Origin: Acidobacteriota bacterium
Lineage (GTDB): Bacteria > Acidobacteriota > UBA890 > WLXD01
DNA: 64,000 bases
Direction of reading: 5' to 3'
Assembly: GCA_963666055.2 (NCBI GenBank)
Contig: CAXWPH010000012.1
Span: 320,001 to 384,000 of the forward strand
In this document: one piece after another, positions 1-64,000 of the stretch
Layout: each line of letters begins with the position of its first letter
Position numbering within the stretch: position 1 is the stretch's first letter
The notes under the pieces: generated by a model
What the model saw: only the letters and a program-made list of their open reading frames with translations
What the model was told of the DNA's origin: nothing
Database searches by the model: none
Made by a program: the position numbers and the translations under genes

Positions 1-211
<211 letters not shown>

Positions 212-223
212 TCAGTGCCTGCG

Positions 224-529
224 TTAGCCGACTATGCCGAGAATCTCGTCCTCACGGACGATCAGGTGGTCGACCCCATCGAGCTTGATCTCCGTCCCCC
301 CATACTTGCCAACCAGCACCGTGTCGCCGGCCGAAACCGACATCTCGGCATTCGAGCCATCGTCCAGCCGCTTGCCCGGACCAACCGCCACCACCTCCGC
401 CTCCAGCGGCTTCTCCTTGGCCGTGTCGGGGATGATGATGCCGCCGCTAACCTCTTCGGCGGCGTCTAAACGACGCAGCAAAACCCGGTCGTACAGAGGG
501 CGCACGCCGACACTCTTCTTCTTCGCCAT
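224..529 (-). CDS. groES: Co-chaperonin GroES
   Basis: RPLYDRVLL...[13 protein letters not shown]...VGPG...[11 protein letters not shown]...REDEILGI. Confidence 0.97.
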
Positions 530-634
530 TGACTATGAGCTCCTTGTGAAGTGGGTGTTCGCAGACGCTGCTGCTTGTCCATTCGTCTGCTGGCTGCGCG
601 TCCGCGCGGAATTAGCGCTTTGACCTGGACTCCG

Positions 635-661
635 CTAGCACTCTACTAAGGTGAGTGCCAA
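635..661. promoter_or_regulatory. CIRCE operator (HrcA binding site)
   Basis: CTAGCACTC-N9-GAGTGCCAA upstream of groES, near-match to TTAGCACTC-N9-GAGTGCTAA. Confidence 0.9.
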
Positions 662-746
662 TCCTACACATGATGCCCACTGGCGGCAAGCTCCTGACCG
701 GCCGTCACCAACCGTGTCGTGACGGTCAGCGCCGGCGCCCCTACCA

Positions 747-965
747 TCAGAGCAGGCCGTGCTGCCGGAGCTTGCGCCGTAGCGTATTGCGATGCACCTC
801 GAGCGCCTCGGCGGCCCGACTCTGGTTGCCGCCGCAGGCCGACAACACCTCGCTGAGGAATTGCCGCTCCAGCTGCTCGTGGGCCTCCTGAAGCCGGATT
901 CCCTTCTTCACCATGTCGCCGACGAGTTCCTGTAGGCGAACCTTCAGAGTGGGCTTGCGACTCAT
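747..965 (-). CDS. Small Fis-type (HTH_8) DNA-binding protein
   Basis: C-terminal GGNQSRAAEALEVHRNTLRRKL Fis helix-turn-helix. Confidence 0.85.
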   Translation of the reverse strand: MSRKPTLKVRLQELVGDMVKKGIRLQEAHEQLERQFLSEVLSACGGNQSRAAEALEVHRNTLRRKLRQHGLL

Positions 966-976
966 TCGCTGAACGC

Positions 977-1891
977 TCAGGAAAAGTCGGGCAACGCTGT
1001 GCCCGTAAGCACCTCGTACGCCTCGTGATACTTGGCCGACGTTTGTTGCACGATCTCGTCGGGCAGCACCGGGCCAGGGGGCATCTTGTCCCAGTCCAGA
1101 GTGGAAAGGTAATTGCGCACAAATTCCTTGTCATAGGACGGCGGGCTGGTTCCCGGCCGGTACTGGTCTGCCGGCCAGAAGCGCGACGAGTCCGGTGTAA
1201 ACAACTCGTCGATGAGGATCAGCTCGTCCCCGACCAGCCCGAACTCGAACTTCGTGTCGGCAATGATTATGCCGCGTGCCTCGGCGTATTCGGCGGCCTC
1301 GGAGTACAGGCGCAGCGACACTTCAGCCAGTCGCGCGGTCCACTCCGACCCAATCAGCTCCGCCATCTGCGCCACCGACACATTCTCGTCGTGGCCCGAG
1401 TCGGCTTTGGTGGAGGGCGTGAAGATGGGCTCGGACAGCCGCGCCGCTTGCTGCAGGCCAGGGGCCAACTCGATGCCACAGACCTGACCGGTGCGCTGGT
1501 AGTCGCGCCACCCCGATCCGATGAGATATCCGCGCACCACACACTCGACATCGAATCGCGCCGCGCGGCGTGCGTACATGCTACGCCCGGCGAGCTGTTC
1601 AGCGTATGGCTGCAGCAGGTCCGGAAACTCGTCCACATCGGCGCTGATCAGGTGGTTGTTAACCACGTGCTGCAAGCGGTCGAACCAGAAACACGACAGC
1701 TGAGTCAGCACCGTCCCCTTCGCCGGCACTCCTCCGGGCAGCACCACGTCGAAGGCGGAGATACGGTCGGTGGCCACAAGCAGTAGTTCATCGCCGACTC
1801 CGTACACGTCGCGCACCTTGCCGCGGTGGATCAGGTCGACATCGCCCAGCTCGGTTACCAGCAACGGTTGCGCGGTAGAAACGGTACTCAT
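977..1891 (-). CDS. purC: SAICAR synthetase
   Basis: GKVRDVY, ATDRISAFD, ECVVRGY, FTPSTKA, IADTKFEFG, DELFTPDSSRFW; start placed at MSTVSTAQ. Confidence 0.96.
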   Translation of the reverse strand: MSTVSTAQPLLVTELGDVDLIHRGKVRDVYGVGDELLLVATDRISAFDVVLPGGVPAKGTVLTQLSCFWFDRLQHVVNNHLISADVDEFPDLLQPYAEQLAGRSMYARRAARFDVECVVRGYLIGSGWRDYQRTGQVCGIELAPGLQQAARLSEPIFTPSTKADSGHDENVSVAQMAELIGSEWTARLAEVSLRLYSEAAEYAEARGIIIADTKFEFGLVGDELILIDELFTPDSSRFWPADQYRPGTSPPSYDKEFVRNYLSTLDWDKMPPGPVLPDEIVQQTSAKYHEAYEVLTGTALPDFS

Positions 1892-1923
1892 GTGCAGCGA
1901 CTCCGTACGCCGGTCACCCCGGC

Positions 1924-2325
1924 TCAATCCTGGACCGACCCCAGCAACGCGTCGGCGGCAGCAGCATCCGACACTTTGAAGACACCGATCGCGAGCCCGT
2001 CGTCCGGTGACGTCGAGGCATAGAAGTACTCGATGTTGATCTTGCTGTCCGAGAGCAGACGGGCGATCCTCGCCAGCTGCCCTGCGTGGCTCCCCAGGGT
2101 CACCACCAACACCTCGATGCTCGTGTGCGCCACGCCGCTGTCGCGGAACACCTCGCGCGCCCGCGGGACATCGTCTACGAGAAGCCGTACAGCGCCGTAT
2201 TCACCCGCTTCGGCCGTCGCCAATGCCAGGATGTTCACGTTCGCCGCTGCCAGCGCTTCACAAAAGTTCGCCAACTCGCCGGGCCGATTCTGCCACCCGA
2301 CGGTCAGTTGTCGTGCAACGGCCAT
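1924..2325 (-). CDS. Tandem ACT-domain protein
   Basis: QLTVGWQNRPGELANFCEALAAANVNI and GQLARIARLLSDSKINIEYFY are two ACT repeats. Confidence 0.85.
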   Translation of the reverse strand: MAVARQLTVGWQNRPGELANFCEALAAANVNILALATAEAGEYGAVRLLVDDVPRAREVFRDSGVAHTSIEVLVVTLGSHAGQLARIARLLSDSKINIEYFYASTSPDDGLAIGVFKVSDAAAADALLGSVQD

Positions 2326-2564
2326 GTGCGTCTCCCAGTGGGTGTGCCACAAGTTTCTTGGTGATGAGCGGTAGATACAGCGCTCGTCGATGGCGGTCAA
2401 GTGCGAGCGCGCAACTTGTAGCTGCTGCTGCCAAGAAAAAAGGGGCTCTCCGTTCGCCTGACAGACGGTCCCGGACCGATCGGGGAACGATACGGTTGCC
2501 GTCCTGCTACTGTCCAGAGTTCCGCCGTCCCGCTTCATCCGCTTCTCATCGCCCCGGCAGCCAC

Positions 2565-3371
2565 GTGACCCTTACTCGCGACCTCGCCCTCGCCGAGACA
2601 ATCGCGCGCGAGGCGTCCGAGATCCTGATGCGCTACTACCGAGGCGACTATCGGGTCGAGGCCAAGGCCGGTGGGGAGCCCGTTACCGAGGCCGACCGCG
2701 CCGCCAACGAGCACATTGTCGCTCGACTGCAGGAGCACTTCCCCGACGATGGCATTCTCGCCGAGGAATCTGCTGACCCGGCGGCGATCGTCGGCAAGCG
2801 GCGCGTTTGGATGGTGGACCCGATGGATGGCACCAAGGAGTTCACTCACCACCTAACCGAGTTCGCCGTGATGATCGGACTAGTGGTGGAGGGCACACCA
2901 GTGCTCGGCGTCGTCGCACAGCCCGCGGAGGAGATTGTTTACCGCGGCATCGTCGGCGAGGGGGCGGAACGCGTGCACCCGGATGGCGTCGATACGATGC
3001 GCGTCGGAACGACCAGCGAGCTCGCCGAGCTGACCTTGATCTGTAGTCGTTCGCACCTCCCCGAGATCGTCGAGCGCATGAAAGACGAGCTCGGCATCTC
3101 GCGCATGCTGCAGTCCGGCAGCGTCGGCCTGAAGATCGGCAAGATCGGTACCGGGGTTTGCGACCTCTATTTGCAGCCGGCATCCGGCACGAAGCTCTGG
3201 GACGCCTGCGCTCCGGAGGCGATTCTGCACGCCGCCGGTGGCCGCCTCACCGACTTCGACGGCCACCCGATCGACTATGACCCTCAGGACATCGTGAATC
3301 GCCGCGGCCTGCTGGGGAGCAACGGCACCCGCCACGACGACTTGGTGCAACGACTGCGCGGCTACTTCTAG
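2565..3371 (+). CDS. cysQ: 3'(2'),5'-bisphosphate nucleotidase CysQ (inositol monophosphatase family)
   Basis: PVTEAD, ILAEE, WMVDPMDGTKEF, CSRSH, GSVGLK, WDACAPEAIL; adjacent to sat/cysC. Confidence 0.85.
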   Translation: MTLTRDLALAETIAREASEILMRYYRGDYRVEAKAGGEPVTEADRAANEHIVARLQEHFPDDGILAEESADPAAIVGKRRVWMVDPMDGTKEFTHHLTEFAVMIGLVVEGTPVLGVVAQPAEEIVYRGIVGEGAERVHPDGVDTMRVGTTSELAELTLICSRSHLPEIVERMKDELGISRMLQSGSVGLKIGKIGTGVCDLYLQPASGTKLWDACAPEAILHAAGGRLTDFDGHPIDYDPQDIVNRRGLLGSNGTRHDDLVQRLRGYF

Positions 3372-3415
3372 CAGGGTGCTGAAGGAACTCCGGTGGGTCG
3401 GCGCGTGGGTCTGGC
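3368..3415 (+). repeat. Degenerate left-end remnant of the 271-bp MITE-like repeat
   Basis: CTAG-CAGGGTGCTGAA...GTGGGTCTGGC resembles CTAG-CAGGCCGTGCTGAAAGTGTGGTGGGTCTGGC; begins at the cysQ TAG stop. Confidence 0.5.
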
Positions 3416-3439
3416 TGGCCAGATCAAGGGCGATCGGAC

Positions 3440-3481
3440 TTGCATTAGGTTCTAATTGGGTTACGATTAGGACCCAATCAG
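3440..3481 (+). promoter_or_regulatory. Putative promoter with tandem 11-bp operator repeats
   Basis: AT-rich island: TTGCAT-N16-TACGAT overlapped by ATTAGGTTCTA/ATTGGGTTACG/ATTAGGACCCA and inverted repeat ATTGGGT-N10-ACCCAAT, just upstream of an RHH-like gene. Confidence 0.6.
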
Positions 3482-3512
3482 TGCCCTGCTACAGCTCATT
3501 CCGTCGCTGCCC

Positions 3513-3731
3513 ATGCCCGACCGTGTAAGCATCAAGATTCCCCGGCCGCTCTACAATCGGCTGCAGCGGGTCATCGACGGGTCGGGCTTCAGCTCGGCCA
3601 CCGACTTCATCGTCTACGTGCTTCGCGACCTGGTCGGGAGCCTGGAACCGGAGGCATCGTCGTCCTCCGATCTCAGCCAGGACGAGCTCGTGGCGATCCG
3701 CAAGAAGCTAGAAAACCTCGGATACCTCTAA
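3513..3731 (+). CDS. Small CopG/ribbon-helix-helix-like protein with C-terminal LxxLGYL tail
   Basis: VSIKIPRPLYNRLQRVIDGSGFSSATDFIVYVLRD is an RHH pattern; ends IRKKLENLGYL; stop overlaps sat start. Confidence 0.75.
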   Translation: MPDRVSIKIPRPLYNRLQRVIDGSGFSSATDFIVYVLRDLVGSLEPEASSSSDLSQDELVAIRKKLENLGYL

Positions 3732-4900
3732 TGATCAAAGCTCACGGCGGGCGCCTCATCGAGCGCTTCGCATCAGCAACCGGACACACCGAGTGGCTCG
3801 AGCGTATCGACAAGCTCCCTGCCGTCACCATGAACCGCCGAGAAACCTCCGATCTGGAGATGATCGCCACCGGTGCCCTGAGCCCGCTCGAGGGTTTCAT
3901 GGGGCGCGACGACTACGAGCACGTATGCGCCCACGGCCGCTTGCCCGGCGGCCTGCCGTGGACGATACCGATCACGCTGGCGGTCGATTCTTCGACCGCG
4001 GCCGCCGTCGGGATCGGCGACCCGGTGGCGCTCAAGGGGCCCGACGGCACGCTACACGGTGTGCTCGAGTTGGCCGACGTCTACCAGCCCGACAAAGATC
4101 GCGAGGCGCTCCAGGTACTGCTGACGAATGACGACGCGCACCCCGGAGTCGCATACTTACGGTCGACCGGCGACACCTACCTGGGCGGCAGGATCACGCT
4201 GCTCCAGCGCCCGCATCACGCCAGCTTCGAGAGCTCGCGGCTCGATCCGCGCGAAACCCGTGTGCTGTTCAAGGCCAAGGGCTGGAACAGCGTCGCCGCC
4301 TTCCAGACCCGAAACCCGATTCACCGCGCCCACGAGTACCTGCAGAAGTGTGCTCTCGAACTGGTCGACGCACTGTTGATTCATCCGATCATGGGCGAGA
4401 CCAAGTCGGACGATATCCCGGCCGACGTGCGGCTCGAGTGCTACCAAACGCTGCTGCACAACTACTACCCGAAGGCACGCGTTGCACTGTCGATTCTGCC
4501 GGCGGCGATGCGCTATGCCGGCCCTCTTGAGGCCATCTTCCACGCCATCGTAAGAAAGAATTACGGCTGCACGCACTTCATCGTCGGCCGTGACCACGCC
4601 GGCGTCGGCGGCTACTACGGCACCTACGATGCGCACACCATCTTCGAGAAATTCGAAGCGCTCGAGATCGGCATCACGCCGCTCTTCTTCGACCACGCTT
4701 TCTACTGCCACGCTTGCCAGAACATGGCGTCACAGAAGACGTGTCCGCACGACAAGGAACAGCACGTGTTCCTGAGCGGCACGAAAATCCGCGACATGCT
4801 GGCACGCGGTGAAGAGCTGCCAAAGGAATTTACCCGGCCCGAGGTAGCGGAGATCTTGCGTCGTCACTATCAGGGGTCGACTGCCGGCGCCGTGGTGTGA
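3731..4900 (+). CDS. sat: Sulfate adenylyltransferase (ATP sulfurylase, Sat type)
   Basis: LSPLEGFM, FQTRNPIHRAHEY, MRYAGP, HFIVGRDHAG, Zn motif CHAC-x8-CPH, SGTKIR. Confidence 0.96.
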   Translation: MIKAHGGRLIERFASATGHTEWLERIDKLPAVTMNRRETSDLEMIATGALSPLEGFMGRDDYEHVCAHGRLPGGLPWTIPITLAVDSSTAAAVGIGDPVALKGPDGTLHGVLELADVYQPDKDREALQVLLTNDDAHPGVAYLRSTGDTYLGGRITLLQRPHHASFESSRLDPRETRVLFKAKGWNSVAAFQTRNPIHRAHEYLQKCALELVDALLIHPIMGETKSDDIPADVRLECYQTLLHNYYPKARVALSILPAAMRYAGPLEAIFHAIVRKNYGCTHFIVGRDHAGVGGYYGTYDAHTIFEKFEALEIGITPLFFDHAFYCHACQNMASQKTCPHDKEQHVFLSGTKIRDMLARGEELPKEFTRPEVAEILRRHYQGSTAGAVV

Positions 4901-4975
4901 CCGGTCGGTGAGGATACTAGCGCCAGCGCGTCGGCAATCCGGCGCCGGCCGAGGCACCACAAGGAGTTTGCTCAG

Positions 4976-5575
4976 ATGAAGGGCTTCACGCTCTGGTTTA
5001 CAGGGCTTTCGGGCTCCGGCAAGTCGACGCTGGCCACGGCAGTCGAAGAGGTTCTCCTCGAACGCGGTCTGCGGGTCGAGATCCTCGACGGCGACGAGGT
5101 ACGGACGAACCTGTCCAAAGGACTCGGCTTCTCGAAGGAAGACCGCGACACCAACATCCGCCGTATCGGCTACGTCTGTAATCTGCTGAGCCGCAACGGC
5201 GTGGCGGCGGTCTCCGCGGCCATTTCTCCCTATCGAGAGATCCGCGACGAGTTACGCGGATCGATCGAGAACTTCGTCGAGGTCTACGCGCGCTGCAGTA
5301 TCGAAGAGCTCGCACGACGGGATCCGAAGGGGCTATACAAACGAGCCCTGGCAGGTGAAATCCCCAATTTCACAGGCGTTTCCGATCCCTACGAGGAACC
5401 GGTCAACCCCGAGGTCGTCTGCGATACGGAGAAGGAGACGCCGGAGGAGAGCCTGGAAAAGATCGTGCGAAGCCTCGAGCTCATGGGGTACATTCCGCCC
5501 GCCGAGGACCACCACACCAGTCCGGAACAAGAAGAGGCGATCCGCGCACGGCTAGAATCGCTCGGATACCTCTGA
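4976..5575 (+). CDS. cysC: Adenylyl-sulfate (APS) kinase with C-terminal LxxLGYL extension
   Basis: [53 protein letters not shown]; ends [11 protein letters not shown]. Confidence 0.96.
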
Positions 5576-5594
5576 TCGCTCGCCGGGGGCGCCA

Positions 5595-6887
5595 ATGTCG
5601 CGCAGCAAGCGACTCTGTCTGATCGGGCTCGACGGAGTACCGGAACAGCTGCTGCGACGCCTTGCCGACGACGGCGTCATGCCACGCTTGGCGGAGCGCA
5701 TCGCCGGCGCACACCTACGCTCGATGCGCGCCTCATTGCCGGAAATCTCCTCGGTGAGCTGGTCGAGCTTCATGACCGGGGCGGGTCCCAGCGAGCATGG
5801 GATCTACGGCTTCACCGATATCGAGCCTCAGAGCTACGGGCTCACGTTTCCGAGCTTTGCCGATGTGCGCATTCCAACCTTGTGGGACCGGCTCGGCCGC
5901 CGCGGCGTAACCTCGGTAGTGGTGAATCAGCCGGCAACCTATCCAGCTCGCTCGATTCCCGGCGTCATGGTCTCGGGCTTCGTTGCAGTGGATCTCACTC
6001 GCGCGGTCAAGCCACTACGGTGGCTGGGTCCGTTGCGACGCATGAACTACCGCATCGATATCGATACCGCACGCAGCCGCCAGGACCACGATTGGCTCAT
6101 GCGCGACCTGCGGCAGACGCTTCGAACAAGGCGCGAAGCGGTAATGCGGCTCTGGGACGAGGTCGATTGGCGCTTCCTGCAAGTCGTGGTTACCGGCACA
6201 GACCGCCTCTATCACTACCTCTGGGATGCGGTCGAGGACACGCGGCATCCGCGCCACCAGCAAACACTCGACTACCACCACGATGTGGACACCTTGGTGG
6301 GCGAGATATGGGACCGGTTCGCGGCCGAAGAGACCGATCCGGAGTCCTGCTTCTGGATGCTTTCGGACCACGGTTTCTGCGCCATTCGCCAGGAGGTGCA
6401 GCTGAACGCAGCTCTGAAGAACCTGGGCTATTTGACCCTCGGGGCCGAGGCGCCGGTAGATCTGACCTCACTCGAGCCAACGAGCCGAGCGTTCGCGCTG
6501 GATCCGGGGCGCATCTATCTGAATCGATCCGAACGGTTCGGGCGTGGCACCGTCGCCGAAAGCGATGCGCCGGCGCTCAAATCGGAGATCGCCAACGCGA
6601 TCAAAGAGCTGCGGTATGATGGGCAACGGGTCGTCCGCGAGGTGTTCGATGCTGCGGACATCTACGAACAGGGGCCTTGCTCCGCGCGCGGTCCCGACCT
6701 TGTCGCTCTCGCTTTCCCGGGGTTCGACCTCAAGGCGTCCCCGGCGGCGAGTGAGGTATTCGGACGCAGCGACCTCGTGGGTATGCACACGTACGACGAC
6801 GCCTTCCTCTTGACACCCCACCCCATCGAAGGCGACCTCTGGATCGGCGAGATCGCCGCGCATATTGAACAGGAGTACGACAAGTGA
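5595..6887 (+). CDS. AlkP-superfamily (phosphodiesterase/NPP-like) enzyme, predicted cytoplasmic
   Basis: IGLDG, PEISSVSWSSFMTG, TDRLYH, LSDHGF, GMH; no signal peptide. Confidence 0.85.
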   Translation: MSRSKRLCLIGLDGVPEQLLRRLADDGVMPRLAERIAGAHLRSMRASLPEISSVSWSSFMTGAGPSEHGIYGFTDIEPQSYGLTFPSFADVRIPTLWDRLGRRGVTSVVVNQPATYPARSIPGVMVSGFVAVDLTRAVKPLRWLGPLRRMNYRIDIDTARSRQDHDWLMRDLRQTLRTRREAVMRLWDEVDWRFLQVVVTGTDRLYHYLWDAVEDTRHPRHQQTLDYHHDVDTLVGEIWDRFAAEETDPESCFWMLSDHGFCAIRQEVQLNAALKNLGYLTLGAEAPVDLTSLEPTSRAFALDPGRIYLNRSERFGRGTVAESDAPALKSEIANAIKELRYDGQRVVREVFDAADIYEQGPCSARGPDLVALAFPGFDLKASPAASEVFGRSDLVGMHTYDDAFLLTPHPIEGDLWIGEIAAHIEQEYDK

Positions 6888-9004
6888 GCACGCCGTCCCG
6901 GTTCGTGTCGCGCCTCGTCCTGGCCGTGCTGGCCGTCCTGGCGTACCCGCATGTCGCCGATGCCTACGTTGGTCCCGGAGCCGGCTTCGCGTTTATCAGC
7001 AGCTTCCTGGTGCTGTTCTCGACCATTCTGGCAGTCATCGCCTCGTTGCTGATCTGGCCGTTCCGCACCTTGTGGCGGGCGATCACGCGCCGTACGAAGG
7101 TGGCGCCCAAGATCCGGCGCCTCATCGTCGTCGGGTTCGACGGACAGGATCCGCAGTTAACCGACCGCTTCATGGCCGAAGGCAAGCTGCCGAACTTCAA
7201 GAAGCTGGCCGACATGGGCTGCTACAAGCCATTGAAGACAACGTTCCCGTCGATCTCTCCGGTAGCCTGGTCGTCGTTCTCAACCGGCGCTCACCCTGCG
7301 CGGCACAACATCTACGACTTTCTTGACCGCGACCGCCGCACATATTTGCCGGTGTTGTCATCGACCAAGATCGGTTCGGTCGATCGATTCCTGAACCTGG
7401 GACCGTTTCGTATTCCGCTCGAAAAACCGGAGCTCCGACTGCTACGCAAGTCGAAGCCGTTCTGGAGCGTCCTCGGCGAGCACAATATTTGGAGCACCGT
7501 GCTTCGGGTGCCGATCACCTTCCCACCCGACCGGTTCTATGGCGCCCAGCTCTCGGCGATGTGCGTCCCGGACCTTCTCGGAACGCAGGGCACGTTCCTG
7601 CTCTTCACCACCCGGCCCGAGAGCACCAAGTTCAAAGAGGGCGGCCAGCGAGTGCCGGTAACCATGGAGGGCGACCGCGTCACGGGGACCTTGCTGGGAC
7701 CCGAGAATATCCTGCGCAAAGGCAGCCCACCGCTGGAGTTACCGATCGTCGCCGAGCTCGACCGTGGCGCCAGCCGCGCGCGTGTCGCTTTCGGTTCCGA
7801 GAGCGTTGACCTGACCCTCGGCGAGCTTTCCGACTGGGTACCGCTGACGTTTCCTGCGGCGCCCGGCATCAAGGTCCGCGGCATCGGGCGCGTCATGATG
7901 ACCGAGATGAACGGCGACTTCTCCATGTACATGACGCCCATAGCGCTCGACCCGGAGCGACCGGCGATGCCGATTTCCCACCCCAACTACTACTCCGTGT
8001 ACCTGTCGAAGATGCAGGGAAAGTACTCGACGCTAGGGCTTGCCGAAGATACTTGGGCACTGAACGAGAAGGTGATCGACGACCGCCACTTCAAGGAACT
8101 GACGTTCGACATCGACGACGAGCGCAAGGACATGTTTTTCGCCGCGATGGAGCGGTTGCGCCGCGGCTGCTTGGTGTGCGTGTTCGACGCCACCGACCGC
8201 ATCCAGCACATGTTCTGGCGCTACATCGACGAGGGACATCCGGCCGACGATGGCAGCCAGGACGACTGTCGCGACACCATCGAGGAGCTCTACGTACGCA
8301 ACGACAAGCTCGTCGGTGAGGTGTTGGAGAGAGTCACCGAGGATGACCTGCTGATGGTGCTATCAGACCACGGCTTTACCTCATTCCGCCGTGGCCTGAA
8401 CCTCAATCGGTGGCTCCTCGACAACGGCTACCTCGCTCTCAAGGACGGCGCCGACGGCACCACCGAGTGGCTCCGCGCAGTCGACTGGTCGCGTACCAAA
8501 GCCTACTGTCTCGGGCTGTCGGGCATGTTCTTCAACATCAAGGGCCGCGAGTCGCAGGGCATCGTCGAACGCTCTGAAGTCGATTCCCTGAAAGCGGAGA
8601 TCGGCGCCAAGCTCAAAGGGCTGCGCGACGAGGAGAACAACGAGGTGGCCATCGTCGAGGCGTTCGATACCGCCCAGCTTTACCGGGGTCCGTATCTCGA
8701 GAACGCTCCCGAATTCATCATCGGATACAACCGCGGCTACCGTACTTCCTGGGATTGCGCCACCGGCGTAGTCGATGCGCCGCTATTCGAAGACAACGTG
8801 AAGGCGTGGAGTGGCGACCACTGCGTCGACCCACGGCTCGTTCCGGGAGTGTTGTTCTGTAATCGCGCCATCGACGTCGACGATCCTGCGCTCATCGACA
8901 TCGCCCCAACGGCGCTACAGCAGTTCGGTGTCCCGACTCCCAAGTACATGGACGGCCGACCGCTCTTCAAAGAGGGCGCCGAGGCCGATTCGGCTGGGTC
9001 TTGA
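6884..9004 (+). CDS. AlkP-superfamily enzyme with N-terminal signal-like segment and transmembrane anchor
   Basis: HVADA-YVGPGAG then hydrophobic helix and basic patch; VGFDG, PSISPVAWSSFSTG, TDRIQH, LSDHGF, WSGDH. Confidence 0.85.
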   Translation: MSTPSRFVSRLVLAVLAVLAYPHVADAYVGPGAGFAFISSFLVLFSTILAVIASLLIWPFRTLWRAITRRTKVAPKIRRLIVVGFDGQDPQLTDRFMAEGKLPNFKKLADMGCYKPLKTTFPSISPVAWSSFSTGAHPARHNIYDFLDRDRRTYLPVLSSTKIGSVDRFLNLGPFRIPLEKPELRLLRKSKPFWSVLGEHNIWSTVLRVPITFPPDRFYGAQLSAMCVPDLLGTQGTFLLFTTRPESTKFKEGGQRVPVTMEGDRVTGTLLGPENILRKGSPPLELPIVAELDRGASRARVAFGSESVDLTLGELSDWVPLTFPAAPGIKVRGIGRVMMTEMNGDFSMYMTPIALDPERPAMPISHPNYYSVYLSKMQGKYSTLGLAEDTWALNEKVIDDRHFKELTFDIDDERKDMFFAAMERLRRGCLVCVFDATDRIQHMFWRYIDEGHPADDGSQDDCRDTIEELYVRNDKLVGEVLERVTEDDLLMVLSDHGFTSFRRGLNLNRWLLDNGYLALKDGADGTTEWLRAVDWSRTKAYCLGLSGMFFNIKGRESQGIVERSEVDSLKAEIGAKLKGLRDEENNEVAIVEAFDTAQLYRGPYLENAPEFIIGYNRGYRTSWDCATGVVDAPLFEDNVKAWSGDHCVDPRLVPGVLFCNRAIDVDDPALIDIAPTALQQFGVPTPKYMDGRPLFKEGAEADSAGS

Positions 9005-11022
9005 GTGCGCCTCGCGGCGGCCGGCCAACGATGCGATCCGTCATGCTGTGGAGCGTTCTGCTGGTCGTGTCGACGAGCAGCGCCTGCGGCAGCAGCTCGA
9101 GATCAGACGGACCGAACGTCATCGTGCTGGGGATAGACGGCCTCGACTACACCCTGACGCGGGAGCTTATCGACGCCGGCCGCTTGCCGAACTTCAAGCG
9201 GCTGGCGGACTCGGGCGCCTTCGGGCCTCTGGAAACGTCGCTGACTCCGCAGAGTCCGGTGGCCTGGTCGAACTTCATTACCGGCATGGACTCCGGCGGC
9301 CATGGGATCTACGACTTCCTGCATCGTGACCTGGAGCGTGATCCGCCGCTGCCCTTCGGTTGGCCCTATCAGGCGATGACCAAGGAGACTCCGGTGGGCC
9401 GGTCGCTCACGCTTGGCGGCTGGTCCTTCCCTCTCAGCGGCGGCGACATCCAACTGGCGCGATACGGCACACCGTTCTGGCAATTGCTCACCGACAACGG
9501 TATCGACAGCACTCTCATACGCATGCCCGCCAACTTTCCGCCCGTCGGCGCCGGTACCCGCGAGCTCTCGGGCATGGGGACCCCGGACCTCGGCGGCACG
9601 CCCGGTGAGTTCACGTTCTTCTCCACCGATCGCCGCCAATTCATGAAGACCGACGTATCGGGCGGGCATATCTACCCCGCCGACATCATCGATGGCGTGT
9701 TCAACGGAACCCTGTACGCCCTCACCGACAATCCCTTCACGCTGGAAGAGGGCGATGCGGTCGCAGCCGACTTCGAGGTATTCATCGATCCCGATAACCC
9801 CGTTGCAAAGATCGTAATCAACGACCAAGAGCTCATCCTGCAGGAAGGCGAGTGGAGCCCTTGGGTAAGTGCCGACTTTGATCTCGTGCCTTACGTAATG
9901 TCGATATCGGGCTCGGTGCGCTTCTACCTCAAGTCGGTACGTCCGGACTTCGGGCTTTACATCACGCCGATTCAGATCGATCCTCTCAACCCCGGGTCGG
10001 CAATCTCGCACCCGGACTCGTTCGCCACCGAGCTGGGCAACGCCACCGGCCGCTACTACACACAGGAGATGCCACAGGACACCAAGGCGCTCCAGTGGGG
10101 CGTCTTCGACCTCGACGAGTACCTGACGCAGGTCACGCTCACTCGCGCCGAGACGACGGCGCAGTACAAGTATCTCCTCGAGAACTGGACCGGCGGCTTT
10201 CTGTTCTCCTATTTCGGGAGCGCCGACCAAATCTCGCATGTCATGTGGGGCTTGACGCGCGACCCCGAGCACCCTGCATACGTGGCCGAGAGTCACGACC
10301 AATACCGTGACGTCATTCCGAGCTTGTACGAGGAGTTCGACGCGCTGGTCGGCTACACGCTGGATCGCATCGCCGACGATACCCTGTTGGTCGTCATGTC
10401 GGACCACGGGTTTGGCAGCTGGCGCCGATCGTTCAACCTCAATACGTGGCTGCACGATAACGGCTATATGGCACTGCAGCGTCGCACGCGCCTACCGATT
10501 CGGGAGTTCTTCGCCGGCGTCGACTGGGACGCCACTCAGGCGTACAGCGTCGGCATCAGCGCCCTGTACTTGAACATGCGCGGCCGTGAGCCGCAGGGCT
10601 TGGTGGCGCCCGGCGACCGCGACGAGTTACTCCTTCAGCTCGAACAAGATTTGTTGGCGACCGTGGACCCGGCCACCGGTGAGCCGGCCATCACCCGGGT
10701 GTTCATTCGTGAACGCGATTTCCACGACCGCGGCCACTTAGAGATAGGGCCCGACATCATCGTCGGCTACGCACCGCATGTGCGCGGTTCTGGCAACGGC
10801 GCTCTCGGCGGGCTGGCAGCGGAGTTCATTGTCGACAACACCGCCGATTGGTCAGGCGACCACATCTGGGACCCGACGGCGGTTCCGGGTGTGCTGCTGA
10901 CCAACCGCGCGCTGATACGGCCGGCGTCGTCGCTGCAGAACCTGGCAGCATCTCTGCTCGCCGAGTACGGCATCGACGGCTTCCGGGACGGCAGCACCCC
11001 AGTCACGGTTGAGACAAATTGA
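9001..11022 (+). CDS. AlkP-superfamily enzyme, probable lipoprotein (start may be ATG 9031)
   Basis: Signal peptide with SSAC lipobox-like site; LGIDG, PQSPVAWSNFITG, ADQISH, MSDHGF, WSGDH; paralogous to the preceding gene. Confidence 0.82.
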   Translation: MSAPRGGRPTMRSVMLWSVLLVVSTSSACGSSSRSDGPNVIVLGIDGLDYTLTRELIDAGRLPNFKRLADSGAFGPLETSLTPQSPVAWSNFITGMDSGGHGIYDFLHRDLERDPPLPFGWPYQAMTKETPVGRSLTLGGWSFPLSGGDIQLARYGTPFWQLLTDNGIDSTLIRMPANFPPVGAGTRELSGMGTPDLGGTPGEFTFFSTDRRQFMKTDVSGGHIYPADIIDGVFNGTLYALTDNPFTLEEGDAVAADFEVFIDPDNPVAKIVINDQELILQEGEWSPWVSADFDLVPYVMSISGSVRFYLKSVRPDFGLYITPIQIDPLNPGSAISHPDSFATELGNATGRYYTQEMPQDTKALQWGVFDLDEYLTQVTLTRAETTAQYKYLLENWTGGFLFSYFGSADQISHVMWGLTRDPEHPAYVAESHDQYRDVIPSLYEEFDALVGYTLDRIADDTLLVVMSDHGFGSWRRSFNLNTWLHDNGYMALQRRTRLPIREFFAGVDWDATQAYSVGISALYLNMRGREPQGLVAPGDRDELLLQLEQDLLATVDPATGEPAITRVFIRERDFHDRGHLEIGPDIIVGYAPHVRGSGNGALGGLAAEFIVDNTADWSGDHIWDPTAVPGVLLTNRALIRPASSLQNLAASLLAEYGIDGFRDGSTPVTVETN

Positions 11023-11033
11023 CGGTGCAGGCG

Positions 11034-11097
11034 CTAGCTGGCCATGGTGAGAGCGTGGTGGGTCTGGCAAGTGGCACTTGCGGGCAGGGGCAAGAAG
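11034..11097 (+). repeat. Degenerate left-end remnant of the 271-bp MITE-like repeat
   Basis: CTAG-CTGGCCATGGTGAGAGCGTGGTGGGTCTGGC...CTTGCG...GGCAAGAAG aligns with the first ~60 nt of the full copies. Confidence 0.6.
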
Positions 11098-11125
11098 CAA
11101 CGACAACGCTAACAGGAGACGAAGG

Positions 11126-11320
11126 ATGTTCGGAGGCGGCAAGATCAAATTGGACAGTGGCCTACTGAACCGTGTCAGGAAGTATGCGGACATAGCCGGC
11201 TACTCCTCGGTCGAGGAGTTCATTACCTATGCGCTCGAGAAGGAGCTCGCCGTCCTCGAGGAGGCCGACTCCGAGGAAGAGATCCGCAAGAAGCTCCAGG
11301 GGCTCGGCTACATTTCCTGA
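11126..11320 (+). CDS. Second small RHH-like protein with C-terminal LxxLGYI tail
   Basis: KIKLDSGLLNRVRKYADIAGYSSVEEFITYALEKEL...EEEIRKKLQGLGYIS; paralog of 3513..3731; AGGAG SD upstream. Confidence 0.75.
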   Translation: MFGGGKIKLDSGLLNRVRKYADIAGYSSVEEFITYALEKELAVLEEADSEEEIRKKLQGLGYIS

Positions 11321-11341
11321 CCTGACAACGAGCACATCACG

Positions 11342-12181
11342 ATGAACGCCATTCTCGGCGCTGTGAACGGGCTGCTGCGCCCCCTGTTCGACCTGATGCT
11401 GCTGCCCTTTCGGCAGCTACACCCGATGATCGGGCTGACCATCGTGTCGCTGGGGTGCGCGGTGCTCATGCTGCTCGGATACCGCGCCACCTCCAATCAG
11501 CCGGCGGTTGAGCGCGTCAAACGCAGGATCGCCGCCGGCCTGTTCGAGATCCGCCTGTTCAACGACGACATCTTGGCGATCCTACGTGCTCAGGGCGGCA
11601 TCCTGCGCAATAACATGACCTATCTCGGCCTGAACCTGGTGCCGATGGTGTTCATGATGCTGCCGTTTGTCCTGGTCATTGCCCAGCTGCAGTTCCACTA
11701 CGGATATCGAGGCCTGACGGTTGGCGAGCCGACCGTTCTGCAGGTCAGCCTCGGGGACGGACTAGCCGCCAGCAGCGCGCCAGAGGCCGAGGTCACCTTG
11801 CCCGCGGGCCTACGGCTCGACAGCCCGCGGGTGTGGATGCCGGCGCGAAATCAGCTCGCCTGGCGGATCGTCGCCGACAGCCCAGGTGACTTCGAGGTGC
11901 AGATCGAAACCGCCGGCCAACGCGTCACCAAGCGGATCGTGGTATCCGACGCTGTCGTGCGTCGATCGCCCTATAGGCTGAAGCCCGGTTTCGTGAACAC
12001 GCTGCTGTACCCGGCCGAGCCCTCCCTGCCCAGCGACGGGATCGTCATCGAGATCAAGGTCAACTACCCGACACGCGCTGTCGGTCTTTTTGGTTTCGAG
12101 ACCGACTGGCTGATCGTCTTTTTCCTCTTGACGATGTCCCTCGCCTTCGCTCTCAAGGGCCGCTTCGGTGTAACCATCTAG
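11342..12181 (+). CDS. Membrane protein, EMC3/TMCO1/DUF106-like architecture with a soluble beta-rich insert
   Basis: Amphipathic helix-TM1-coiled hairpin (SNQPAVERVKRRI...)-Met-rich TM2 (LVPMVFMMLPF)-insert-DWLIVFFLLTM TM3. Confidence 0.55.
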   Translation: MNAILGAVNGLLRPLFDLMLLPFRQLHPMIGLTIVSLGCAVLMLLGYRATSNQPAVERVKRRIAAGLFEIRLFNDDILAILRAQGGILRNNMTYLGLNLVPMVFMMLPFVLVIAQLQFHYGYRGLTVGEPTVLQVSLGDGLAASSAPEAEVTLPAGLRLDSPRVWMPARNQLAWRIVADSPGDFEVQIETAGQRVTKRIVVSDAVVRRSPYRLKPGFVNTLLYPAEPSLPSDGIVIEIKVNYPTRAVGLFGFETDWLIVFFLLTMSLAFALKGRFGVTI

Positions 12182-12189
12182 TGGCCTGC

Positions 12190-13605
12190 CTACTGCAGGT
12201 AGCCGAGGTCGCGCAAGCGCGCGATGTCTTCCGGCGATACGGTCCGCGCCTGGCGTTCGCTCGGCATGTTCTCTAACAGAGTAGCCAGCACGTCGCGCAT
12301 CTGATCGCGCCGATCGGCGAGCTCTGGCGCGGCGATCAAGTTGACAAGCTCGTACGGGTCACTGCGCAGGTCATAGAACTCGTCGTCGCCCTCTTCGTAG
12401 AGAAGGTACTTGTACTCGATGTCCTGGACCGCGTACCGCTCGCCGGGCTCGTAGTTGCCGCGCTGCTGCCGCCGCATCGAGGCGTCCTCGTAATAGCTGC
12501 GCTCGGCGAAGGCAAACCATCCGGCATCGCGTGGTCGGCCACCGCCCAGATACTGCGTGAGAGATCGGCCCTGCGTGGGCATGATCTGGTTTGGGGTCAG
12601 CTCAAAGATCGCCGCCACCGTCGGCAATACGTCGACATGTTGAACGACGCGCTGGTGTACGCGAATCCCCACCGCGCCGTCAGCGCTCCAGAACAGCAGC
12701 GGTACCCAGAGCTGGGCGTTGTAGATCTGCTTGGAATGCCCGAACCAATCATGAGCGCCGAGTCCCTGACCATGATCCGAGGTGACAATCCAGAGGGCCT
12801 CGTCGTTGAGACCGGTGGCGTCGAAGTGCGCAAACAAGCGCGCCAGCTGCCGGTCCGCATACATGATCTCGGCGTCATAAGCGGCCACATCGTTGCGCAC
12901 GACGCTATCCTCGTCGACGGCCGGAATGCCACGGCTTGCCAGCAGATCACGATACGCCTGCTCGCCATACTCGGCGATCATGCCCTCGACCTCCTCGAGA
13001 ACCTCGTACGGCGGCTGAAGCGGCTTGTGGGGGTCGTACACATGGACCCAGAGAAAGAACCTCTCTCGACCGTCAGCGACCGCCTCGTCGACCCAGGCCA
13101 ATGCACGATCGACAGTGTCGCCCGCGGCGCGGTACAGCTTGCGCCCCCCCTCCGTCTGGCGATCGACCCGATGCTGATCCCAAACCTCGAAACCCTGCCC
13201 AACGTTGCCCCCCAGCGCCGCGTCCGTGCTCACGAACGCCGCCGTCGTGTACCCCGCTGCACCTAGTAGCTCTGCCATCGTCTCGAACTCCTCGTCGAGA
13301 ACCAGACCGTTGTTCTGAACGCGGTGTTGCACTGGATACAGCGACGTGAACAGCGACGCATGCGAAGGCTTCGTGGTCGCGGAATGCGCATAGGCGCGCG
13401 TGAACAGCGTCCCTTCCGCAGCCAGTCGATCCAGGAACGGCGTCGTGGCGATGGGATAACCAAAGCTCGACATGTGGTCGGCGCGCAAGGTATCGACAGT
13501 GATCAGCACCAGTCGCTGCGGTACCGCCATCTCCGGAGTGCTCGCCGAGCAGGCTGCAACCAATCCCGCCAGCGCCATGGTTGCCGCCACGGCCACCCTT
13601 GTCAT
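12190..13605 (-). CDS. Sulfatase-like hydrolase/transferase lipoprotein (no FGly motif) with LxxLGYL tail
   Basis: LVAAC lipobox; ITVDTLRADH, TTKPSHASLFT, HVYDPH, TSDHG, VDVLPT, EFYDLRSDPYE; ends IARLRDLGYLQ. Confidence 0.88.
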   Translation of the reverse strand: MTRVAVAATMALAGLVAACSASTPEMAVPQRLVLITVDTLRADHMSSFGYPIATTPFLDRLAAEGTLFTRAYAHSATTKPSHASLFTSLYPVQHRVQNNGLVLDEEFETMAELLGAAGYTTAAFVSTDAALGGNVGQGFEVWDQHRVDRQTEGGRKLYRAAGDTVDRALAWVDEAVADGRERFFLWVHVYDPHKPLQPPYEVLEEVEGMIAEYGEQAYRDLLASRGIPAVDEDSVVRNDVAAYDAEIMYADRQLARLFAHFDATGLNDEALWIVTSDHGQGLGAHDWFGHSKQIYNAQLWVPLLFWSADGAVGIRVHQRVVQHVDVLPTVAAIFELTPNQIMPTQGRSLTQYLGGGRPRDAGWFAFAERSYYEDASMRRQQRGNYEPGERYAVQDIEYKYLLYEEGDDEFYDLRSDPYELVNLIAAPELADRRDQMRDVLATLLENMPSERQARTVSPEDIARLRDLGYLQ

Positions 13606-14342
13606 TCCCCGTCCTCACCCAAGCTCATCGACTCACCGGAGTTGAGATAGCCATACAGCACCGCCGCAACCACGCCGCCGAGCAGCGGCCCCAGCCAGTA
13701 TACCTAGTGAGAAGTCCAGTACCCGGCCGCGAGCGCCGGCCCGAAGGCGCGCGCCGGGTTGAGCGCGGCGCCCGTCAAGGGACCGCCGACAAGCACGGCG
13801 GCGCCCAGCGTGGCACCGATGACCAAGCCGTGCACATGCTGCGGAGCGCGCCGGGCAGCCGCCATCTGCAGGACTACGAACACCAGCACGAGCGTCAGGA
13901 TCATCTCCAGGAAAACGCCCGTCCCGACCTCCACGCCGGGTCCCAGCGCCGGCGCGCCAAGGTGCACAGGCTGCCACACGTCGGCGCCGAAAGTCGCTGC
14001 CAGCATCAGGCCGGCAACGAGCGCTCCCATTAACTGGGCCGCGAAGTAAGCGTAGGCCCGCGACGGATCGATCGCTCGCACGAGCAGCGCCCCCAACGTT
14101 ACCGCCGGATTGACGTGCGCCCCGGACACGTGTCCGAGCGAGCTGACGATGGCCGCCAACGTCAGCCCCTGAGCCAACGCTATCCCCACGATGCCGACCT
14201 CGCCGCCACTGTAGGAGTCGGTACAGATCGCCGCCGCCGCCATGAATGTGAGGACGAACGTCCCAACACCCTCCGAGACCACGCACACGGCGAGCTCGCG
14301 GCTCATCCGAGCCCCGAGCAGGCGGCGCCAGCTCACCTCCAT
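13602..14342 (-). pseudogene. MIP-family aquaporin interrupted by an in-frame TAG at 13704-13706
   Basis: SGAHVNPAVT and ALNPARAFGP; frame continues H-[TAG]-VYWLGPLLGGVVAAVLY to TGA 13602-13604 overlapping the next start. Confidence 0.8.
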
Positions 14343-14362
14343 CTGCTCAACCCTCGCAAGGA

Positions 14363-15655
14363 TCAGCGGGTGCCGCTGACAACGATCGACATGGCGGGAC
14401 CTGGTAGCTCCACCCGTGTGCCGTCGGCATAAAGGGCCGCGGCGCCGTCGCCGCTAATCTCGAGCGCCGCCGGCCGGCCTTCGTACACGGAGGCGAGCAT
14501 GCCAGTGTCGATCATGAACAGCCGGCCGTCGAACCTAGAGACAATGCCGTCGGCCTGCGGCGTGTGCCCGATGACCATCGCCCGCACCTCCAGGGCGCCG
14601 AGAAGCGCCTCGAGCACCGCGGCGTGATCCGGATCCGACAAGGTTGCCAAGCCGCGAAACCAAAGAGGGCCGCGCTCGGCCAACACGTACCACCGCTGAA
14701 TGCGAAAGAGCGACTCATACCAGGCCCTCTTGTCGGCCTCAGAGTCGCCACTCGCACTCGAAAGCTCCGGCAGACCTGTTTTGGCCCGGTCGAGCCACTC
14801 GAGCCCACCGGTCTGCTGCGTCGCGCCCCGGATAACTTCCCTCAACTCCCCGAACGAGGTCACCAGACGAGCCCCGATCAGCGCCTCCCTATACGCGTCA
14901 AGGGCGACAATCTCGTCGGCAACCCGCTGATTCAGAGACTCGAGCCCTCGGGCGGAGTGCTCGGGCGCCACACCAGCGTGCATGAAGGCAATGCCGTCGA
15001 TCGTGGCAGACAATGGCAGGGTCCTGAGCCAGGCGCCGTAGGATCCACCCGGTCCAACGGCGCGCACGTACGCAATGCGTTCGGCCGACGTGTTCTCCTG
15101 CCAGCTGTTGCGCAGATCGCGGCGCCGCCGGGACGACATCCGACCGGTCGACGTTGACTCGATTACGCGCTGCAGCTCGTCCCAGGCGCTATCGAGAACG
15201 TCGTCCGCATCGTCGTCGAAAAACTGCGCCATCTGCTCGTCGGTCGCGTCGCGAAACTCGCCGATCAGGTTCATGACCTCGTGGTTGCCGAGCAACACGA
15301 CCACCTCGCCACCTGAGTCGGGCGCCTCCCCTTGCAGCCGCATCAACAGGTCCATCACCTGGCGGACGGCGGCGCCGCGGTCCATGAAGTCGCCCGTCTG
15401 AACGAACACGGTGTCGCCGCCACTCCACTTCAAATCAGCATCGATGATGCCAGCAACCCGGAGCACCGAGACCAACTCGTCGTAGGCACCGTGGATGTCG
15501 CCCACCGCGATGATGCGACGCGACTCGGTCTCGTAGCCGGCAATCGGAGCCGTGGTTTGGGGCGCCGGGCTCGTACCCAACGCTGGCGTCAGCAGCATCG
15601 CGAAGCCGAGAGCCAGAGCGATGGTCGTAGTTCGCGTCAGCATCATTCGGGGCAT
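14363..15655 (-). CDS. Secreted calcineurin-like metallophosphoesterase (Shewanella-like phosphatase type)
   Basis: Signal peptide; GDIHG, GDFMDRG, GNHE, HAG, GPLWFRG, GHT, IDTG. Confidence 0.88.
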   Translation of the reverse strand: MPRMMLTRTTTIALALGFAMLLTPALGTSPAPQTTAPIAGYETESRRIIAVGDIHGAYDELVSVLRVAGIIDADLKWSGGDTVFVQTGDFMDRGAAVRQVMDLLMRLQGEAPDSGGEVVVLLGNHEVMNLIGEFRDATDEQMAQFFDDDADDVLDSAWDELQRVIESTSTGRMSSRRRRDLRNSWQENTSAERIAYVRAVGPGGSYGAWLRTLPLSATIDGIAFMHAGVAPEHSARGLESLNQRVADEIVALDAYREALIGARLVTSFGELREVIRGATQQTGGLEWLDRAKTGLPELSSASGDSEADKRAWYESLFRIQRWYVLAERGPLWFRGLATLSDPDHAAVLEALLGALEVRAMVIGHTPQADGIVSRFDGRLFMIDTGMLASVYEGRPAALEISGDGAAALYADGTRVELPGPAMSIVVSGTR

Positions 15656-15838
15656 GGGATCGAACTCCTACACAGGGGCCACAGGACCGGATTTCCAGAA
15701 TTGATGATACGCCGATTCACCCGCACGAACCGGTGTCTCCGGCCGACCGATCGCCACCGGCGACCGCTCGGTGGTCAGCTCGTACCGACCGCGATCGGAG
15801 TGCCGAGGCATTGCTCGCCAAGCGGGTACCATGGCCCA

Positions 15839-16582
15839 GTGAACGCCCTGATTCAAATCGATGAGCTGGTAAAAGACTACGGTGGGCACCGAGCTGTCGA
15901 CGGGCTGTCGGTCACCGTGGCCAGCGGCGAGATACTCGGTCTCGTGGGGCCTAACGGCGCTGGCAAGACCACCACGCTGAGATGCCTGGCCGGAATTGTA
16001 CCGGCTACCTCCGGCCGGATCCGTATTGCCGGACACGATCTGACCCAAGCACCCGTCGAGGCGCGGCGAGGACTGGCCTTCGTTCCCGACGAGCCGCACT
16101 TGTTCGACCATCTAACGGTCTCCGATCACCTCGAGCTGTTCGCTCGTCTATACGACGTTGCCGAGAGCGCCTCGCGCGCCGAGAAGTTGCTGCGCGACAA
16201 CGCGCTGTGGGATCGCCGCCACGCCTTTCCCGGCGAGCTGTCGCGTGGCATGAAGCAGAAGCTCCTGCTGTCGTGCGCGTTGTTGCACTCGCCGAAGGTA
16301 CTGATCCTCGACGAGCCGCTCACCGGGCTCGACCCGGCGGCGATGCGCCGCACCAAGCGCACCATCACTGCCACGGCGGCGGCGGGCGCAGCGGTGCTGA
16401 TCTCGTCCCACATGCTGCACCTGGTAGAAGAGATCTGCGGGCGCATCCTGATCATCAACAACGGCCGCCGCGCCGTCGCCGGCACCCTCGACGAGATCCG
16501 CGCCGCGGTTCCCGATCTCTCAGGCGATGCCGACCTGGAAGAGATCTTCATGCGCGCCACCGGGCTAGATGACACGCCTTGA
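15839..16582 (+). CDS. ABC transporter ATP-binding protein
   Basis: GPNGAGKTT, LSRGMKQK, LILDEPLTGLD, SSH. Confidence 0.93.
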   Translation: MNALIQIDELVKDYGGHRAVDGLSVTVASGEILGLVGPNGAGKTTTLRCLAGIVPATSGRIRIAGHDLTQAPVEARRGLAFVPDEPHLFDHLTVSDHLELFARLYDVAESASRAEKLLRDNALWDRRHAFPGELSRGMKQKLLLSCALLHSPKVLILDEPLTGLDPAAMRRTKRTITATAAAGAAVLISSHMLHLVEEICGRILIINNGRRAVAGTLDEIRAAVPDLSGDADLEEIFMRATGLDDTP

Positions 16583-18501
16583 CGCGAGCGTTGCTCTTCC
16601 TGCTCGTGAGGTCCGCCCGCGGGCGCACCGTTCAAGCGCTGCGGCGCCTGCGCGAACCACGTTACCTGATCGGCTTCCTCATCGGCGCCGGATGGGCGGC
16701 GTTCTGGCTGTCGAGCCTGTTCGGGAGGTCGCCGGTGGGCTTCGACTTCTCGGGAGACGTGCAGTTCGGATTACCGGCCGAAGCAGTCGAGTCGCTCGCG
16801 GGCCCGCTCGGCAAAGCCCTACAGCTCAGCATCGCGCTGCTGCTTGCCGGCGGTGTCACCGTATGGTGGCTGGTGCCCTTCGGCAGGAACGCGCTGCAGT
16901 TCAGTGAATCCGAGCTACACCTGCTGCTGCCCGCCCCGCTGCTGCGCCGCCGGCTGATCCAGTACGGCGTTCTACGCAGTCAGCCTGGAGTGCTATTCGG
17001 GGTAGCGATTGTCACCTTCTTTTCGCGACCTCGTGAGATCGGCGCCGCCCTGACTACCTTCACAGCGGTCTGGATCTTCATGAGCATCTGGGATCTGCAC
17101 TCGAAGGGGCGGGGCCTGTGGCTAGCGCTACTGGCCGAGATGCCGCGCGGCGCCGCCTGGCGGCGACGGATCCTGGTATGGGCGGCACTGCTCATCCTGT
17201 GGGTCCTGCTGATTGCCGGTCTGAACGCGGTCTTTGTCGAGGTTCTCGCGACGCCCGCCACGCCGACAGAACTGAGCGGTGACGTCCTGGACAACCTGGT
17301 CGAGATGGCTTCCGTGCACGCAGACAATGCCTGGAGCGGCCCTCTAGGCTGGGCGCTGACCCCATTCCTGTGGCTCATCGCCCCCGTCTTTGCCGGCATC
17401 GGAGCAACGAACCCCATCCAGCTGCTGGCCACCTGGGCGATTCCGTTGCTGTTGTTGCTGGCGCACAACGAGTGGGTCGTGCGTGGGCAGGCGCGCTTCG
17501 AGGAGGCCGCCCTCGAACAGGCGAGGCGACGCGGCCGCGACGCCGACCCCGCCGCCCGTCTTTGGCGCCGATCGCAGCGTCGAAGGCAGTGGCAGCCGTT
17601 CCCTTTGACGCCGCGCAGCAGGCCCGAGATGGTCGTTGTTTGGAAGAACGTGATGCTCGTACAGCGGCTTCCGTTCAAGACGCTGTTCGCCGCCGGTGTG
17701 GCCTTGATCGTGCTGCTGATTGCCACCGCTCTGACCGGGCTGCTGCCGGCGCGATGGGTCGGCGTACTGCAGATCGGCGGCGCCGCGCTGATGATCTTTC
17801 CACCGGTGTTTCCCACCCGTACGCTACGCAACGACCTGCGCACCGATCTGCTCAAGCTCGAGATGATCCGACCCTGGCCGCTCGCTGGAGCGCGCATGTT
17901 CCTGGCTCAGGTAGCGGCACCATTCGTCTTGATAGCCATGCGCGTGGGTTTCGGCGCCCTGCTGCTGGTCAGCGTCGACACCGCCCTCGAGCTCGGCCTG
18001 ATCAACTTCGCCGGTGGCGCTGGGCTCGCCGAATCATCGGGACTCTGGGAGGCGGCCGGAAAAGCGGACCTGGCGACGGGGCTCGGTGTCTCGTCGCTGT
18101 TGCTCACACCTCTGGTCGTGCTGGGGGTGCTACCGCTGAGCCTGACGGTGGCGCTGCTTTCGATCGGCCTCGAAAACCTCGCGGCGCTAACATTCCCTGG
18201 CTGGGTACCGCTCGGCATGAAGAAGCAGGCGGCTTCCCAGTTTGGTCACAACCTGCTGGTGTTCATGGCGATATCCATGGCGCTGTTCTTCGGCCTCGCT
18301 CCGGGCGTGCTGGTGATCGGCGCCACACTGGCAACTCAGGTTTGGCTCTGGGGGATCCCGCTCAGCGCCTGGGAGCTGCCCGTGCTGGGGATCGCTGGCG
18401 CCATGCCGGTTCTCGCCATCGTTGTTGCGCTCGCCGGCGTTGGCGGTAGTCTCTGGGACCGGCTCGATCCTTCCGAAGAGATCCTCGCCGACAGTATCTG
18501 A
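16579..18501 (+). CDS. Putative ABC exporter permease
   Basis: Polytopic membrane protein overlapping the ATPase stop; F-x-x-x-E-x-x-x-L-x-PAP pattern. Confidence 0.7.
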
Positions 18502-18551
18502 CGGCTACCTTGAAGGGCTTTCAACAACGCGCGCCACGATCGGAGGCACCT

Positions 18552-20048
18552 ATGGGCAATGTCCTCGCGCTCGACCAGGGAACCACCAGCAGCCGTGCGA
18601 TAGTTTTCAACGCCGACGGCCTCACGCTCGGCCAGGCGCAGCAGGAGTTCGAACAGATCTTCCCGCGCCCGGGTTGGGTAGAACACGACCCGTCCGAGAT
18701 ATGGCAAACGCAGCTCGCGGTGGCGCGAGATGCCCTCGCAGCCGCCGGACTAGCGGCGCACGAGGTCGCCGCGATCGGCATCACCAACCAGCGCGAGACC
18801 ACCGTGCTGTGGGACCGTGATACCGGTGAGCCGATCCACAACGCCATTGTCTGGCAGGATCGGCGCACAGCGGAGCGTTGCGACGAGCTTCGATCCGGGT
18901 CGACGGCTACGTTGTTCCGAGAGTGCACGGGGCTGCAGATTGACCCGTACTTCTCCGGTACGAAGGTGGCATGGCTGCTCGATCACGTTGACGGGGCGCG
19001 CCAACGCGCCGAGGCGGGCGAATTGGCGTTCGGCACGGTCGACTCTTGGTTGCTCTGGAACCTGACCGGGGGCCGCGTCCACGCCACCGACGCCAGCAAT
19101 GCCTCGCGCACACTCCTCTTCGACATTCACACGCAGACCTGGCACCCCGAGCTGCTGGCTGCCCTCGACGTGCCCGCCGCGGTACTCCCCACCGTACGCG
19201 ACTCGAGCGAAGTGTACGGCGAAACCGATCCTGGTTTGCTCGGTGGCGCCATTCCGGTGGCCGGCATCGCCGGCGATCAGCAGGCGGCGCTGTTCGGCCA
19301 GATGTGCGTGCAACCCGGCATGTCCAAGAACACCTACGGTACCGGCTGCTTCCTGCTCATGAACACCGGCCCCGAGCCGGTGGCGTCCGACAACGGCCTG
19401 CTCACGACCGTCGCGTGGCGGCTGGGCGGACAGACGACATACGCACTCGAAGGCTCGGTGTTCATCGGCGGAGCGGCGGTGCAATGGCTGCGCGATGGCC
19501 TCGGAATCATCGACTCCGCGTCGGACGTAGAGACGCTGGCAGCGCAAGTGGACGACAGCGGTGATATCTACTGCGTCCCGGCGTTCGCCGGCCTCGGGGC
19601 GCCGCACTGGGATGCCTATGCGCGCGGCGCCGTGCTCGGGATCACCCGCGGCACCAGTGCGGCCCACCTGGCTCGAGCCACCCTCGAAGGAATAGCCCAC
19701 CAGGTCGCCGACGTGCTCGAGGCGATGGTGGCCGACTCCGGGGTGCAGATTCCGGAGCTGCGCGTCGACGGCGGCGCGGCAGCCAACGATCTACTCCTCC
19801 AGATCCAGGCAAACCTCATCGGTGCCCGGGTCGTGCGACCCACGCAGCTCGAATCGACGGCGCTCGGTGCTGCCTACCTAGCGGGGCTAGCGACCGGTGT
19901 ATGGGACAACACCGACGAGCTCGCTCGCCGATGGGGCATCGAATCCCTGTTCGAGCCGCAACTAGCAGATGAGGAGGTGGCCTCGATGCGTTCAGGCTGG
20001 AGCAAAGCGGTGCAACGGTGCCGTGGCTGGGCCCGCGAAGGGCCGTGA
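18552..20048 (+). CDS. glpK: Glycerol kinase
   Basis: [56 protein letters not shown]. Confidence 0.96.
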
Positions 20049-21605
20049 ACCGCGACACGATGCTGCGCCGGCTCGACGAGCCGGGGCGCTGGGACATCGT
20101 CGTTGTGGGAGGCGGAGCCACCGGCCTGGGATGCGCTGTAGACGCTGCAGCGCGCGGCTACCGAACGCTGCTGGTGGAACGCGCCGATTTCGCCTCGGGC
20201 ACCTCGAGCCGCAGTACTAAGCTCGCCCACGGCGGCGTGCGCTATCTGCAGCGCGGCGACGTGACGCTGGTTACCGAGGCGCTCCATGAGCGCGGATTGC
20301 TGCGACGCAACGCACCGCACCTGGTGCACGACCTGCAGTTCGTGGTGCCCACTTACGACTGGTGGGAAGCGCCGTTCTACGGCATCGGCTTGAAGGTCTA
20401 CGACCTGCTGGCGGGCAAGCTCGGCTTCGGCACATCGAGGATCCTGTCCAGGGAGCAGACCATCGAGCGCATCCCGACGATCGAGACCGAGGGGCTACGC
20501 GGCGGTGTCTTGTACTTCGACGGCCAGTTCGACGACGCCAGGCTGGCCATCAACCTGGCGCAGACGGCCGCCAAGCAGGGCGCCGCGCTGCTCAACTACG
20601 CCGCCGTCACCGAGTTGCTGCACCGGGACGGCTTGATCGATGGGGTGGTGGTCGAGGACCTCGAGAGCGCCGGCCGGCGCGAGATCCGCGCCCGCTCGGT
20701 GGTCAACGCCACTGGGGTCTTCGCTGACTCGATCCGCCGCCTCGACGACGCCGCGATAAAGCCGATCATCCGCGCCAGCCAGGGCATACACATCGTGCTC
20801 GATCGCGACTTCCTGCCGGGCGACAGCGCCATCATGGTTCCCCACACCGACGACGGACGGGTGTTGTTCGCCATCCCCTGGCACGGGCGGGTGCTGGTGG
20901 GCACTACCGATACGCCGGTCGAATCGATCGAGTCCGAGCCCCGGCGGTTTTCCCAACGAGGTCGATTTCCTGTTGCGTCATTGCGCCCGTTACTTGACGC
21001 GTGATCCGCAGGCGAGCGACGTGCTCAGTGTCTTCGCTGGCCTACGGCCGCTCGTCCACTCGGGAGACGGTAAGTCGACCGCCGAGATCTCACGCGACCA
21101 TACCGTCAGCGTCTCGCGCTCGGGGCTGGTAACCATTGCTGGCGGCAAATGGACCACCTATCGAAAAATGGCCCAGGACACCATCGACCAGGCCGCCGTA
21201 GTCGGCGGCCTTCCCACGCGCCCCTGCGTTACCAGCGAGATCAACGCGCACGGCTACCGTGCACACGCCGAGCGCTTCGGGAGGCTGGCGCCCTATGGCT
21301 CCGACGCACCGGCGATCGAGCAGCTGGCGGCATCCGATCCCGACTGCGCAGCGCTCCTTCATCCGAGCTTCGAGCACCGTGCCTGTGAGGTCATCTGGGC
21401 AGTGCGCGAGGAAATGGCCCGCACCGTCCACGACGTGCTGGCGCGCCGCACGCGCATGCTGTTGCTGGATGCGCGTGCCAGCATCGAGGCGGCCCCGACG
21501 GTCGCAGCTATTCTGGCGCGCGAGTTGTGCCGCGACGAGCGCTGGGCGCAAGACCAGGTGCTCGAATACGAACACCGGGCGCGCGGCTATCTGGTATCAG
21601 GCTAG
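20045..21605 (+). pseudogene. glpD: FAD-dependent glycerol-3-phosphate dehydrogenase, frameshifted near 20945-20955 (real or sequencing error)
   Basis: VVGGGATG, GTSSRSTKLAHGGVRYL, DDARL in frame 1; EVDFLL...FAGLRPL, SRDH, GGKWTTYRKMA, RRTR in the shifted frame. Confidence 0.85.
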
Positions 21606-21787
21606 AGAAGCATCAGCCGGCACTGAACGTGCTGAGCACCAGCGCGGCACCGATCACCACCGCGACACGCCGCAAAACAGCGTCCCGTAGGGCCAGGGCC
21701 AGGGCCAGCAAGTGTAGACAATACGGGTCTCTCCCCTGCCAGCCTGCCGCTCGTCGATCATTCGTCGATCCATCTCGCAGCCTTCTT

Positions 21788-21802
21788 CTACTACGGTTGT
21801 AG
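21788..21802. promoter_or_regulatory. Candidate third BlaI-type box downstream of the M56 gene
   Basis: CTAC-N7-GTAG, same pattern as the boxes at 23223 and 23243, inside an AT-rich promoter-like stretch. Confidence 0.45.
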
Positions 21803-21824
21803 GATTTAGGTTCAACAAAAAAAC

Positions 21825-22811
21825 TCACACCGAGAAAACGAGCACCCAGAGCACGGTCCACAAAAGCGCGAACGCTATGTACTGTGCGCCGAGATTCTCG
21901 GCCGGCCCGCGTCCGCTCACCAGCCGCTCGATGCGCTCCGACAGCATCGGCCGAACTCCCAGCAGCTGCGGCACGTGCTGTAGGCGGGCGGTCAATAGGC
22001 CGGTCGACTCGGTGGCGTAGCGGTAGCACTCGAGCAGTGTGGCGGCGTACCGGTCGGCGCTTCCGGTGGCGGCGACGGCTATGTCATCGCAGGCGCTCTC
22101 CTCTTCCCGATGCAGCTGGGCCGCCATCAGACCGGCCATCGGGTTCACCAGTGTCAGCGCCCGCGCCGCCCCGGCGGAGAAACAGCTCAACGGCGCGCGC
22201 AGGTAGACATGGGCGAGCTCGTGCGCGAGCACCGCATCCAGCTCGGTCTCTTGCAGCCGGTTGATCAAGCCGCGCGGGAACACAATGGTCGGCTGGTCTC
22301 CGAACACGACGGCGGGCGAGCGCAGGTCGGCGTCGGTCACCATCAAGCGGGGAGCGGGAAGCTCAGGTACCCAGTCACAATCCCCGAGCCGGTGAGCGCC
22401 GCGTTCTTTGAAGGCGCGCAGCACGCGGCCATAGGCCTCGGCCAGCGGCGGCGAGAGCTGATCCGCCGAGGTAGCACCGGCCAGCAGAATGCGCTCTGAG
22501 CGGCGCACCGCAAAGCGGCGTGTGATCAACGCCAGCCCGGTGAGCACCACCAGGATCGGGGCGACGGTCTGCGGCGGCAAGGCGCCGGCGCGCCAGCCCT
22601 CGAACACGTCACGCGGCCAACGCAAAACGAGCGTCATGCCGACCAAGACCAGGGTCGACTTGATCAGCGGCGCCATGTACAGGCACAAGCGCAGCTTGCC
22701 GTGCCGAATCCGCAACAACTGCACACCCGCGTGCACCAGCGTCCAGACGAAGGCCCCGGCTACCATCGCTGGCAACAGGTTGTAGAACAGGAAGCGGGTG
22801 ACCGGGCTCAT
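21825..22811 (-). CDS. M56-family (BlaR1/MecR1-like) membrane metallopeptidase
   Basis: N-terminal TM helices, AVLAHELAH, EESACDD; coupled to BlaI-type gene. Confidence 0.88.
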   Translation of the reverse strand: MSPVTRFLFYNLLPAMVAGAFVWTLVHAGVQLLRIRHGKLRLCLYMAPLIKSTLVLVGMTLVLRWPRDVFEGWRAGALPPQTVAPILVVLTGLALITRRFAVRRSERILLAGATSADQLSPPLAEAYGRVLRAFKERGAHRLGDCDWVPELPAPRLMVTDADLRSPAVVFGDQPTIVFPRGLINRLQETELDAVLAHELAHVYLRAPLSCFSAGAARALTLVNPMAGLMAAQLHREEESACDDIAVAATGSADRYAATLLECYRYATESTGLLTARLQHVPQLLGVRPMLSERIERLVSGRGPAENLGAQYIAFALLWTVLWVLVFSV

Positions 22812-23209
22812 CGATCGCCACCGCCCCGCTTGCGGCGGATCAACTCCTCGAGCCTGGCAAGCTCCTGATCATCGACGGCGGGCTCCGCCTCGATCAGGTA
22901 GGCGATGGCGTGAGCCGGCGAGCCCCCGTAGAGACGGCCGACCAGGGAGCTCAACAGCCTGCCTGCTACCTCGTCCTGTGCCACCGCTGGTCGATAAACG
23001 TAGGAGCGGCCCTCCTTTTGACGCCGCAGCAGACCCTTGTTTGCCAACCGCGACATCACCGTCATCACGGTCGTGTAGGCCAGCGATCGCTCCGGCTCGA
23101 GCGCCTGGCGAGCTTCGGCCACGGTGGCCTGACCGCGTTCCCAGACAACCCGCATCACCGCAGATTCGAGATCGCCTAGGCCACCCGGCTTGCTCTTGAA
23201 GTTCGCCAT
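22808..23209 (-). CDS. BlaI/MecI/CopY-family repressor
   Basis: LGDLESAVMRVVW...LAYTTVMTVMSRLANKGLLRRQKEGRSYVY. Confidence 0.92.
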   Translation of the reverse strand: MANFKSKPGGLGDLESAVMRVVWERGQATVAEARQALEPERSLAYTTVMTVMSRLANKGLLRRQKEGRSYVYRPAVAQDEVAGRLLSSLVGRLYGGSPAHAIAYLIEAEPAVDDQELARLEELIRRKRGGGDR

Positions 23210-23221
23210 CGCAGTGATTTT

Positions 23222-23258
23222 ACTACGTTCGTCGTAGTTCATCTACGACCGTCGTGGT
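23222..23258. promoter_or_regulatory. Tandem BlaI-type operators
   Basis: ACTACG-ttcgt-CGTAGT and CTACGAC-c-GTCGTGG 20 bp apart, immediately upstream of blaI; fit the TAC[AG]-N5-[CT]GTA pattern. Confidence 0.75.
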
Positions 23259-23355
23259 GACTTTGCCTTGGCGCCTTCTCTGGCGAGCGCCCAGAACCTT
23301 GGCTCGCCCAGACGAAACCCGCCGCGGTTCCGGCCGTATAGCCACCATGAGCTAG

Positions 23356-23626
23356 CAGGCCGTGCTGAAAGTGTGGTGGGTCTGGCGACAGGGTCTTGCG
23401 AAGTGCAGGCAAGGAGAGAGGAGGAGGCGATGGTTACCCCATCGTTGACGAGGAACGACGCAGCTTACGCGCGCAACCCCCTGTCGCCCAAAGGGTTACG
23501 GCGATTTGGGGCCATTTGCGGCGTTGGCCTTCCTCGACGATGGCTAGGGCATCGCCTGTGTCAGGCCGCCTGGCATCTGGCCCCAACTCGCCGTAACCAG
23601 ACCCACCACACTTTCAGCACGGCCTG
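23356..23626 (+). mobile_element. 271-bp MITE-like repeat, copy 1
   Basis: Perfect 30-bp TIR CAGGCCGTGCTGAAAGTGTGGTGGGTCTGG; flanks CTAG/CTAA; near-identical to 49106 and 53299; no transposase. Confidence 0.88.
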
Positions 23627-23652
23627 CTAACTCCATCGGCGCGGAGGCCTCC

Positions 23653-26127
23653 TTGGACGCACTACTGCAGGATATTAGGTTCGCGGTTCGACAACTCTGG
23701 AAGGACAAGGGGTTTCTGTTCACCGCCGGCCTCACCCTAGCGCTGTGCATCGGCGCCAACACGACGATCTTCAGCGTCGTCAACTCAGTTGTCTTGCAGC
23801 CGCTCGACGTGCCGGAGCCGGAGCGCCTGGTTACCATGTGGAACGCCTATCCCGGCGCCATGGCGAGCAGCGGAACGAGCCGACTTCGCGGCTCGAATAG
23901 CGCCCCCGACTTCTACGATCGCAGCGCGCTGGACGCATTCGAGTCGGTCGCGGCCTACCGGTACCAAGGTCGAAGCATCGAGATAGAGGGCACTCAGCAG
24001 CGCATCACAGCGCAGCAAGCAACGCCGTCGTTCTTCGGCGTGCTGGGCGCCGAAGCGGCACCGGGGCGAACCTTCACCGCAGCCGAGGGAGAAGACGGGC
24101 GAAACAGCGTCGTCGTGCTCAGCCACGGACTGTGGGAACAGCTATACGCCGGCGATCCGTCGGTTGTCGGATCCGAGATGCGCATCGACGCCACGCCGTT
24201 CACCATCGTCGGCATCATGCCGCGGGGATTCGCGTTCCTCGATCCGGATGTGCGCCTATGGACCGCTCTCGCGTTCACGCCCGAACGACGGCAGCAATAT
24301 CACGCCAACAACCTGACGATGTTCGCTCGCCTTCGTGCCGGCACGTCAATCGAGCAGGCGCAGCAGCAGGTCGACGCCCTCAACGCCGCCAACCTCGAGA
24401 AGATGCCGGCGCTCAAGCCATTGCTGCTGGACGCAGGCTTCCACACGCCGCTTTACGGGCTCCAGGAAGATCTGACCCACGACGTGCGCAGCGTGCTCTT
24501 CATGCTCTGGGGCGGCGTCGCCTTGGTGCTGCTGATCGGCTGCGTGAACGTCGCCAACCTGGTGCTGGTGCGCTCGACGGCCCGCTCCAAGGAGCTGGCG
24601 ACGCGCTTGGCGCTCGGCGCCCGGTATCGTCGCGTCGTTCAGCAGCTGCTGACCGAGATCGCCGTGCTGAGCATCGCCGGCGGCACGGCGGGACTACTGC
24701 TCGGACAGGCTGGCCTACGAGCGCTCGGCGCCATGGGGATCGACCAGCTGCCGCGCGCCGGCGAGATCGAGCTCGACGCCACGGCAGTCTTGTTCACGGT
24801 GACGTTGTCACTCGCGGTAGGAGTACTGGTAGCGCTCATCCCGCTCGCCGGACTGGCGCGGCTAGACCTGAGCGCCGTATTCCGGCAGGAGGGCCGTTCC
24901 GGCACCGCGTCGCGAGGACTTCGTCACCTGCGCCGGGGAATGGTGGTGGCGCAGGTGGCCTTCGCGCTCATGCTGCTGGTCGCCGCAGGCTTGCTCATGG
25001 CCAGCTTCCGCCAGCTGCTGAACGTCGATACCGGATTCGATCCGCAGGGGGTGCTGACCGGAGCTGTCTCGCTCACGCCTACCGACTATCCGGAGGACTC
25101 CGATCTGCGCGCCTTCGCCGTGGAGGCTTTGCCGGCGATCGCCAGTCTCCCCGGAGTAGAATCCGTCGGCTTCACAACCCAGATTCCGTTCGGCGGCGGC
25201 GGCAGCGACAGCGTTATCTTCGCCGAGGGCCACGTCATGGAGCCCGGAGAGTCGGCGGTCTCCCCGCAACAGAACGTGGTGACACCTGACTACTTCGCCA
25301 CGCTCGGTATCCGCGTGACGCAGGGCCGCAGCTTTGATTCACGCGACACGGCCGACGGTCTCCAGACGATCATCATCGATGAGCACCTCGCGGCGCGCTT
25401 CTGGGGCCCGGGGGAGGCGCTGGGGAAGCGCATGTGGCTACCGGGTAGCGCCGAAGACATCATGAACACCGAGAATGCGGAGTTCTTCGAGATCGTAGGG
25501 ATCGTCGAACCGGTGCAGATGGGTCGGCTCGAGCTCGGCTTCAGCGAGACCGGCGCCTATTACTTCCCCTACGAGCAGGACCCCAGAAGCGGAGTCGATA
25601 TCGCGATCCGCACCAGCGGCGACCCACGGTTGCTCACCGACACCGTGCGCCGCGTCATCGCCACCATCGACCCCGGCCTGCCGCTGTTCGACATCCGGAC
25701 ACTTCAGGAACGCCTCGATGCCTCGATGACCAACCGGCGCACCCCAATGCTGCTAGCCGCTGGCTTCAGCGGCGTCGCTCTGATGCTCGCCGCCGTGGGG
25801 ATCTATGGCGTCCTCGCCTATCTGGTTCAGCTTCGCACCAAGGAGTTTGGCATTCGGTCTGCCCTGGGAGGCGACGCGCGGTCAATCTTCGCCCTGGTGC
25901 TGCGGGAAGGCACCGCCATCCTGGGCCTCGGATTGGCGCTCGGAATGGGCGGCGCGCTGGCCCTACGTCGAGTCATCGAGAGCCAGCTGTTCGGCGTCTC
26001 GGCGATGGAGCCCGCGGTTGTCCTCACGGTGAGCGGGGTTCTGGCGGTGGTGGCGCTGTTCGCCTGCCTCATACCCGCACGCCGCGCCACGCGCATCGAC
26101 CCGATGGCGGCTCTCGCCGAGGAGTAG
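23653..26127 (+). CDS. ADOP-type duplicated MacB/FtsX ABC permease
   Basis: LLQDIRFAVRQL, LALCIGANTTIFSVV, LLIGCVNVANL, RLALGA, VGIYGVLAY, PARRATRIDPMAAL. Confidence 0.92.
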   Translation: MDALLQDIRFAVRQLWKDKGFLFTAGLTLALCIGANTTIFSVVNSVVLQPLDVPEPERLVTMWNAYPGAMASSGTSRLRGSNSAPDFYDRSALDAFESVAAYRYQGRSIEIEGTQQRITAQQATPSFFGVLGAEAAPGRTFTAAEGEDGRNSVVVLSHGLWEQLYAGDPSVVGSEMRIDATPFTIVGIMPRGFAFLDPDVRLWTALAFTPERRQQYHANNLTMFARLRAGTSIEQAQQQVDALNAANLEKMPALKPLLLDAGFHTPLYGLQEDLTHDVRSVLFMLWGGVALVLLIGCVNVANLVLVRSTARSKELATRLALGARYRRVVQQLLTEIAVLSIAGGTAGLLLGQAGLRALGAMGIDQLPRAGEIELDATAVLFTVTLSLAVGVLVALIPLAGLARLDLSAVFRQEGRSGTASRGLRHLRRGMVVAQVAFALMLLVAAGLLMASFRQLLNVDTGFDPQGVLTGAVSLTPTDYPEDSDLRAFAVEALPAIASLPGVESVGFTTQIPFGGGGSDSVIFAEGHVMEPGESAVSPQQNVVTPDYFATLGIRVTQGRSFDSRDTADGLQTIIIDEHLAARFWGPGEALGKRMWLPGSAEDIMNTENAEFFEIVGIVEPVQMGRLELGFSETGAYYFPYEQDPRSGVDIAIRTSGDPRLLTDTVRRVIATIDPGLPLFDIRTLQERLDASMTNRRTPMLLAAGFSGVALMLAAVGIYGVLAYLVQLRTKEFGIRSALGGDARSIFALVLREGTAILGLGLALGMGGALALRRVIESQLFGVSAMEPAVVLTVSGVLAVVALFACLIPARRATRIDPMAALAEE

Positions 26128-26180
26128 CCGCCGAAGCCCACCGTCGCGTTGCCCGCGCCCGTCGACCTGGCGCACCGAGT

Positions 26181-28073
26181 CTACTGTTGCCGAATACTCA
26201 ACAGCTGGTTGGACGCGATCGGACCCTCGAGAACCTGTGTCGCGCCCCCCGGCCAGGTGACCGTCACCCGGTCGACCGAGGTTGCTTCGCCGAGCCCGAA
26301 ATAGAGAGCCGTCGAGCTTTGCGACAGGTATCCCGATTTGCCATCCTGGTAGCGGGTTCGCTGTCCCTCGGCGGTGTGCACCACGACCCAGGCGCCGAGC
26401 CCGTCGCGATTAGACGCCGTGCCCTCGAGCCTCACCTTGAGCCAGTGAATCCCCTGCCGCTCGGCCAGATCGCTGAAAAGCAACTGCGGCTCGCTGTTGA
26501 ACTCGCCGGTGACGATGTCGAGGTCGCCGTCGTTGTCGAGATCGACGATCGCCGAGGCGCGTGTGCCCACCGTTCCGAGCACGCCGATCCGACCGTCCTG
26601 GCCGGCACAGTGGGTGGCCACCAACTCCGTCTCCGGTCGATCGTCGGCCCCGCAGTCGACTTCGAACCATGGGACCCTGATTCGGCCTTCCCGGCGCGGC
26701 TCGATCCCGAGGACGAACTCGGCAGCAGCGAAGCCCCCGCCACGTTGGTTGAGGCGCAACGAGTTGATCTGGTAACGGAACGGATAGTTCATGCTCGAGG
26801 CGATGAAGACATCCTCCCAGCCGTCGGCGTTGATATCGCCCACGCTGGTCCCCCAAGGCCAGAAGTTCTCGAGTCCGATGGCGTCGGAAATCTCGGTGAA
26901 GCCGCCGGCGCCATCGTTGCGATAGAAGGCATTTCCCATCATGTGGATGAACGCCTCCTGATAGAAGTAGCGGAACCGCTGCTTGTCGGATTCCCCTTCC
27001 GGCCCGACCTCGTCGTTCATGTCCGAGTGCATATCGGTCAGGAACAGGTCGAGATCGCCGTCATTATCATGATCGAACGCCTTGATACCCATGGCTCCCC
27101 ATGGGGTACGGGCGAAGTTGGCGGCAGTCCTGTCGACGAACACGCCGGCGGTGTTCTCGTAGTAATGATCGCTACCCTGCATGTTCAAGATGTACAGGTC
27201 CGGATCATTGTCGGCGTCGAAATCGACCATGCTGGCGTCGCCGCTCCACGAGTCGTCGACGAGCCCGGCAGCGGCCGACACGTCGCGGAACGCGTTGTCG
27301 CCGAGGTTGCGATAGAGAATGCTGGTCTCGCTGCGCTCGGGAAACAGGTGCCCCTCAAAAGCATCTTCCAGCGCCGTGAAGAAGCCGTCGGCGCGCTCGT
27401 CGCTCGTATAGGTGCCGACGTTGGTTACCAGCAAGTCCAGCAGGCCATCGCCGTCGTAGTCCAGGAAGACCGCGCCAGAGGAATGGCCAACATGATCCAC
27501 GCCGGCGGCGGCAGAGATATCTCGGAAGCGTCCGCCGAGGTTCTCGAACAGCGCGTTGCCGCCCCGCACACTGGTGACGAACAGATCCGGGTCGCCGTCG
27601 TTGTCGATGTCGGCGAACGAGGCGCCGACGCTGACCACGTCCGCGCGCCCTACCCCGGCACGCTCGGTAATGTTCTCGAAGCGACCGGCACCGAGATTCC
27701 GCCACAGCCCGTTGGCGCCGATCTGGTTAACGAAGTACAGGTCGAGCAACCCGTCGCCGTCGACATCGGCTACCGCCAGCCCGGTTCCGTGATCGTAGTG
27801 CGCTGCCTTGTGGGTACGCGCGGCGTCGTCGACGACGCGGTTGCGAAACGTGATGCCGCTCTCCGGGAGTCGGTCGACGAACTGGAAGTCGTGGGCCACG
27901 CTGATGCTCTCGGCAGCAGCCAGCTGGGCGGCGCGGCGTGCTTGCAGTGTTTGCTCGCCGATATCCGGGTCGGGGAACTTGACGACGGTGGCTTGATGGC
28001 CGGGCAGCAGCAGGGCCAGCAGGCCAAGGGCACTGCGCAGCCCGGTCGGCGAGCACATGCCTGCTCGTGTCAC
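26181..28073 (-). CDS. CRTAC1-like protein (FG-GAP repeats + ASPIC/UnbV domain)
   Basis: Repeated DxDxDGxxDL motifs; C-terminal SNRDGLGA...SGYLSQS..LYFGLG...VTWPGG; start uncertain. Confidence 0.88.
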   Translation of the reverse strand: MTRAGMCSPTGLRSALGLLALLLPGHQATVVKFPDPDIGEQTLQARRAAQLAAAESISVAHDFQFVDRLPESGITFRNRVVDDAARTHKAAHYDHGTGLAVADVDGDGLLDLYFVNQIGANGLWRNLGAGRFENITERAGVGRADVVSVGASFADIDNDGDPDLFVTSVRGGNALFENLGGRFRDISAAAGVDHVGHSSGAVFLDYDGDGLLDLLVTNVGTYTSDERADGFFTALEDAFEGHLFPERSETSILYRNLGDNAFRDVSAAAGLVDDSWSGDASMVDFDADNDPDLYILNMQGSDHYYENTAGVFVDRTAANFARTPWGAMGIKAFDHDNDGDLDLFLTDMHSDMNDEVGPEGESDKQRFRYFYQEAFIHMMGNAFYRNDGAGGFTEISDAIGLENFWPWGTSVGDINADGWEDVFIASSMNYPFRYQINSLRLNQRGGGFAAAEFVLGIEPRREGRIRVPWFEVDCGADDRPETELVATHCAGQDGRIGVLGTVGTRASAIVDLDNDGDLDIVTGEFNSEPQLLFSDLAERQGIHWLKVRLEGTASNRDGLGAWVVVHTAEGQRTRYQDGKSGYLSQSSTALYFGLGEATSVDRVTVTWPGGATQVLEGPIASNQLLSIRQQ

Positions 28074-28117
28074 TTTGATCTCATGTCGTCGGTCATCGAC
28101 TCGTCCGCCTCGACGGG

Positions 28118-30916
28118 CTACCGGCGCTGCGTATCAGCGCCCTCTGCCGCGGCCTCCTCCTCGTCCTCCTCCACGTCGGCCTCGTCGGCCGGCGGTGCCC
28201 AGAAGTCAGCGTCGCCCACCTCGCCCGCGGCATGTCCGCCGTGAAACAGCAGCGCGTTGAACAGCGTGCGGAACGTGCCGAGCGACTGACCGCGCCACTG
28301 CGGCCGGAAACCGAACAGGACCACGTGGCCGTCGCCGTGGTGCACATCGAGCGCCGCGGCGTAGCCTCGCAGGTGCTCCTCACCAAGCAGAAACCCCGAC
28401 AGCAGCGGCGAACCGTACTCGCGATACTTCGCCAGCGCCGCCCCCTCGAACCCCTCCTCGGTGGTGAACACTGGGCTGTTGGTCACCAGGATAGGAGCAC
28501 GCTCGGGCATACCCGCCATAATCGGATGGGTCGGGTCGGTGGTGACCTCCATGATCGACCCGCTCGAGAAGAACTCCGTCCGGCTCAGCTCGCCCACGAC
28601 GTTACGCACCGGCAGATGCAGCTGATCGATGGCGAAGAGGCTGCTGTTGTTCATGCAAACCAGCGTGCCGCCGGCGCGTACGAACTCGTCGAGCGCCCGC
28701 ACTCCTTCGGGTCCGATGCCGCCAGCGTAGCGTGGCGGCACCGAGCCCACGGCGGCGCCGTCCATGATGGCGTCGCCCTGCCGACTGCGCATATCGGCCA
28801 AGACGATCACATCGTAGCGGTCGATCAGATCTCCGGCCCGCATGTCGGCATTATAGATATTGCGATAGTCGAAGTCGTACATCTCCAGCACCCAGCGGGT
28901 CCAGCCTTCATCGATGCTCGGCTGCCATGGTCGATACGACCCGATCCGAGGACGCTCGACCCGAGTGCCAGCAGCTGTGCCGCGCCGCGCCTGCAGCGCC
29001 AGATCGGCGACCATCGAGTTGACGGTCGCGGCATCCAGCCCGCTGATCGCATAGCTGCCTCCTGAGTCCCCGTCATCGGCGACGAACGTCACACGCCCTC
29101 CCCCACTCCAGGCGCGGTTGATGGCACGAAAAGCGTTGTTCTGGCCCGGATCGACGATCAACGCCGGGCCGCTACCGCGCGCCTCCCCCGCCGGCGGCAC
29201 GATTCCCGCGGCTACCGGATTCCTATCGAACCCGACGCCCGGGGCGTTGTCGAAGGGCGCTGCATCCGGCTCGCTGGCGTTGTCGTCGGCGACCTCCCAG
29301 GAAACCGCCTCACCGCGCACCGGTTGCATAGCGGCCAGCACCGTGGCGTCCAGCGGCGACCCCGCCGCCACCGCCCGAACTCCCATCTGGTACGGCAGCG
29401 TCCAGCCGGCGTGATCGTAGGGCAGGTCCGGAGGGCCATCGGGGAACTGTCGAATATCTGGATATCGCTGCACCGATAACAGCGAGTCGGTGAAGCTCCC
29501 GGTCGAGCGGTCCAGCGGGATCACCCAGGTGCCGGCCGCGAACGTCTGCTGCTCGAACGTTACCTGCTCGGTGAGTTGGTATAAGGAAACGCTGTGGTAG
29601 GCGAGCCGCCGCAACATTTCCACCGCCGCCACCGGATCGCGCTGCTGCTGGGGCACGAAATACGCGTAGCGCGGTCCTTCACGGAAGCCCTGAATTGTGT
29701 CCCGCGCCGCCTGGTAGCGGTTGTAGAGAATGTCCCAGCGATACTTGGCAGCCACATCGAGCGTCGACGTCGAGGTGGCGAGCATGTAGTCGACCGAGTC
29801 GCGCAGGCGCCACCAGCCACCTCTCCAGAGGCTGGCATGCAACGTCCCCGGCAGCAGCGCTCGATCGTCTGGCGGGAAATCGCGCACCGTGTAAAACCGC
29901 GGCGTTGGCGAGCCGTGGAGGCCCGCCTCGCTGAACATGATGACGATGTTGTGGAAGAAGTTGATGAAGTCGATGTAGCCGGGGTACCACGCGTCGTACA
30001 CCTCGCCCATGTGCTCGGCCCCCGGCAGCCCACGCTCATCGAGCGCCGCCGCCGCCGCCGTTCCCATGAGGTTCACCATGCGGTTCATCAGCGGGTGCAC
30101 GTTCGGATAGATTGGCTCGCCATAGGGCGGCAGCCAGATCGTCGCCGGCATGCTCGCCGTCATGTGGTGACTGTAGATGACCTGCGGCTCCCAGTGCCGG
30201 TTCACACCCACGGCGACCCGCGACTCGAGCATGTTGAGCCCGTAGCCGTCGCGGTTGTTGTCGTGGCCGATGTACTTCTGGTACAAGCGCGGCAGGCGAG
30301 CAGTCTCGTACGGAGTGCCGAGGTTCTCCGCATACCAGTCGGCAACCATGGTCTGGCCGTCGGGATTGATCGACGGCCACAGCAACAGGATCACGTTGTC
30401 GAGAATGGCACGCCCCTCGGCACCCTCCTTCTCGGTGACGATGTCGTAGGCCAGTTGAATCGTGTGTTGAGCGTGAGCCGTCTCGCTGGCGTGCAGGCCG
30501 CCGTCGATGGCGACAATCGCCTTGCCCTCATCGGCCAACTGGCGGGCCGCTTCGTCGGTGAGGTCGTCGGGATGGGCCAGCCGCAGCGCGATCTCGCGAT
30601 AGCGCTCGACGTTGGCCAGGTTCTCTGCCGAGGAGATCAACGCGATGTACGTGGCACGACCCTCAGAGGTGCGCCCGACCTGCCGCAGTTCGACACGGTC
30701 GGACGCTGCCGCCAGGGCCCGAAAGTAGGCGATCGACTGCTCGTAGTTGGCGAGCTTGAAGTCGTCGCCGACGCGGAAGCCGAGCACCGACTCCGGTGTG
30801 GGTATGCCGGCAGTGGGATCCTGCGGGGCGCCGGAAGCCGCAGCGGCCGGTGCCGTGCTCAAGCTAACGACCGTTATCAGGCCCAGCGACAACCTGGCGA
30901 GTGCCTTCGAGCTCAT
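28118..30916 (-). CDS. M14-family zinc carboxypeptidase, secreted
   Basis: Signal peptide; GGLHASE, NPDG, GHDNNRD, DEGWTRW, FRPQWRGQ. Confidence 0.88.
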   Translation of the reverse strand: MSSKALARLSLGLITVVSLSTAPAAAASGAPQDPTAGIPTPESVLGFRVGDDFKLANYEQSIAYFRALAAASDRVELRQVGRTSEGRATYIALISSAENLANVERYREIALRLAHPDDLTDEAARQLADEGKAIVAIDGGLHASETAHAQHTIQLAYDIVTEKEGAEGRAILDNVILLLWPSINPDGQTMVADWYAENLGTPYETARLPRLYQKYIGHDNNRDGYGLNMLESRVAVGVNRHWEPQVIYSHHMTASMPATIWLPPYGEPIYPNVHPLMNRMVNLMGTAAAAALDERGLPGAEHMGEVYDAWYPGYIDFINFFHNIVIMFSEAGLHGSPTPRFYTVRDFPPDDRALLPGTLHASLWRGGWWRLRDSVDYMLATSTSTLDVAAKYRWDILYNRYQAARDTIQGFREGPRYAYFVPQQQRDPVAAVEMLRRLAYHSVSLYQLTEQVTFEQQTFAAGTWVIPLDRSTGSFTDSLLSVQRYPDIRQFPDGPPDLPYDHAGWTLPYQMGVRAVAAGSPLDATVLAAMQPVRGEAVSWEVADDNASEPDAAPFDNAPGVGFDRNPVAAGIVPPAGEARGSGPALIVDPGQNNAFRAINRAWSGGGRVTFVADDGDSGGSYAISGLDAATVNSMVADLALQARRGTAAGTRVERPRIGSYRPWQPSIDEGWTRWVLEMYDFDYRNIYNADMRAGDLIDRYDVIVLADMRSRQGDAIMDGAAVGSVPPRYAGGIGPEGVRALDEFVRAGGTLVCMNNSSLFAIDQLHLPVRNVVGELSRTEFFSSGSIMEVTTDPTHPIMAGMPERAPILVTNSPVFTTEEGFEGAALAKYREYGSPLLSGFLLGEEHLRGYAAALDVHHGDGHVVLFGFRPQWRGQSLGTFRTLFNALLFHGGHAAGEVGDADFWAPPADEADVEEDEEEAAAEGADTQRR

Positions 30917-31064
30917 TGCGCCCCCTCGTATCACGTCGGTAACCGATCTAGTCCAGGCGATTCTCGGCGAAGTAACACCGAATGTGAAGGGCCCTCGCAG
31001 GATCGGTCGGAAGGCCAGGACTGGTATCTTGATGGCGCCCCTCTCCACCTCGAAGGACGACTCG

Positions 31065-32012
31065 ATGTCTGAGCGCAACCAGCCCCTCGGTGGCAACGAG
31101 ATGCCCCGCTTCGGCGGCCCAGGCACCATGATGCGGTTGCCCTCCCGACCGGACGCGGCCGGCCTCGACGCATGCTTCGTCGGCGTACCGATGGATATTG
31201 GCGCCTCGAATCGCCCGGGGACCCGGTACGGGCCACGCTATATCCGCATGGAATCGGCGCTAATCCGCCCGTACCACATGGCCACTCGCGCGGCGCCGTT
31301 CGATTCGCTGACCGTCGCGGATATCGGCGACGTGGCCATCAACACCTTCAACCTGAAGGCGTCGGTCGACATCATCACAGCGGCGTACGACGAGATCCTG
31401 GCGCACGACTGCGTCCCCCTGACGCTCGGCGGCGACCACACCATCGTATTGCCGATCCTGCGCGCCATGCGCAAAAAGTACGGTCCCGTCGGGGTGGTGC
31501 ATGTCGACGCCCACACCGACATCAATGACGAGATGTTCGGTGAGGACATCGCCCACGGAACCCCGTTTCGGCGCGCCGTGGAGGAGGGACTCATCGAGCC
31601 GCGGCGCACCGTGCAGATCGGCGTGCGCGGCAGCGGATACGCGCCCGATGACTTCGATTGGTCGCGCCGGCAGGGCATCCGGGTGGTCGAAGCGGAACAG
31701 TACTGGCATCGCTCGCTGAGCCCCTTGATGGACGAGGTTCGCGAGCAACTCGGCGCCGGGCCCGTTTACGTGAGCTTCGATATAGACAGCCTCGACCCGG
31801 CCTATGCGCCGGGAACCGGCACGCCGGAGATCGGCGGCCTGACCTCCATCCAAGGTCTGGAGATCGTCCGCGGATGCCACGGAATGGATATCATCGGTGG
31901 CGACCTGGTAGAGGTCTCACCGCCCTACGACACCTCCGGCAACACGGCGCTGACCGGGGCTAACATTCTGTTCGAGATCCTCTGTGTGCTTCCTGGCGTA
32001 AAGAGAGGGTGA
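31065..32012 (+). CDS. speB: Ureohydrolase (agmatinase/guanidinobutyrase-like)
   Basis: QPLGGNEMPRFGG (GbuA-like N-terminus), GGDHT, DAHTD, HGTPF, SFDIDSLDPAYAPGTGTPE. Confidence 0.85.
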   Translation: MSERNQPLGGNEMPRFGGPGTMMRLPSRPDAAGLDACFVGVPMDIGASNRPGTRYGPRYIRMESALIRPYHMATRAAPFDSLTVADIGDVAINTFNLKASVDIITAAYDEILAHDCVPLTLGGDHTIVLPILRAMRKKYGPVGVVHVDAHTDINDEMFGEDIAHGTPFRRAVEEGLIEPRRTVQIGVRGSGYAPDDFDWSRRQGIRVVEAEQYWHRSLSPLMDEVREQLGAGPVYVSFDIDSLDPAYAPGTGTPEIGGLTSIQGLEIVRGCHGMDIIGGDLVEVSPPYDTSGNTALTGANILFEILCVLPGVKRG

Positions 32013-32015
32013 ACG

Positions 32016-33407
32016 ATGGCGACGATGGATAAGGACGTGCTCGACTCCGAAGACATCTGGCGCAAGGATCGCGACCACCTATTGCATCCCTGGACCCATT
32101 TCGATTCGTTTCGTGACGAGGGCTCGCTGGCCATCGCGCGCGGCGACGGCTGCTACATCTTCGACACCGACGGCCGCCGCTACCTGGACGCTAACGGCGG
32201 GCTGTGGTGCAACAACATCGGGCTTGGCCGCAAGGAGATGGCCACCGCCATCGCAGATCAGGTCGAGCGGCTGGCGTATTCCAACACCTTCTCCGACATG
32301 ACCAGCGTGCCGGCCGCGGAGCTTGCGGCGAAACTGGCCGAGATCGCGCCCGGAAGCCTCAACCACGTCTTCTTCACCACCGGCGGCTCGCAGGCGATCG
32401 ACACCGCGTACCGGCTCATCCAGTTCTATCAGCGCACGCGCGACAAGGCCGAGAAGCGACACATCATCTCCCGCGACGGCTCCTATCACGGCTCGACATA
32501 CATGGCGATGTCGATCGGCGGGAAAAAAGCCGACCATATCCCGCAGTTTGATTACGAAACCGAAACGATTCACCACGTGTCGGCACCCAACTGCTACCGC
32601 GCCCCCGATGGCATGTCGGAGAGCGAGTTCTGCGATCACCTCATCGACGAGCTCGAGGACCAGATCCAACAGCTTGGGCCAGACAAGGTCGCCGCCTTCT
32701 TCGCCGAGCCCATCATGGGTGCAGGAGGCGTGATCGTGCCGCCAGCCGACTATCACCGCCGCACACGGGAGGTATGTACAGAGCACGACGTGCTGTACGT
32801 GAGCGATGAGGTGGTAACCGGGTTCGGTCGTCTCGGGCAATGGTTCTCGGCCAAAGACGTGTTCGGCATCGAGCCTGACCTGATCACCTGCGCCAAGGGC
32901 ATCACCTCTGGCTACCTGCCGCTGGGTGCACTGCTGTATTCGGATGAGATTCACGAGGTCATCAACGGCCCGGACCCCGACCGCGTGTTCGCTCACGGGT
33001 TTACCTATTCCGGGCACCCCGTATGCTGTGCAGCGGCGCTCGAGAACATCCGCATCATGGAAGACGAGCGCATCCTGGAGGGCGTGCGCGAGACTGGCCC
33101 CTATCTGCAGGAGCGTCTGCGAGGGCTCCTCGAGCTGCCGACGGTAGGCGACGTGCGCGGCCACCATCTGATGGCCTGTGTCGAAAGCGTCGAGGACAAG
33201 GCCACAAAGACGCCGTTTCCCGCCAGCGTCAATATTGGCAAGCGCGTTTCGAGCAAGTGTCAGGAGGCCGGGCTCATCGTGCGCCCCATCGCCCACCTGA
33301 ACGTCCTCTCCCCCTCGCTCATCATCACGCGTGAGGAGATCGACTTCTGTGTCGATACGCTTACCGAAGCAATGATCGCCGTCGGCAAGGATCTCGGTAT
33401 CACCTAA
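32016..33407 (+). CDS. Class III PLP aminotransferase (omega-amine/polyamine type)
   Basis: LHPWT, GGLWC, SYHGST, AEPIMGAGG, DEVVTGFGR, AKGITSGY, HGFTYSGHP. Confidence 0.9.
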   Translation: MATMDKDVLDSEDIWRKDRDHLLHPWTHFDSFRDEGSLAIARGDGCYIFDTDGRRYLDANGGLWCNNIGLGRKEMATAIADQVERLAYSNTFSDMTSVPAAELAAKLAEIAPGSLNHVFFTTGGSQAIDTAYRLIQFYQRTRDKAEKRHIISRDGSYHGSTYMAMSIGGKKADHIPQFDYETETIHHVSAPNCYRAPDGMSESEFCDHLIDELEDQIQQLGPDKVAAFFAEPIMGAGGVIVPPADYHRRTREVCTEHDVLYVSDEVVTGFGRLGQWFSAKDVFGIEPDLITCAKGITSGYLPLGALLYSDEIHEVINGPDPDRVFAHGFTYSGHPVCCAAALENIRIMEDERILEGVRETGPYLQERLRGLLELPTVGDVRGHHLMACVESVEDKATKTPFPASVNIGKRVSSKCQEAGLIVRPIAHLNVLSPSLIITREEIDFCVDTLTEAMIAVGKDLGIT

Positions 33408-33445
33408 TGGCCTGTAACAGGCCGGTCCGGGTCGACAGTTGCGGA

Positions 33446-35056
33446 TCAGAGTCGGAAGGCGCGACGACTCGATTCCTCGTAAAGACGCCGGCTGACGTCG
33501 GCCGCCACCGCAGTCTCCAGATACGGTATGACGATCGTGTAGCCGATCATCTCGGCCCCGGCGACATCGACCAGGACCGACGCCATGCGGTTGCGTCGGT
33601 CGAAAGGCGATTCTTCCCGACCAACCGTCTGGATCTTGTCGTAGCGCACGATCTTCGTCGTCCGTTCCCACCAACCACTCTTGAGCAGCAGCCCCCAGGT
33701 GGTAAGCGCGTAGCCAGCGTGCTTCACGTACAGGCGTGAATGCATGTAGGCAAGCACCGCCGCCGCCGCACCAAGTGCCACCGCCCAGGGATCGAGGAAC
33801 ACCGCACCGACCACCGTCAGGACCGTCACCAAGGCGACCCAGCGCTTGAACACCCGGCGCCAAGCGCGCCGAGCGATCGGCTCCCATTGCACCTCTTCGA
33901 GTTTCACCTGAGGCAACACCTCGCGCAACAGCTGCGGCACTCCAGAGGTCGGGATCATCGGGGCCAGCCAACGACCCTGGGTCTTCGGCCCGCCATCTTC
34001 GAAGTCCGCCTCCTCGCTGCCACCGCCGACCGTCCGCAGCTCGACTGACTGGCGGTTGAATAAACGATGCAACGGCGATTCGATCGTCTTGAGCATCTGA
34101 ATTCGCAGTCGGGGAATAGTGCGCGAGACGCGGTTGAACAGGCCGTATTCGACGCGCAGATCGTCGCCGCGCCGCGTCAACGTGAAGTCGTGCAGTTGAA
34201 ACAAGAACCAGCCGATCGAGAACACGCGCAACAAGAAGGCCGCAACCAGGAGAATGGTCAGACCGATGAAAGCCACCACCAGCACCGGACTGCCCCAGGC
34301 CGTCTCCAACCAGGCGCGCGCCGATCCGGTCCAGCGTTCCGCGCCGTCGGTCCAATCGAGCTCCCACCAGCCATCTTGCTGCCAGAGCAGCCCGACAGCA
34401 GCCCCGACGACCACCAGGCCTCTGTTGGAAATGACACCGAGCTTGACGAGCTCGAGCGCCGGGGTCTCGAGCAGCGTACGGCGGGGCGCCACGGCGCTCC
34501 GGTCGGACGGTGCGGCGGCACTCTCGCACGCCACATATGCCACGTCACCAGCTTCGTCTCGAGCTCCGAATACGCGCCCGCGCATCTCTTCCACGGCTTC
34601 CAACGACAGCACCCGGATCACCGCTTCGGGCTTACCGCCGCTGGCAGTCTCGACCCGCACGAGAGCTACCTTGAGCAAACGATGAAACGGGTTCTGCACC
34701 AGGTCGATGTTCTGGATGCGGGCATAGGGGATGTGGCGCTCCGTCTTGGTGAGCACCCCCTCGCGCACCACCATCTCGTCGTCGGCAAAGCCGTAGCGGA
34801 AGACGATGCACTGGACGACCGCTCTGACCGCCAGCGGCACAATGAGCACCGACGCCCACAGCTCGTAGTTCACGCCGCCCGACGCGAACAGCACCAGGAT
34901 GGCGGGCACGATGAAGCCCTTGGCAAAGTTGGCGGTCGCGAACAGCCACGACAGCGGGTGAAGGCGACGATCAGCCCAGGTCGCGTCTCTGCCAGGCGGA
35001 ATGCCGAGATCCAGGTCGCTTGAATGATCCTCAGACTGCAATTCGATCGCTGCCAT
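33446..35056 (-). CDS. YdbT-like membrane protein with bacterial PH domains
   Basis: RRLHPLS, IPYARIQNIDLVQNPFHRLL..VRVETASG; three bPH_2-like repeats. Confidence 0.82.
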   Translation of the reverse strand: MAAIELQSEDHSSDLDLGIPPGRDATWADRRLHPLSWLFATANFAKGFIVPAILVLFASGGVNYELWASVLIVPLAVRAVVQCIVFRYGFADDEMVVREGVLTKTERHIPYARIQNIDLVQNPFHRLLKVALVRVETASGGKPEAVIRVLSLEAVEEMRGRVFGARDEAGDVAYVACESAAAPSDRSAVAPRRTLLETPALELVKLGVISNRGLVVVGAAVGLLWQQDGWWELDWTDGAERWTGSARAWLETAWGSPVLVVAFIGLTILLVAAFLLRVFSIGWFLFQLHDFTLTRRGDDLRVEYGLFNRVSRTIPRLRIQMLKTIESPLHRLFNRQSVELRTVGGGSEEADFEDGGPKTQGRWLAPMIPTSGVPQLLREVLPQVKLEEVQWEPIARRAWRRVFKRWVALVTVLTVVGAVFLDPWAVALGAAAAVLAYMHSRLYVKHAGYALTTWGLLLKSGWWERTTKIVRYDKIQTVGREESPFDRRNRMASVLVDVAGAEMIGYTIVIPYLETAVAADVSRRLYEESSRRAFRL

Positions 35057-35624
35057 CGATCAGGTAGTCGCGGATGTGCATCGCCACCTCGTGTGGCAGA
35101 CCCCGTAGAGTTACCGAAGAGTCTTGCGTACCGGCCGTGTGGATGACCAGGCTGGCAAGGCCATAGCCACGTTGCAGCGGGCCCTGCGACACGTCGGTAT
35201 GCTGCACGCGCGCCTTTGGCACCGACGTCACCGAACGCCAGAACACTCCTCGGTAAACGGTAAAGCCGTTGTCGTCGACGCGATACCGAATATGGTCGTA
35301 GCGGACGCGCGGCCAGCGGTAGCACAACACCCCGGCAAGCGCCGCCAGCACCACCCAACTGGCGAGGGCCGCCAGTTTGAGTGCACCGCTCAGCGGGGTC
35401 GCCAGGACGACCACGAGCACGGCGATCAGCAGGATCATGGCAACCGCTACCGCCCAGATCGCGGCGGTGAGCTGGGCCGCGACGACCGACTTGGGATGCA
35501 GCCGATACCGGCGGCCGTCGATGACAGTGTCCTGGGGATTGGCGTCCTGGGGATCAGGCTCGTTCTCGCTGACGATGCGCGCCGCATCTGCCGCCAGCTC
35601 CGTTTTCCCCACGTCGACTGCCAT
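35031..35624 (-). CDS. YdbS-like membrane protein with bacterial PH domain
   Basis: Two TM helices then RGVFWRSVTSVPKARVQHTDVSQGPLQRGYGLASLVIHTAG. Confidence 0.85.
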   Translation of the reverse strand: MAVDVGKTELAADAARIVSENEPDPQDANPQDTVIDGRRYRLHPKSVVAAQLTAAIWAVAVAMILLIAVLVVVLATPLSGALKLAALASWVVLAALAGVLCYRWPRVRYDHIRYRVDDNGFTVYRGVFWRSVTSVPKARVQHTDVSQGPLQRGYGLASLVIHTAGTQDSSVTLRGLPHEVAMHIRDYLIDGSDRIAV

Positions 35625-35762
35625 GCGGAGATCCTAGCAGTCGCAGGTCGGTACGGATCCTCGCGTACTCTGCGCGCGCCTCTGTGGCCTGGGCGAGCGT
35701 AGTCGCCAAGCATCGCGGCGTCGAGTCGACCGCGGACCCGTGTCCAAGATCGGCACCGTGGC

Positions 35763-36371
35763 TCAGTGCGACGCACGCCGCCGCCCCAGCTCGGCGAGCA
35801 CATCTGCGAGCGTGACGCCGACGCCGCGGCATGCCACCAGCGCGTGGTAGAGCAGGTCGGCTGCTTCGCCGACGATCTCCGCGCGGCGGCCCCGGCTGAG
35901 CGCCACGGCCAACTCGACCGCCTCCTCGCCGAGCTTCTTACCTGCCATGTTCGGGTCCGCGAGCAACCTGGCAGTGTAGCTATCCGCCGTCGCCGACTGT
36001 GCGCGGTCGGCGATCACATCGTCGAGCTCGACCAGCGTGGGGACACCATCGAAACAGCCACGCTCCCCGGTGTGGCAAGCAGGCCCGGCTGGCCGTACCC
36101 GAGCCAGCAGGGCGTCGGCATCACAATCGGCGTGGAGGCTCACGAGCTCCTGGACGTTGCCGCTGGTGGCGCCCTTGTGCCACAGCTCCTGCCGCGATCG
36201 GGAGTGAAAGTGCATCTGGCCGCTGGCGAGCGTGCGCTCCACCGCTTCGCGATCGGCATAGGCGAGCATCAGCAACGTGCCGGTCCAGGCGTCCTGTACC
36301 ACAACGGGAACCAGGCCGGCTCCCTTGTCGAAGTCGATCGCAGCAACCTGTTCCACGACGCGTATATGCAT
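35763..36371 (-). CDS. hisIE: Bifunctional PR-AMP cyclohydrolase / PR-ATP pyrophosphatase
   Basis: [49 protein letters not shown]. Confidence 0.95.
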
Positions 36372-36446
36372 GGCGTTCTCCTAGTGTCCTGAGTGGCGGG
36401 CCTGGCGACAGGGTGGTGGCCGACCGCGCACCTCCACGACGGCGTA

Positions 36447-37256
36447 CTAGCGAACCTCGATCCCCTCGAGTCGCAGTGCGGCCTTTACCTCGTGGACGCT
36501 GACGGCTCCACTGTGAAAGATGCCGGCGGCGAGCGCCGCCTCGACGTCGACCTGCTGGAACACGTCGACGAAGTGTTGCGGCCCACCAGCACCACCGCTG
36601 GCGATCACCGGAACGTCGACCACCTGTCGAATGGCACGCGTAAGCCCGACGTCAAAGCCTGTGCGCACGCCGTCGTGATCAATGCTCGTAATGAGAATCT
36701 CGCCGGCACCAAGCTCAGCGCAGCGCTCGGCCCACTCTGTCGCAACCAACCCGGTGGCCCGGCGTCCGCCGTGCGTGTAGACGGTCGCAGCGGCATCGCC
36801 GTCACCCTTCGTCGGGCCGCGTTCCCCCGCCCCGGAGCCATCGCCGCTGGGCGAACACACCCTGGCGTCAATGCTCGCGACAATGCACTGCGCTCCGAAC
36901 TTGGCGGCGGCGGCGGTCAGCAACGGTGGATCGTGGACCGCGGCGGAGTTCACCGAGACCTTGTCGGCGCCACTGCGCAACAGCCGTCCAACGTCGTCGA
37001 CGCTGCGGATTCCGCCGCCCACGGTCAGCGGAATGAACAGTCGTTCGGCGGTCTGCCGCACCACATCGAGCACGGTGCCACGCTCTTGCACCGAGGCCGA
37101 CACATCCAGGAAGATGATCTCGTCGGCCCCTTGCTGCTGATAGCGGTCCGCCAGCTGCACCGGATCGCCGACCTCGCGCAGCTCACGAAAGCGCGTCCCC
37201 TTGACGACACGGTCACCGCTCACATCGAGACAAACGATGACGCGCTTGCGGAGCAT
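36447..37256 (-). CDS. hisF: IGP synthase cyclase subunit
   Basis: KRVIVCLDV, VVKG, GADEIIFLD, TVGGGIRS, GADKVSVN, GAGEILITSIDHDG. Confidence 0.96.
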   Translation of the reverse strand: MLRKRVIVCLDVSGDRVVKGTRFRELREVGDPVQLADRYQQQGADEIIFLDVSASVQERGTVLDVVRQTAERLFIPLTVGGGIRSVDDVGRLLRSGADKVSVNSAAVHDPPLLTAAAAKFGAQCIVASIDARVCSPSGDGSGAGERGPTKGDGDAAATVYTHGGRRATGLVATEWAERCAELGAGEILITSIDHDGVRTGFDVGLTRAIRQVVDVPVIASGGAGGPQHFVDVFQQVDVEAALAAGIFHSGAVSVHEVKAALRLEGIEVR

Positions 37257-37825
37257 CAGGTCTCGCCCTCGACGACCACCGCGCCCTTCGTGCTGAACAC
37301 CACACCCTGGTCAACGAGAGCGCTTCGTAGCGCCAGCCCCAACGCCTTGAAGGCGGCCTCGACCACATGGTGCCTGTCGCTGCCGCGCAGCACCCGCAGG
37401 TGCAGCGTCCAGCGAGCGTTGTCTGACAACGAGCGCATGAAGTGCTCGTAGTGACGATCGGGCAACGGCCCGTCGTAAAAGTGGCGTCCGCCGACGTCGA
37501 CGGCCACCTGCACCAGCGCGTCGTCCATGGGCACTGTCGCCTCGCCGTAGCGGCGGCAGGTGTCGGGCTGCGCCGCAGCAAAGGCCAGGCCGAGCGTGAT
37601 GGCCACATCCTCAACCATATGGTGCTCGAGATCACCGGTGGCGGTTACCGACAGGTCAATGCCGGCATAGCGGGACAGCGTCTCGAGCATATGGGTCAGG
37701 AAACCGCTGTCGGTCCGTATGCTGGACCGCTTGTCGTTCCCCGCGTCATCTTGGTCGGAACTGGCGTACAGACCCAGCGCCAGCTCGATATCAGTCTCGT
37801 TTGTCTTGCGTGTGATGGTCGTCAT
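37256..37825 (-). CDS. hisB: Imidazoleglycerol-phosphate dehydratase (monofunctional)
   Basis: RKTNETDI, FLTHML, HHMVED, PMDDAL, HHVVEAAFKA. Confidence 0.93.
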   Translation of the reverse strand: MTTITRKTNETDIELALGLYASSDQDDAGNDKRSSIRTDSGFLTHMLETLSRYAGIDLSVTATGDLEHHMVEDVAITLGLAFAAAQPDTCRRYGEATVPMDDALVQVAVDVGGRHFYDGPLPDRHYEHFMRSLSDNARWTLHLRVLRGSDRHHVVEAAFKALGLALRSALVDQGVVFSTKGAVVVEGET

Positions 37826-38535
37826 TGCCAGTAGGCTCCGCGCAGCTGCTCGACGCTGATAGCGCCGGTGTAGAGGGAAGTGCCGACAACGGCCTCGGCA
37901 ACACCCGCCTCCTGCAGGCGTGCCAGATCGTCCATGGTGGTGATGCTGCCGGCGGCAATCAGCGGATGGCGAGTCTCCGCAAGCAGGGTCTTGAAGAGTG
38001 CTGTATCGACTCCGGACAAGGTTCCCTCGCGACCCACGTCAGTGACCAGCACCGCCGCCAGGGCGAGCTCATCGCATGCCCGCAGGAGGCCGGCAGGCGT
38101 AGACCGCGTATCACATTGCCACCCGTCGACAACCACCGACCCGGCACGCACGTCTGCTGCCAGCACGACGAAGTCCGGATGGCTCTCCACCAACGCGGCC
38201 AGCCAGGCCGGGTCCCGCACGGCGCGCGTGCCGACCACGACGCGCGCAGCGCCAGCCCGCTTCCAGCGCTCCACGTCGCCGCGACTGCGGATACCGCCGC
38301 CCACCTGGACGGGCACCTGAGCGGCGCCGAGAAGGGCCTCGAGGATCGCCCCGTTACCTCCTCGTCCCAGCGCGGCATCGAGGTCGATGACATGCAGCGC
38401 CGGCGCTCCGGCAGCCATCCAGTCCGCCGCCACCTGAGCAGGGTCGGGCAAGCGTAGACGCTCGCGCGCCGGATCGCCCTGCACCAGTTGCACGACGTGA
38501 CCGTCGAGCAGGTCGATCGCTGCGTGCACGATCAC
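37822..38535 (-). CDS. hisA: ProFAR isomerase
   Basis: AIDLLDGHVVQLVQG, LHVIDLDAA, QVGGGIRS, VVGT, TDVGREG. Confidence 0.93.
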   Translation of the reverse strand: MIVHAAIDLLDGHVVQLVQGDPARERLRLPDPAQVAADWMAAGAPALHVIDLDAALGRGGNGAILEALLGAAQVPVQVGGGIRSRGDVERWKRAGAARVVVGTRAVRDPAWLAALVESHPDFVVLAADVRAGSVVVDGWQCDTRSTPAGLLRACDELALAAVLVTDVGREGTLSGVDTALFKTLLAETRHPLIAAGSITTMDDLARLQEAGVAEAVVGTSLYTGAISVEQLRGAYWQ

Positions 38536-39179
38536 CGCAACCCCCGGGCCGCCGCGATGAAGTTGCGGAGCATTTGCAGGCCGGCCGCGGCACTCTTCTC
38601 CGGATGGAACTGCGTGCCCCAGGTGTTGGCGACACGCACCACGGCGGGAAACCGGTCGCCCTCATAGTCCGACCAGGCGATCACCTGGCCGCCCACCGGC
38701 GGCGGGACAACGTACCTGTTGGCGTAGTAGACAACAGGCGATTCGACGCCGACGAGGAGTGGGTCATCTGCACTACTTGTCGCTGCGGCCGTGAACTCGT
38801 TGCCGAGCCCTGCTTCGAGCGCAATGCTGTTCCAGCCCATCTGCGGCGTGCGCCGCACCCGCAGACGCCGTACGGTCCCGGGCAGCAGGCCTATTCCAGC
38901 TCCGGCGGCCTCCTCGCTGCGGTCGTAGAGCAACTGCATGCCGAGGCAGATGCCCAGGCAAGGATGCCCATCAATCAGTCGTTCCCGGATACTGTGGACC
39001 GACTCCCCGAGCCGCTCGGCGGCGGCGCCGAAGGCTCCTACTCCCGGCAACACCAGCGCCGATTCCCGCAAGGCGGCGGTAGCGTCCGTGCACACCCTTA
39101 CCTCGGCTCCGCCGGCCTGCAGCGCCTTGCCGAGCGAGTGCAGGTTACCGACGCCGAAGTCCAGTAACGCGACCCTCAT
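38532..39179 (-). CDS. hisH: IGP synthase glutaminase subunit
   Basis: DFGVGNL, LPGVGAF, GICLGMQ, MGWN, QFHPEKS. Confidence 0.95.
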   Translation of the reverse strand: MRVALLDFGVGNLHSLGKALQAGGAEVRVCTDATAALRESALVLPGVGAFGAAAERLGESVHSIRERLIDGHPCLGICLGMQLLYDRSEEAAGAGIGLLPGTVRRLRVRRTPQMGWNSIALEAGLGNEFTAAATSSADDPLLVGVESPVVYYANRYVVPPPVGGQVIAWSDYEGDRFPAVVRVANTWGTQFHPEKSAAAGLQMLRNFIAAARGLR

Positions 39180-41605
39180 CGCGCCGCCTCCGCGAGAACG
39201 GCATCCATCGCCACCAGCAACCGCTTCATGAGGTCGGACGGGCCGACGGTAATGCGTACACAGTCGCCGACCGAAAGCCCCGGGAACGCGCGTACGCCGA
39301 CGCCTCGAGCACGCAGCGCCGCCTCGAGCTCGACAGCGCTATCGACGCGTTCCGACACGCCGACCAGGAGGAAGTTGGCAGACGATGGCCACACGCGCAT
39401 TCCTCGCGCCTGGAGCGCGCCGCTCAGCACCTCGCGGTGTCTCGCGACGCGGCACACGATATCGCGTCGCCACGCAGCATCTGCGCGCAGCGTGCGCACG
39501 GCCAACCGCTCAGCCAGCGCGTTGAGCTTGTAGGGGCCTCGCGCTCGCTCGATCTCGGCCACCAATCGCGGTGGACCCACCGCGTAGCCAACGCGCAGCC
39601 CCGCCAACCCGGCAACCTTCGAAAACGTTCGTAGCACCACGGTATTGCGCGATGCTGCTGCCCAGGGTGCGAGCGAAGGCTCGGGCGCGAAGTCGATGTA
39701 GGCTTCATCCAACAGCATGATTCCGGCAAGTCGGGAAGCGAGGCGCTGCGTCGCCTCTCGGTTGGCGAGCACACCGGCGGGATTCTCCGGGCGGCACAGA
39801 TAGGTGGCCGGTGCGCGCAGCGCCGCGAGCGCCTCGAGGTCGGGTTGCAAATCAGCGCCGGTCGGCACCGGGAGCCGGCGAATGTCGTTGACTTGCGCGA
39901 AGGCGGCGATCATCGAGAAGGTCGGCTCGCTGTGCGCCAGGGTACCGCCGGGCTCGACGAAGGCACGTAGCGCGGCGTCCAGTAGATCATCGGATCCGCA
40001 GCCGGTAGCAATGCACTCCTCACCCACCCCGAGCTCTTCCGCCAGGGCCTGCTTGAGCCCGTCGCCATACACGCTCGGGTAGCGCAACAGCGTCTCGTCA
40101 TCGACCTCGGCAAGGCCGGTGCGCACGGCGGGTGCCAGCCCGAACAGGCTGGTGTTGTCGCTCAGCTCCACTTCCGCGTCTCGACGTCCAGGGGCATAGA
40201 GCGGTAACCGTCGAATGTTGTCACGAGCTTGAGGCTCGGCACGCTCTTGTCGTCGATTCGGCGCCGCCGGCGCTCCTTGTCGCGCGGCGGCGGCGGCGTG
40301 CGCTGGCAACCCCTCGAGATCCGCCAGCGTAGACGCGGTGGTGGCAAGAGCCACGGCGACCGCCCGATCGATCCGTTGGAAGCTCGTCCAGCGCATGAAG
40401 GCGTCGGTTGACAGGCCCGAATAGGTGCGTGCCCGCCCGCCGGTCGGCAGCACGTGGTTCGAGCCGCTTGCGTAGTCGCCGAAGGTGACCGAGCTGTGCG
40501 CGCCGAGGAACACGCTACCCGCGAAGCGCACGCGCTCGGCAGCCTCCTCCGCCAGCCGACCCACCGCAAGCAAGTGCTCCGGCGCGTACGCGTCAGCGAA
40601 GTCGCGCGCCTCCTCCATCGAGTCGACCAGTAGCAGTGCGCCGCGCGTCGCCACTGACTCCTCGATCGTGGCCCGCGTCGTGGCCGCCATCCGACGCGAC
40701 ATTTCGGTCACCGCCTCGTCGATCTCCTCAGCGAGGCCACGGTCGTCGGTGATCACACACACAGCCGCGCGCGGATCGTGCTCTGCTTGTGCCAGCACCT
40801 CTGCGGCCACCAGACCGGGGTCGACATCGCCGTCTGCGATCACCAGCAGCTCGGAGGGCCCGGCCGGACAGTCAATCGCAACCTCGGCTCCGAGCTGCAA
40901 CTTGGCTTCCTCGACCCACGCGTTGCCCGGTCCGACGATCTTGTCGACTGGCGCAATGGTTGCGGTTCCCAGCGCCATCGCGGCGACCGCGCCGGCGCCA
41001 CCGACAGCGAACAGCCGATCAGCGCCGGCAATCCGGCAGGCGGCGAGGACAGCAGGTGACGGCATACCATCAGAACGCGGCGGCGAGCATACGATGATCT
41101 CGTCGACTCCCGCCACCCGAGCTGGGATCACACACATCAGGACGCTGCTCGGGTAGGCTGCCCGCCCGCCCGGAGCGTAGGCGCCTATGCGTCGAAGCGG
41201 TACGGGACGGCGCTCGACTCGAACGCCCACTTGCGCCTCGACAACCGTCGAACGTGGGCGCTGCGCCTCATGCACCGCTGCGATTGCCTCGGAGGCACGC
41301 TCCAGCGCGACGCGCGCCTCCAGGTCGAGGCCCTCCAGCGCCTCGCTCCAGGCAGCGGGTGCTACCTCTAGATTCTCCAGCTGCGCGCCATCGAACTGTC
41401 GCGCTAGGCGCCGCAGCGCCTCGTCTCCATCGCGCCGAACTTCCGCGATGATGCCGCGCACGGTGTCAACGATCTCCCCGTCGCGCCCCCCCGCACGCTC
41501 CAGCAAGCACCGTAGTGCCGTGTCGTCCAGCTCGGCGAGCGGCCCGCGAACCCTGAACAACGACGCGTTGGAGCCGCTCTCACGTGCCGAAGAGCCCACC
41601 GTCAT
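39176..41605 (-). CDS. hisD: Fused histidinol dehydrogenase / histidinol-phosphate aminotransferase (HisD-HisC), 809 aa
   Basis: HisD motifs (YAPGG, PSSVLM, GPGN, AGPSE, QAEHD, APEHL, GDY.SG.NHVLPT) in frame with HisC motifs (GSDD, NPAG, DEAY, RTFSKVAGLAGLRVGY, RITVG). Confidence 0.85.
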   Translation of the reverse strand: MTVGSSARESGSNASLFRVRGPLAELDDTALRCLLERAGGRDGEIVDTVRGIIAEVRRDGDEALRRLARQFDGAQLENLEVAPAAWSEALEGLDLEARVALERASEAIAAVHEAQRPRSTVVEAQVGVRVERRPVPLRRIGAYAPGGRAAYPSSVLMCVIPARVAGVDEIIVCSPPRSDGMPSPAVLAACRIAGADRLFAVGGAGAVAAMALGTATIAPVDKIVGPGNAWVEEAKLQLGAEVAIDCPAGPSELLVIADGDVDPGLVAAEVLAQAEHDPRAAVCVITDDRGLAEEIDEAVTEMSRRMAATTRATIEESVATRGALLLVDSMEEARDFADAYAPEHLLAVGRLAEEAAERVRFAGSVFLGAHSSVTFGDYASGSNHVLPTGGRARTYSGLSTDAFMRWTSFQRIDRAVAVALATTASTLADLEGLPAHAAAAARQGAPAAPNRRQERAEPQARDNIRRLPLYAPGRRDAEVELSDNTSLFGLAPAVRTGLAEVDDETLLRYPSVYGDGLKQALAEELGVGEECIATGCGSDDLLDAALRAFVEPGGTLAHSEPTFSMIAAFAQVNDIRRLPVPTGADLQPDLEALAALRAPATYLCRPENPAGVLANREATQRLASRLAGIMLLDEAYIDFAPEPSLAPWAAASRNTVVLRTFSKVAGLAGLRVGYAVGPPRLVAEIERARGPYKLNALAERLAVRTLRADAAWRRDIVCRVARHREVLSGALQARGMRVWPSSANFLLVGVSERVDSAVELEAALRARGVGVRAFPGLSVGDCVRITVGPSDLMKRLLVAMDAVLAEAAR

Positions 41606-42489
41606 GGCAATAACCTTTCGATCTTGGTGAGCAGGATGCCGGTCGCTCCGAGCTGCCTCAGTCTGGAGATGACCTCGAAGGCCTCGCTCTGGCCGATCAC
41701 CGCGTGCGCCGCCACCAGGTCTCCGCCATTGAGCAGGTCGATAATCGTCGGGCCGTCGAGCCCAGGCAGTACCCGCCGCACCTCGTCGAGTGCCGAGCGG
41801 GGTACGTTTGCCATCAGGTAGCGTTTGTCCTTCGCCCGCACCACGGACTCGAGGGCGTCGGTTAGATCGCGCACTACGGCGCCACTGCCGTTTCCCTCGG
41901 CGGCCCCCGCTCGGCCCACGAGCACAGCGCTCGACTCCATGACGGTGGTGATCTCGCGCAAGCCATTCGTCTTGAGCGTCGAGCCGGTGGAGACCAGATC
42001 GACGATGATGTCGGCCAGGCCTAGGTGCGGTGCGATCTCGGCAGCCCCGGATACGGGCACCAGCGTGACGCGACGGCCCGCAGCCGAGAAGAAGGCTTCG
42101 CTGCAAGAGGGAAACGATGTCGCCACCGGCGCTCCATCCGGGATGTCCTGGATCGAATGCACGCTGTCTTCGTCGCGTACCGCAACCACCAGGCGACAGC
42201 GGCCGAACTCCAGATCGAGCAGCTCGTGCAACGATCGCCCGCTCTCGCGTACCAGGTCACGGCCGGTAATGCCGAGGTCCGCGGCGCCGTCGGCGACAAA
42301 CTCCGGAATGTCATTGGCACGCACGAACAACGCCAGGAACCGATCGCCGAGCTTCGCCTGCAAGGCTCGCCCGCTTATGTGCGAGAACACGAGTCCCGCC
42401 TCCTTTATGAGCTCGCGAGACGGCTCAGCCAGGCGCCCCTTGTTGGGCAGGGCAATGCGTATCATCGGATACCTCGAATCTGTACTCAC
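41602..42489 (-). CDS. hisG: ATP phosphoribosyltransferase, long form (start may be ATG 42465)
   Basis: IALPNKGRL, RANDIP, DLGITG, ATSF, GAAEIAP, DLVSTGSTL, C-terminal regulatory domain. Confidence 0.96.
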   Translation of the reverse strand: MSTDSRYPMIRIALPNKGRLAEPSRELIKEAGLVFSHISGRALQAKLGDRFLALFVRANDIPEFVADGAADLGITGRDLVRESGRSLHELLDLEFGRCRLVVAVRDEDSVHSIQDIPDGAPVATSFPSCSEAFFSAAGRRVTLVPVSGAAEIAPHLGLADIIVDLVSTGSTLKTNGLREITTVMESSAVLVGRAGAAEGNGSGAVVRDLTDALESVVRAKDKRYLMANVPRSALDEVRRVLPGLDGPTIIDLLNGGDLVAAHAVIGQSEAFEVISRLRQLGATGILLTKIERLLP

Positions 42490-42490
42490 G

Positions 42491-42528
42491 AAAAAAACCG
42501 CGGCCCGTCGAACTCGACAGGCCGCGGC
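42491..42528 (-). terminator. Intrinsic terminator of the his attenuator
   Basis: Minus strand CCGCGGCCTGTCGA-GT-TCGACGGGCCGCGG followed by T7, directly before hisG. Confidence 0.9.
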
Positions 42529-42558
42529 GGAAGATCTTGTTGATTCGGCGTTACACGA

Positions 42559-42630
42559 TCAGCGCACGCCACCGCCCCGGCCCATGGGGCCGTGATGATG
42601 GTGGTGATGGTAGTGTTCGCCGTTCCACAT
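42559..42630 (-). CDS. hisL: His operon leader peptide MWNGEHYHHHHHHGPMGRGGGVR
   Basis: 23-codon ORF with 7 His codons upstream of the terminator and hisG; missing from the ORF track. Confidence 0.9.
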   Translation of the reverse strand: MWNGEHYHHHHHHGPMGRGGGVR

Positions 42631-42743
42631 GGTCCGCACAGCGTAGAGCACCACCCCGGGGCACACAAGACCCTCCTGGCGCGGCGGCGCCGTCGCCTGT
42701 AGCCTCAGCGGCCATCGACGTCCATCTAACGAGGAGTGCGCGA

Positions 42744-43043
42744 ATGAGGATGATGCTCAAGGTTACGATTCCGGTAGAAGCGGGGAATGCTGCTATCGCC
42801 GACGGTTCGCTGCCCGGTGCGGTGATGCAGTTCGTGGAGAAAATGCAGCCGGAGGCCTCGTACTTCATCGCAGAAGGTGGCGTGCGCACCGCCCTGTTCT
42901 TCTTCGACATGAAAGATTCGTCCAACCTTCCTTCCATCGCCGAACCGTTCTTCACGAAACTCAAGGCTGGCATCACCGTGACACCGGCGATGGACCTCGC
43001 TGATATGAAGGCCGGCGTCGAGAGGGCGATGACCGACAGTTGA
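42744..43043 (+). CDS. Small conserved ferredoxin-like-fold protein (DUF3303-like)
   Basis: MRMMLKVTIPVEAGNAAI...PEASYF..GGVRTALFFFD...IAEPFF...TPAM; GAGGAG SD. Confidence 0.6.
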   Translation: MRMMLKVTIPVEAGNAAIADGSLPGAVMQFVEKMQPEASYFIAEGGVRTALFFFDMKDSSNLPSIAEPFFTKLKAGITVTPAMDLADMKAGVERAMTDS

Positions 43044-43148
43044 GCAGGCTTGCGTACGAGTCCCTCCGCCGCGCGATCAGCGCCGGCGTGGATCAGGGGA
43101 CCATCCGTCTGAGGCGATGAATTTGGATCGATGCGGACTATCGAGCCC

Positions 43149-43874
43149 ATGAGCGAGCTGCACGACTTCGCCAGGAGGTATGCCGGCGCCTGGTGTAGCC
43201 ACGAACCCGCTAGGGTCGCCGAGTTCTATTCGGAGAACGGATCGTTGTGCGTCAACGACGGCGAGCCGGCGGCCGGGCGCGAGGCGATCACCGAGGTGGC
43301 GCAGGGGTTCATGTCCGCTCTCCCGGACATGATGCTACACATGGACGGGCTCGAGCTGGAGGGCGAGCTACCGATCTTCCGCTGGACGCTGGTGGGCACG
43401 AACTCAGGCCCGGGTGGAACCGGCAACCAAGTCCACATCAGCGGCTTCGAACAATGGAGGATCGGCGCCGACGGGCTGATCGACGAGTCACTCGGCAACT
43501 TCGACGCGGCGGAATACGACCGGCAGATCGCACAAGGTGTCGAGCCCGGACCGTCGTTGGCGCGAATCTGGCACGGCTGGACGACACCTGAGAACGCGGA
43601 CGCCTACGAGCGTTTGCTGCGCACCGAGATCTTCCCTGGAATCGCCGCCAAGGGCGTAGCCGGATATCGTGGCGTCCGTCTTTTGCGGCGTATCGTGTCG
43701 GACGACGAGGTCGAGTTCGTCACGATCCTATGGTTCGACGACCTGCCTTCGGTTCGCGAGTTCGCCGGCGTTGACTACGAGACTGCCTACGTTCATGATG
43801 CCGCACGCGAGTTGCTGGCGCGGTTCGACCTGTGCAGCCAGCACTATGATCTTCGTCAACGGCTGAAGTACTGA
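43149..43874 (+). CDS. SnoaL/NTF2-like domain fused to ABM-like dimeric alpha/beta domain
   Basis: YAGAWCSHEP...FRWTLVGTNSGPGGTG..V.ISGFEQW then ARIWHGWTTPENADAYE...EFVTILWFD. Confidence 0.75.
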   Translation: MSELHDFARRYAGAWCSHEPARVAEFYSENGSLCVNDGEPAAGREAITEVAQGFMSALPDMMLHMDGLELEGELPIFRWTLVGTNSGPGGTGNQVHISGFEQWRIGADGLIDESLGNFDAAEYDRQIAQGVEPGPSLARIWHGWTTPENADAYERLLRTEIFPGIAAKGVAGYRGVRLLRRIVSDDEVEFVTILWFDDLPSVREFAGVDYETAYVHDAARELLARFDLCSQHYDLRQRLKY

Positions 43875-44219
43875 CGCAGTAGCACGCCAAGCCCCAGCCT
43901 ACGGTTTTCCCTTGCTCGAGCTTGCGGGCGCAACGTCAGTCCGACCATCGGCCGTCTTGTGGGTGGAGCGCGAACTCCCGGGCGCCTTCCTCAACCGCCC
44001 AGTCCTCGAGCTCCCGCACGACGCGTTCCCCTAGACCATGGTCTCGGTAGGCCGGTCGAACCGTCATCTGATCGACCTATACGAGGACGTCGTACGGTGA
44101 ACTCGTTGTTCACTGAACCTGTGGAAACCGTTGTTGAAAAACGACGGTCCTCGGGCGGGCGGGCACCAACGCGAGGCTCTGAGCGGTTTGCACCGCTTGC
44201 GGTGCAGTCGGACGGCCTG

Positions 44220-45296
44220 CTAGCGTCCGTTCCATACCCGCCATCGATCGACGACACGTTGTCCGCGAACCACGTAGCACTCCGGAAAGCATGCGGCGGT
44301 CAGACAGGAGTGGTTCGGTAGGATCCGGAGACGTCTACCGACGGGTCGAGGCAGCGACAGCTTGCCATGCTCCTGGCTCAATGAGACCACCTGCAAATCG
44401 TCATCGAGGGTGCCGGCCTCGTAGTCGTCGTAGATCGCTCCCATGCTCGCAGGTGGAAGCCCGGGATCCTGGGAAAGGGCCAACGCGCCCGCGTCGACAA
44501 CCGCGTGGTCACGACTCGACGAGACCACGCTGCTGACAACTGTAAGGGCGCAATCGGCCACGGTGCACGAGCCCAGACGAACCTGCATCAGGTCGAAGTA
44601 GGCGTAGTTTCCGGGACGCGCCTCGCTAATCCCATCGAGGTCGCGGACGGCGGTCATCGATGGGGTCGAGCCCACGCTGAGCGCTGGAACTTCGTAGCCG
44701 GCCGCCCGCAAGCGGTCGGCAACCTCGACCTGGACCCGGCGCTCCTGCTCGGCGGCGGCGGCACGCCCCTCGACGGTGTCGTGATCGTAGGCATCGCCGG
44801 AATGAGACAACAGGCCGGCGAATCGCAGCCGCTCGGCCTCGATCAGGCCAACGAGACGTTCGGCCGTATCGGCGGCAGGATCGATTCCGGAGCGACCGTA
44901 GCCGCAGTCGACCTTGATCCAGGTCTTGAACGGATGCTTGGTTGCCACCAGCGCCTGGGCGGCGTGCATGGAGTCAACGACAACACCGAGCTCAACGCGC
45001 TGCGCCAGCACCTGCGCTTGCGGAATGCGCGACAGAATCAGCGGGAACGCCCAGGTGATGTCATCGAATCCAGCGTCGGCAAATACTTCGGCCTCGTAGA
45101 GCGTCGCCGCGGTGATTCCTCGTGCGCCTGCTTCCACTTGCAGCTTGCCGATCTGGATGCACTTGTGCGCCTTGACATGGGGACGAAGCGACACGCCGAG
45201 CTGCCGCGCGCGGCCGGCCATCGAGCTGATGTTGGCCTCGAGCTTGTCAAGGTCAACGATTAGCGCCGGTGTCGGGAGGTCGTCCAAATTCATCAT
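44220..45296 (-). CDS. DSD1/D-threonine-aldolase-like PLP enzyme (alanine racemase fold)
   Basis: LPTPALIVD, RPHVKAHK, GYGRSG, SVGSTP, RPGNY, DAGALALSQD, SQEHG, PNHSC. Confidence 0.87.
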   Translation of the reverse strand: MMNLDDLPTPALIVDLDKLEANISSMAGRARQLGVSLRPHVKAHKCIQIGKLQVEAGARGITAATLYEAEVFADAGFDDITWAFPLILSRIPQAQVLAQRVELGVVVDSMHAAQALVATKHPFKTWIKVDCGYGRSGIDPAADTAERLVGLIEAERLRFAGLLSHSGDAYDHDTVEGRAAAAEQERRVQVEVADRLRAAGYEVPALSVGSTPSMTAVRDLDGISEARPGNYAYFDLMQVRLGSCTVADCALTVVSSVVSSSRDHAVVDAGALALSQDPGLPPASMGAIYDDYEAGTLDDDLQVVSLSQEHGKLSLPRPVGRRLRILPNHSCLTAACFPECYVVRGQRVVDRWRVWNGR

Positions 45297-45330
45297 GTTC
45301 GCATCCAGTCGTTGATACGATGACGACGGC

Positions 45331-46428
45331 ATGTCGAGACAGATCCTGCACCTGGACCTCGATGCGTTCTACCCCGCCGTCGAAGTTCTCGACGATCCGC
45401 AACTTGCCGGCAAACCGGTCATCGTTGGCGGCCTCGGACGGCGCGGCGTGGTGGCATCGGCCTCGTACGAGGCTCGCGCCATCGGTGTCCACTCGGCACT
45501 ACCGATGGCGATTGCACGACGCCGCTGTCCGGACGGGGTCTACCTGCGGCCCCGATTCGACCGCTACCGCGAACTGTCGGGGTTAGTGTTCGAGATCTAT
45601 CGAGAGTGGACGGACCTCATGCAGCCACTGTCGCTCGACGAGGCCTACCTCGATGTCTCGGAGCGCCCCGAAAGCGGCGTCGAGATCGCCACTATCATCC
45701 GACGGCATGTTCTTGCCCGATCCGGGCTGACCGTCTCGGCCGGCGTGGCAAGTAACAAGTTCCTGGCGAAGCTCGCCTCCGATTTCGACAAGCCGGACGG
45801 CCTGACAGCGATCGCCGATGCCGATGCGGTCGATTTCCTCGCCCCGCTAGACGTCGATCGAATCTGGGGTATCGGACCCTCGACTGCAGCGCGGCTGCGA
45901 GACGCCGGCCTGCCGCGCATCGGCGACTTGGCTGCCGCCGACCCGGAGCGGCTGCGGGAGCTTCTGGGCAAGAACGGCCTGCGCGTCGGCGAGCTGGCGC
46001 GCGGCATTGATACGCGACCGGTATCCAAGCCGGGGCGACCGAAGTCAATCTCCGCCGAAACCACCTTCGACCAGGACATCCGCAGCTGGCGAGAGGCGGC
46101 GCCGCATGTTCGTCGCTTCGCCGAACGAGTCTCTGCATCGCTGGAGCGTCGAGACCTCTGGGCGCGTACCGTCGTGCTCAAGGTACGCTTCCACGACTTT
46201 CGCACCGTGACTCGCTCGCTGACGCCCGGCGATCCGGTACGCAGCAGCGAGCAGTTACGCTCCATCGCGCGTCAGCTGGCCCGCCGTGTTGAGTTGCAAC
46301 CGGGGACCGGTATCCGCCTGATCGGACTCGGGGTCGCCAACCTCGGAAGACTCGAGGAGCTTCCCGTGGGCGCCCAGGCGCAAGCGAGCGCGTTGCCACA
46401 AATGCGCCTTTTCGAGCTCGTCGACTAG
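45331..46428 (+). CDS. dinB: DNA polymerase IV
   Basis: HLDLDAFY, ASYEAR, SLDEAYLD, NKFLAKLAS..KPDG, KSISAETTF, RLIG. Confidence 0.95.
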   Translation: MSRQILHLDLDAFYPAVEVLDDPQLAGKPVIVGGLGRRGVVASASYEARAIGVHSALPMAIARRRCPDGVYLRPRFDRYRELSGLVFEIYREWTDLMQPLSLDEAYLDVSERPESGVEIATIIRRHVLARSGLTVSAGVASNKFLAKLASDFDKPDGLTAIADADAVDFLAPLDVDRIWGIGPSTAARLRDAGLPRIGDLAAADPERLRELLGKNGLRVGELARGIDTRPVSKPGRPKSISAETTFDQDIRSWREAAPHVRRFAERVSASLERRDLWARTVVLKVRFHDFRTVTRSLTPGDPVRSSEQLRSIARQLARRVELQPGTGIRLIGLGVANLGRLEELPVGAQAQASALPQMRLFELVD

Positions 46429-46535
46429 CTCGGCCGCTCGCTGTAGTGTCGTTGGCGGGCGGGCAATAGACTGGGACCCACTCGGCACAGCGGGGCGGAG
46501 TTGGTGGCGTGGCGAGTCGACTGGGAGGGCGAAAC

Positions 46536-47213
46536 ATGGCTTTGGATGTTCTGATCACCGGCGCCAATCGCGGCATCGGGCTCCAGATCGCGCGTCACAT
46601 GTCGCAGCGAGGCGATCGGGTCGTGGCGACGGCCCGCAATCCCGATGCGGCGGATGAGCTGCGCTCCCTCGACGTACGCGTCGAGCCACTCGATGTCACG
46701 AACGCCGACCAGGTTGCGGAACTTGCCGCAGCTCTGCAGCCTGGCGCCTTCGACGTGCTGCTAAACAACGCCGGTGTTGGGGTCCGGGGCCAACCCCTCG
46801 GCAACCTCGACTTCGACAAGATGTTGCGGTTTTTCGACACCAATGCGGTCGGAGCGATGCGCGTTACCGAAGCCCTGTTGCCGCACTTGCGCCGCGGCAA
46901 AGCGCGTAAGGTCATGCACCTCACGAGCCTGATGGGGAGCATCAGCGACAACACCAGCGGTGGTTCCTATGCCTACCGGGCCAGCAAGGCGGCGCTCAAC
47001 ATGCTCAACCGCAGCCTGTCGATCGATCTGGCGGAAGAGGGGTTCATATGCGCCGTTCTGCACCCCGGATGGGTGCAAACGAACATGGGCGGGGCGGCCG
47101 CTCCGACGCCGGTTCGGGAGAGCGCCGCAGGGCTTGTTCACCTGATCGACGGACTCGGCCACGACGACAACGGCGGCTTCTTCGATTTCACCGGGAAAGA
47201 ACTTCCGTGGTGA
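46536..47213 (+). CDS. SDR oxidoreductase (CsgA/C-factor-like)
   Basis: TGANRGIG, NNAG, YRASKAALN, HPGWVQTNMGG. Confidence 0.92.
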   Translation: MALDVLITGANRGIGLQIARHMSQRGDRVVATARNPDAADELRSLDVRVEPLDVTNADQVAELAAALQPGAFDVLLNNAGVGVRGQPLGNLDFDKMLRFFDTNAVGAMRVTEALLPHLRRGKARKVMHLTSLMGSISDNTSGGSYAYRASKAALNMLNRSLSIDLAEEGFICAVLHPGWVQTNMGGAAAPTPVRESAAGLVHLIDGLGHDDNGGFFDFTGKELPW

Positions 47214-47392
47214 GCGCTTCCGAGCCGCAGCTAAAAAAGCAGCCGCAGCCTGAAGAGAGCTTCGACTGGCAGACACATCCGTCGGTGAACACCCCGCGGC
47301 ATTGCCCGTGGTGTGGCATTCAGGCGCTTCACGAGCACCACTGCAAGCAAATTTGCCTGGCGTGCGGGTGGTATCGGTCCTGCGTCGACTGA
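47210..47392 (+). CDS. Small Cys-rich zinc-ribbon protein (60 aa)
   Basis: GTGA overlap with SDR stop; CPWCG-x7-CKQICLACGWYRSCVD. Confidence 0.65.
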   Translation: MSASEPQLKKQPQPEESFDWQTHPSVNTPRHCPWCGIQALHEHHCKQICLACGWYRSCVD

Positions 47393-47417
47393 GCAGAACG
47401 GCGTCCGACCGATAGGC

Positions 47418-48845
<1,428 letters not shown>

Positions 48846-49105
48846 CACGTGCTCCTGCGACCTGGCTGGGTGTCCCCCCCGAGACGAGGCCACGACGATC
48901 ACCGGCAGCAGCCAGTCCGTAGGGGCTTCCGACTCGCGGAAAACCTCATTGTACGGATTTTCCCTTGCAATTGTTCGCCGTACGGCGGCAGCGAGCAGGC
49001 GGACGCGCCAAGCTGCAGACGTCCGGACGCCAGGAAAAACCGCCCCGAGTCGGATAAGGTACAAGGACGGTCAGAATCCCACGAACTGAACACTGAACTG
49101 TCTAG

Positions 49106-49376
49106 CAGGCCGTGGTGAAAGTGTGGTGGATCTGGCGACAGGGTCTTGCGACGTGGAGGCAAGGAGAGAGGAGGAGGCGATGGTTACCCCATCGTTGACG
49201 AGGAACGACGCAGCATGCGCGCGCAACCCCCTGTCGCCCGAAGGGTTACGGCGATTTGGGGCCATTTGCGGCGTTGGCCTTCCTCGACGATGGCTAGGGC
49301 ATCGCCAGTGTCAGGCCGCCTTGCATCTGGCCCCAACTCGCCGTAACCAGACCCACCACACTTTCACCACGGCCTG
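49106..49376 (+). mobile_element. 271-bp MITE-like repeat, copy 2
   Basis: 30-bp TIR with 1 mismatch, flanked by CTAG on both sides. Confidence 0.88.
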
Positions 49377-49385
49377 CTAGGGCCG

Positions 49386-49799
49386 ATGAGGCGCACGCCG
49401 TCCAGAATTGCGTTGCTGGTGCCCGCCGGCGTCTGCCTAGCGCTCGCGGTCGCTATGGCTGTACAGGTGTCGAACCCACTACGTGAAGATGCCTATTGGC
49501 CGCTGCTCGAGGACGCCCCGAGCCTCGGCGAAGCGGGCTCGCGGGTCGAAGTCTACATAGGAGACCAGCCCCTGTTGCAAGTGGCCGAGGATGGCGAGTT
49601 ACGCCAAGGACCGGGGCATGTTCCGGTTGACCCTGAAGAGCTGAGAATTCGCTTCAACAACTACGAGGGCGTGACTCGCACACAGCTGATGCTGCTTGCT
49701 GCGGCGCTGGGCGCCGGGCTGGCGCTGCTGGTCGCCGGGCTGATGTTGCCTGGGCGCCGCCGGCCTTTGGAGCTCGCCGAGCCGGAGGCGTCGCCATGA
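49386..49799 (+). CDS. Hypothetical two-TM membrane protein
   Basis: Hydrophobic N- and C-terminal helices; ATGA overlap with next gene. Confidence 0.55.
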   Translation: MRRTPSRIALLVPAGVCLALAVAMAVQVSNPLREDAYWPLLEDAPSLGEAGSRVEVYIGDQPLLQVAEDGELRQGPGHVPVDPEELRIRFNNYEGVTRTQLMLLAAALGAGLALLVAGLMLPGRRRPLELAEPEASP

Positions 49800-50494
49800 G
49801 CGAGCGGGCGCGGTTCGGTGCCATCACACTCATGCTCATCGGAGCGCTGATCCTGGGCGTCGTGGTGACAGTGGGCAGCATCCAGGCTGACCTGCTAAGG
49901 CGTGCGCAGGCCGCACTGGCCAGCGCCGGCGTTGCCTACTATGGACTGGAATTCGACGGCCGCGACGCGGTCCTGGGTGGCTTCGTGCCGTCGAGCGACC
50001 AGGCTGAACGCATCGTCGCGATCGTCGGCGCCGTGCCCGGTGTGCGTGCGGTGCGCGACCAGCTCATCGTCGAGCGGGTGATCGAGTCCACTCCCACGCT
50101 GGCTCGCGTAGCGCAGGCCGAACTGCGACTGCAGCGATTGGGCTCGAGGCTCGTCATCTCCGGACGTGTATCAGGCATCGACGCACAGAACCTCGTCGAC
50201 GCCGCCCAACGTACGTTTGGCGCCGGCCGTGTGCGCTCCGACCTGCGCGTCGACACCCAGCTCGAGGCGAGCGATTGGATGCTCGATGTCAGTGCATTGG
50301 TTCGGATCATGAACGCCCTGTCGGATACGGGCCGGCTCAGCGTCCGTGGGGACCAGGCCATCCTCGCCGGTCGCGTGCGCGGCAATGCCGAGCGGCGGCG
50401 CATAGACGAATTGGCGTCGTTGATCCCGGCGCTATGCTGGCGCTTCGAACTGTTCAACGCCCGTGGCGGTACAGCCGGCGGAGGCGACGCGTGA
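49796..50494 (+). CDS. Membrane-anchored BON-domain protein (ArfA/OmpATb N-region-like)
   Basis: TM helix then FDGRDAVLGG...VPGVRAVRDQLIV and a second BON-like repeat. Confidence 0.7.
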   Translation: MSERARFGAITLMLIGALILGVVVTVGSIQADLLRRAQAALASAGVAYYGLEFDGRDAVLGGFVPSSDQAERIVAIVGAVPGVRAVRDQLIVERVIESTPTLARVAQAELRLQRLGSRLVISGRVSGIDAQNLVDAAQRTFGAGRVRSDLRVDTQLEASDWMLDVSALVRIMNALSDTGRLSVRGDQAILAGRVRGNAERRRIDELASLIPALCWRFELFNARGGTAGGGDA

Positions 50495-51807
50495 CCTGGC
50501 TACTGGTACAGATCGGTCTGTGCTTGCTGCTCGCAGCGCTGGCCGGTTGGTTCGTCGGCTGGTCGATGCGAGGGTTTCGGGAGATCGATCAGGTCGAGGA
50601 TCTGCGTCAGACCCTCAGCGCTACGGTCGACGTAAAGGATCGCGAGTTGTCAGAGTCGTCTCGGCAAGTGGAAAGCCTGCGGTCGCGAAGCGACGCGCTA
50701 GAGCGTACGAACCGTAGCCTCGAGGCCAAGCTCGACGAGAAGACATCGAAGGCCCCCCCACCGGAGGCCCCGCCACGGTCGATGCTGGTGCCGCCAGTGC
50801 GTCGAGCGGTGCCCGAGACGATTCCCGAGCGCTCGCGGGGCGGAGCCGCGGTGGAGGTGCTGGAGGACGCTCGGCAGCGGCGGGATGCCCGTAACGACCT
50901 CGCCGGCGAGCGCCGATTGCGCGCCACAGCAGAAACGGAGCTACGCGAGAAAGCGTCAACACTGCTCTCCCTACGCTCGGAGATCGAGAGCCTTCGAGGC
51001 GCCGTCGATGAGCGTGCCGCGCGTATCGTCAAGCTGGAAAGCCGCATGATCGAGCTCGAGCCGCTCGAGGAAAAGCTGCGGCGCAGTGAGGCAAGGGTAG
51101 AGAAGCTTCAGGTGGCGGCAGTGCCTGCGCCTCCTCCGGCGCAGGAGACCACATCAGGTGCGCTGCAAGAGCAACTGAACACGCGCGAGATCCGTATCAA
51201 TGAGCTCCGCGCGCGCGTCAACGACCTGCGCGCCGAGCTCGACACGGCGCGCCACGAGCACCGACGTGCCAACCGAGCGCTCACCGATAGCAACGCCAGC
51301 ACGGCCCGGCTGCAGCACGAACAGGACGAGTCAACGCGCCAGCTTCAGCGACAGATCGAACGCAACCGAAAGCAGGAGTCGGTGCACCGTTCCGTCGTAG
51401 AGAACCTGCACCGCGAGCTCGAAACACTGCGCGGTGAGGCCCGCAACGCACTGTCGATCCGCAAGGAGCTCGAATCAGGCAGGAGTACAGGTACCGACAA
51501 CAGCGAACACTGGCGGGAAGCGCTTGCCGAGCGCGAGTCGCAGATCATCGCGTATCGCCGTCGGCTGGCCGACCTCGAGGAAGAGCAACATCCGCCGCTT
51601 CCAAAATCGGACCACGACGACCTCAAGCTCATCGCAGGGATCGGGCCGGCCTTCGAGCGACTGCTGAGCAAGAACGGGGTCACGCACGTCGCGCAGATCG
51701 CCCAGTGGACCCCCGACGACGTCGAACGCATCGCCAAGGCGCTCGGGACCAACGTCAAGCGAATCGTTCGCGGAAACTGGGTAGAGTCGGCCCGCAAGCT
51801 ACGCTGA
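50491..51807 (+). CDS. Membrane-anchored coiled-coil protein with C-terminal HhH (DUF4332-like) domain
   Basis: WLLVQIGLCLLLAALAGWFVGW anchor; long heptad region; DDLKLIAGIGP...IAQW...WVESA. Confidence 0.72.
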   Translation: MTWLLVQIGLCLLLAALAGWFVGWSMRGFREIDQVEDLRQTLSATVDVKDRELSESSRQVESLRSRSDALERTNRSLEAKLDEKTSKAPPPEAPPRSMLVPPVRRAVPETIPERSRGGAAVEVLEDARQRRDARNDLAGERRLRATAETELREKASTLLSLRSEIESLRGAVDERAARIVKLESRMIELEPLEEKLRRSEARVEKLQVAAVPAPPPAQETTSGALQEQLNTREIRINELRARVNDLRAELDTARHEHRRANRALTDSNASTARLQHEQDESTRQLQRQIERNRKQESVHRSVVENLHRELETLRGEARNALSIRKELESGRSTGTDNSEHWREALAERESQIIAYRRRLADLEEEQHPPLPKSDHDDLKLIAGIGPAFERLLSKNGVTHVAQIAQWTPDDVERIAKALGTNVKRIVRGNWVESARKLR

Positions 51808-53205
51808 TCAGCCGATCTGAGGTCGTAGCAACACGAAGTACGCGGCTAACACTAGTGCCAGCAGGCGGGACATCCAGTTCGCCTCGTGGCCGCGCCCGGT
51901 CGACAACTTGAGAATCGGATAGGCGATCAGCCCGAGCGCGATGCCGTCGGCGATCGAGTAGGTAAGCGGAATGCCGATCAGGGTCAAAAAGGCCGGAAGC
52001 GCTTCGGTGGCATCGTCCCACTCGATCGTGGTCACGGCGCGCATCATCAGAGCACCGACGATCAGTAGCACCGGCGCCGTGATCGGCGGATAGCTACCGA
52101 TCATGGCGATAAGGGGCGTCAGCGGCAACGCCAGCAGGAACAGGCCCGCCGCGACGACCGCAGTCAGGCCGGTGCGGCCCCCCTGCTCCACGCCGGCGGC
52201 ACTCTCGACGTAGCTCGTCACCGTGCTTGTGCCGAGAACTGCACCCGCCACGGTGCCGATCGCGTCCGATATCAGGGCCCTACCGGATCTCAATAGCTGG
52301 CCGCCGCGCATGAGACGAGCGCGCTGCGCCACCGCCACCAACGTTCCGATGGTGTCAAACAAGTCCATGAACAGCACCAGCACCACCAACGGCAGCAGTT
52401 CCCACGACAGAGCCGCCGCCAGGTCCAGTCGCAAGAATGTCGGCGCGATCGATGGCGGGGATGCCATCAGCCGGTCGGCGACCTCGAACCGGGTCATGAG
52501 CATCGAGGTTGCATGCGTCCCCCCGGCAGCCGACAACAAGGAACGCGTCACCACGGCGGCGACGAGCGTCGCGCCCATGCCCAGCAGGAGCGCCGCCGGG
52601 ACCCGCCGGGCATAGAGGATTGAGGTCACCGTCAGGCGGAAGAAGAACAGCAGGCTGTCAGGCGAGTCTAGAGCCGCCGTGAGTGACACCGCCGTTCCCG
52701 GGTCGCGTACTATCACCGACGCGTTTTGCAGGCCGACGAAGGCGATGAAGATGCCAATCCCGGCGCCGATGGCGCTCTTCATCGATGTGCTCAACGCCTC
52801 GATCATCAGCTGCCGCACACCAAGCACCGACAGTACGAGGAACAGCACGCCGGCGACAAATATCACTCCCAGCGCGGCTCGCCAGGGCTCCGGATGGCCG
52901 GTCGCCGCGGCCGCTGGAATGATCGACAGCACGAAGAAGAAGTTCTGCCCCATTCCCGGAGCTTGCGCGACTGGAAAGCGCGCATACAGGCCCATGACAC
53001 CGGTTGCCAGTGCCGCAGCGAGACAGGTGGCCACCGTTACCGCACCGAAGTCCATGCCGGTGGGCGAACCGGTCAGCGCGCCGCTGAGAACCGCCGGCTG
53101 AAGAAAAATGATGTACGCCATCGTGACGAACGTCGTCGACCCGGCGACGACCTCCGTGCGTACGCTCGTACCTGCGGCCTTTAGCCCGAAGAACCGTTCC
53201 AACAT
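51808..53205 (-). CDS. NCS2/AzgA-family purine permease
   Basis: TEVVAGSTTFVTMAYI, APGMG, FDTIGTL, TSYVESAAGV..GGRTGLT, PLTYSIADG. Confidence 0.92.
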   Translation of the reverse strand: MLERFFGLKAAGTSVRTEVVAGSTTFVTMAYIIFLQPAVLSGALTGSPTGMDFGAVTVATCLAAALATGVMGLYARFPVAQAPGMGQNFFFVLSIIPAAAATGHPEPWRAALGVIFVAGVLFLVLSVLGVRQLMIEALSTSMKSAIGAGIGIFIAFVGLQNASVIVRDPGTAVSLTAALDSPDSLLFFFRLTVTSILYARRVPAALLLGMGATLVAAVVTRSLLSAAGGTHATSMLMTRFEVADRLMASPPSIAPTFLRLDLAAALSWELLPLVVLVLFMDLFDTIGTLVAVAQRARLMRGGQLLRSGRALISDAIGTVAGAVLGTSTVTSYVESAAGVEQGGRTGLTAVVAAGLFLLALPLTPLIAMIGSYPPITAPVLLIVGALMMRAVTTIEWDDATEALPAFLTLIGIPLTYSIADGIALGLIAYPILKLSTGRGHEANWMSRLLALVLAAYFVLLRPQIG

Positions 53206-53298
53206 GGCGACCTGCGTACGTCTTCCCCACAGTCAAGCAGGGCGCCATGGTAGTGCAGCCGCTAGTTGGGGGCCATGCGTGCGCGCTGGCCCTACTAG

Positions 53299-53569
53299 CA
53301 GGCCGTGGTAAAAGTGTGGCGGGCCTGGTTACGGCGAGTTGGGGCCAGATGGAAGACGGCCTGACGCGGGCGATGCCCTAGCCATCGTCGAGGAAGGCCA
53401 ACGCCACAGATGGCCCCAAATCGTCGTAACCCTTCGGGCGACAGGGGGTTGCGCGCATATGCTACGTCGTTCGTTGTCAACGATGGGGTACCCATCGCCT
53501 CCTCCTCTCTCCTTGCCTCCACCTCGCAAGACCCTGTCGCCAGGCCCGCCGAACTTTTACCACGGCCTG
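53299..53569 (-). mobile_element. 271-bp MITE-like repeat, copy 3 (inverted orientation)
   Basis: 30-bp TIR with 2 mismatches, CTAG flanks; the right CTAG supplies the TAG stop of the Pal-like gene. Confidence 0.88.
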
Positions 53570-54163
53570 CTAGCGACCTCTCGCGGTAATCACGAACTCG
53601 TCGCGCCGGTTGGCGGCCCAGGCGGCATTATTGTGCCCGGGGTTGGCCGGAAGCTCCTCTCCGTACGACACCACCTCGATCCTCGATGCGGCGATACCAC
53701 GCGAGACCAGGTAGTCACGGGCCGCCTCGGCACGTCGTTGCCCGAGGGCCAGGTTGTAGCTAGGCGAGCCGCGCTCATCGGCGTGACCCTCGACAACGAT
53801 GGCGGCGTCGGGAACCCGGGCCAGCCACTCGATGTTGGCGTCGAGCGCCGCCATCTGATCGGCATCAATATCGGCCCGATCGAAGGTAAAGTAAATCGGC
53901 TGCAAGACACCCATGCGGTTGAGCTCTGCGGCGCTCAACCCGTCGTACGTAGCCTCCGCGGGCAGCCAGTCATCGGTTTCTAAGGCGACCTCGGGACGCA
54001 TGTAGGCGATCTCTACGGGTACGGGCCGAGTCATCGCCGGACCTTCGATGCGCCCGTCCGGCCAGGTACCGCGTACAACCGAGCGGCCCGGCGCGCAACC
54101 TGCCGCTGCCGTGATGGCGACAAGCGCCGCCGCCGAAACCATGTGCCTGGCGTGATCTCTCAT
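53570..54163 (-). CDS. OmpA/Pal-family peptidoglycan-associated lipoprotein
   Basis: AAGC lipobox; IYFTFD, EGHADERGS..YNLALGQRRA, VSYGEE.P, NRR. Confidence 0.88.
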   Translation of the reverse strand: MRDHARHMVSAAALVAITAAAGCAPGRSVVRGTWPDGRIEGPAMTRPVPVEIAYMRPEVALETDDWLPAEATYDGLSAAELNRMGVLQPIYFTFDRADIDADQMAALDANIEWLARVPDAAIVVEGHADERGSPSYNLALGQRRAEAARDYLVSRGIAASRIEVVSYGEELPANPGHNNAAWAANRRDEFVITARGR

Positions 54164-54503
54164 TGTCGCTCTCCTGGACGGCGTCGCGATTGCTACAGGT
54201 CGTGAGACGGGGTACTGCTGGCGTTCGGCATGGTTCCCGCTTGCGCCCATGTTGGGTCGCGCCGGCGGCGGCGACCAGACCAACCGCATGGCGCTCCTCA
54301 AGCGCGTGGACAGGAGCGGCAACCGACGGGCTGGGGCGACAGCGACCCGCGGCGGCTGCGACCAGCGCCAGGACGCGATACACAGGTCCGGGGCCAGCGG
54401 CCGGGCTGGCCGAAGGGGATGTTCGGTTGATATGCGCCGGAGAATGGCGTACGTAGGGGGTGCACAGGGTTGTTTCCATCGAAATTCGCCCGGAGGTAGC
54501 TCA

Positions 54504-55067
54504 ATGACCGATTCCGACGCTCAAGAGCCCGCAGCGCAACCTGATCCACCAGCGTCGACGGGTGACGCCACCGCGCCCGACGTTCAGGAGCCCGCCGCAC
54601 AGCCCGATCCACCCGCGTCAACGGGTGACGCTACCGCTTCCGACGCCAAAGCGGATATCGGCAAGCGTATTGTCGCCGTGTTGATCGATAGCGCCATCGC
54701 GTTCGCCATCGGTTTCATACCAGGGATCGGGTCATTGATCGGCGCCGCGTACATGGTGCTTCGAGACGGCATGGAATTCGATTTCATGAACCATCGTTCG
54801 ATCGGCAAGCACGTCATGAAACTCCACCTGCAGTCTGTCGACGGAGCCTCGCTTGATATCACGACATCGCTCAAGCGCAACTGGATGTTCGCGCTCGCGC
54901 CACTGGTGCCACTGTTAATCATAACGATCGTCGGATGGGTGCTCGTGCCGTTCGTTCTACTGGCGGCGTTGGCATTGATGGTGACCGAGTTGGTTCTCGT
55001 GCTCACGGACGCGGAAGGACGCCGGCTGGGAGACAAGATGGCCGGCACGAAGGTCGTCGAGGACTGA
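54504..55067 (+). CDS. RDD-family membrane protein with N-terminal 21-aa tandem repeat
   Basis: KRIVAVLID, SIGK, RRLGDKMAGTKVV. Confidence 0.85.
   Translation: MTDSDAQEPAAQPDPPASTGDATAPDVQEPAAQPDPPASTGDATASDAKADIGKRIVAVLIDSAIAFAIGFIPGIGSLIGAAYMVLRDGMEFDFMNHRSIGKHVMKLHLQSVDGASLDITTSLKRNWMFALAPLVPLLIITIVGWVLVPFVLLAALALMVTELVLVLTDAEGRRLGDKMAGTKVVED
54514..54639 (+). repeat. Two 63-bp tandem units encoding D(A/V)QEPAAQPDPPASTGDATA(P/S)
   Basis: Direct alignment of 54514-54576 with 54577-54639; differences mostly synonymous. Confidence 0.85.
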
Positions 55068-55190
55068 TTCTCGCTTTTAATTTGCGGAACCTTCTGCGCC
55101 TCGCGTGCGTCTAATTCAACGAGGCTTTCGGGTGTCCTGTCTCGCGTTCGCGGCTCCGGACACCCGCCACCCCGTGTGAAGGAGCATCCG

Positions 55191-55886
55191 ATGTCTGGTG
55201 AGCCGCTGATCAAGATGGAGGAGATCACCAAGGTCTTCGTAACCGAGGAAGTTGAGACGCACGCCTTGTCGGAGGTCTCGTTCGACATCGCACCTGGCGA
55301 GTTTGTGTCGATCGCCGGTCCGTCCGGCTCTGGCAAGACGACGCTGCTTTCCATCCTCGGGCTGCTCGACACACCCACCGGTGGCAGCTACCTGCTCAAC
55401 GCCAACGACGCCTCCAACTTCACCGCCTCCGAGCGCGCCCGAGTGCGCAACCGTGAGATCGGCTTTATTTTCCAGAGCTTCAACCTCATCGGCGACCTCA
55501 ACGTGTACGAGAACGTCGAGCTACCGCTCACCTACCGCGGCATGGCCTCTGCGGAGCGTCGCGAGCGCACCAACGCCTCGCTCGACCGGGTCGGCATGAC
55601 GCATCGCGCCAAGCACATGCCCAGCCAGCTTTCCGGTGGTCAGCAGCAGCGCGTCGCCGTGGCTCGTGCCGTCGTTGGTGATCCTTCCATTCTGCTGGCC
55701 GATGAGCCCACCGGTAACCTCGACTCTGGCAATGCCGCCGCCGTCATGGACCTGATGGCCGAGCTCCATCAGGGCGGCGCCACTATCTGCATGGTCACCC
55801 ACGACCCCAGGTGGTCCGAGCACGCTCAGCGCACCATCCACCTGTTCGACGGCATGGTCGTTGACGAGCAGGTCGCCGTCGTCTGA
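55191..55886 (+). CDS. MacB/LolD-type ABC ATPase
   Basis: GPSGSGKTT, RNREIGFIFQSFNL, LSGGQQQRVA, LADEPTGNLD, MVTHD. Confidence 0.93.
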   Translation: MSGEPLIKMEEITKVFVTEEVETHALSEVSFDIAPGEFVSIAGPSGSGKTTLLSILGLLDTPTGGSYLLNANDASNFTASERARVRNREIGFIFQSFNLIGDLNVYENVELPLTYRGMASAERRERTNASLDRVGMTHRAKHMPSQLSGGQQQRVAVARAVVGDPSILLADEPTGNLDSGNAAAVMDLMAELHQGGATICMVTHDPRWSEHAQRTIHLFDGMVVDEQVAVV

Positions 55887-55946
55887 GCCAACACCAGCGG
55901 CGAGTCGGCTCTACAGCATCGGCAGGGCGTGGCAGAATCTCGCGCC

Positions 55947-56780
55947 ATGCTGAGCACCTCGTCCGAAGAGCCGACAAGCGGCTATCTGATCCCCATAGGC
56001 GGCGCCGAGAAGAAGGCGCGTGACCCGGTAATCCTCAGTCGCTTCGTCGAGATGTGCGGCGGGCGCGACGCGCGTATCGTCGTGGTGCCGACCGCCTCCA
56101 AGATGCGTACGACGGGGCCGCGGTACGCGCGCATCTTTACCGAGCTCGGCGCCGGTAACGCTACCTCACTGCCGTTCGCCGATCGCGCCGACTGCAATCG
56201 CGCCGATTGGCTACGCGTCATCGCCGAGGCGACCGGCATCTTTCTCACCGGCGGCTCGCAGCTACGGCTGAGTCGAACGCTCGGTGGAACACCGGTAACT
56301 AGCGCGTTGAGAGCAGCATCGAACCGCGGCGTCCACATCGCCGGCACCTCGGCGGGCGCAAGCTATCTTTCCGAGCACATGATCGCTTTCGGTGAGAAGG
56401 GCGCCTCACCCCGCACCCACATGGTGGCGCTGGCGTCGGGAATCGGCCTCACCCGCGACTTCACTATCGATCAACACTTCCGCGAGCGCGACCGACTCGG
56501 TCGCCTGCTAACCGTACTGGCATACAACCCCTCCATCGTCGGCATGGGACTCGACGAGAACACCGCCGCCTTCATCGCGCCGGACCGGACCATGCAGATC
56601 GTTGGTACCGGATCGTGCACTCTGGTCGACGGCTCCGATCTCGAGCACTCATCGGTGGGAGAGCAAGCCGGCGATCCGGTCTGTCTGCTCGGTGTGCGCC
56701 TGCACATACTGTTGCATGGCTGCACGTACGACATACAGACTCGAAGCCCGCTTCCGCCGAGGGAGACACAGAGCCGATGA
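55947..56780 (+). CDS. cphB: Cyanophycinase
   Basis: IGGAE, PTAS, TGGSQLRL, AGTSAGA, DQHFRERDRLGRL, GLDENT. Confidence 0.93.
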   Translation: MLSTSSEEPTSGYLIPIGGAEKKARDPVILSRFVEMCGGRDARIVVVPTASKMRTTGPRYARIFTELGAGNATSLPFADRADCNRADWLRVIAEATGIFLTGGSQLRLSRTLGGTPVTSALRAASNRGVHIAGTSAGASYLSEHMIAFGEKGASPRTHMVALASGIGLTRDFTIDQHFRERDRLGRLLTVLAYNPSIVGMGLDENTAAFIAPDRTMQIVGTGSCTLVDGSDLEHSSVGEQAGDPVCLLGVRLHILLHGCTYDIQTRSPLPPRETQSR

Positions 56781-59569
56781 AAATTCTCGATTCGCGCGTC
56801 TATCTGGGTCCGAGCCTCTACGCCCACTTTCCGGTGATCCAGATGACGGTCGATCTGGGCAACCTCGAGCAATGGCCCAGCGCTCGGCTCGGGGAGGGGT
56901 TCATCGATGCGCTGCTCGGCGCGCTGCCCGGCCTAGCCGACCACGGCTGCTCCTATCGCCAGCCCGGGGGCTTCGAGCGGCGGCTTCGCGAGGACGAAGG
57001 TACCTGGATGGGCCACATATTCGAGCACTGCGCCCTCGAGGTCCAAAACGTCGCCGGCAGCCACGTGACCTTCGGCCGCACCCGAGCCCTCGACAACGAG
57101 GCCGGCGTCTACGGCGTTGTGTATGAGTACGAGCAAGAGGACGTGGGACGCGCGGCCGGTGATCTGGCGCTCACACTGTTGCACAGCTTGCTGCCCGAAG
57201 AGCTACAGCCGCCGGGTGCTGTCCCCGCCGACTTCAATTTCGCCGACGAACGTGACCAGCTGATCCGCTGGGCGCAAAGGCGCGCCCTGGGGCCCAGTAC
57301 GGCGGCGCTGGTGCGGGCGGCGGAGGAACGCGACATTCCCTGGATCCGGCTCAACAACCAGAGCCTGGTGCAGTTCGGTTTCGGACGCTACCAGAAGCGC
57401 ATCCAGGCGACGATCACCAGCGAGACCCGCCACATCGCGGTCGAGATCTCGTCCGACAAGGAAGAGACCAACAAGATCCTCTCGGGCCTCGGCTTGCCGG
57501 TGCCGAAGCAGCGCCTGGTGCGCTCATCGGAGTCCGCCGTGCGCGCTGCAGAGCACATCGGCTACCCGGTAGTGGTGAAACCGTACAACGCCAACCACGG
57601 GCGAGGCGTTTCGATCGACTTGCGCGATGCCGAGCAGGTGGCCGCGGCGGTCGATCAAGCACAAGAGCACACCCGCAGCGTGCTGGTCGAGAGTTTCATC
57701 ACCGGCCTCGATCACCGTCTGGCAGTGGTCAACGGAGAGCTGGTGGCCGCCGCCAAGCGCATGCCCGCGCACGTAGTCGGCGACGGTATCCATACCATCG
57801 AGGAGCTCGTCGACAAGGTAAACGAAGACCCGCGGAGAGGTATCGGTCACGAGAAGGTCTTGACCCGCATCGAGTTCAGCCATCAGTCCGACCGCCTGTT
57901 GGCTCAGAGCAATTACCGCCGAACGAGCGTGCCGCCCAGCGACCAGATCGTCTACCTGTGTGCAACCGCCAACCTGTCGACCGGCGGCACCGCGATCGAC
58001 GTTACCGATATCGTGCATCCGGACAACCGCGAGATGGCAGTGCGTGCCGCCGGCGCCATCGGGCTGGACGTGGCCGGCGTGGACTTCCTCACCGACGACA
58101 TCTCGAAGTCGTACAAGGAGTCCGGCGGGGCTATCTGTGAGATCAACGCCGCCCCCGGCTTTCGAATGCACGTTTCTCCCAGCGAGGGTAAGCCACGCGA
58201 CGTCGCCGGTGCGGTGATCGACATGTTGTTTCCGGCGGGCAGCGCGAGTCGTGTGCCGATCACGGCAATCACCGGGACCAACGGCAAGACCACCACGGCA
58301 CGCATGCTCGCGCACATCCTCAAGTTATCCGGAAGCCGGGTCGGGCTGACGTCGACCGATGGCGTCTACATCGACGGCCAGCTCAGCGTCAAGGGCGACA
58401 TGACCGGACCGGTGGCGGCACGCATGGTGCTGCGTGACCCTGCCATCGACGTGGCAGTGCTCGAGACGGCTCGCGGCGGACTACTGCGCGCCGGCATGGG
58501 GTATCGCCGCTGCGATGTGGCCTGCTGCCTGAACGTGGAGGAAGACCACCTCGGCATGCATGGCATCGACACCCTGGAGCAACTCGCCGAGGTCAAGCGA
58601 ATCCCCATCGAGGTAGCGGCGGTCGCAGCGGTGTTGAATGCCGACGACCCCCACTGTTTGCGGATGGCGGATTACACGGAGGCCGAGCAGATCTGCTACG
58701 TCACTATGAGTCGCGAGCACACCCTGGTTAAGGCACACATCCGTGCCGGCGGCCAGGCGGTAGTGCTCGAAGAGGGCATGCACGGCCACATGATCGCACT
58801 CTATGACGGCGGCACCCACGTACCACTGTTGTGGACCTACTTGATCCCCGCAACCCTCGACGGACGCGCCATGCACAACGTGCAGAACGCCATGTTCGCG
58901 GCGGCGTTGGCCCACTGCCTGCACGTCGGCCTCGACAACATCAAGCAGGGTCTGAAGACGTTCGATACGACCTTCTTCCAGGCCCCGGGGCGCATGAATA
59001 TCTTCGACGAGCACCCGTTCAGGGTGATCCTCGACTACGGGCACAACCCGGCTGCGGTGCGCGCCATGTGTGATCTGGTCAGCCGCCTCGATCGCAAGGG
59101 CAAGGCAATCTGCGTCCTGGCAGCACCCGGGGATCGTCGCGACAAAGACGTCCGCCGGATTGCACAGATCGCCGCGCCCCATTTCGACAAGTTCTTCTGC
59201 AGGCGCGATGATCGGCTACGCGGACGCGGCACCGACGAGATCCCACAGCTACTCGCCGACACCCTGAAGTCGTCGGGAGTCGCGGACGAAGCCATACGCG
59301 TGATTCCTGACGAGGCCGAATCCGTCGATGCGGCGCTGCGTAGCGCCGCCTCCGGCGATCTCCTCCTCGTCTTCGCCGACAACTTGTCCCGTTGTTGGAA
59401 CCAGATCATCCACTTCGAGCCCTCCGCTGCGGCCGAGCCGTCGACGGTTCCGGTGGCCGCACCGATTGATCTTCCCGAGGTGCCCGTGAGCTTGCTTACG
59501 GGTGACGAACGACTCATCCGGGACGAACGCGGCGTGCGGCTGGCGCGCGAGGTCGAAGAGGCAGACTGA
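56777..59569 (+). CDS. cphA: Cyanophycin synthetase (CphA1)
   Basis: N domain HGCS...GHIFEH, LGPST, KP..ANHGRGV, NLSTGG, EINAAPG, TGTNGKTTT, ETARGG, PGRMN, DYGHN. Confidence 0.95.
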   Translation: MKILDSRVYLGPSLYAHFPVIQMTVDLGNLEQWPSARLGEGFIDALLGALPGLADHGCSYRQPGGFERRLREDEGTWMGHIFEHCALEVQNVAGSHVTFGRTRALDNEAGVYGVVYEYEQEDVGRAAGDLALTLLHSLLPEELQPPGAVPADFNFADERDQLIRWAQRRALGPSTAALVRAAEERDIPWIRLNNQSLVQFGFGRYQKRIQATITSETRHIAVEISSDKEETNKILSGLGLPVPKQRLVRSSESAVRAAEHIGYPVVVKPYNANHGRGVSIDLRDAEQVAAAVDQAQEHTRSVLVESFITGLDHRLAVVNGELVAAAKRMPAHVVGDGIHTIEELVDKVNEDPRRGIGHEKVLTRIEFSHQSDRLLAQSNYRRTSVPPSDQIVYLCATANLSTGGTAIDVTDIVHPDNREMAVRAAGAIGLDVAGVDFLTDDISKSYKESGGAICEINAAPGFRMHVSPSEGKPRDVAGAVIDMLFPAGSASRVPITAITGTNGKTTTARMLAHILKLSGSRVGLTSTDGVYIDGQLSVKGDMTGPVAARMVLRDPAIDVAVLETARGGLLRAGMGYRRCDVACCLNVEEDHLGMHGIDTLEQLAEVKRIPIEVAAVAAVLNADDPHCLRMADYTEAEQICYVTMSREHTLVKAHIRAGGQAVVLEEGMHGHMIALYDGGTHVPLLWTYLIPATLDGRAMHNVQNAMFAAALAHCLHVGLDNIKQGLKTFDTTFFQAPGRMNIFDEHPFRVILDYGHNPAAVRAMCDLVSRLDRKGKAICVLAAPGDRRDKDVRRIAQIAAPHFDKFFCRRDDRLRGRGTDEIPQLLADTLKSSGVADEAIRVIPDEAESVDAALRSAASGDLLLVFADNLSRCWNQIIHFEPSAAAEPSTVPVAAPIDLPEVPVSLLTGDERLIRDERGVRLAREVEEAD

Positions 59570-59572
59570 GGC

Positions 59573-61309
59573 ATGCGGCTGATCGATTCGCGCCGCCTCA
59601 CGGGGCCAAGCCTGGTCCAGGACGAAGCCGGCGCGGTCATCGAGGTGGAGCTTCCGGAAGACGGCGCCGCGGAGCTCGTTGGCAATTGGCGTCGACAGGC
59701 GCAGCGACTCCTCGCCGCGGTCGGATGGGGCGAAGAGCGAACTGCCGTACGCCACTACGACGGAGGCGCCAGCCTGGCGATCAGCGCGCCCATCGACGGG
59801 CTCTACGCCGCCTGCGAGATCAACGAGGCTGCCTGGGCGACTGCGTTAGCGTCGTTTGGCGAGGCACAGCCTGCAAGCTACAGCCTGCCGCAACTGCAGG
59901 AGCTGGTCGACGCCGAAGCCAACCCGGCGTTGCTGGCCCTAGCCGAGGCGGCGGCCGATCATGGGCTCGCATTCCTTTGCGACGACGAGGTCGCATCGGT
60001 CGGGCTCGGGTCAGGCAGCCTGGCGTGGCCCGTCGACCAACTGCCGGCCCCCGATGCGGTGACCTGGGGCCAGGCGCACGATGTGCCGGTGGCGCTGGTC
60101 ACCGGGACCAACGGAAAAACGACGACGGTCCGAATGCTGGCCGCGATTGCTACGGAAGCCGGCATTCATTGCGGCAACACGTCGACCGACGGTGTGCAGA
60201 TCAACGGTACGACGGTGCTCAGCGGCGACTACACAGGCGGCGAGGGCGCCCGGACCCTGCTGCGCGACACGCGCGTCGATCTGGCACTGGTGGAGACAGC
60301 GCGCGGCGGTCTTTTGCGCCGCGGGCTACTTGTCGGGCGCGCAGATGTCGCCTATGTAAGCAACGTAGGCACCGACCATCTGGGTGAATACGGGGTCATC
60401 GATCTCGACGCTCTGGCGCAAGTCAAGTTGCTCGTGGCCCGAGCCATCCGCCCGGGCGGGGTACTGCTTCTGAACGCCGACGATGCGCTCCTGCGACGCC
60501 ACGCGGCCTCCGCCGGTGTGCCGGTCACCTGGCTCACGCTTGACGCCGAGGTGCCGCTGGTCGGCGCGGCGAGACGCTCCGGAGTAGCGTACGTCCAACA
60601 GAATGGGGTGCTCGGCCGGTTGCAGGACGGTCGCTTTGTAGCGCTTCTCGAGACCATCGCTGCGCCGGCCACCCTCGGCGGCGCAGCACGTCACAACGTC
60701 TACAACGCGCTCGCGGCTGCGGCGATCGCCGATTCCATCGGCCTCGCCGCCAGCGCCATCGGCGCCGGCCTGAAGGGGTTCCGTAGCGACGTCGAGCAGA
60801 ATCCCGGCCGTGGCAACTACTTCGAGTTCGGCAGCTTGAAGGCGTACGCCGATTTCGCCCACAACCCGGAGGGCCTGGAGCTGGTTCTGCAGATGGGGGC
60901 CGTGATTCCCGCCGAGCGCCGCCTGGTGATCCTCGGGCAGGCTGGCGATCGTGACGATTTCTCGATCGACCGCCTTGCCGAAGTCACCTGGCGCACCCGT
61001 CCGGAGCGCATCGTCCTCAAGCAAATGCCGGACTACCTGCGCGGCCGCGTTGAGGGTGAAGTGGTCGAGCGACTCCGGCAGCGTCTGCTGGAGCTAGGCG
61101 CCCCATCCGATCGCATTGAGGTGGTCGCCTCGGAGATCGAGGCGGTGAGGTCGGCGCTGCGCTGGGGGCGGCCGGGCGATCTGCTCATGCTGCTGCTTCA
61201 CGCCCAGCGCGAGGAAGTATTGAATATGTTGCAGGAGCTCGACGCCGCCGGATGGCGTCCCGGAGAAACGCTGCCGGATTCGCCCGTCAGCCCGCCGCCA
61301 GGCGCATGA
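59573..61309 (+). CDS. CphA-like Mur-ligase protein lacking the ATP-grasp domain
   Basis: DSRRLTGP N-domain start, then directly VTGTNGKTTT, ETARGGLLRRG, DHLGEYG, NPGRGN, DFAHN, GDR. Confidence 0.82.
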   Translation: MRLIDSRRLTGPSLVQDEAGAVIEVELPEDGAAELVGNWRRQAQRLLAAVGWGEERTAVRHYDGGASLAISAPIDGLYAACEINEAAWATALASFGEAQPASYSLPQLQELVDAEANPALLALAEAAADHGLAFLCDDEVASVGLGSGSLAWPVDQLPAPDAVTWGQAHDVPVALVTGTNGKTTTVRMLAAIATEAGIHCGNTSTDGVQINGTTVLSGDYTGGEGARTLLRDTRVDLALVETARGGLLRRGLLVGRADVAYVSNVGTDHLGEYGVIDLDALAQVKLLVARAIRPGGVLLLNADDALLRRHAASAGVPVTWLTLDAEVPLVGAARRSGVAYVQQNGVLGRLQDGRFVALLETIAAPATLGGAARHNVYNALAAAAIADSIGLAASAIGAGLKGFRSDVEQNPGRGNYFEFGSLKAYADFAHNPEGLELVLQMGAVIPAERRLVILGQAGDRDDFSIDRLAEVTWRTRPERIVLKQMPDYLRGRVEGEVVERLRQRLLELGAPSDRIEVVASEIEAVRSALRWGRPGDLLMLLLHAQREEVLNMLQELDAAGWRPGETLPDSPVSPPPGA

Positions 61310-62534
61310 TCTGACCGCAGAGGTACGCCCCATACGTGCCCACGGCATAACCAACCACCGCCAACAAGGCGCCGACAGGGGCCAACGCGGGATGCACGGC
61401 CGCGGCCACGATCGGTGCCGACGCCGCACCGCCGACGTTCGCTTGGCTGCCCACCGCCATGAAGAACACCGGCGCACGAATCAACCATGCCACCCCGAGC
61501 ATGATGCCGGCGTGTATGACCATCCACACGCTGCCAACCACGAACAGCCCGGGGTTGTCGAAGACTGCCATCAGGTTCATGCGCATGCCGATCGACGCAA
61601 TCAGCACGTACAGGCACGCCGAGCCGATTTTCGACGCGCCGGCGTGCTCGAGTCGTCGTAGCTTCGTCATCGAGAGCCCGATGGCGATCGTCGTCGACAG
61701 CACGACAAGCCAAAAGAACTGTGATGTGAGGTTGTAGATTGCCAGGCTTGGCGCCCCCCGCTCGATCGCGGTAGCTATTTGATCGGCGAGAAAATGCGCC
61801 ACGGCGGTTACACCGAAGCCCACGGCCAAGATCTGCATAAGGTCGGTGAGGCTGGGGATGCGGGCGTGCTCATGTTGTTGGCGCTCCACCCGCGCACGAA
61901 GCTCATCGATGGCCGAGGTATCAGCGCCGATGAAGGCGTCGATGCGCGACGCACGCCCGACCATGAAGAGCAATACCGCCAACCAGACGTTGGCGACGAT
62001 CACGTCGACCGCGATCATCGCCGAGAACAGCTCGTCGCCTACCTCGAAGACCTCTTTCATCGCGGCCTGATTCGCGCCGCCGCCGATCCAGCTCCCCGCC
62101 ACGGTGGTAAGCCCACGCCACACAGCATCCGGCCCCGCACCGCCGACGATACTCGGCTCGATCGCCCCGACCACCAGGATCGCCAGCGGGCCCCCGAGTA
62201 TGATGCCGACCGTACCCGTGAAGAACATGATCAGCACCTTGGGTCCGAGACGGACGATGCCGCGCATGTCGACGCTGAGGGTCAGCAACACCAGGCTGGT
62301 GGGCAGCAGGTACCGGGAGGAGACGAAGTAAAGGTTGGAAACCTCGCCGGAAATAATGCCAAGTGTGCTGAACAGCGACGGCAGGAAATAGCAAACGAGA
62401 ACCGTCGGCACGACCGAGTAGAAGCGCTGCCAAAAGCGCGATCCGCTTTGTGACGTCGTGAACACGAACGCCAACGTCGCAAACAAGACGCCGAGTACAA
62501 CGGCGTCGTTGGTAATCAGCGGCTCAGCCGGCAC
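61287..62534 (-). CDS. DUF819-family membrane protein
   Basis: About 11 TM helices; GSWIGGGANQAAM, GSQANVGGAASAP, GYAVGTY. Confidence 0.85.
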   Translation of the reverse strand: MPAEPLITNDAVVLGVLFATLAFVFTTSQSGSRFWQRFYSVVPTVLVCYFLPSLFSTLGIISGEVSNLYFVSSRYLLPTSLVLLTLSVDMRGIVRLGPKVLIMFFTGTVGIILGGPLAILVVGAIEPSIVGGAGPDAVWRGLTTVAGSWIGGGANQAAMKEVFEVGDELFSAMIAVDVIVANVWLAVLLFMVGRASRIDAFIGADTSAIDELRARVERQQHEHARIPSLTDLMQILAVGFGVTAVAHFLADQIATAIERGAPSLAIYNLTSQFFWLVVLSTTIAIGLSMTKLRRLEHAGASKIGSACLYVLIASIGMRMNLMAVFDNPGLFVVGSVWMVIHAGIMLGVAWLIRAPVFFMAVGSQANVGGAASAPIVAAAVHPALAPVGALLAVVGYAVGTYGAYLCGQIMRLAAG

Positions 62535-62616
62535 GGCGACTCCGGTTGGTCAGCGGGCGCCGCTAGCTTACAGAGCGTCGACCACCGTCGCCATACGAGG
62601 CAGGGCCGACCTGGTT

Positions 62617-63006
62617 CTACCCGGCGATTCGAGCGGTCGCTTTCACCAGCTTCGAAAGCCGGTCGAGATCCTGTTCGTCGAGGTCGCCGCTGCCTTCGCT
62701 CAGCAGCGCCGCAACAACGGCCTGGCGCGAGCCATCGAAGAACGTCCGCACCAGATGCTGCAAAGCGCTCCGCCGCGTTTCCTCGCGAGCCACCCGTGGC
62801 CGATAAATATAACGTGGTCCATCCTGCTGGTGCCCGATATGGCCCTTGTCTTCCAGCACCCGCAGCATGGCGCGAACCGCCGAGTAACTGGGTGGGGCGG
62901 GCAGCAGACCGCGAACGTCGGCCGCGCTCGATGCACCACGTTCGTAGAGAATGTCCATGATCTGGCGCTCTCGTCGGCTCAGGTCGCGGTGAATCTGATC
63001 GTCCAT
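62617..63006 (-). CDS. BlaI/MecI/CopY-family repressor
   Basis: LSRRERQIMDILY, PSYSAVRAMLRVLEDKG, GPRYIY, TFFDGS. Confidence 0.92.
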   Translation of the reverse strand: MDDQIHRDLSRRERQIMDILYERGASSAADVRGLLPAPPSYSAVRAMLRVLEDKGHIGHQQDGPRYIYRPRVAREETRRSALQHLVRTFFDGSRQAVVAALLSEGSGDLDEQDLDRLSKLVKATARIAG

Positions 63007-63060
63007 GGCAACTCGCTGGTCATAGCGTCCCTGCGTCGGGGCGCCCTCGCTGACCCGTGA

Positions 63061-63095
63061 TGTTGTTTCTTTAGCATAGTGCTAAAAAACTAGCA
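63061..63095. promoter_or_regulatory. Tandem operator candidates for the second BlaI-type repressor
   Basis: TGTTG-N6-TAGCA and TGCTA-N6-TAGCA with 19-bp period in the AT-rich divergent intergenic region. Confidence 0.65.
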
Positions 63096-63188
63096 ACATG
63101 ACCCACTACCGTCAGGAACGCGCCGCGGTATGCTGCGCGTCGTCGCCGCGATCGCGGCGAGCCACGGGAGCCACGCCGGAGAACCCCT

Positions 63189-64000
63189 TTGTCACACGAC
63201 GCCATCGTCGTTGGTCTGGGTACCATGGGCAGCGCCGCTGCGTGGCAGCTCACCGCCCGCGGCTGCTCGGTGCTCGGCCTTGACCGCCACGTTCCACCGC
63301 ATGCGCTCGGATCAGCACACGGCAGGTCGCGCATCATTCGCACCGCCTACATGGAAGACCCGGCCTACGTGCCGCTCGTGCAGCGTTCCTTCGAGCTATG
63401 GCGCGAGCTCGAAGCCACGACAGACAAGGCGCTTCTTCGTCGAACGAGCCTGTTGATGATCGGGCACCCGGATAGCGATGCGGTAGCCGGTAGCCTAGCG
63501 AGCGCGCGGTTGCACGCCCTGCCTCACGAGTTGCTCGACGCCGCTGAGATCCGGCGACGCTTTCCGGTCTTTCAGCCCGATGACGATCTGGCAGCGTTCT
63601 ACGAAGAGGTCGCCGGCGTGCTCCAACCCGAGGCCTGTGTCTCCGCCTGCCTCGACGCCGCGTCGGCCGCCGGAGCCGAACTACGCTACGGCGAGCAGGT
63701 GTTGAGCTGGAATCGCGACGACCACAACGTGCGCGTGCGTACCCAGGCAGGTGAGCACGTAGCGAAGGCACTCATCATCACGGCCGGCGCCTGGGCCTCG
63801 CAGCTCCTGCCCGAGATCGACTCCGCGCTGAGCGTCGAGCGGCAGGTGATGCATTGGTTCGAGCCTACGGGCGGCATCGACGCCTTCGCTCCAGATCGCC
63901 TCCCCGTCTACTTGTGGGAGCCTCGCGTGGGTCCCGTTCTCTACGGCTTGCCAGCGCTCGATGGTGCGCGTGGGGGGGTCAAGGTGGCACTCCACCATGG
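63189..64000 (+). CDS. solA: N-methyl-L-tryptophan oxidase / monomeric sarcosine oxidase-like flavoprotein, 5' part
   Basis: TTG start after GGAG; DAIVVGLGTMGSAAAWQL...GSAHGRSRIIRTAY..P.YVPL; TAGAW; runs off window. Confidence 0.85.
   Translation, partial: MSHDAIVVGLGTMGSAAAWQLTARGCSVLGLDRHVPPHALGSAHGRSRIIRTAYMEDPAYVPLVQRSFELWRELEATTDKALLRRTSLLMIGHPDSDAVAGSLASARLHALPHELLDAAEIRRRFPVFQPDDDLAAFYEEVAGVLQPEACVSACLDAASAAGAELRYGEQVLSWNRDDHNVRVRTQAGEHVAKALIITAGAWASQLLPEIDSALSVERQVMHWFEPTGGIDAFAPDRLPVYLWEPRVGPVLYGLPALDGARGGVKVALHH

Follow-up and report, generated by a model that had tools for sequence, protein, structure and literature searches.

A sulfate-activation operon joined to a four-gene membrane cassette in an Acidobacteriota bacterium, and a possible tyrosine relay for sulfuryl groups

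Organization of the Locus

The locus considered here occupies positions 2565–13605 of the window, by which we mean the whole 64,000-nucleotide stretch of Acidobacteriota DNA that was analysed, and it is a sulfate-activation operon joined to a widespread four-gene membrane cassette. It opens on the plus strand with a CysQ-like PAP phosphatase of the inositol monophosphatase family (2565–3371; PF00459, E 3.6e-54), followed by RHH1, a 72-aa ribbon-helix-helix-like protein (3513–3731), the ATP sulfurylase Sat (3731–4900; PF01747 and PF14306, with TIGR00339 over cut-off) and the APS kinase CysC (4976–5575; TIGR00455 over cut-off). Three PF01663 genes continue the strand: the soluble AlkP/NPP-fold enzyme AlkP-1 (5595–6887), the membrane-anchored AlkP-2 (6884–9004) and its predicted exported paralogue AlkP-3 (9001–11022, starting at TTG 9001 or alternatively at ATG 9031). 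RHH2, a 64-aa RHH-like protein (11126–11320), and an Oxa1-superfamily (DUF106/EMC3/TMCO1-like) membrane protein (11342–12181) complete the plus-strand series, and a sulfatase-fold lipoprotein (12190–13605; PF00884) lies on the minus strand. The open reading frames, the 4-nt gene overlaps (GTGA between AlkP-1 and AlkP-2, TTGA between AlkP-2 and AlkP-3), the metal ligands and the Ser nucleophiles described in a first-pass annotation of this DNA all lie where it had placed them. Across 69 AlkP-2 loci the conserved core consists of AlkP-2, AlkP-3, RHH2 and the Oxa1-type protein, and since this arrangement recurs the gene order here is not due to chance. We found no description of the four-gene cassette in the literature.

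Sulfate Activation and the Missing Reductive Route

Judged by family match, Sat makes APS and CysC makes PAPS. The CysQ-like protein likely clears the PAP by-product; its best NCBIfam match, TIGR01331, scores 176 bits, under the cut-off of 228.8, and such a gene adjoins the cassette in 5/69 loci. CysC carries an LGY tail (5552–5572) appended after its own last helix (5474–5494), with GY present at the appended tail in 35/35 sequences vs 25/35 at the native helix end, and 44 of the 48 CysC proteins beside AlkP-1 relatives are tailed. Profile searches of this 95.7%-complete genome returned no match to PF01507, PF01077, PF13469 or PF05935, and the cysH and sulfite reductase genes of an assimilatory sulfate reduction operon are absent from it; PF01507 likewise exceeded its cut-off in 0/5 relatives. 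APS kinase was found in 33/33 cassette genomes tested vs 20/44 genomes free of both cassette and tails. The proposed link to activated sulfate is supported by PAPS synthesis, the absent reductive route, the proximity of AlkP-1 to cysC and the constancy of APS kinase. As had been noted, the window itself is free of sulfotransferase, cysH and sulfite reductase matches in the genome-wide searches.

The AlkP Enzymes and the Membrane Cassette

All three AlkP proteins have the two-metal ligands, Ser/Thr nucleophile and above-cut-off PF01663 match of NPP-like members of the AlkP superfamily: D13/D203/H207/D258/H259/H398 with Ser52 in AlkP-1, D86/D438/H442/D495/H496/H646 with Ser125 in AlkP-2, and D46/D409/H413/D468/H469/H621 with Ser85 in AlkP-3. 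Across 61 AlkP-2 and 58 AlkP-3 sequences the ligands and Ser show either no variation or conservation of 90% or more. Ser-substituted sulfatases are said to trap the sulfo-enzyme. The ligand set and Ser/Thr nucleophile are shared with the NPP/PhnA clade (PF01663) and with LtaS/EptA/OpgB, whose known substrates are phosphoesters, unlike the sulfuryl role proposed here. AlkP-2 has no close solved relative (best E 2e-4). AlkP-3 aligns with AlkP-2 at an hhalign probability of 100 and forms its sister clade (SH-aLRT 97 in a quick tree), with AlkP-1, which has no hydrophobic segment, in a clade of its own. One locus, L054, has no AlkP-3 nearby.

The N-terminus of AlkP-2 comprises a signal peptide ending AxA, the motif Y-V-G-P-G-A-G (6965–6985; Tyr28), one TM helix and a basic stretch. 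The Y-x-GPGAG motif occurs in 66/68 AlkP-2 proteins, and the net charge after the TM helix has a median of +8 and a minimum of +5 (n=66). From these features the catalytic domain is predicted to be cytoplasmic and the N-terminal Tyr periplasmic; AlkP-3 is predicted to be periplasmic, its relatives bearing a lipobox-like Cys in 37/60 cases, with other signal types, including twin-arginine-like ones, also occurring. The first-pass annotation had missed these opposite membrane faces, together with the two tyrosine motifs and the Oxa1-type protein.

RHH2 ends in an acidic helix and an LQGLGYIS tail (11294–11317) whose Tyr is invariant (58/58), and it is present in 53/53 loci with enough flank; we regard it as a candidate sulfuryl carrier. 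RHH1, with an acidic helix and a C-terminal LENLGYL (3708–3728), is a candidate cytoplasmic carrier or docking protein, and its tailed relatives occur in 16/80 AlkP-1 loci. Neither protein matches Pfam, nor RHH1 NCBIfam, and the neighbours of RHH2 in the Atlas are auto-named CopG-family (PF01402 lead 0.86, on 28% of that cluster). The Oxa1-type protein, found in 52/53 loci, has the three-TM core and coiled coil of the Oxa1/DUF106 superfamily (TM1, coiled coil, TM2, TM3) with an inserted beta-rich domain. Its profile matches the archaeal DUF106 protein MJ0480 (PDB 5c8j; E 1.8e-9), and PF01956, the EMC3/TMCO1 family of the same layout, is matched by 5/52 family members, the protein of this locus having no Pfam match. 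The model (pLDDT 94.6) has a modest best fold match to 7tut_8 (Z 8.4, rmsd 3.9, 136 residues aligned). Unlike MJ0480 and EMC3/TMCO1, it is bacterial, carries the insertion and always belongs to an enzyme cassette, and its insertase or scramblase role is putative.

Two Possible Routes of Loading: A Partner Sulfotransferase and AlkP-1

The proposal that no classical sulfotransferase is involved holds inside the window but fails genome-wide, since a PF00685 sulfotransferase (ST), orthologous to one that accompanies the cassette elsewhere, lies on another contig (C2:146272–~146904). This is the one PF00685 gene in the genome; one PF14269 arylsulfotransferase-like gene lies on contig C15, and the PF03567 search, in which no control genome gave a match, carries no information. 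ST flanks AlkP-2 in 55/69 loci (51/63 among those with enough upstream DNA), so that clusters usually do hold a classical sulfotransferase, an outcome that the first-pass annotation had named as refuting its proposal. In the 53 loci with measurable distance ST and AlkP-2 never share a strand, and in 50 they lie within 1.5 kb of each other. An orthologue occurs in 38/40 cassette genomes (one partial; strong matches counted by hand). The 120 top-ranked ST relatives of greater length include fusions of the forms ST-AlkP-2, AlkP-LGY-TPR-ST (58 with AlkP and LGY) and CysC-ST-LGY (2). Linkage to sat and cysC is likewise not general for AlkP-2 and AlkP-3: AlkP-2 loci hold sat in 2/69 and cysC in 6/69.

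ST has a P-loop sulfotransferase fold with an invariant PAPS-binding loop, SGLPRSGTS. The top three fold matches of its model are TPST1, TPST2 and tick TPST (PDB 5wri, 3ap3, 8w5z; Z 13.7, 13.4 and 13.3; rmsd 3.2–3.8 over 171–175 residues), with which it shares the G-x-P-R-S-G-T loop, and the six best profile matches are likewise to TPST2/1 (best E 2.8e-4). By its model ST thus appears structurally closest to tyrosylprotein sulfotransferases, though tied with a polyketide sulfotransferase (4gox) whose Z of 12.8 is within 1 Z of the TPSTs, a tie that weakens the lead towards tyrosine as the acceptor. Unlike TPST1/TPST2, ST is about 205 aa long, lacks a membrane anchor and shares only 17–18% identity, and its acceptor is putative.

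AlkP-1 with sat/cysC constitutes a second module, which tends to replace ST. Its relatives adjoin cysC in 48/80 loci and sat in 29/80, usually directly 3' of an LGY-tailed CysC or a CysD/CysH-like gene (the latter in 9 loci), and ST occurs in 3/80 AlkP-1-centred loci and in 0 of the 19–20 that hold the cassette. ST is present in 32/44 cassette genomes, which divide into 21 with ST only, 9 with AlkP-1 only, 11 with both and 3 with neither; a further 11 genomes have AlkP-1 and no cassette. Given this split, AlkP-1 may load without ST. The idea that AlkP enzymes consume PAPS or APS unaided thus gives way for AlkP-2 and AlkP-3, which have ST as a partner, and survives for AlkP-1.

Tyrosine Tails and Sulfatase-Fold Proteins

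C-terminal LxxLGY tails are carried by RHH1, RHH2, CysC and 11 Thr-type sulfatase-fold proteins of this genome vs 0/11 Cys-type sulfatases; 7 further Thr-type proteins have a looser, internal copy. The Thr-type proteins give weak EptA/LtaS matches. When tails are sought with a Tyr-free pattern, Tyr occupies the tail position in 177/186 cases and Phe in 1/186, vs Tyr in 4/116 internal controls, and Tyr occupies the linker position in 57/57 and the N-tail position in 79/80. An internal N.WL...GY motif also has Tyr in 58/61 AlkP-2 and 53/58 AlkP-3, and a comparable GY[FM] closes CysD-like proteins, so Helix-Gly-Tyr can be structural, which argues against the carrier reading. The lipoprotein at 12190–13605 has T-K-P-S-H at Thr78 in place of the C/S-x-P-x-R formylglycine sulfatase motif and an LRDLGYLQ tail (12193–12216), and is a candidate terminal sulfotransferase. 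It is not fixed at the locus, being missing there in the close relatives L001/L002, and tailed sulfatase-fold relatives occur in 13/69 AlkP-2 loci.

No cassette genome of the 44 is without a tail (RHH2 counting as one), and the median is 6 vs 1 in 107 others; in this comparison, as in those of cassette, ST and AlkP-1, related genomes are not independent and p-values overstate the association. Among the 107 cassette-free genomes, 29 have at least 3 tails and three have 32–39. A long AlkP-2/3 relative occurs in 17 of 22 tail-rich, cassette-free genomes, standing alone in all 15 that were inspected, and just 9 of these 17 yielded an APS kinase; tails and an exported hub therefore do not need PAPS.

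A Possible Relay and Its Alternatives

Our best explanation, offered tentatively, is a relay in which Tyr and Ser side chains would pass sulfuryl groups out of the cytoplasm to exported enzymes whose predicted targets are envelope molecules. Sulfation of the tail Tyr on the RHH-like carriers would fall to ST, or to AlkP-1 supplied by LGY-tailed CysC, and cytoplasmic AlkP-2 would accept the group on its metal-bound Ser. The Y-x-GPGAG N-tail of the AlkP-2 anchor would then ferry it across by way of the Oxa1-type protein's groove, the least certain step. Periplasmic AlkP-3 would receive it and load exported sulfatase-fold proteins of the Thr type on their LGY tails. These would use their own Thr to sulfate glycans or another acceptor, a role that genetics gives to Agl30/Agl31 in Halobacterium. 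Against the relay stand the stand-alone AlkP-2/3 relatives of genomes in which no APS kinase was found, the abundance of tails in cassette-free genomes, the locus with no AlkP-3 nearby, the three cassette genomes with neither ST nor AlkP-1, the placement of AlkP-2's Tyr and active site on opposite faces by sequence-rule topology, and the absence of glycan genes consistently flanking the cassette in AlkP-2 loci.

Parts of this scheme have precedents. Sulfatase-fold sulfotransferases exist: in the main text of PMC11980604, Agl30 (VNG1056C) and Agl31 (VNG1057C) of Halobacterium salinarum are needed in vivo for glycan sulfation. Primers given there read back as HLEDLGY (Agl30), LEELGY (Agl31) and KELGYIE (VNG1063H), so that, with the Agl tails as read from these primers, the lipoprotein shares both fold and LxxLGY tail with Agl30/Agl31. 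Within that text donor and mechanism are not addressed (neither "PAPS" nor "donor" occurs), no membrane cassette appears and Agl31 is cytosolic. Tyr shuttling across membranes is established for acyl groups (PMC12148441), and DltB/DltX/DltD, PatA/PatB and OatA are proposed to combine an inside donor, an invariant peptide Tyr, an outside Ser enzyme and an envelope acceptor, as here. Those systems use MBOAT/AT3 and SGNH folds for acyl cargo, in contrast to the AlkP, P-loop ST and Oxa1 folds and sulfate proposed here; no gene of the locus has an MBOAT/AT3 or SGNH Pfam match, which sets it outside them.

The strongest alternative, though an unlikely one, is also envelope sulfation, with LGY and YxGPG as docking or assembly tags and with AlkP-2/3 charging and discharging a lipid or small aryl sulfate carrier scrambled by the Oxa1-type protein. 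This reading shares the genomic links of the relay (ST adjacency, fusions, APS kinase), requires no peptide flipping and suits the tail-less AlkPs that adjoin free tailed proteins, and lipid scrambling is reported for insertases, YidC among them (PMC11047089); yet Phe so rarely replaces the tail Tyr, ST most resembles tyrosylprotein sulfotransferases, and no carrier-lipid gene is conserved near AlkP-2 loci. Less probable again is that the AlkPs work as hydrolases of the NPP type, on PAPS/APS or nucleotides, or as phospho-transferases, with the RHH proteins as ordinary regulators and the Oxa1-type protein as an insertase dedicated to the AlkP-2 anchor. This would leave unexplained ST adjacency and fusion, the APS kinase of every cassette genome tested, the Agl30/Agl31 tail (as primers give it) and a "regulator" whose tail Tyr never varies, even if the NPP-type ligand set is complete, the nearest named relatives are PF01663 and phosphonoacetate hydrolase, the CopG naming suits it, and related YxDPG peptides adjoin membrane proteins of the sulfatase fold where matches to ST, AlkP-2/3 and the Oxa1-type protein are all lacking.

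An inward, catabolic flow, in which exported Thr enzymes strip outside sulfate esters and are reset by AlkP-3, with sulfuryl recaptured by the cassette towards PAP, is slightly more doubtful still. The many true sulfatases and the arylsulfotransferase-like gene of this genome would fit, as would the tail-rich genomes with stand-alone exported AlkP-3 relatives (no APS kinase found in 8/17), but this operon itself commits ATP to PAPS, the genome lacks the cysH and sulfite reductase that could use imported sulfate, and tailed Agl30/Agl31 add sulfate (PMC11980604). We give least weight to the first-pass version, in which the AlkPs need neither ST nor carrier protein, all three drawing sulfate from PAPS/APS via seryl intermediates. 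The rarity of ST in AlkP-1 loci, the nine cassette genomes with AlkP-1 and no ST, and the position of AlkP-1 after tailed CysC or a CysD/CysH-like gene speak for it; against it, ST usually accompanies the cassette and this genome has one too, AlkP-1 also inhabits cassette-free genomes, and RHH2 recurs no less regularly than the enzymes.

Taken by its parts, the relay is not equally firm throughout. That the system is sulfate-linked is highly probable, and outward delivery across the membrane is somewhat favoured; tyrosines acting as covalent carriers, a reading from sequence, would be a possible means of that delivery, held a shade more hesitantly than the relay itself.

The Locus and the Use of PAPS

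The ten genes described in the first-pass annotation lie where it placed them, namely a CysQ-like gene, RHH1, Sat, CysC, three AlkP genes, RHH2, a membrane protein of the Oxa1/DUF106 type and a convergent sulfatase-fold lipoprotein. Sat and CysC score above curated cut-offs; the CysQ-like gene belongs to the inositol-monophosphatase family and falls just below the CysQ cut-off. PF01663 is matched by all three AlkP genes and PF00884 by the convergent gene, and the 4-nt overlaps, the six metal ligands and the Ser nucleophiles are all present, with ligands and nucleophiles conserved in relatives. Promoter and terminator signals in the locus did not rise above chance. Elsewhere in the window are an aquaporin-family ORF (13704-14342) that ends 'GYWTSH' and looks short for its family (profile positions 11-204 of 222), a glycerol-3-phosphate-dehydrogenase-like gene split over two frames (20018-21605) and, recognised from sequence, a gene resembling cyanophycinase with two more after it that resemble cyanophycin synthetase (55929-61309).

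The lack of reductive genes first noticed in the window holds for the genome (95.7% complete), which has no match to the cysH/CysD family or to sulfite reductase, and PF01507 is above cut-off in 0 of five relatives. PAPS is therefore unlikely to serve assimilation, and we rejected this role for the locus. Every one of the 33 cassette genomes tested has APS kinase (best E 1e-38 or lower), vs. 20 of 44 genomes with neither the cassette (described below) nor the tail; the 33 come from 44 cassette genomes and are those that do not combine a P-loop sulfotransferase partner (ST) with AlkP-1, as 11 do. The genome encodes one P-loop sulfotransferase, the ST, on contig C2, and one PF14269 gene; searches with PF13469 and PF05935 gave no match in it. 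The PF14269 gene is arylsulfotransferase-like (L211:5579-6478, on contig C15), and aryl sulfates such as sulfotyrosine could be its donor. At a distance of a few kb from this ST are genes that from their sequence look to be of the mevalonate pathway (C2:150906-154377, locus L070).

A Conserved Cassette and Its Sulfotransferase Partner

AlkP-2, AlkP-3, RHH2 (64 aa) and the Oxa1-type membrane protein form a cassette that is real, widespread, undescribed and sulfate-linked, and that uses a classical ST in most lineages. Related loci occur mostly in Acidobacteriota, and also in Gemmatimonadota, Myxococcota, Binatia and Eisenbacteria. Among AlkP-2 loci with enough flank, AlkP-3 is present in 52 of 53, RHH2 in 53 of 53 and the membrane protein in 52 of 53. 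Across all 69 AlkP-2 loci, AlkP-1 is found in 3, sat in 2 and cysC in 6, so that the expected linkage to sat and cysC is not borne out in relatives, and these genes were rejected as cassette core. The convergent sulfatase-fold gene was likewise rejected as a fixed member, being missing in loci L001 and L002. Alignments kept 52-61 of the 69 rows, loci with X residues or short matches having been dropped. Of 151 genomes sampled from the phylum, 44 have the membrane protein, 39 the ST and 31 AlkP-1 (one row is the unpublished genome G063, on which alone no claim depends), and there are matches at E 1e-30 in 1180 clusters at 50% identity.

ST orthologues, 45-60% identical to the copy on C2, are divergent and mostly within 1.5 kb in 55 of the 69 AlkP-2 loci. 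Moreover, the ST is present in 38 of 40 whole genomes (one copy partial), including 12 of the 14 whose locus had none. The first-pass annotation had proposed that three AlkP enzymes pass sulfate from PAPS or APS through seryl intermediates with no classical sulfotransferase; its observations hold and its interpretation survives in part, but the claim that no such enzyme takes part fails, since conserved clusters usually include one and this genome encodes it on C2. Among the best 120 longer ST relatives are ST-AlkP-2 fusions, AlkP-LGY-TPR-ST proteins and CysC-ST-LGY proteins. The closest matches of the ST structure model are three tyrosylprotein sulfotransferases (TPSTs), with a polyketide ST scoring level with them, and the ST profile likewise ranks TPSTs first. 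Neighbor genes of the AlkP-2 loci included no acceptor pathway linked to the cassette. We found no account of the cassette or its motifs in the literature searched, chiefly the main texts of open-access papers; a sulfotransferase review does not mention the cassette in the passages available. The novelty lies in a cassette that matches no described system, and its mechanism is one that we infer.

AlkP-1 as a Possible Alternative Loader

AlkP-1 belongs to a module of its own. Of 80 metagenome loci around AlkP-1, many on short contigs (37 are at least 8 kb), 48 contain cysC, which is tailed in 44, and 29 contain sat; 19-20 have the cassette and 3 the ST, with no locus having both of these. The 44 cassette genomes, in which kin are not independent, divide into 11 with both ST and AlkP-1, 21 with ST only, 9 with AlkP-1 only and 3 with neither. 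In genomes G068 and G169, which lack the ST, AlkP-1 occupies the usual ST position. A quick tree of 31 hand-picked rows places AlkP-1 in its own clade and makes AlkP-2 and AlkP-3 sister paralogues, a kinship also seen by profile comparison. On these grounds AlkP-1 may be an alternative loader to the ST, and to this extent the notion of an AlkP working independently of a sulfotransferase is saved; the cassette itself mostly uses the classical enzyme. A further 11 genomes have AlkP-1 but no cassette.

A tailed CysD/CysH-like gene precedes AlkP-1 in 9 loci, which hints at a possible use of APS by AlkP-1 as well, and at the CysD C-terminus as a possible source of the tail. Such PF01507 proteins, ending LxxLGY[FM], replace CysC before AlkP-1 in L101, L125-L127, L129, L134-L136, L146 and L164. 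Many AlkP-1 loci (L082, L084, L091, L093, L097 and others) carry a fourth, tail-less AlkP with Thr in T-[IV]-P-A-W between sat and cysC, a gene absent from the window, and LGY-tailed DUF2061 proteins follow AlkP-1 in L107, L109, L110 and L144.

The LGY Tail and Threonine-Type Sulfatase-Fold Proteins

Of the genome's 50,037 mechanical ORFs, 15 end in an acidic helix followed by LxxLGY (the LGY tail). Besides RHH1, CysC, RHH2 and one AlkP, they comprise 11 sulfatase-fold proteins, of which the convergent lipoprotein is one. Thr occupies the nucleophile position in every one of these 11, and the motif is found in 0 of 11 Cys-type sulfatases. When patterns leave the tyrosine unspecified, the tail residue is Tyr in 177 of 186 cases (Phe once) vs. 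4 of 116 internal controls, a contrast to be read with caution, since in the same test AlkP-2 keeps an internal, structural GY just as strictly. In CysC, the appended tail has GY in 35 of 35 proteins and the enzyme's own helix end in 25 of 35. An enlarged family of tailed Thr proteins (~800-840 aa, with large N-terminal domains) is found at C15:525600, C15:414881, C10:8305, C5:56735, C2:318803 and C15:1530349, with fragmentary remnants at C14:37081 and C15:1271713. A second family of T-L-P-S-H proteins has an internal LGY-like motif, and one member is split in two (C12:20088-22653).

The formylglycine release step of established sulfatase chemistry is closed to a Thr enzyme, and work by Recksiek in 1998 is reportedly relevant to that chemistry. 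Lacking this step, Thr sulfatase-fold enzymes are plausible transferases. In the available parts of PMC11980604, glycan sulfation in Halobacterium salinarum depends on Agl30 and Agl31, which also add sulfate to a glycan after transfer to Haloferax, their donor and mechanism not being given there; the printed reverse primers place the tail at the C-terminal ends of Agl30, Agl31 and VNG1063H.

Topology of the Cassette Proteins

AlkP-2 begins with a signal peptide ending AxA, followed by Y[IV]GPGAG (66 of 68, the two others being ORF calls short at the N-terminus), a helix free of charged residues and a basic stretch with a median charge of +8. Its sequence predicts the Tyr outside and the enzyme domain inside, in agreement with the ST fusions, whose two domains would both lie in the cytoplasm. 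AlkP-3 carries export signals, lipobox-like in 37 of 60. The membrane protein has a confident structure model, in the order TM1, coiled coil, TM2, beta domain, TM3; its profile matches the archaeal DUF106 protein MJ0480 (E 1.8e-9), and its best fold match (Z 8.4) is a chain of the multipass translocon, presumably TMCO1. Foldseek returned for it only Ig-like matches to the inserted domain, and neither RHH2 nor its tail matched PDB sequences (best E 0.1).

Solitary membrane peptides of 65-140 aa with Y[ILVM]DPG[TSA]G directly after an A, a TM helix and a basic end were seen in 17 cases (L181-L198, e.g., L188:8155-8433 and L185:7977-8264). They usually precede a ~465-aa protein whose methyltransferase match is weak at most, often with a membrane-bound sulfatase-fold protein too; C15:291666-295000 appears to hold both enzyme genes. 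Longer proteins bearing the peptide gave 11 matches, 8 of them AlkP proteins of ~705 aa. There is a presumed resemblance to rhizobial NoeA/NoeB, and the peptides may represent a second tyrosine-peptide system with other cargo. For a supposed link between such peptides and CDP-glycerol transferases or YidC fusions no confirmation emerged, and it was set aside.

A Proposed Tyrosine Relay and Its Rivals

What the data show is the supply of PAPS, the make-up of the cassette, its partnership with the ST, the conservation of the motifs and the fold assignments; from these we infer the steps of a tyrosine relay, the likeliest mechanism in our estimation, albeit at somewhat less than an even chance. 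The sulfuryl group would pass from PAPS to the RHH tail Tyr by the ST or AlkP-1, then to the AlkP-2 Ser, and from there to the Tyr of the AlkP-2 N-terminus (Tyr28 here), which would move within the Oxa1 groove; the AlkP-3 Ser would then receive it and hand it on to exported Thr enzymes, at their tail Tyr, and so to the acceptor. Acyl-Tyr shuttles, in the parts of PMC12148441 available, follow a parallel logic with unrelated folds. A real weakness of the relay is that returning sulfate from a Ser to a Tyr is an uphill step without activation by the metal site.

Tails are also frequent in genomes without the cassette, a result that counts against the relay. Long AlkP-2/3 relatives occur in 95 of 151 genomes, and the median number of tails is 6 with the cassette, 2 with only such a relative and 0 with neither, although 7 of 56 genomes in the last group still have at least three. 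Among tail-rich cassette-free genomes, 17 of 22 have a long relative; in the 15 of these 17 whose wider flanks were read it is always solitary, mostly with a signal peptide, and APS kinase was not found in 8 of the 17. PAPS is thus not a prerequisite for the outer half, and this sustains both a docking role and a catabolic one as rivals to the relay. The exported solitary relatives at L232-L247 measure 690-800 aa, some in genomes where no APS kinase was found. Three further genomes (G047, G065 and G081; L161-L163) have 32-39 LGY tails each and an ST, and lack the cassette and a long AlkP-3 relative; in G081 the gene right after the ST encodes a tailed, membrane-bound protein of the sulfatase fold.

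Implications

PAPS production is cytoplasmic, and in the literature found there is no description of bacterial sulfation beyond the inner membrane with the cell's own sulfate. The broadest form of the relay, which we regard as rather unlikely, is an undescribed trans-membrane group transfer in which a TPST-type ST, or an AlkP substitute, would charge small LGY-tailed sulfuryl carriers, a repurposed Oxa1/YidC-family protein would swing a Tyr N-terminal tail across the membrane between twin AlkPs, and LGY sulfotyrosine would serve as donor to Thr 'sulfatases', Agl30 and Agl31 included, which would make up a large class of sulfotransferases under a wrong annotation. The relay model names LGY-tail sulfotyrosine as a donor that can be put to the test, for those two enzymes as well. 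If it is true, many Thr-type 'sulfatases', including the 11 that carry the tail here, would be re-annotated as transferases, a bacterial DUF106-type protein would gain a role, and tyrosine shuttles would be extended from acyl groups to sulfate.

Follow-up and report, generated by a model that had tools for sequence, protein, structure and literature searches.

Why would four proteins of three unrelated folds, encoded beside the enzymes of sulfate activation, end in the same short peptide? The question is raised by a locus in a 64,000-nucleotide stretch of Acidobacteriota DNA (the window; contig CAXWPH010000012.1, positions 320,001 to 384,000). Translations of its open reading frames (ORFs) show an L-x-x-L-G-Y tail at the C-termini of RHH-1, CysC (which also contains an internal SLELMGYI), RHH-2 and a sulfatase-like protein, and C-termini without it on three AlkP enzymes. 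RHH-1 and RHH-2 are paralogues (hhalign 96.6%, E 5e-10), leaving three independent folds, as claimed in the original prediction. Here, we propose, with a probability of roughly 45%, that the tail tyrosine is a covalent carrier arm that passes a group between AlkP-fold active sites, in this locus probably sulfate from PAPS. PAPS is not made outside the cytoplasm, and how bacteria put sulfate onto envelope molecules there is poorly understood.

A conserved tail with an invariant tyrosine

Chance does not account for the four tails of the locus, all of which are confirmed. When the 67,261 stop-to-stop ORFs of the genome were scanned, LxxLGY lay at most five residues from the stop in 21, against 0–5 for eight control motifs. 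LxxLGF ends a single ORF, a bias towards tyrosine that speaks for the carrier arm. So does the tyrosine position across 203 aligned domains (181 Tyr, 0 Phe, 22 gaps); because tyrosine is never exchanged for phenylalanine, we count this for a covalent role and against a tail that merely docks or covers an active site. The expected conservation among RHH-1 orthologs was borne out in 120 of the 120 homologues listed; a terminal tail is found in none of 120 AlkP-1 homologues. Covariation between tail and body gave no signal in the 203 domains, a shallow alignment (best z 3.0). Searched against the PDB, the tail profile matched nothing significantly except 4v91_O (E 0.0065), a match of obscure meaning; it aligned weakly with the C-terminal helix of the solved APS kinase 7yq0 (E 0.95). 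The internal LELMGYI of CysC is, judging from sequence, probably the native last helix of an APS kinase.

Several other origins of the motif were considered. What look like three stand-alone tail ORFs in this genome are pieces left over from broken threonine-type genes rather than micropeptides, and two 'tails' in TPR proteins are chance internal matches. A TPR adaptor fails as a general explanation, since many tailed proteins lack TPR and tails occur inside tandem proteins. Internal copies in tandem proteins and the existence of cytoplasmic carriers likewise led us to reject a C-terminal sorting signal. With PEP-CTERM-type signals, exported proteins end in a motif, then a membrane helix and a basic cluster; no membrane helix follows the LxxLGY motif. 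A search with PF09037 matched no control genome and was thus uninformative.

Tailed threonine-type enzymes

The sulfatase-like protein (12190..13605, minus strand; tail motif at 12199-12216, on the strand opposite to the other tailed genes of the locus) is a lipoprotein-type enzyme with a sulfatase fold (VIA against 6hr5: Z 41.3, rmsd 2.4, 353 aligned), and a candidate client transferase with its tail in cis. It carries T-K-P-S-H where sulfatases have the C/S-x-P-x-R formylglycine motif. In this genome, the catalytic domain ends in the tail in all 18 full-length threonine-type proteins, this one included, versus none of 11 cysteine-type (C-x-P-x-R) sulfatases; the 18 have Thr in the motif and none has Arg at +4. 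Their genes are spread across the genome, so the tail is not locus-specific, and most tailed proteins bear export signals (assigned by eye). Among the 150 best representatives, 12 tandem proteins have one tail per domain, the other multi-domain matches showing one or no match to the regular expression. We count both the tie to threonine-type proteins and the single tail per domain for the carrier arm. At E<=1e-30, the family profile itself gathers 80,614 cluster representatives, among which are true sulfatases.

A fixed membrane module

AlkP-2 (6884..9004, plus strand) has a signal peptide, one membrane helix and a basic patch, placing its catalytic domain, by eye, in the cytoplasm. Its mature N-terminus reads Y-V-G-P-G-A-G (Tyr codon 6965-6967), and Y[IV]GPGAG is found in 31 of the 31 homologue N-termini listed. 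Its paralogue AlkP-3 (9001..11022, plus strand) has a lipoprotein-type signal, assigned by eye, and is predicted to lie outside the inner membrane; some of its relatives carry a twin-arginine type signal. AlkP-1, AlkP-2 and AlkP-3 share a set of residues (Asp, Ser, D..H, DH, His) which we take, from NPP and AlkP enzymes, to be two-metal ligands and a hydroxyl nucleophile (Ser125 in AlkP-2). RHH-2 (11126..11320, plus strand), a candidate soluble carrier ending in LGYIS (motif 11294-11311), has 64 aa when read from its most likely start, the ATG at 11126, which a ribosome-binding site precedes. It is followed by a membrane protein with an Ig-like insert (11342..12181, plus strand).

AlkP-2, AlkP-3, RHH-2 and the membrane protein form a fixed module, with one enzyme predicted inside and the other outside. 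Of 48 metagenome loci at least 3 kb long, 47 have a tailed RHH-2 directly 5′ of the membrane gene, the 48th being truncated by its contig end; tailed sulfatase-fold genes occur in 17 of these 48 loci, which counts for the carrier arm. The membrane-family profile matches MJ0480 (PDB 5c8j, E 2e-9), and PF01956 is found at E<=0.1 in 41 of 124 members; the window protein on its own has no Pfam match. Its model (pLDDT 92) best matches 7tut chain 8 by VIA (Z 8.6, rmsd 4.1, 136 aligned, residues 22-279), and Foldseek returned matches to the Ig-like insert only. From its modelled three-TM core and cytoplasmic coiled coil and the homology to MJ0480, the protein belongs to the DUF106/EMC3/TMCO1 branch of the Oxa1 superfamily; insertase or scramblase activity is putative.

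The donor side and its genomic distribution

A CysQ-like PAP phosphatase opens the locus (2223..3371, plus strand, as the ORF is listed; the true start is probably later), with Pfam Inositol_P at residues 121-376 and CysQ as its best NCBIfam match, under the cut-off. Sat, an ATP sulfurylase (3731..4900, plus strand), scores above both Pfam and NCBIfam cut-offs. In the APS kinase CysC (4976..5575, plus strand), the probable native last helix (5474-5491) is followed by a linker and an added tail (5552-5569). Next to it, AlkP-1 (5595..6887, plus strand; PF01663) is a tail-less NPP-like enzyme without an export signal, with Ser52 at the nucleophile position, and a candidate loader. S52, D203, H207, D258, H259 and H398 are invariant in 119 homologues; no solved relative was found at E<=0.01. 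Tailed CysC or CysD adjoins AlkP-1 in 15 of 17 cases, versus 0 of 11 for untailed ones (a count that includes two pairs of duplicate loci). One AlkP family even occurs in two states, tail-less beside RHH-1 (locus L023) or with the tail fused on (L146).

The survey covered 150 genomes, 43 with the module and 107 without; the genomes are related, and Fisher values for the contrasts between them are therefore overstated. APS kinase is encoded in all 43 module genomes versus 55 of the 107 others. A PF01507 match is absent from 35 of the 43, which favours the carrier arm. A small sulfotransferase with PAPS motifs is found in 31 of 43 module genomes versus 4 of 37 others; in the 16 genomes that carry it no more than 10 kb from the module, AlkP-1 is never present, whereas 19 of the remaining 27 module genomes have it. 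Its nearest solved relatives are phenol and tyrosine sulfotransferases, all weak matches (E 0.001-0.02). Classical sulfotransferases are encoded in 34 of the 43 module genomes and once in this genome, so APS kinase has other consumers, which counts against the carrier arm; we no longer regard the module as the sole consumer of PAPS.

Tail matches follow AlkP-3-like genes (77 of 94 genomes with one versus 13 of 56 without), in favour of the carrier arm. Some of the distribution argues against the carrier arm: tail matches, up to 15, occur in 19 of 22 genomes that have one AlkP-3-like gene and neither the membrane gene nor CysC; 13 genomes have tail matches and no AlkP-3-like match at E<=1e-25, three of them (G007, G025, G041) with 8-11; 14 of the 43 module genomes have at most one tail match; and three have neither front end, AlkP-1 or PAPS sulfotransferase, at the thresholds used. 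Tails in genomes without the membrane gene also led us to abandon a requirement of tailed enzymes for this membrane protein.

These data divide the original reading of the tail as a docking peptide that assembles a sulfate-activation complex. Its portability holds, as does supply in trans to tail-less AlkP enzymes, seen in the CysC/CysD pairing with AlkP-1 and in L023 and L146. Assembly of one such complex is not supported: most tailed proteins of this genome bear export signals, tandem proteins often have one tail per domain, tails occur in genomes without APS kinase, and none of 39 scanned neighbours is a sulfate-activation gene.

RHH-1 as a probable repressor

RHH-1 (3513..3731, plus strand; tail motif 3708-3725) is a putative ribbon-helix-helix protein whose homologues are named CopG/Arc/MetJ by their sources; RHH-1 itself has no Pfam match and reaches NikR only at E 0.097. 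Its loci contain sat, cysC or cysDN in 23 of 25 cases. Upstream, four units of an 11-bp repeat (3444..3487, plus strand), probably the RHH-1 operator, cover the likely promoter. In autocorrelation across 21 RHH-1 upstream regions the lag-11 signal reaches z=10.8 and lag-22 z=6.4, while a control region shows codon periodicity only. No sigma-70 consensus match was found at this promoter. No regulon emerged: the only strong genomic site for the operator matrix is the RHH-1 promoter that served to build it, and the 22 upstream regions examined as candidates mostly score no differently from random ones. Sequence thus points to RHH-1 as probably a true repressor, likely of its own operon, with predicted binding to the array. 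The suggestion that the RHH-like proteins may be adaptors or sensors rather than simple repressors suits RHH-2, for which a carrier or adaptor role fits better; RHH-1 is a likely DNA-binding regulator.

A proposed sulfate relay

Sequence and comparison supply the components of the model: the tail, its tie to threonine-type enzymes, the pairing of tail-less AlkP enzymes with tail donors, the Oxa1 fold and the APS kinase link. From these we infer a relay of five steps. Sat and CysC would make PAPS, with CysQ removing PAP. A front end would then load sulfate onto the tail tyrosine, here AlkP-1 with the CysC (or CysD) tail, in other genomes the small P-loop PAPS sulfotransferase. RHH-2 would carry the sulfate to AlkP-2 at the inner face, and the Oxa1-fold protein would be where it crosses, perhaps borne by the invariant tyrosine at the AlkP-2 N-terminus. 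At the outer face, AlkP-3 would load the tails of many exported threonine-type enzymes, each tail swinging the group to its own threonine and then to an envelope acceptor. RHH-1, in this model the repressor of the operon, may use the same tail to sense how the pathway stands. Where a genome lacks APS kinase, the arm would have a different cargo, probably a phosphoester. Phosphoesters are what NPP-type two-metal sites favour, which weighs against sulfate as the cargo.

The model in its widest form is more tentative, and we would sooner doubt it than rely on it: a protein-borne relay across the inner membrane, with PAPS sulfate moving over tyrosines (CysC or RHH-2 tail, AlkP-2 N-terminus, client tails) and Ser/Thr sulfo-enzymes, a repurposed Oxa1-family groove, a large family of exported 'sulfatase-like' proteins acting as sulfotransferases, LxxLGY as their swinging arm and RHH-1 controlling the operon according to whether its own arm is loaded. 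If the carrier arm is true, it provides a sequence marker parting transferases from hydrolases in a very large 'sulfatase' group, and group transfer becomes a function of an Oxa1/EMC3-type protein in bacteria. The covalent tyrosine role, the two-sided topology and the Oxa1 fold are additions to the original prediction.

Alternative explanations

On the main rival reading, the idea of the original prediction, the tail would be a non-covalent lid or docking helix that completes an AlkP-fold active site, channelling PAPS and switching the enzymes on. Threonine-type enzymes would have it in cis, whereas tail-less ones would receive it in trans from CysC, CysD or RHH proteins. One tail per domain, the L146/L023 alternation and the pairing of CysC/CysD tails with AlkP-1 all agree with this. 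In the AlphaFold model of the sulfatase-like protein, the tail helix is confident (pLDDT 89) beside a linker at 67, as would suit a helix that packs against its own domain; a lid thus fits equally well, and this counts against the carrier arm. Choline sulfatase aligns with this model up to residues 442-443, the tail, while most sulfatases end near 425; its active-site tunnel is reported to be built in part by the C-terminal region of another protomer (PMC5870055). We still hold a lid to be somewhat unlikely: beyond the absence of phenylalanine, it leaves unexplained the mutual exclusion of AlkP-1 and the PAPS sulfotransferase and the second invariant tyrosine, at the outer N-terminus of AlkP-2, and one consensus would have to serve different AlkP families.

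A route in which sulfate crosses on a lipid or small phenol scrambled by the Oxa1-fold protein, the tails only docking partners on loader enzymes, is improbable. Insertases are reported to scramble lipids (10.1101/2023.09.01.555937). Haloarchaeal sulfation takes place on a lipid-linked glycan, and AlkP-3-like enzymes with a membrane hairpin also occur singly, where the module is absent. Against it, no lipid-synthesis gene was recognised as a fixed module part among the partly annotated neighbours, and both invariant tyrosines go unexplained. Least probable of all is that the AlkP-fold proteins hydrolyse or transfer phosphoesters in the ordinary way, that the tail is a generic end helix with a structural role and that sulfate genes are tied to them by loose co-location. 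The NPP-type metal ligands, tails in CysC-free genomes and the similar helix that natively ends APS kinase and CysD suit this reading; the universal presence of APS kinase in module genomes, a sulfotransferase beside the module, tails on proven sulfotransferases and their addition to a kinase and RHH proteins oppose it.

Comparison with known systems

A literature search with little coverage of subscription journals returned no description of the tail, the module or the relay route. Comparisons below draw on parts of the papers cited. The carrier arm has a precedent in the acetyl-tyrosine shuttle of PatA/PatB (PMC12148441). In these MBOAT-SGNH systems, DltX included, a short conserved terminal motif holds a tyrosine that takes up a group at a membrane step fed from the cytoplasm and delivers it to an enzyme outside that has a hydroxyl nucleophile. 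The relay proposed here would move sulfate with proteins of AlkP, RHH and Oxa1 folds, by a different motif and a putative covalent step; no MBOAT or SGNH partner is found among the operon proteins.

Agl30 and Agl31 of Halobacterium salinarum are sulfatase-fold proteins required for glycan sulfation (PMC11980604) and act, like the proposed clients, as sulfotransferases. Reverse primers in that paper translate to HLEDLGYL (Agl30), LEELGYT (Agl31) and KELGYIE (VNG1063H), giving Agl30 and Agl31 LxxLGY ends. They belong to an N-glycosylation cluster, and the likeness is drawn from fold and primer-encoded ends. A term search of the paper found no PAPS or other donor, leaving the sulfate donor unnamed, and the tail is not discussed in the parts covered; both proteins function with C-terminal tags in another haloarchaeon, which may argue against the carrier arm.

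A second precedent is caprazamycin sulfation by Cpz8 and Cpz4, in which a PAPS sulfotransferase loads a phenolic shuttle that a second enzyme unloads (PMC4257720, citing Tang 2013); it differs in its small-molecule shuttle, in having an arylsulfate sulfotransferase as the second enzyme and in crossing no membrane. Choline sulfatase and phosphonate monoester hydrolases have the fold of the tailed sulfatase-like enzyme, and a C-terminal region of theirs reaches another protomer's active site (PMC5870055), but they are formylglycine hydrolases with other tail sequences that have not moved onto unrelated folds. Finally, the membrane protein shares with MJ0480/Ylp1, TMCO1 and EMC3 the order amphipathic helix, TM1, coiled coil, TM2 and TM3, in keeping with the profile match, and differs from them in being bacterial, in its Ig-like insert and in presumably serving one enzyme module rather than general membrane-protein insertion.

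Four shared tails at the locus

ORF translations of the window bear out the original prediction of a common C-terminal L-x-x-L-G-Y helix on RHH-1 (3513..3731), the APS kinase CysC (4976..5575), RHH-2 (11126..11320) and a sulfatase-fold enzyme (12190..13605, minus strand), and of its absence from the PF01663 enzymes AlkP-1 (5595..6887), AlkP-2 (6884..9004) and AlkP-3 (9001..11022). Pfam and NCBIfam recognise Sat, CysC, the three AlkP enzymes (PF01663), the sulfatase-fold enzyme and, upstream, a CysQ-like gene; RHH-1, RHH-2 and the membrane protein encoded at 11342..12181 have no Pfam match. Genome-wide, LxxLGY ends occur on 21 of 67,261 stop-to-stop ORFs, and eight control motifs on 0–5. The tail is kept in 120/120 RHH-1 homologues and found in 0/120 AlkP-1 homologues. 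RHH-1 and RHH-2 are paralogues, and the nearest named relatives are Acidobacteriota. Elsewhere in the window, a glycerol-3-phosphate dehydrogenase-like gene (20018-21605, plus strand), which by eye is split across two overlapping frames, lies behind a glycerol kinase-like gene, and a MIP-family channel ORF (13704-14342, minus strand; 212 aa, profile positions 11-204 of 222) is possibly cut short.

The tail marks threonine-type sulfatase-fold proteins

We aligned 39 sulfatase- or AlkP-fold ORFs of this genome at the nucleophile; nine more failed to align. Eighteen combine the tail with threonine at this position (Thr-type), and the 11 with the C-x-P-x-R motif all lack the tail. It is also missing from six Thr ORFs: two belong to the tailed family but are broken, and four show different motifs. 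All fetched sequences together gave 203 related domains. Of the 195 with Thr, 176 have the tail; the tail tyrosine column holds 181 tyrosines, no phenylalanine and 22 gaps. Within the 150 best representatives, 12 tandem proteins have both of their domains followed by a tail; the remaining multi-domain proteins have one or no match to the strict pattern. By eye, 16 of the 18 tailed Thr proteins carry a lipoprotein or membrane signal, and none of 39 neighbours scanned is a sulfate-activation gene. Structure comparison of its AlphaFold model shows that the window enzyme shares the sulfatase fold, with pLDDT values of 67 for the linker, 89 for the tail helix and 74 for the final four residues. Judged by these alignments, the tail is the mark of a protein family. 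Remnants of broken Thr-type genes that retain the tail lie in this genome at C2:362032, C2:386227 and C15:1271676, a frameshifted copy lies at C12:20088-22656 (L041), and several genes of the subfamily continue into genes for Ser/Thr kinases.

Agl30 and Agl31 of Halobacterium salinarum, also of the sulfatase fold, were shown by deletion and heterologous expression to sulfate an N-glycan (PMC11980604). Reverse cloning primers in that paper translate to HLEDLGYL for Agl30, LEELGYT for Agl31 and KELGYIE for a third paralogue. At the sequence level, these primer-encoded ends link the tail to proven sulfotransferases. A term search of the paper returned neither 'PAPS' nor 'donor'.

Tail-less enzymes and their tail donors

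RHH-1 loci occur in one archaeon and in bacteria of several phyla; sat, cysC or cysDN is present in 23 of 25. Across all loci, AlkP-1 adjoins tailed CysC or CysD in 15 cases and is missing in two, and it adjoins untailed CysC or CysD in none of 11 cases (counts include the duplicate loci L001/L045 and L138/L148). Another AlkP family is tail-less next to RHH-1 in L023 and bears LGYIS as a fused tail in L146. The motif may derive from native protein ends, as two alignments hint: the tail of CysD matches the end that Pseudomonas CysD has natively, and the inner motif of CysC matches, weakly, the final native helix of APS kinase.

Several loci vary the arrangement. A Hadarchaeota locus (L024:9623-12272) encodes two tailed RHH proteins, tailed CysD and CysN, with no AlkP gene. 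In Planctomycete loci (L003:11559-12590, L008:5961-6893, L010, L013, L019), CysC is untailed, AlkP-1 is absent and a short, tail-less Thr-type sulfatase-fold protein lies between RHH-1 and CysC. In L014:7201-9965, L016:10168-12072 and L020:10208-11596, RHH-1 is directly followed by an ABC binding protein and permease or by a sodium:sulfate symporter, probably for sulfate uptake.

The 90 bases upstream of 21 distinct RHH-1 genes show an 11-bp periodicity (z=10.8; lag 22, z=6.4) that is absent from the control region; the window has four such repeat units (3444-3487). An RHH autorepressor would bind such an array, and RHH-1 is therefore probably a genuine regulator. Its tail is a possible sensor. 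No RHH-1 regulon was found.

The core module and its predicted membrane topology

AlkP-2, AlkP-3, RHH-2 and the membrane gene form a module of fixed gene order. Of 48 metagenome loci of at least 3 kb (32 shorter ones are left out of the count), 47 have tailed RHH-2 just ahead of the membrane gene and 17 contain a tailed sulfatase-fold gene. All 31 AlkP-2 N-termini listed carry Y[IV]GPGAG and, behind it, a hydrophobic segment and then a basic patch. A signal-peptidase-type site precedes the motif in nearly all of them, and two have just a short leader. Read by eye, this order predicts that the catalytic domain is cytoplasmic and that one tyrosine lies outside; among AlkP-3 relatives the signals, also by eye, are of lipoprotein, Sec or twin-arginine type. 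By profile, the membrane protein is a member of the Oxa1 superfamily, in its DUF106 branch: the family profile matches MJ0480 (E 2e-9), and 41 of 124 members match PF01956. Its model has the expected helix order plus an Ig-like insert. The top VIA match, spanning the whole model at Z 8.6 (with coiled-coil matches tied within 1), is a multipass-translocon chain of 177 residues, which we take to be TMCO1.

Distribution across the phylum

Our survey covered 150 genomes of the phylum, 43 with the membrane gene. A weak match in G006 was scored absent, and the counts include G023, which lacks membrane gene, tail and APS kinase and has one AlkP-3-like match. Relatedness of the genomes inflates all co-occurrence tests, and incomplete assemblies blur absences. 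APS kinase occurs in 43/43 module genomes vs 55/107 others; PF01507 has no match in 35 of the 43. Classical sulfotransferases are present in 34 of the 43, so PAPS has other uses. A small P-loop sulfotransferase family with a PAPS motif (GLPRSGTS) occurs in 31/43 module genomes vs 4/37 others. This genome's member (L178:5276-5890, minus strand; G000:C2:146272-147174) sits on a different contig from the window, and all 21 other matches in fetched loci fall in module loci. In 16 of the 43 genomes, orthologues adjoin the module, no more than 10 kb from the membrane gene, and all 16 lack AlkP-1; AlkP-1 is found in 19 of the remaining 27, and three have neither AlkP-1 nor this type of sulfotransferase. 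This sulfotransferase is a candidate alternative front end to AlkP-1. On the simplest reading, AlkP-1 with the CysC/CysD tail would do the same job, namely loading sulfate onto the module's first acceptor.

Tails extend beyond the module, with matches in 48 of the 107 genomes without the membrane gene. In 13 genomes, tails are present although nothing AlkP-3-like matches, and in 14 of the 43 with the module the tail is matched once at most. Among the 107, 22 lack APS kinase and encode a single AlkP-3-like protein; tails occur in 19 of the 22. The tail is therefore not restricted to sulfate. The original prediction, a docking peptide for a sulfate-activation complex or a lid in trans, is partly supported: the pairing of tail-less AlkP enzymes with tail donors holds up, and a tag for building a single sulfate-activation complex is not supported. 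Where an AlkP-3-like protein stands alone, it is exported, in most cases has a membrane hairpin and is encoded among housekeeping genes. Single exported AlkP-2/3-like enzymes in L143:8526-10742, L144:8484-10784, L145:461-2857 and L163-L177, most with a two-helix membrane hairpin inside the domain, come from genomes that lack the Oxa1-fold gene and often APS kinase; possibly, they are lipid-fed loaders.

A tethered tyrosine as proposed carrier

Our literature searches found no paper describing the tail or the module. We tentatively propose (probability roughly 45%), inferring every chemical step, that the tail is a tethered arm whose tyrosine would carry a group covalently. AlkP-1 with the CysC/CysD tail, or the PAPS sulfotransferase, would load sulfate onto the module's first acceptor; RHH-2 is the only small conserved cytoplasmic partner with an invariant phenol that we found. 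Such an arm would account for the invariant hydroxyl, the one arm per catalytic domain, the separate arms borne by RHH scaffolds, the exchange of AlkP-1 for the sulfotransferase and the second, external tyrosine. A non-covalent lid, in cis or in trans, has a precedent in choline sulfatase (PMC5870055), and the AlphaFold model of the window enzyme fits lid and carrier arm equally; we consider a lid somewhat unlikely. Transfer of sulfate on a lipid carrier seems improbable, and plain phosphoester chemistry more improbable still.

The covalent carrier arm would work much like two known systems, the acyl-tyrosine shuttle of PatA/DltX (PMC12148441) and the phenolic shuttle of caprazamycin (PMC4257720), yet it lies outside both.
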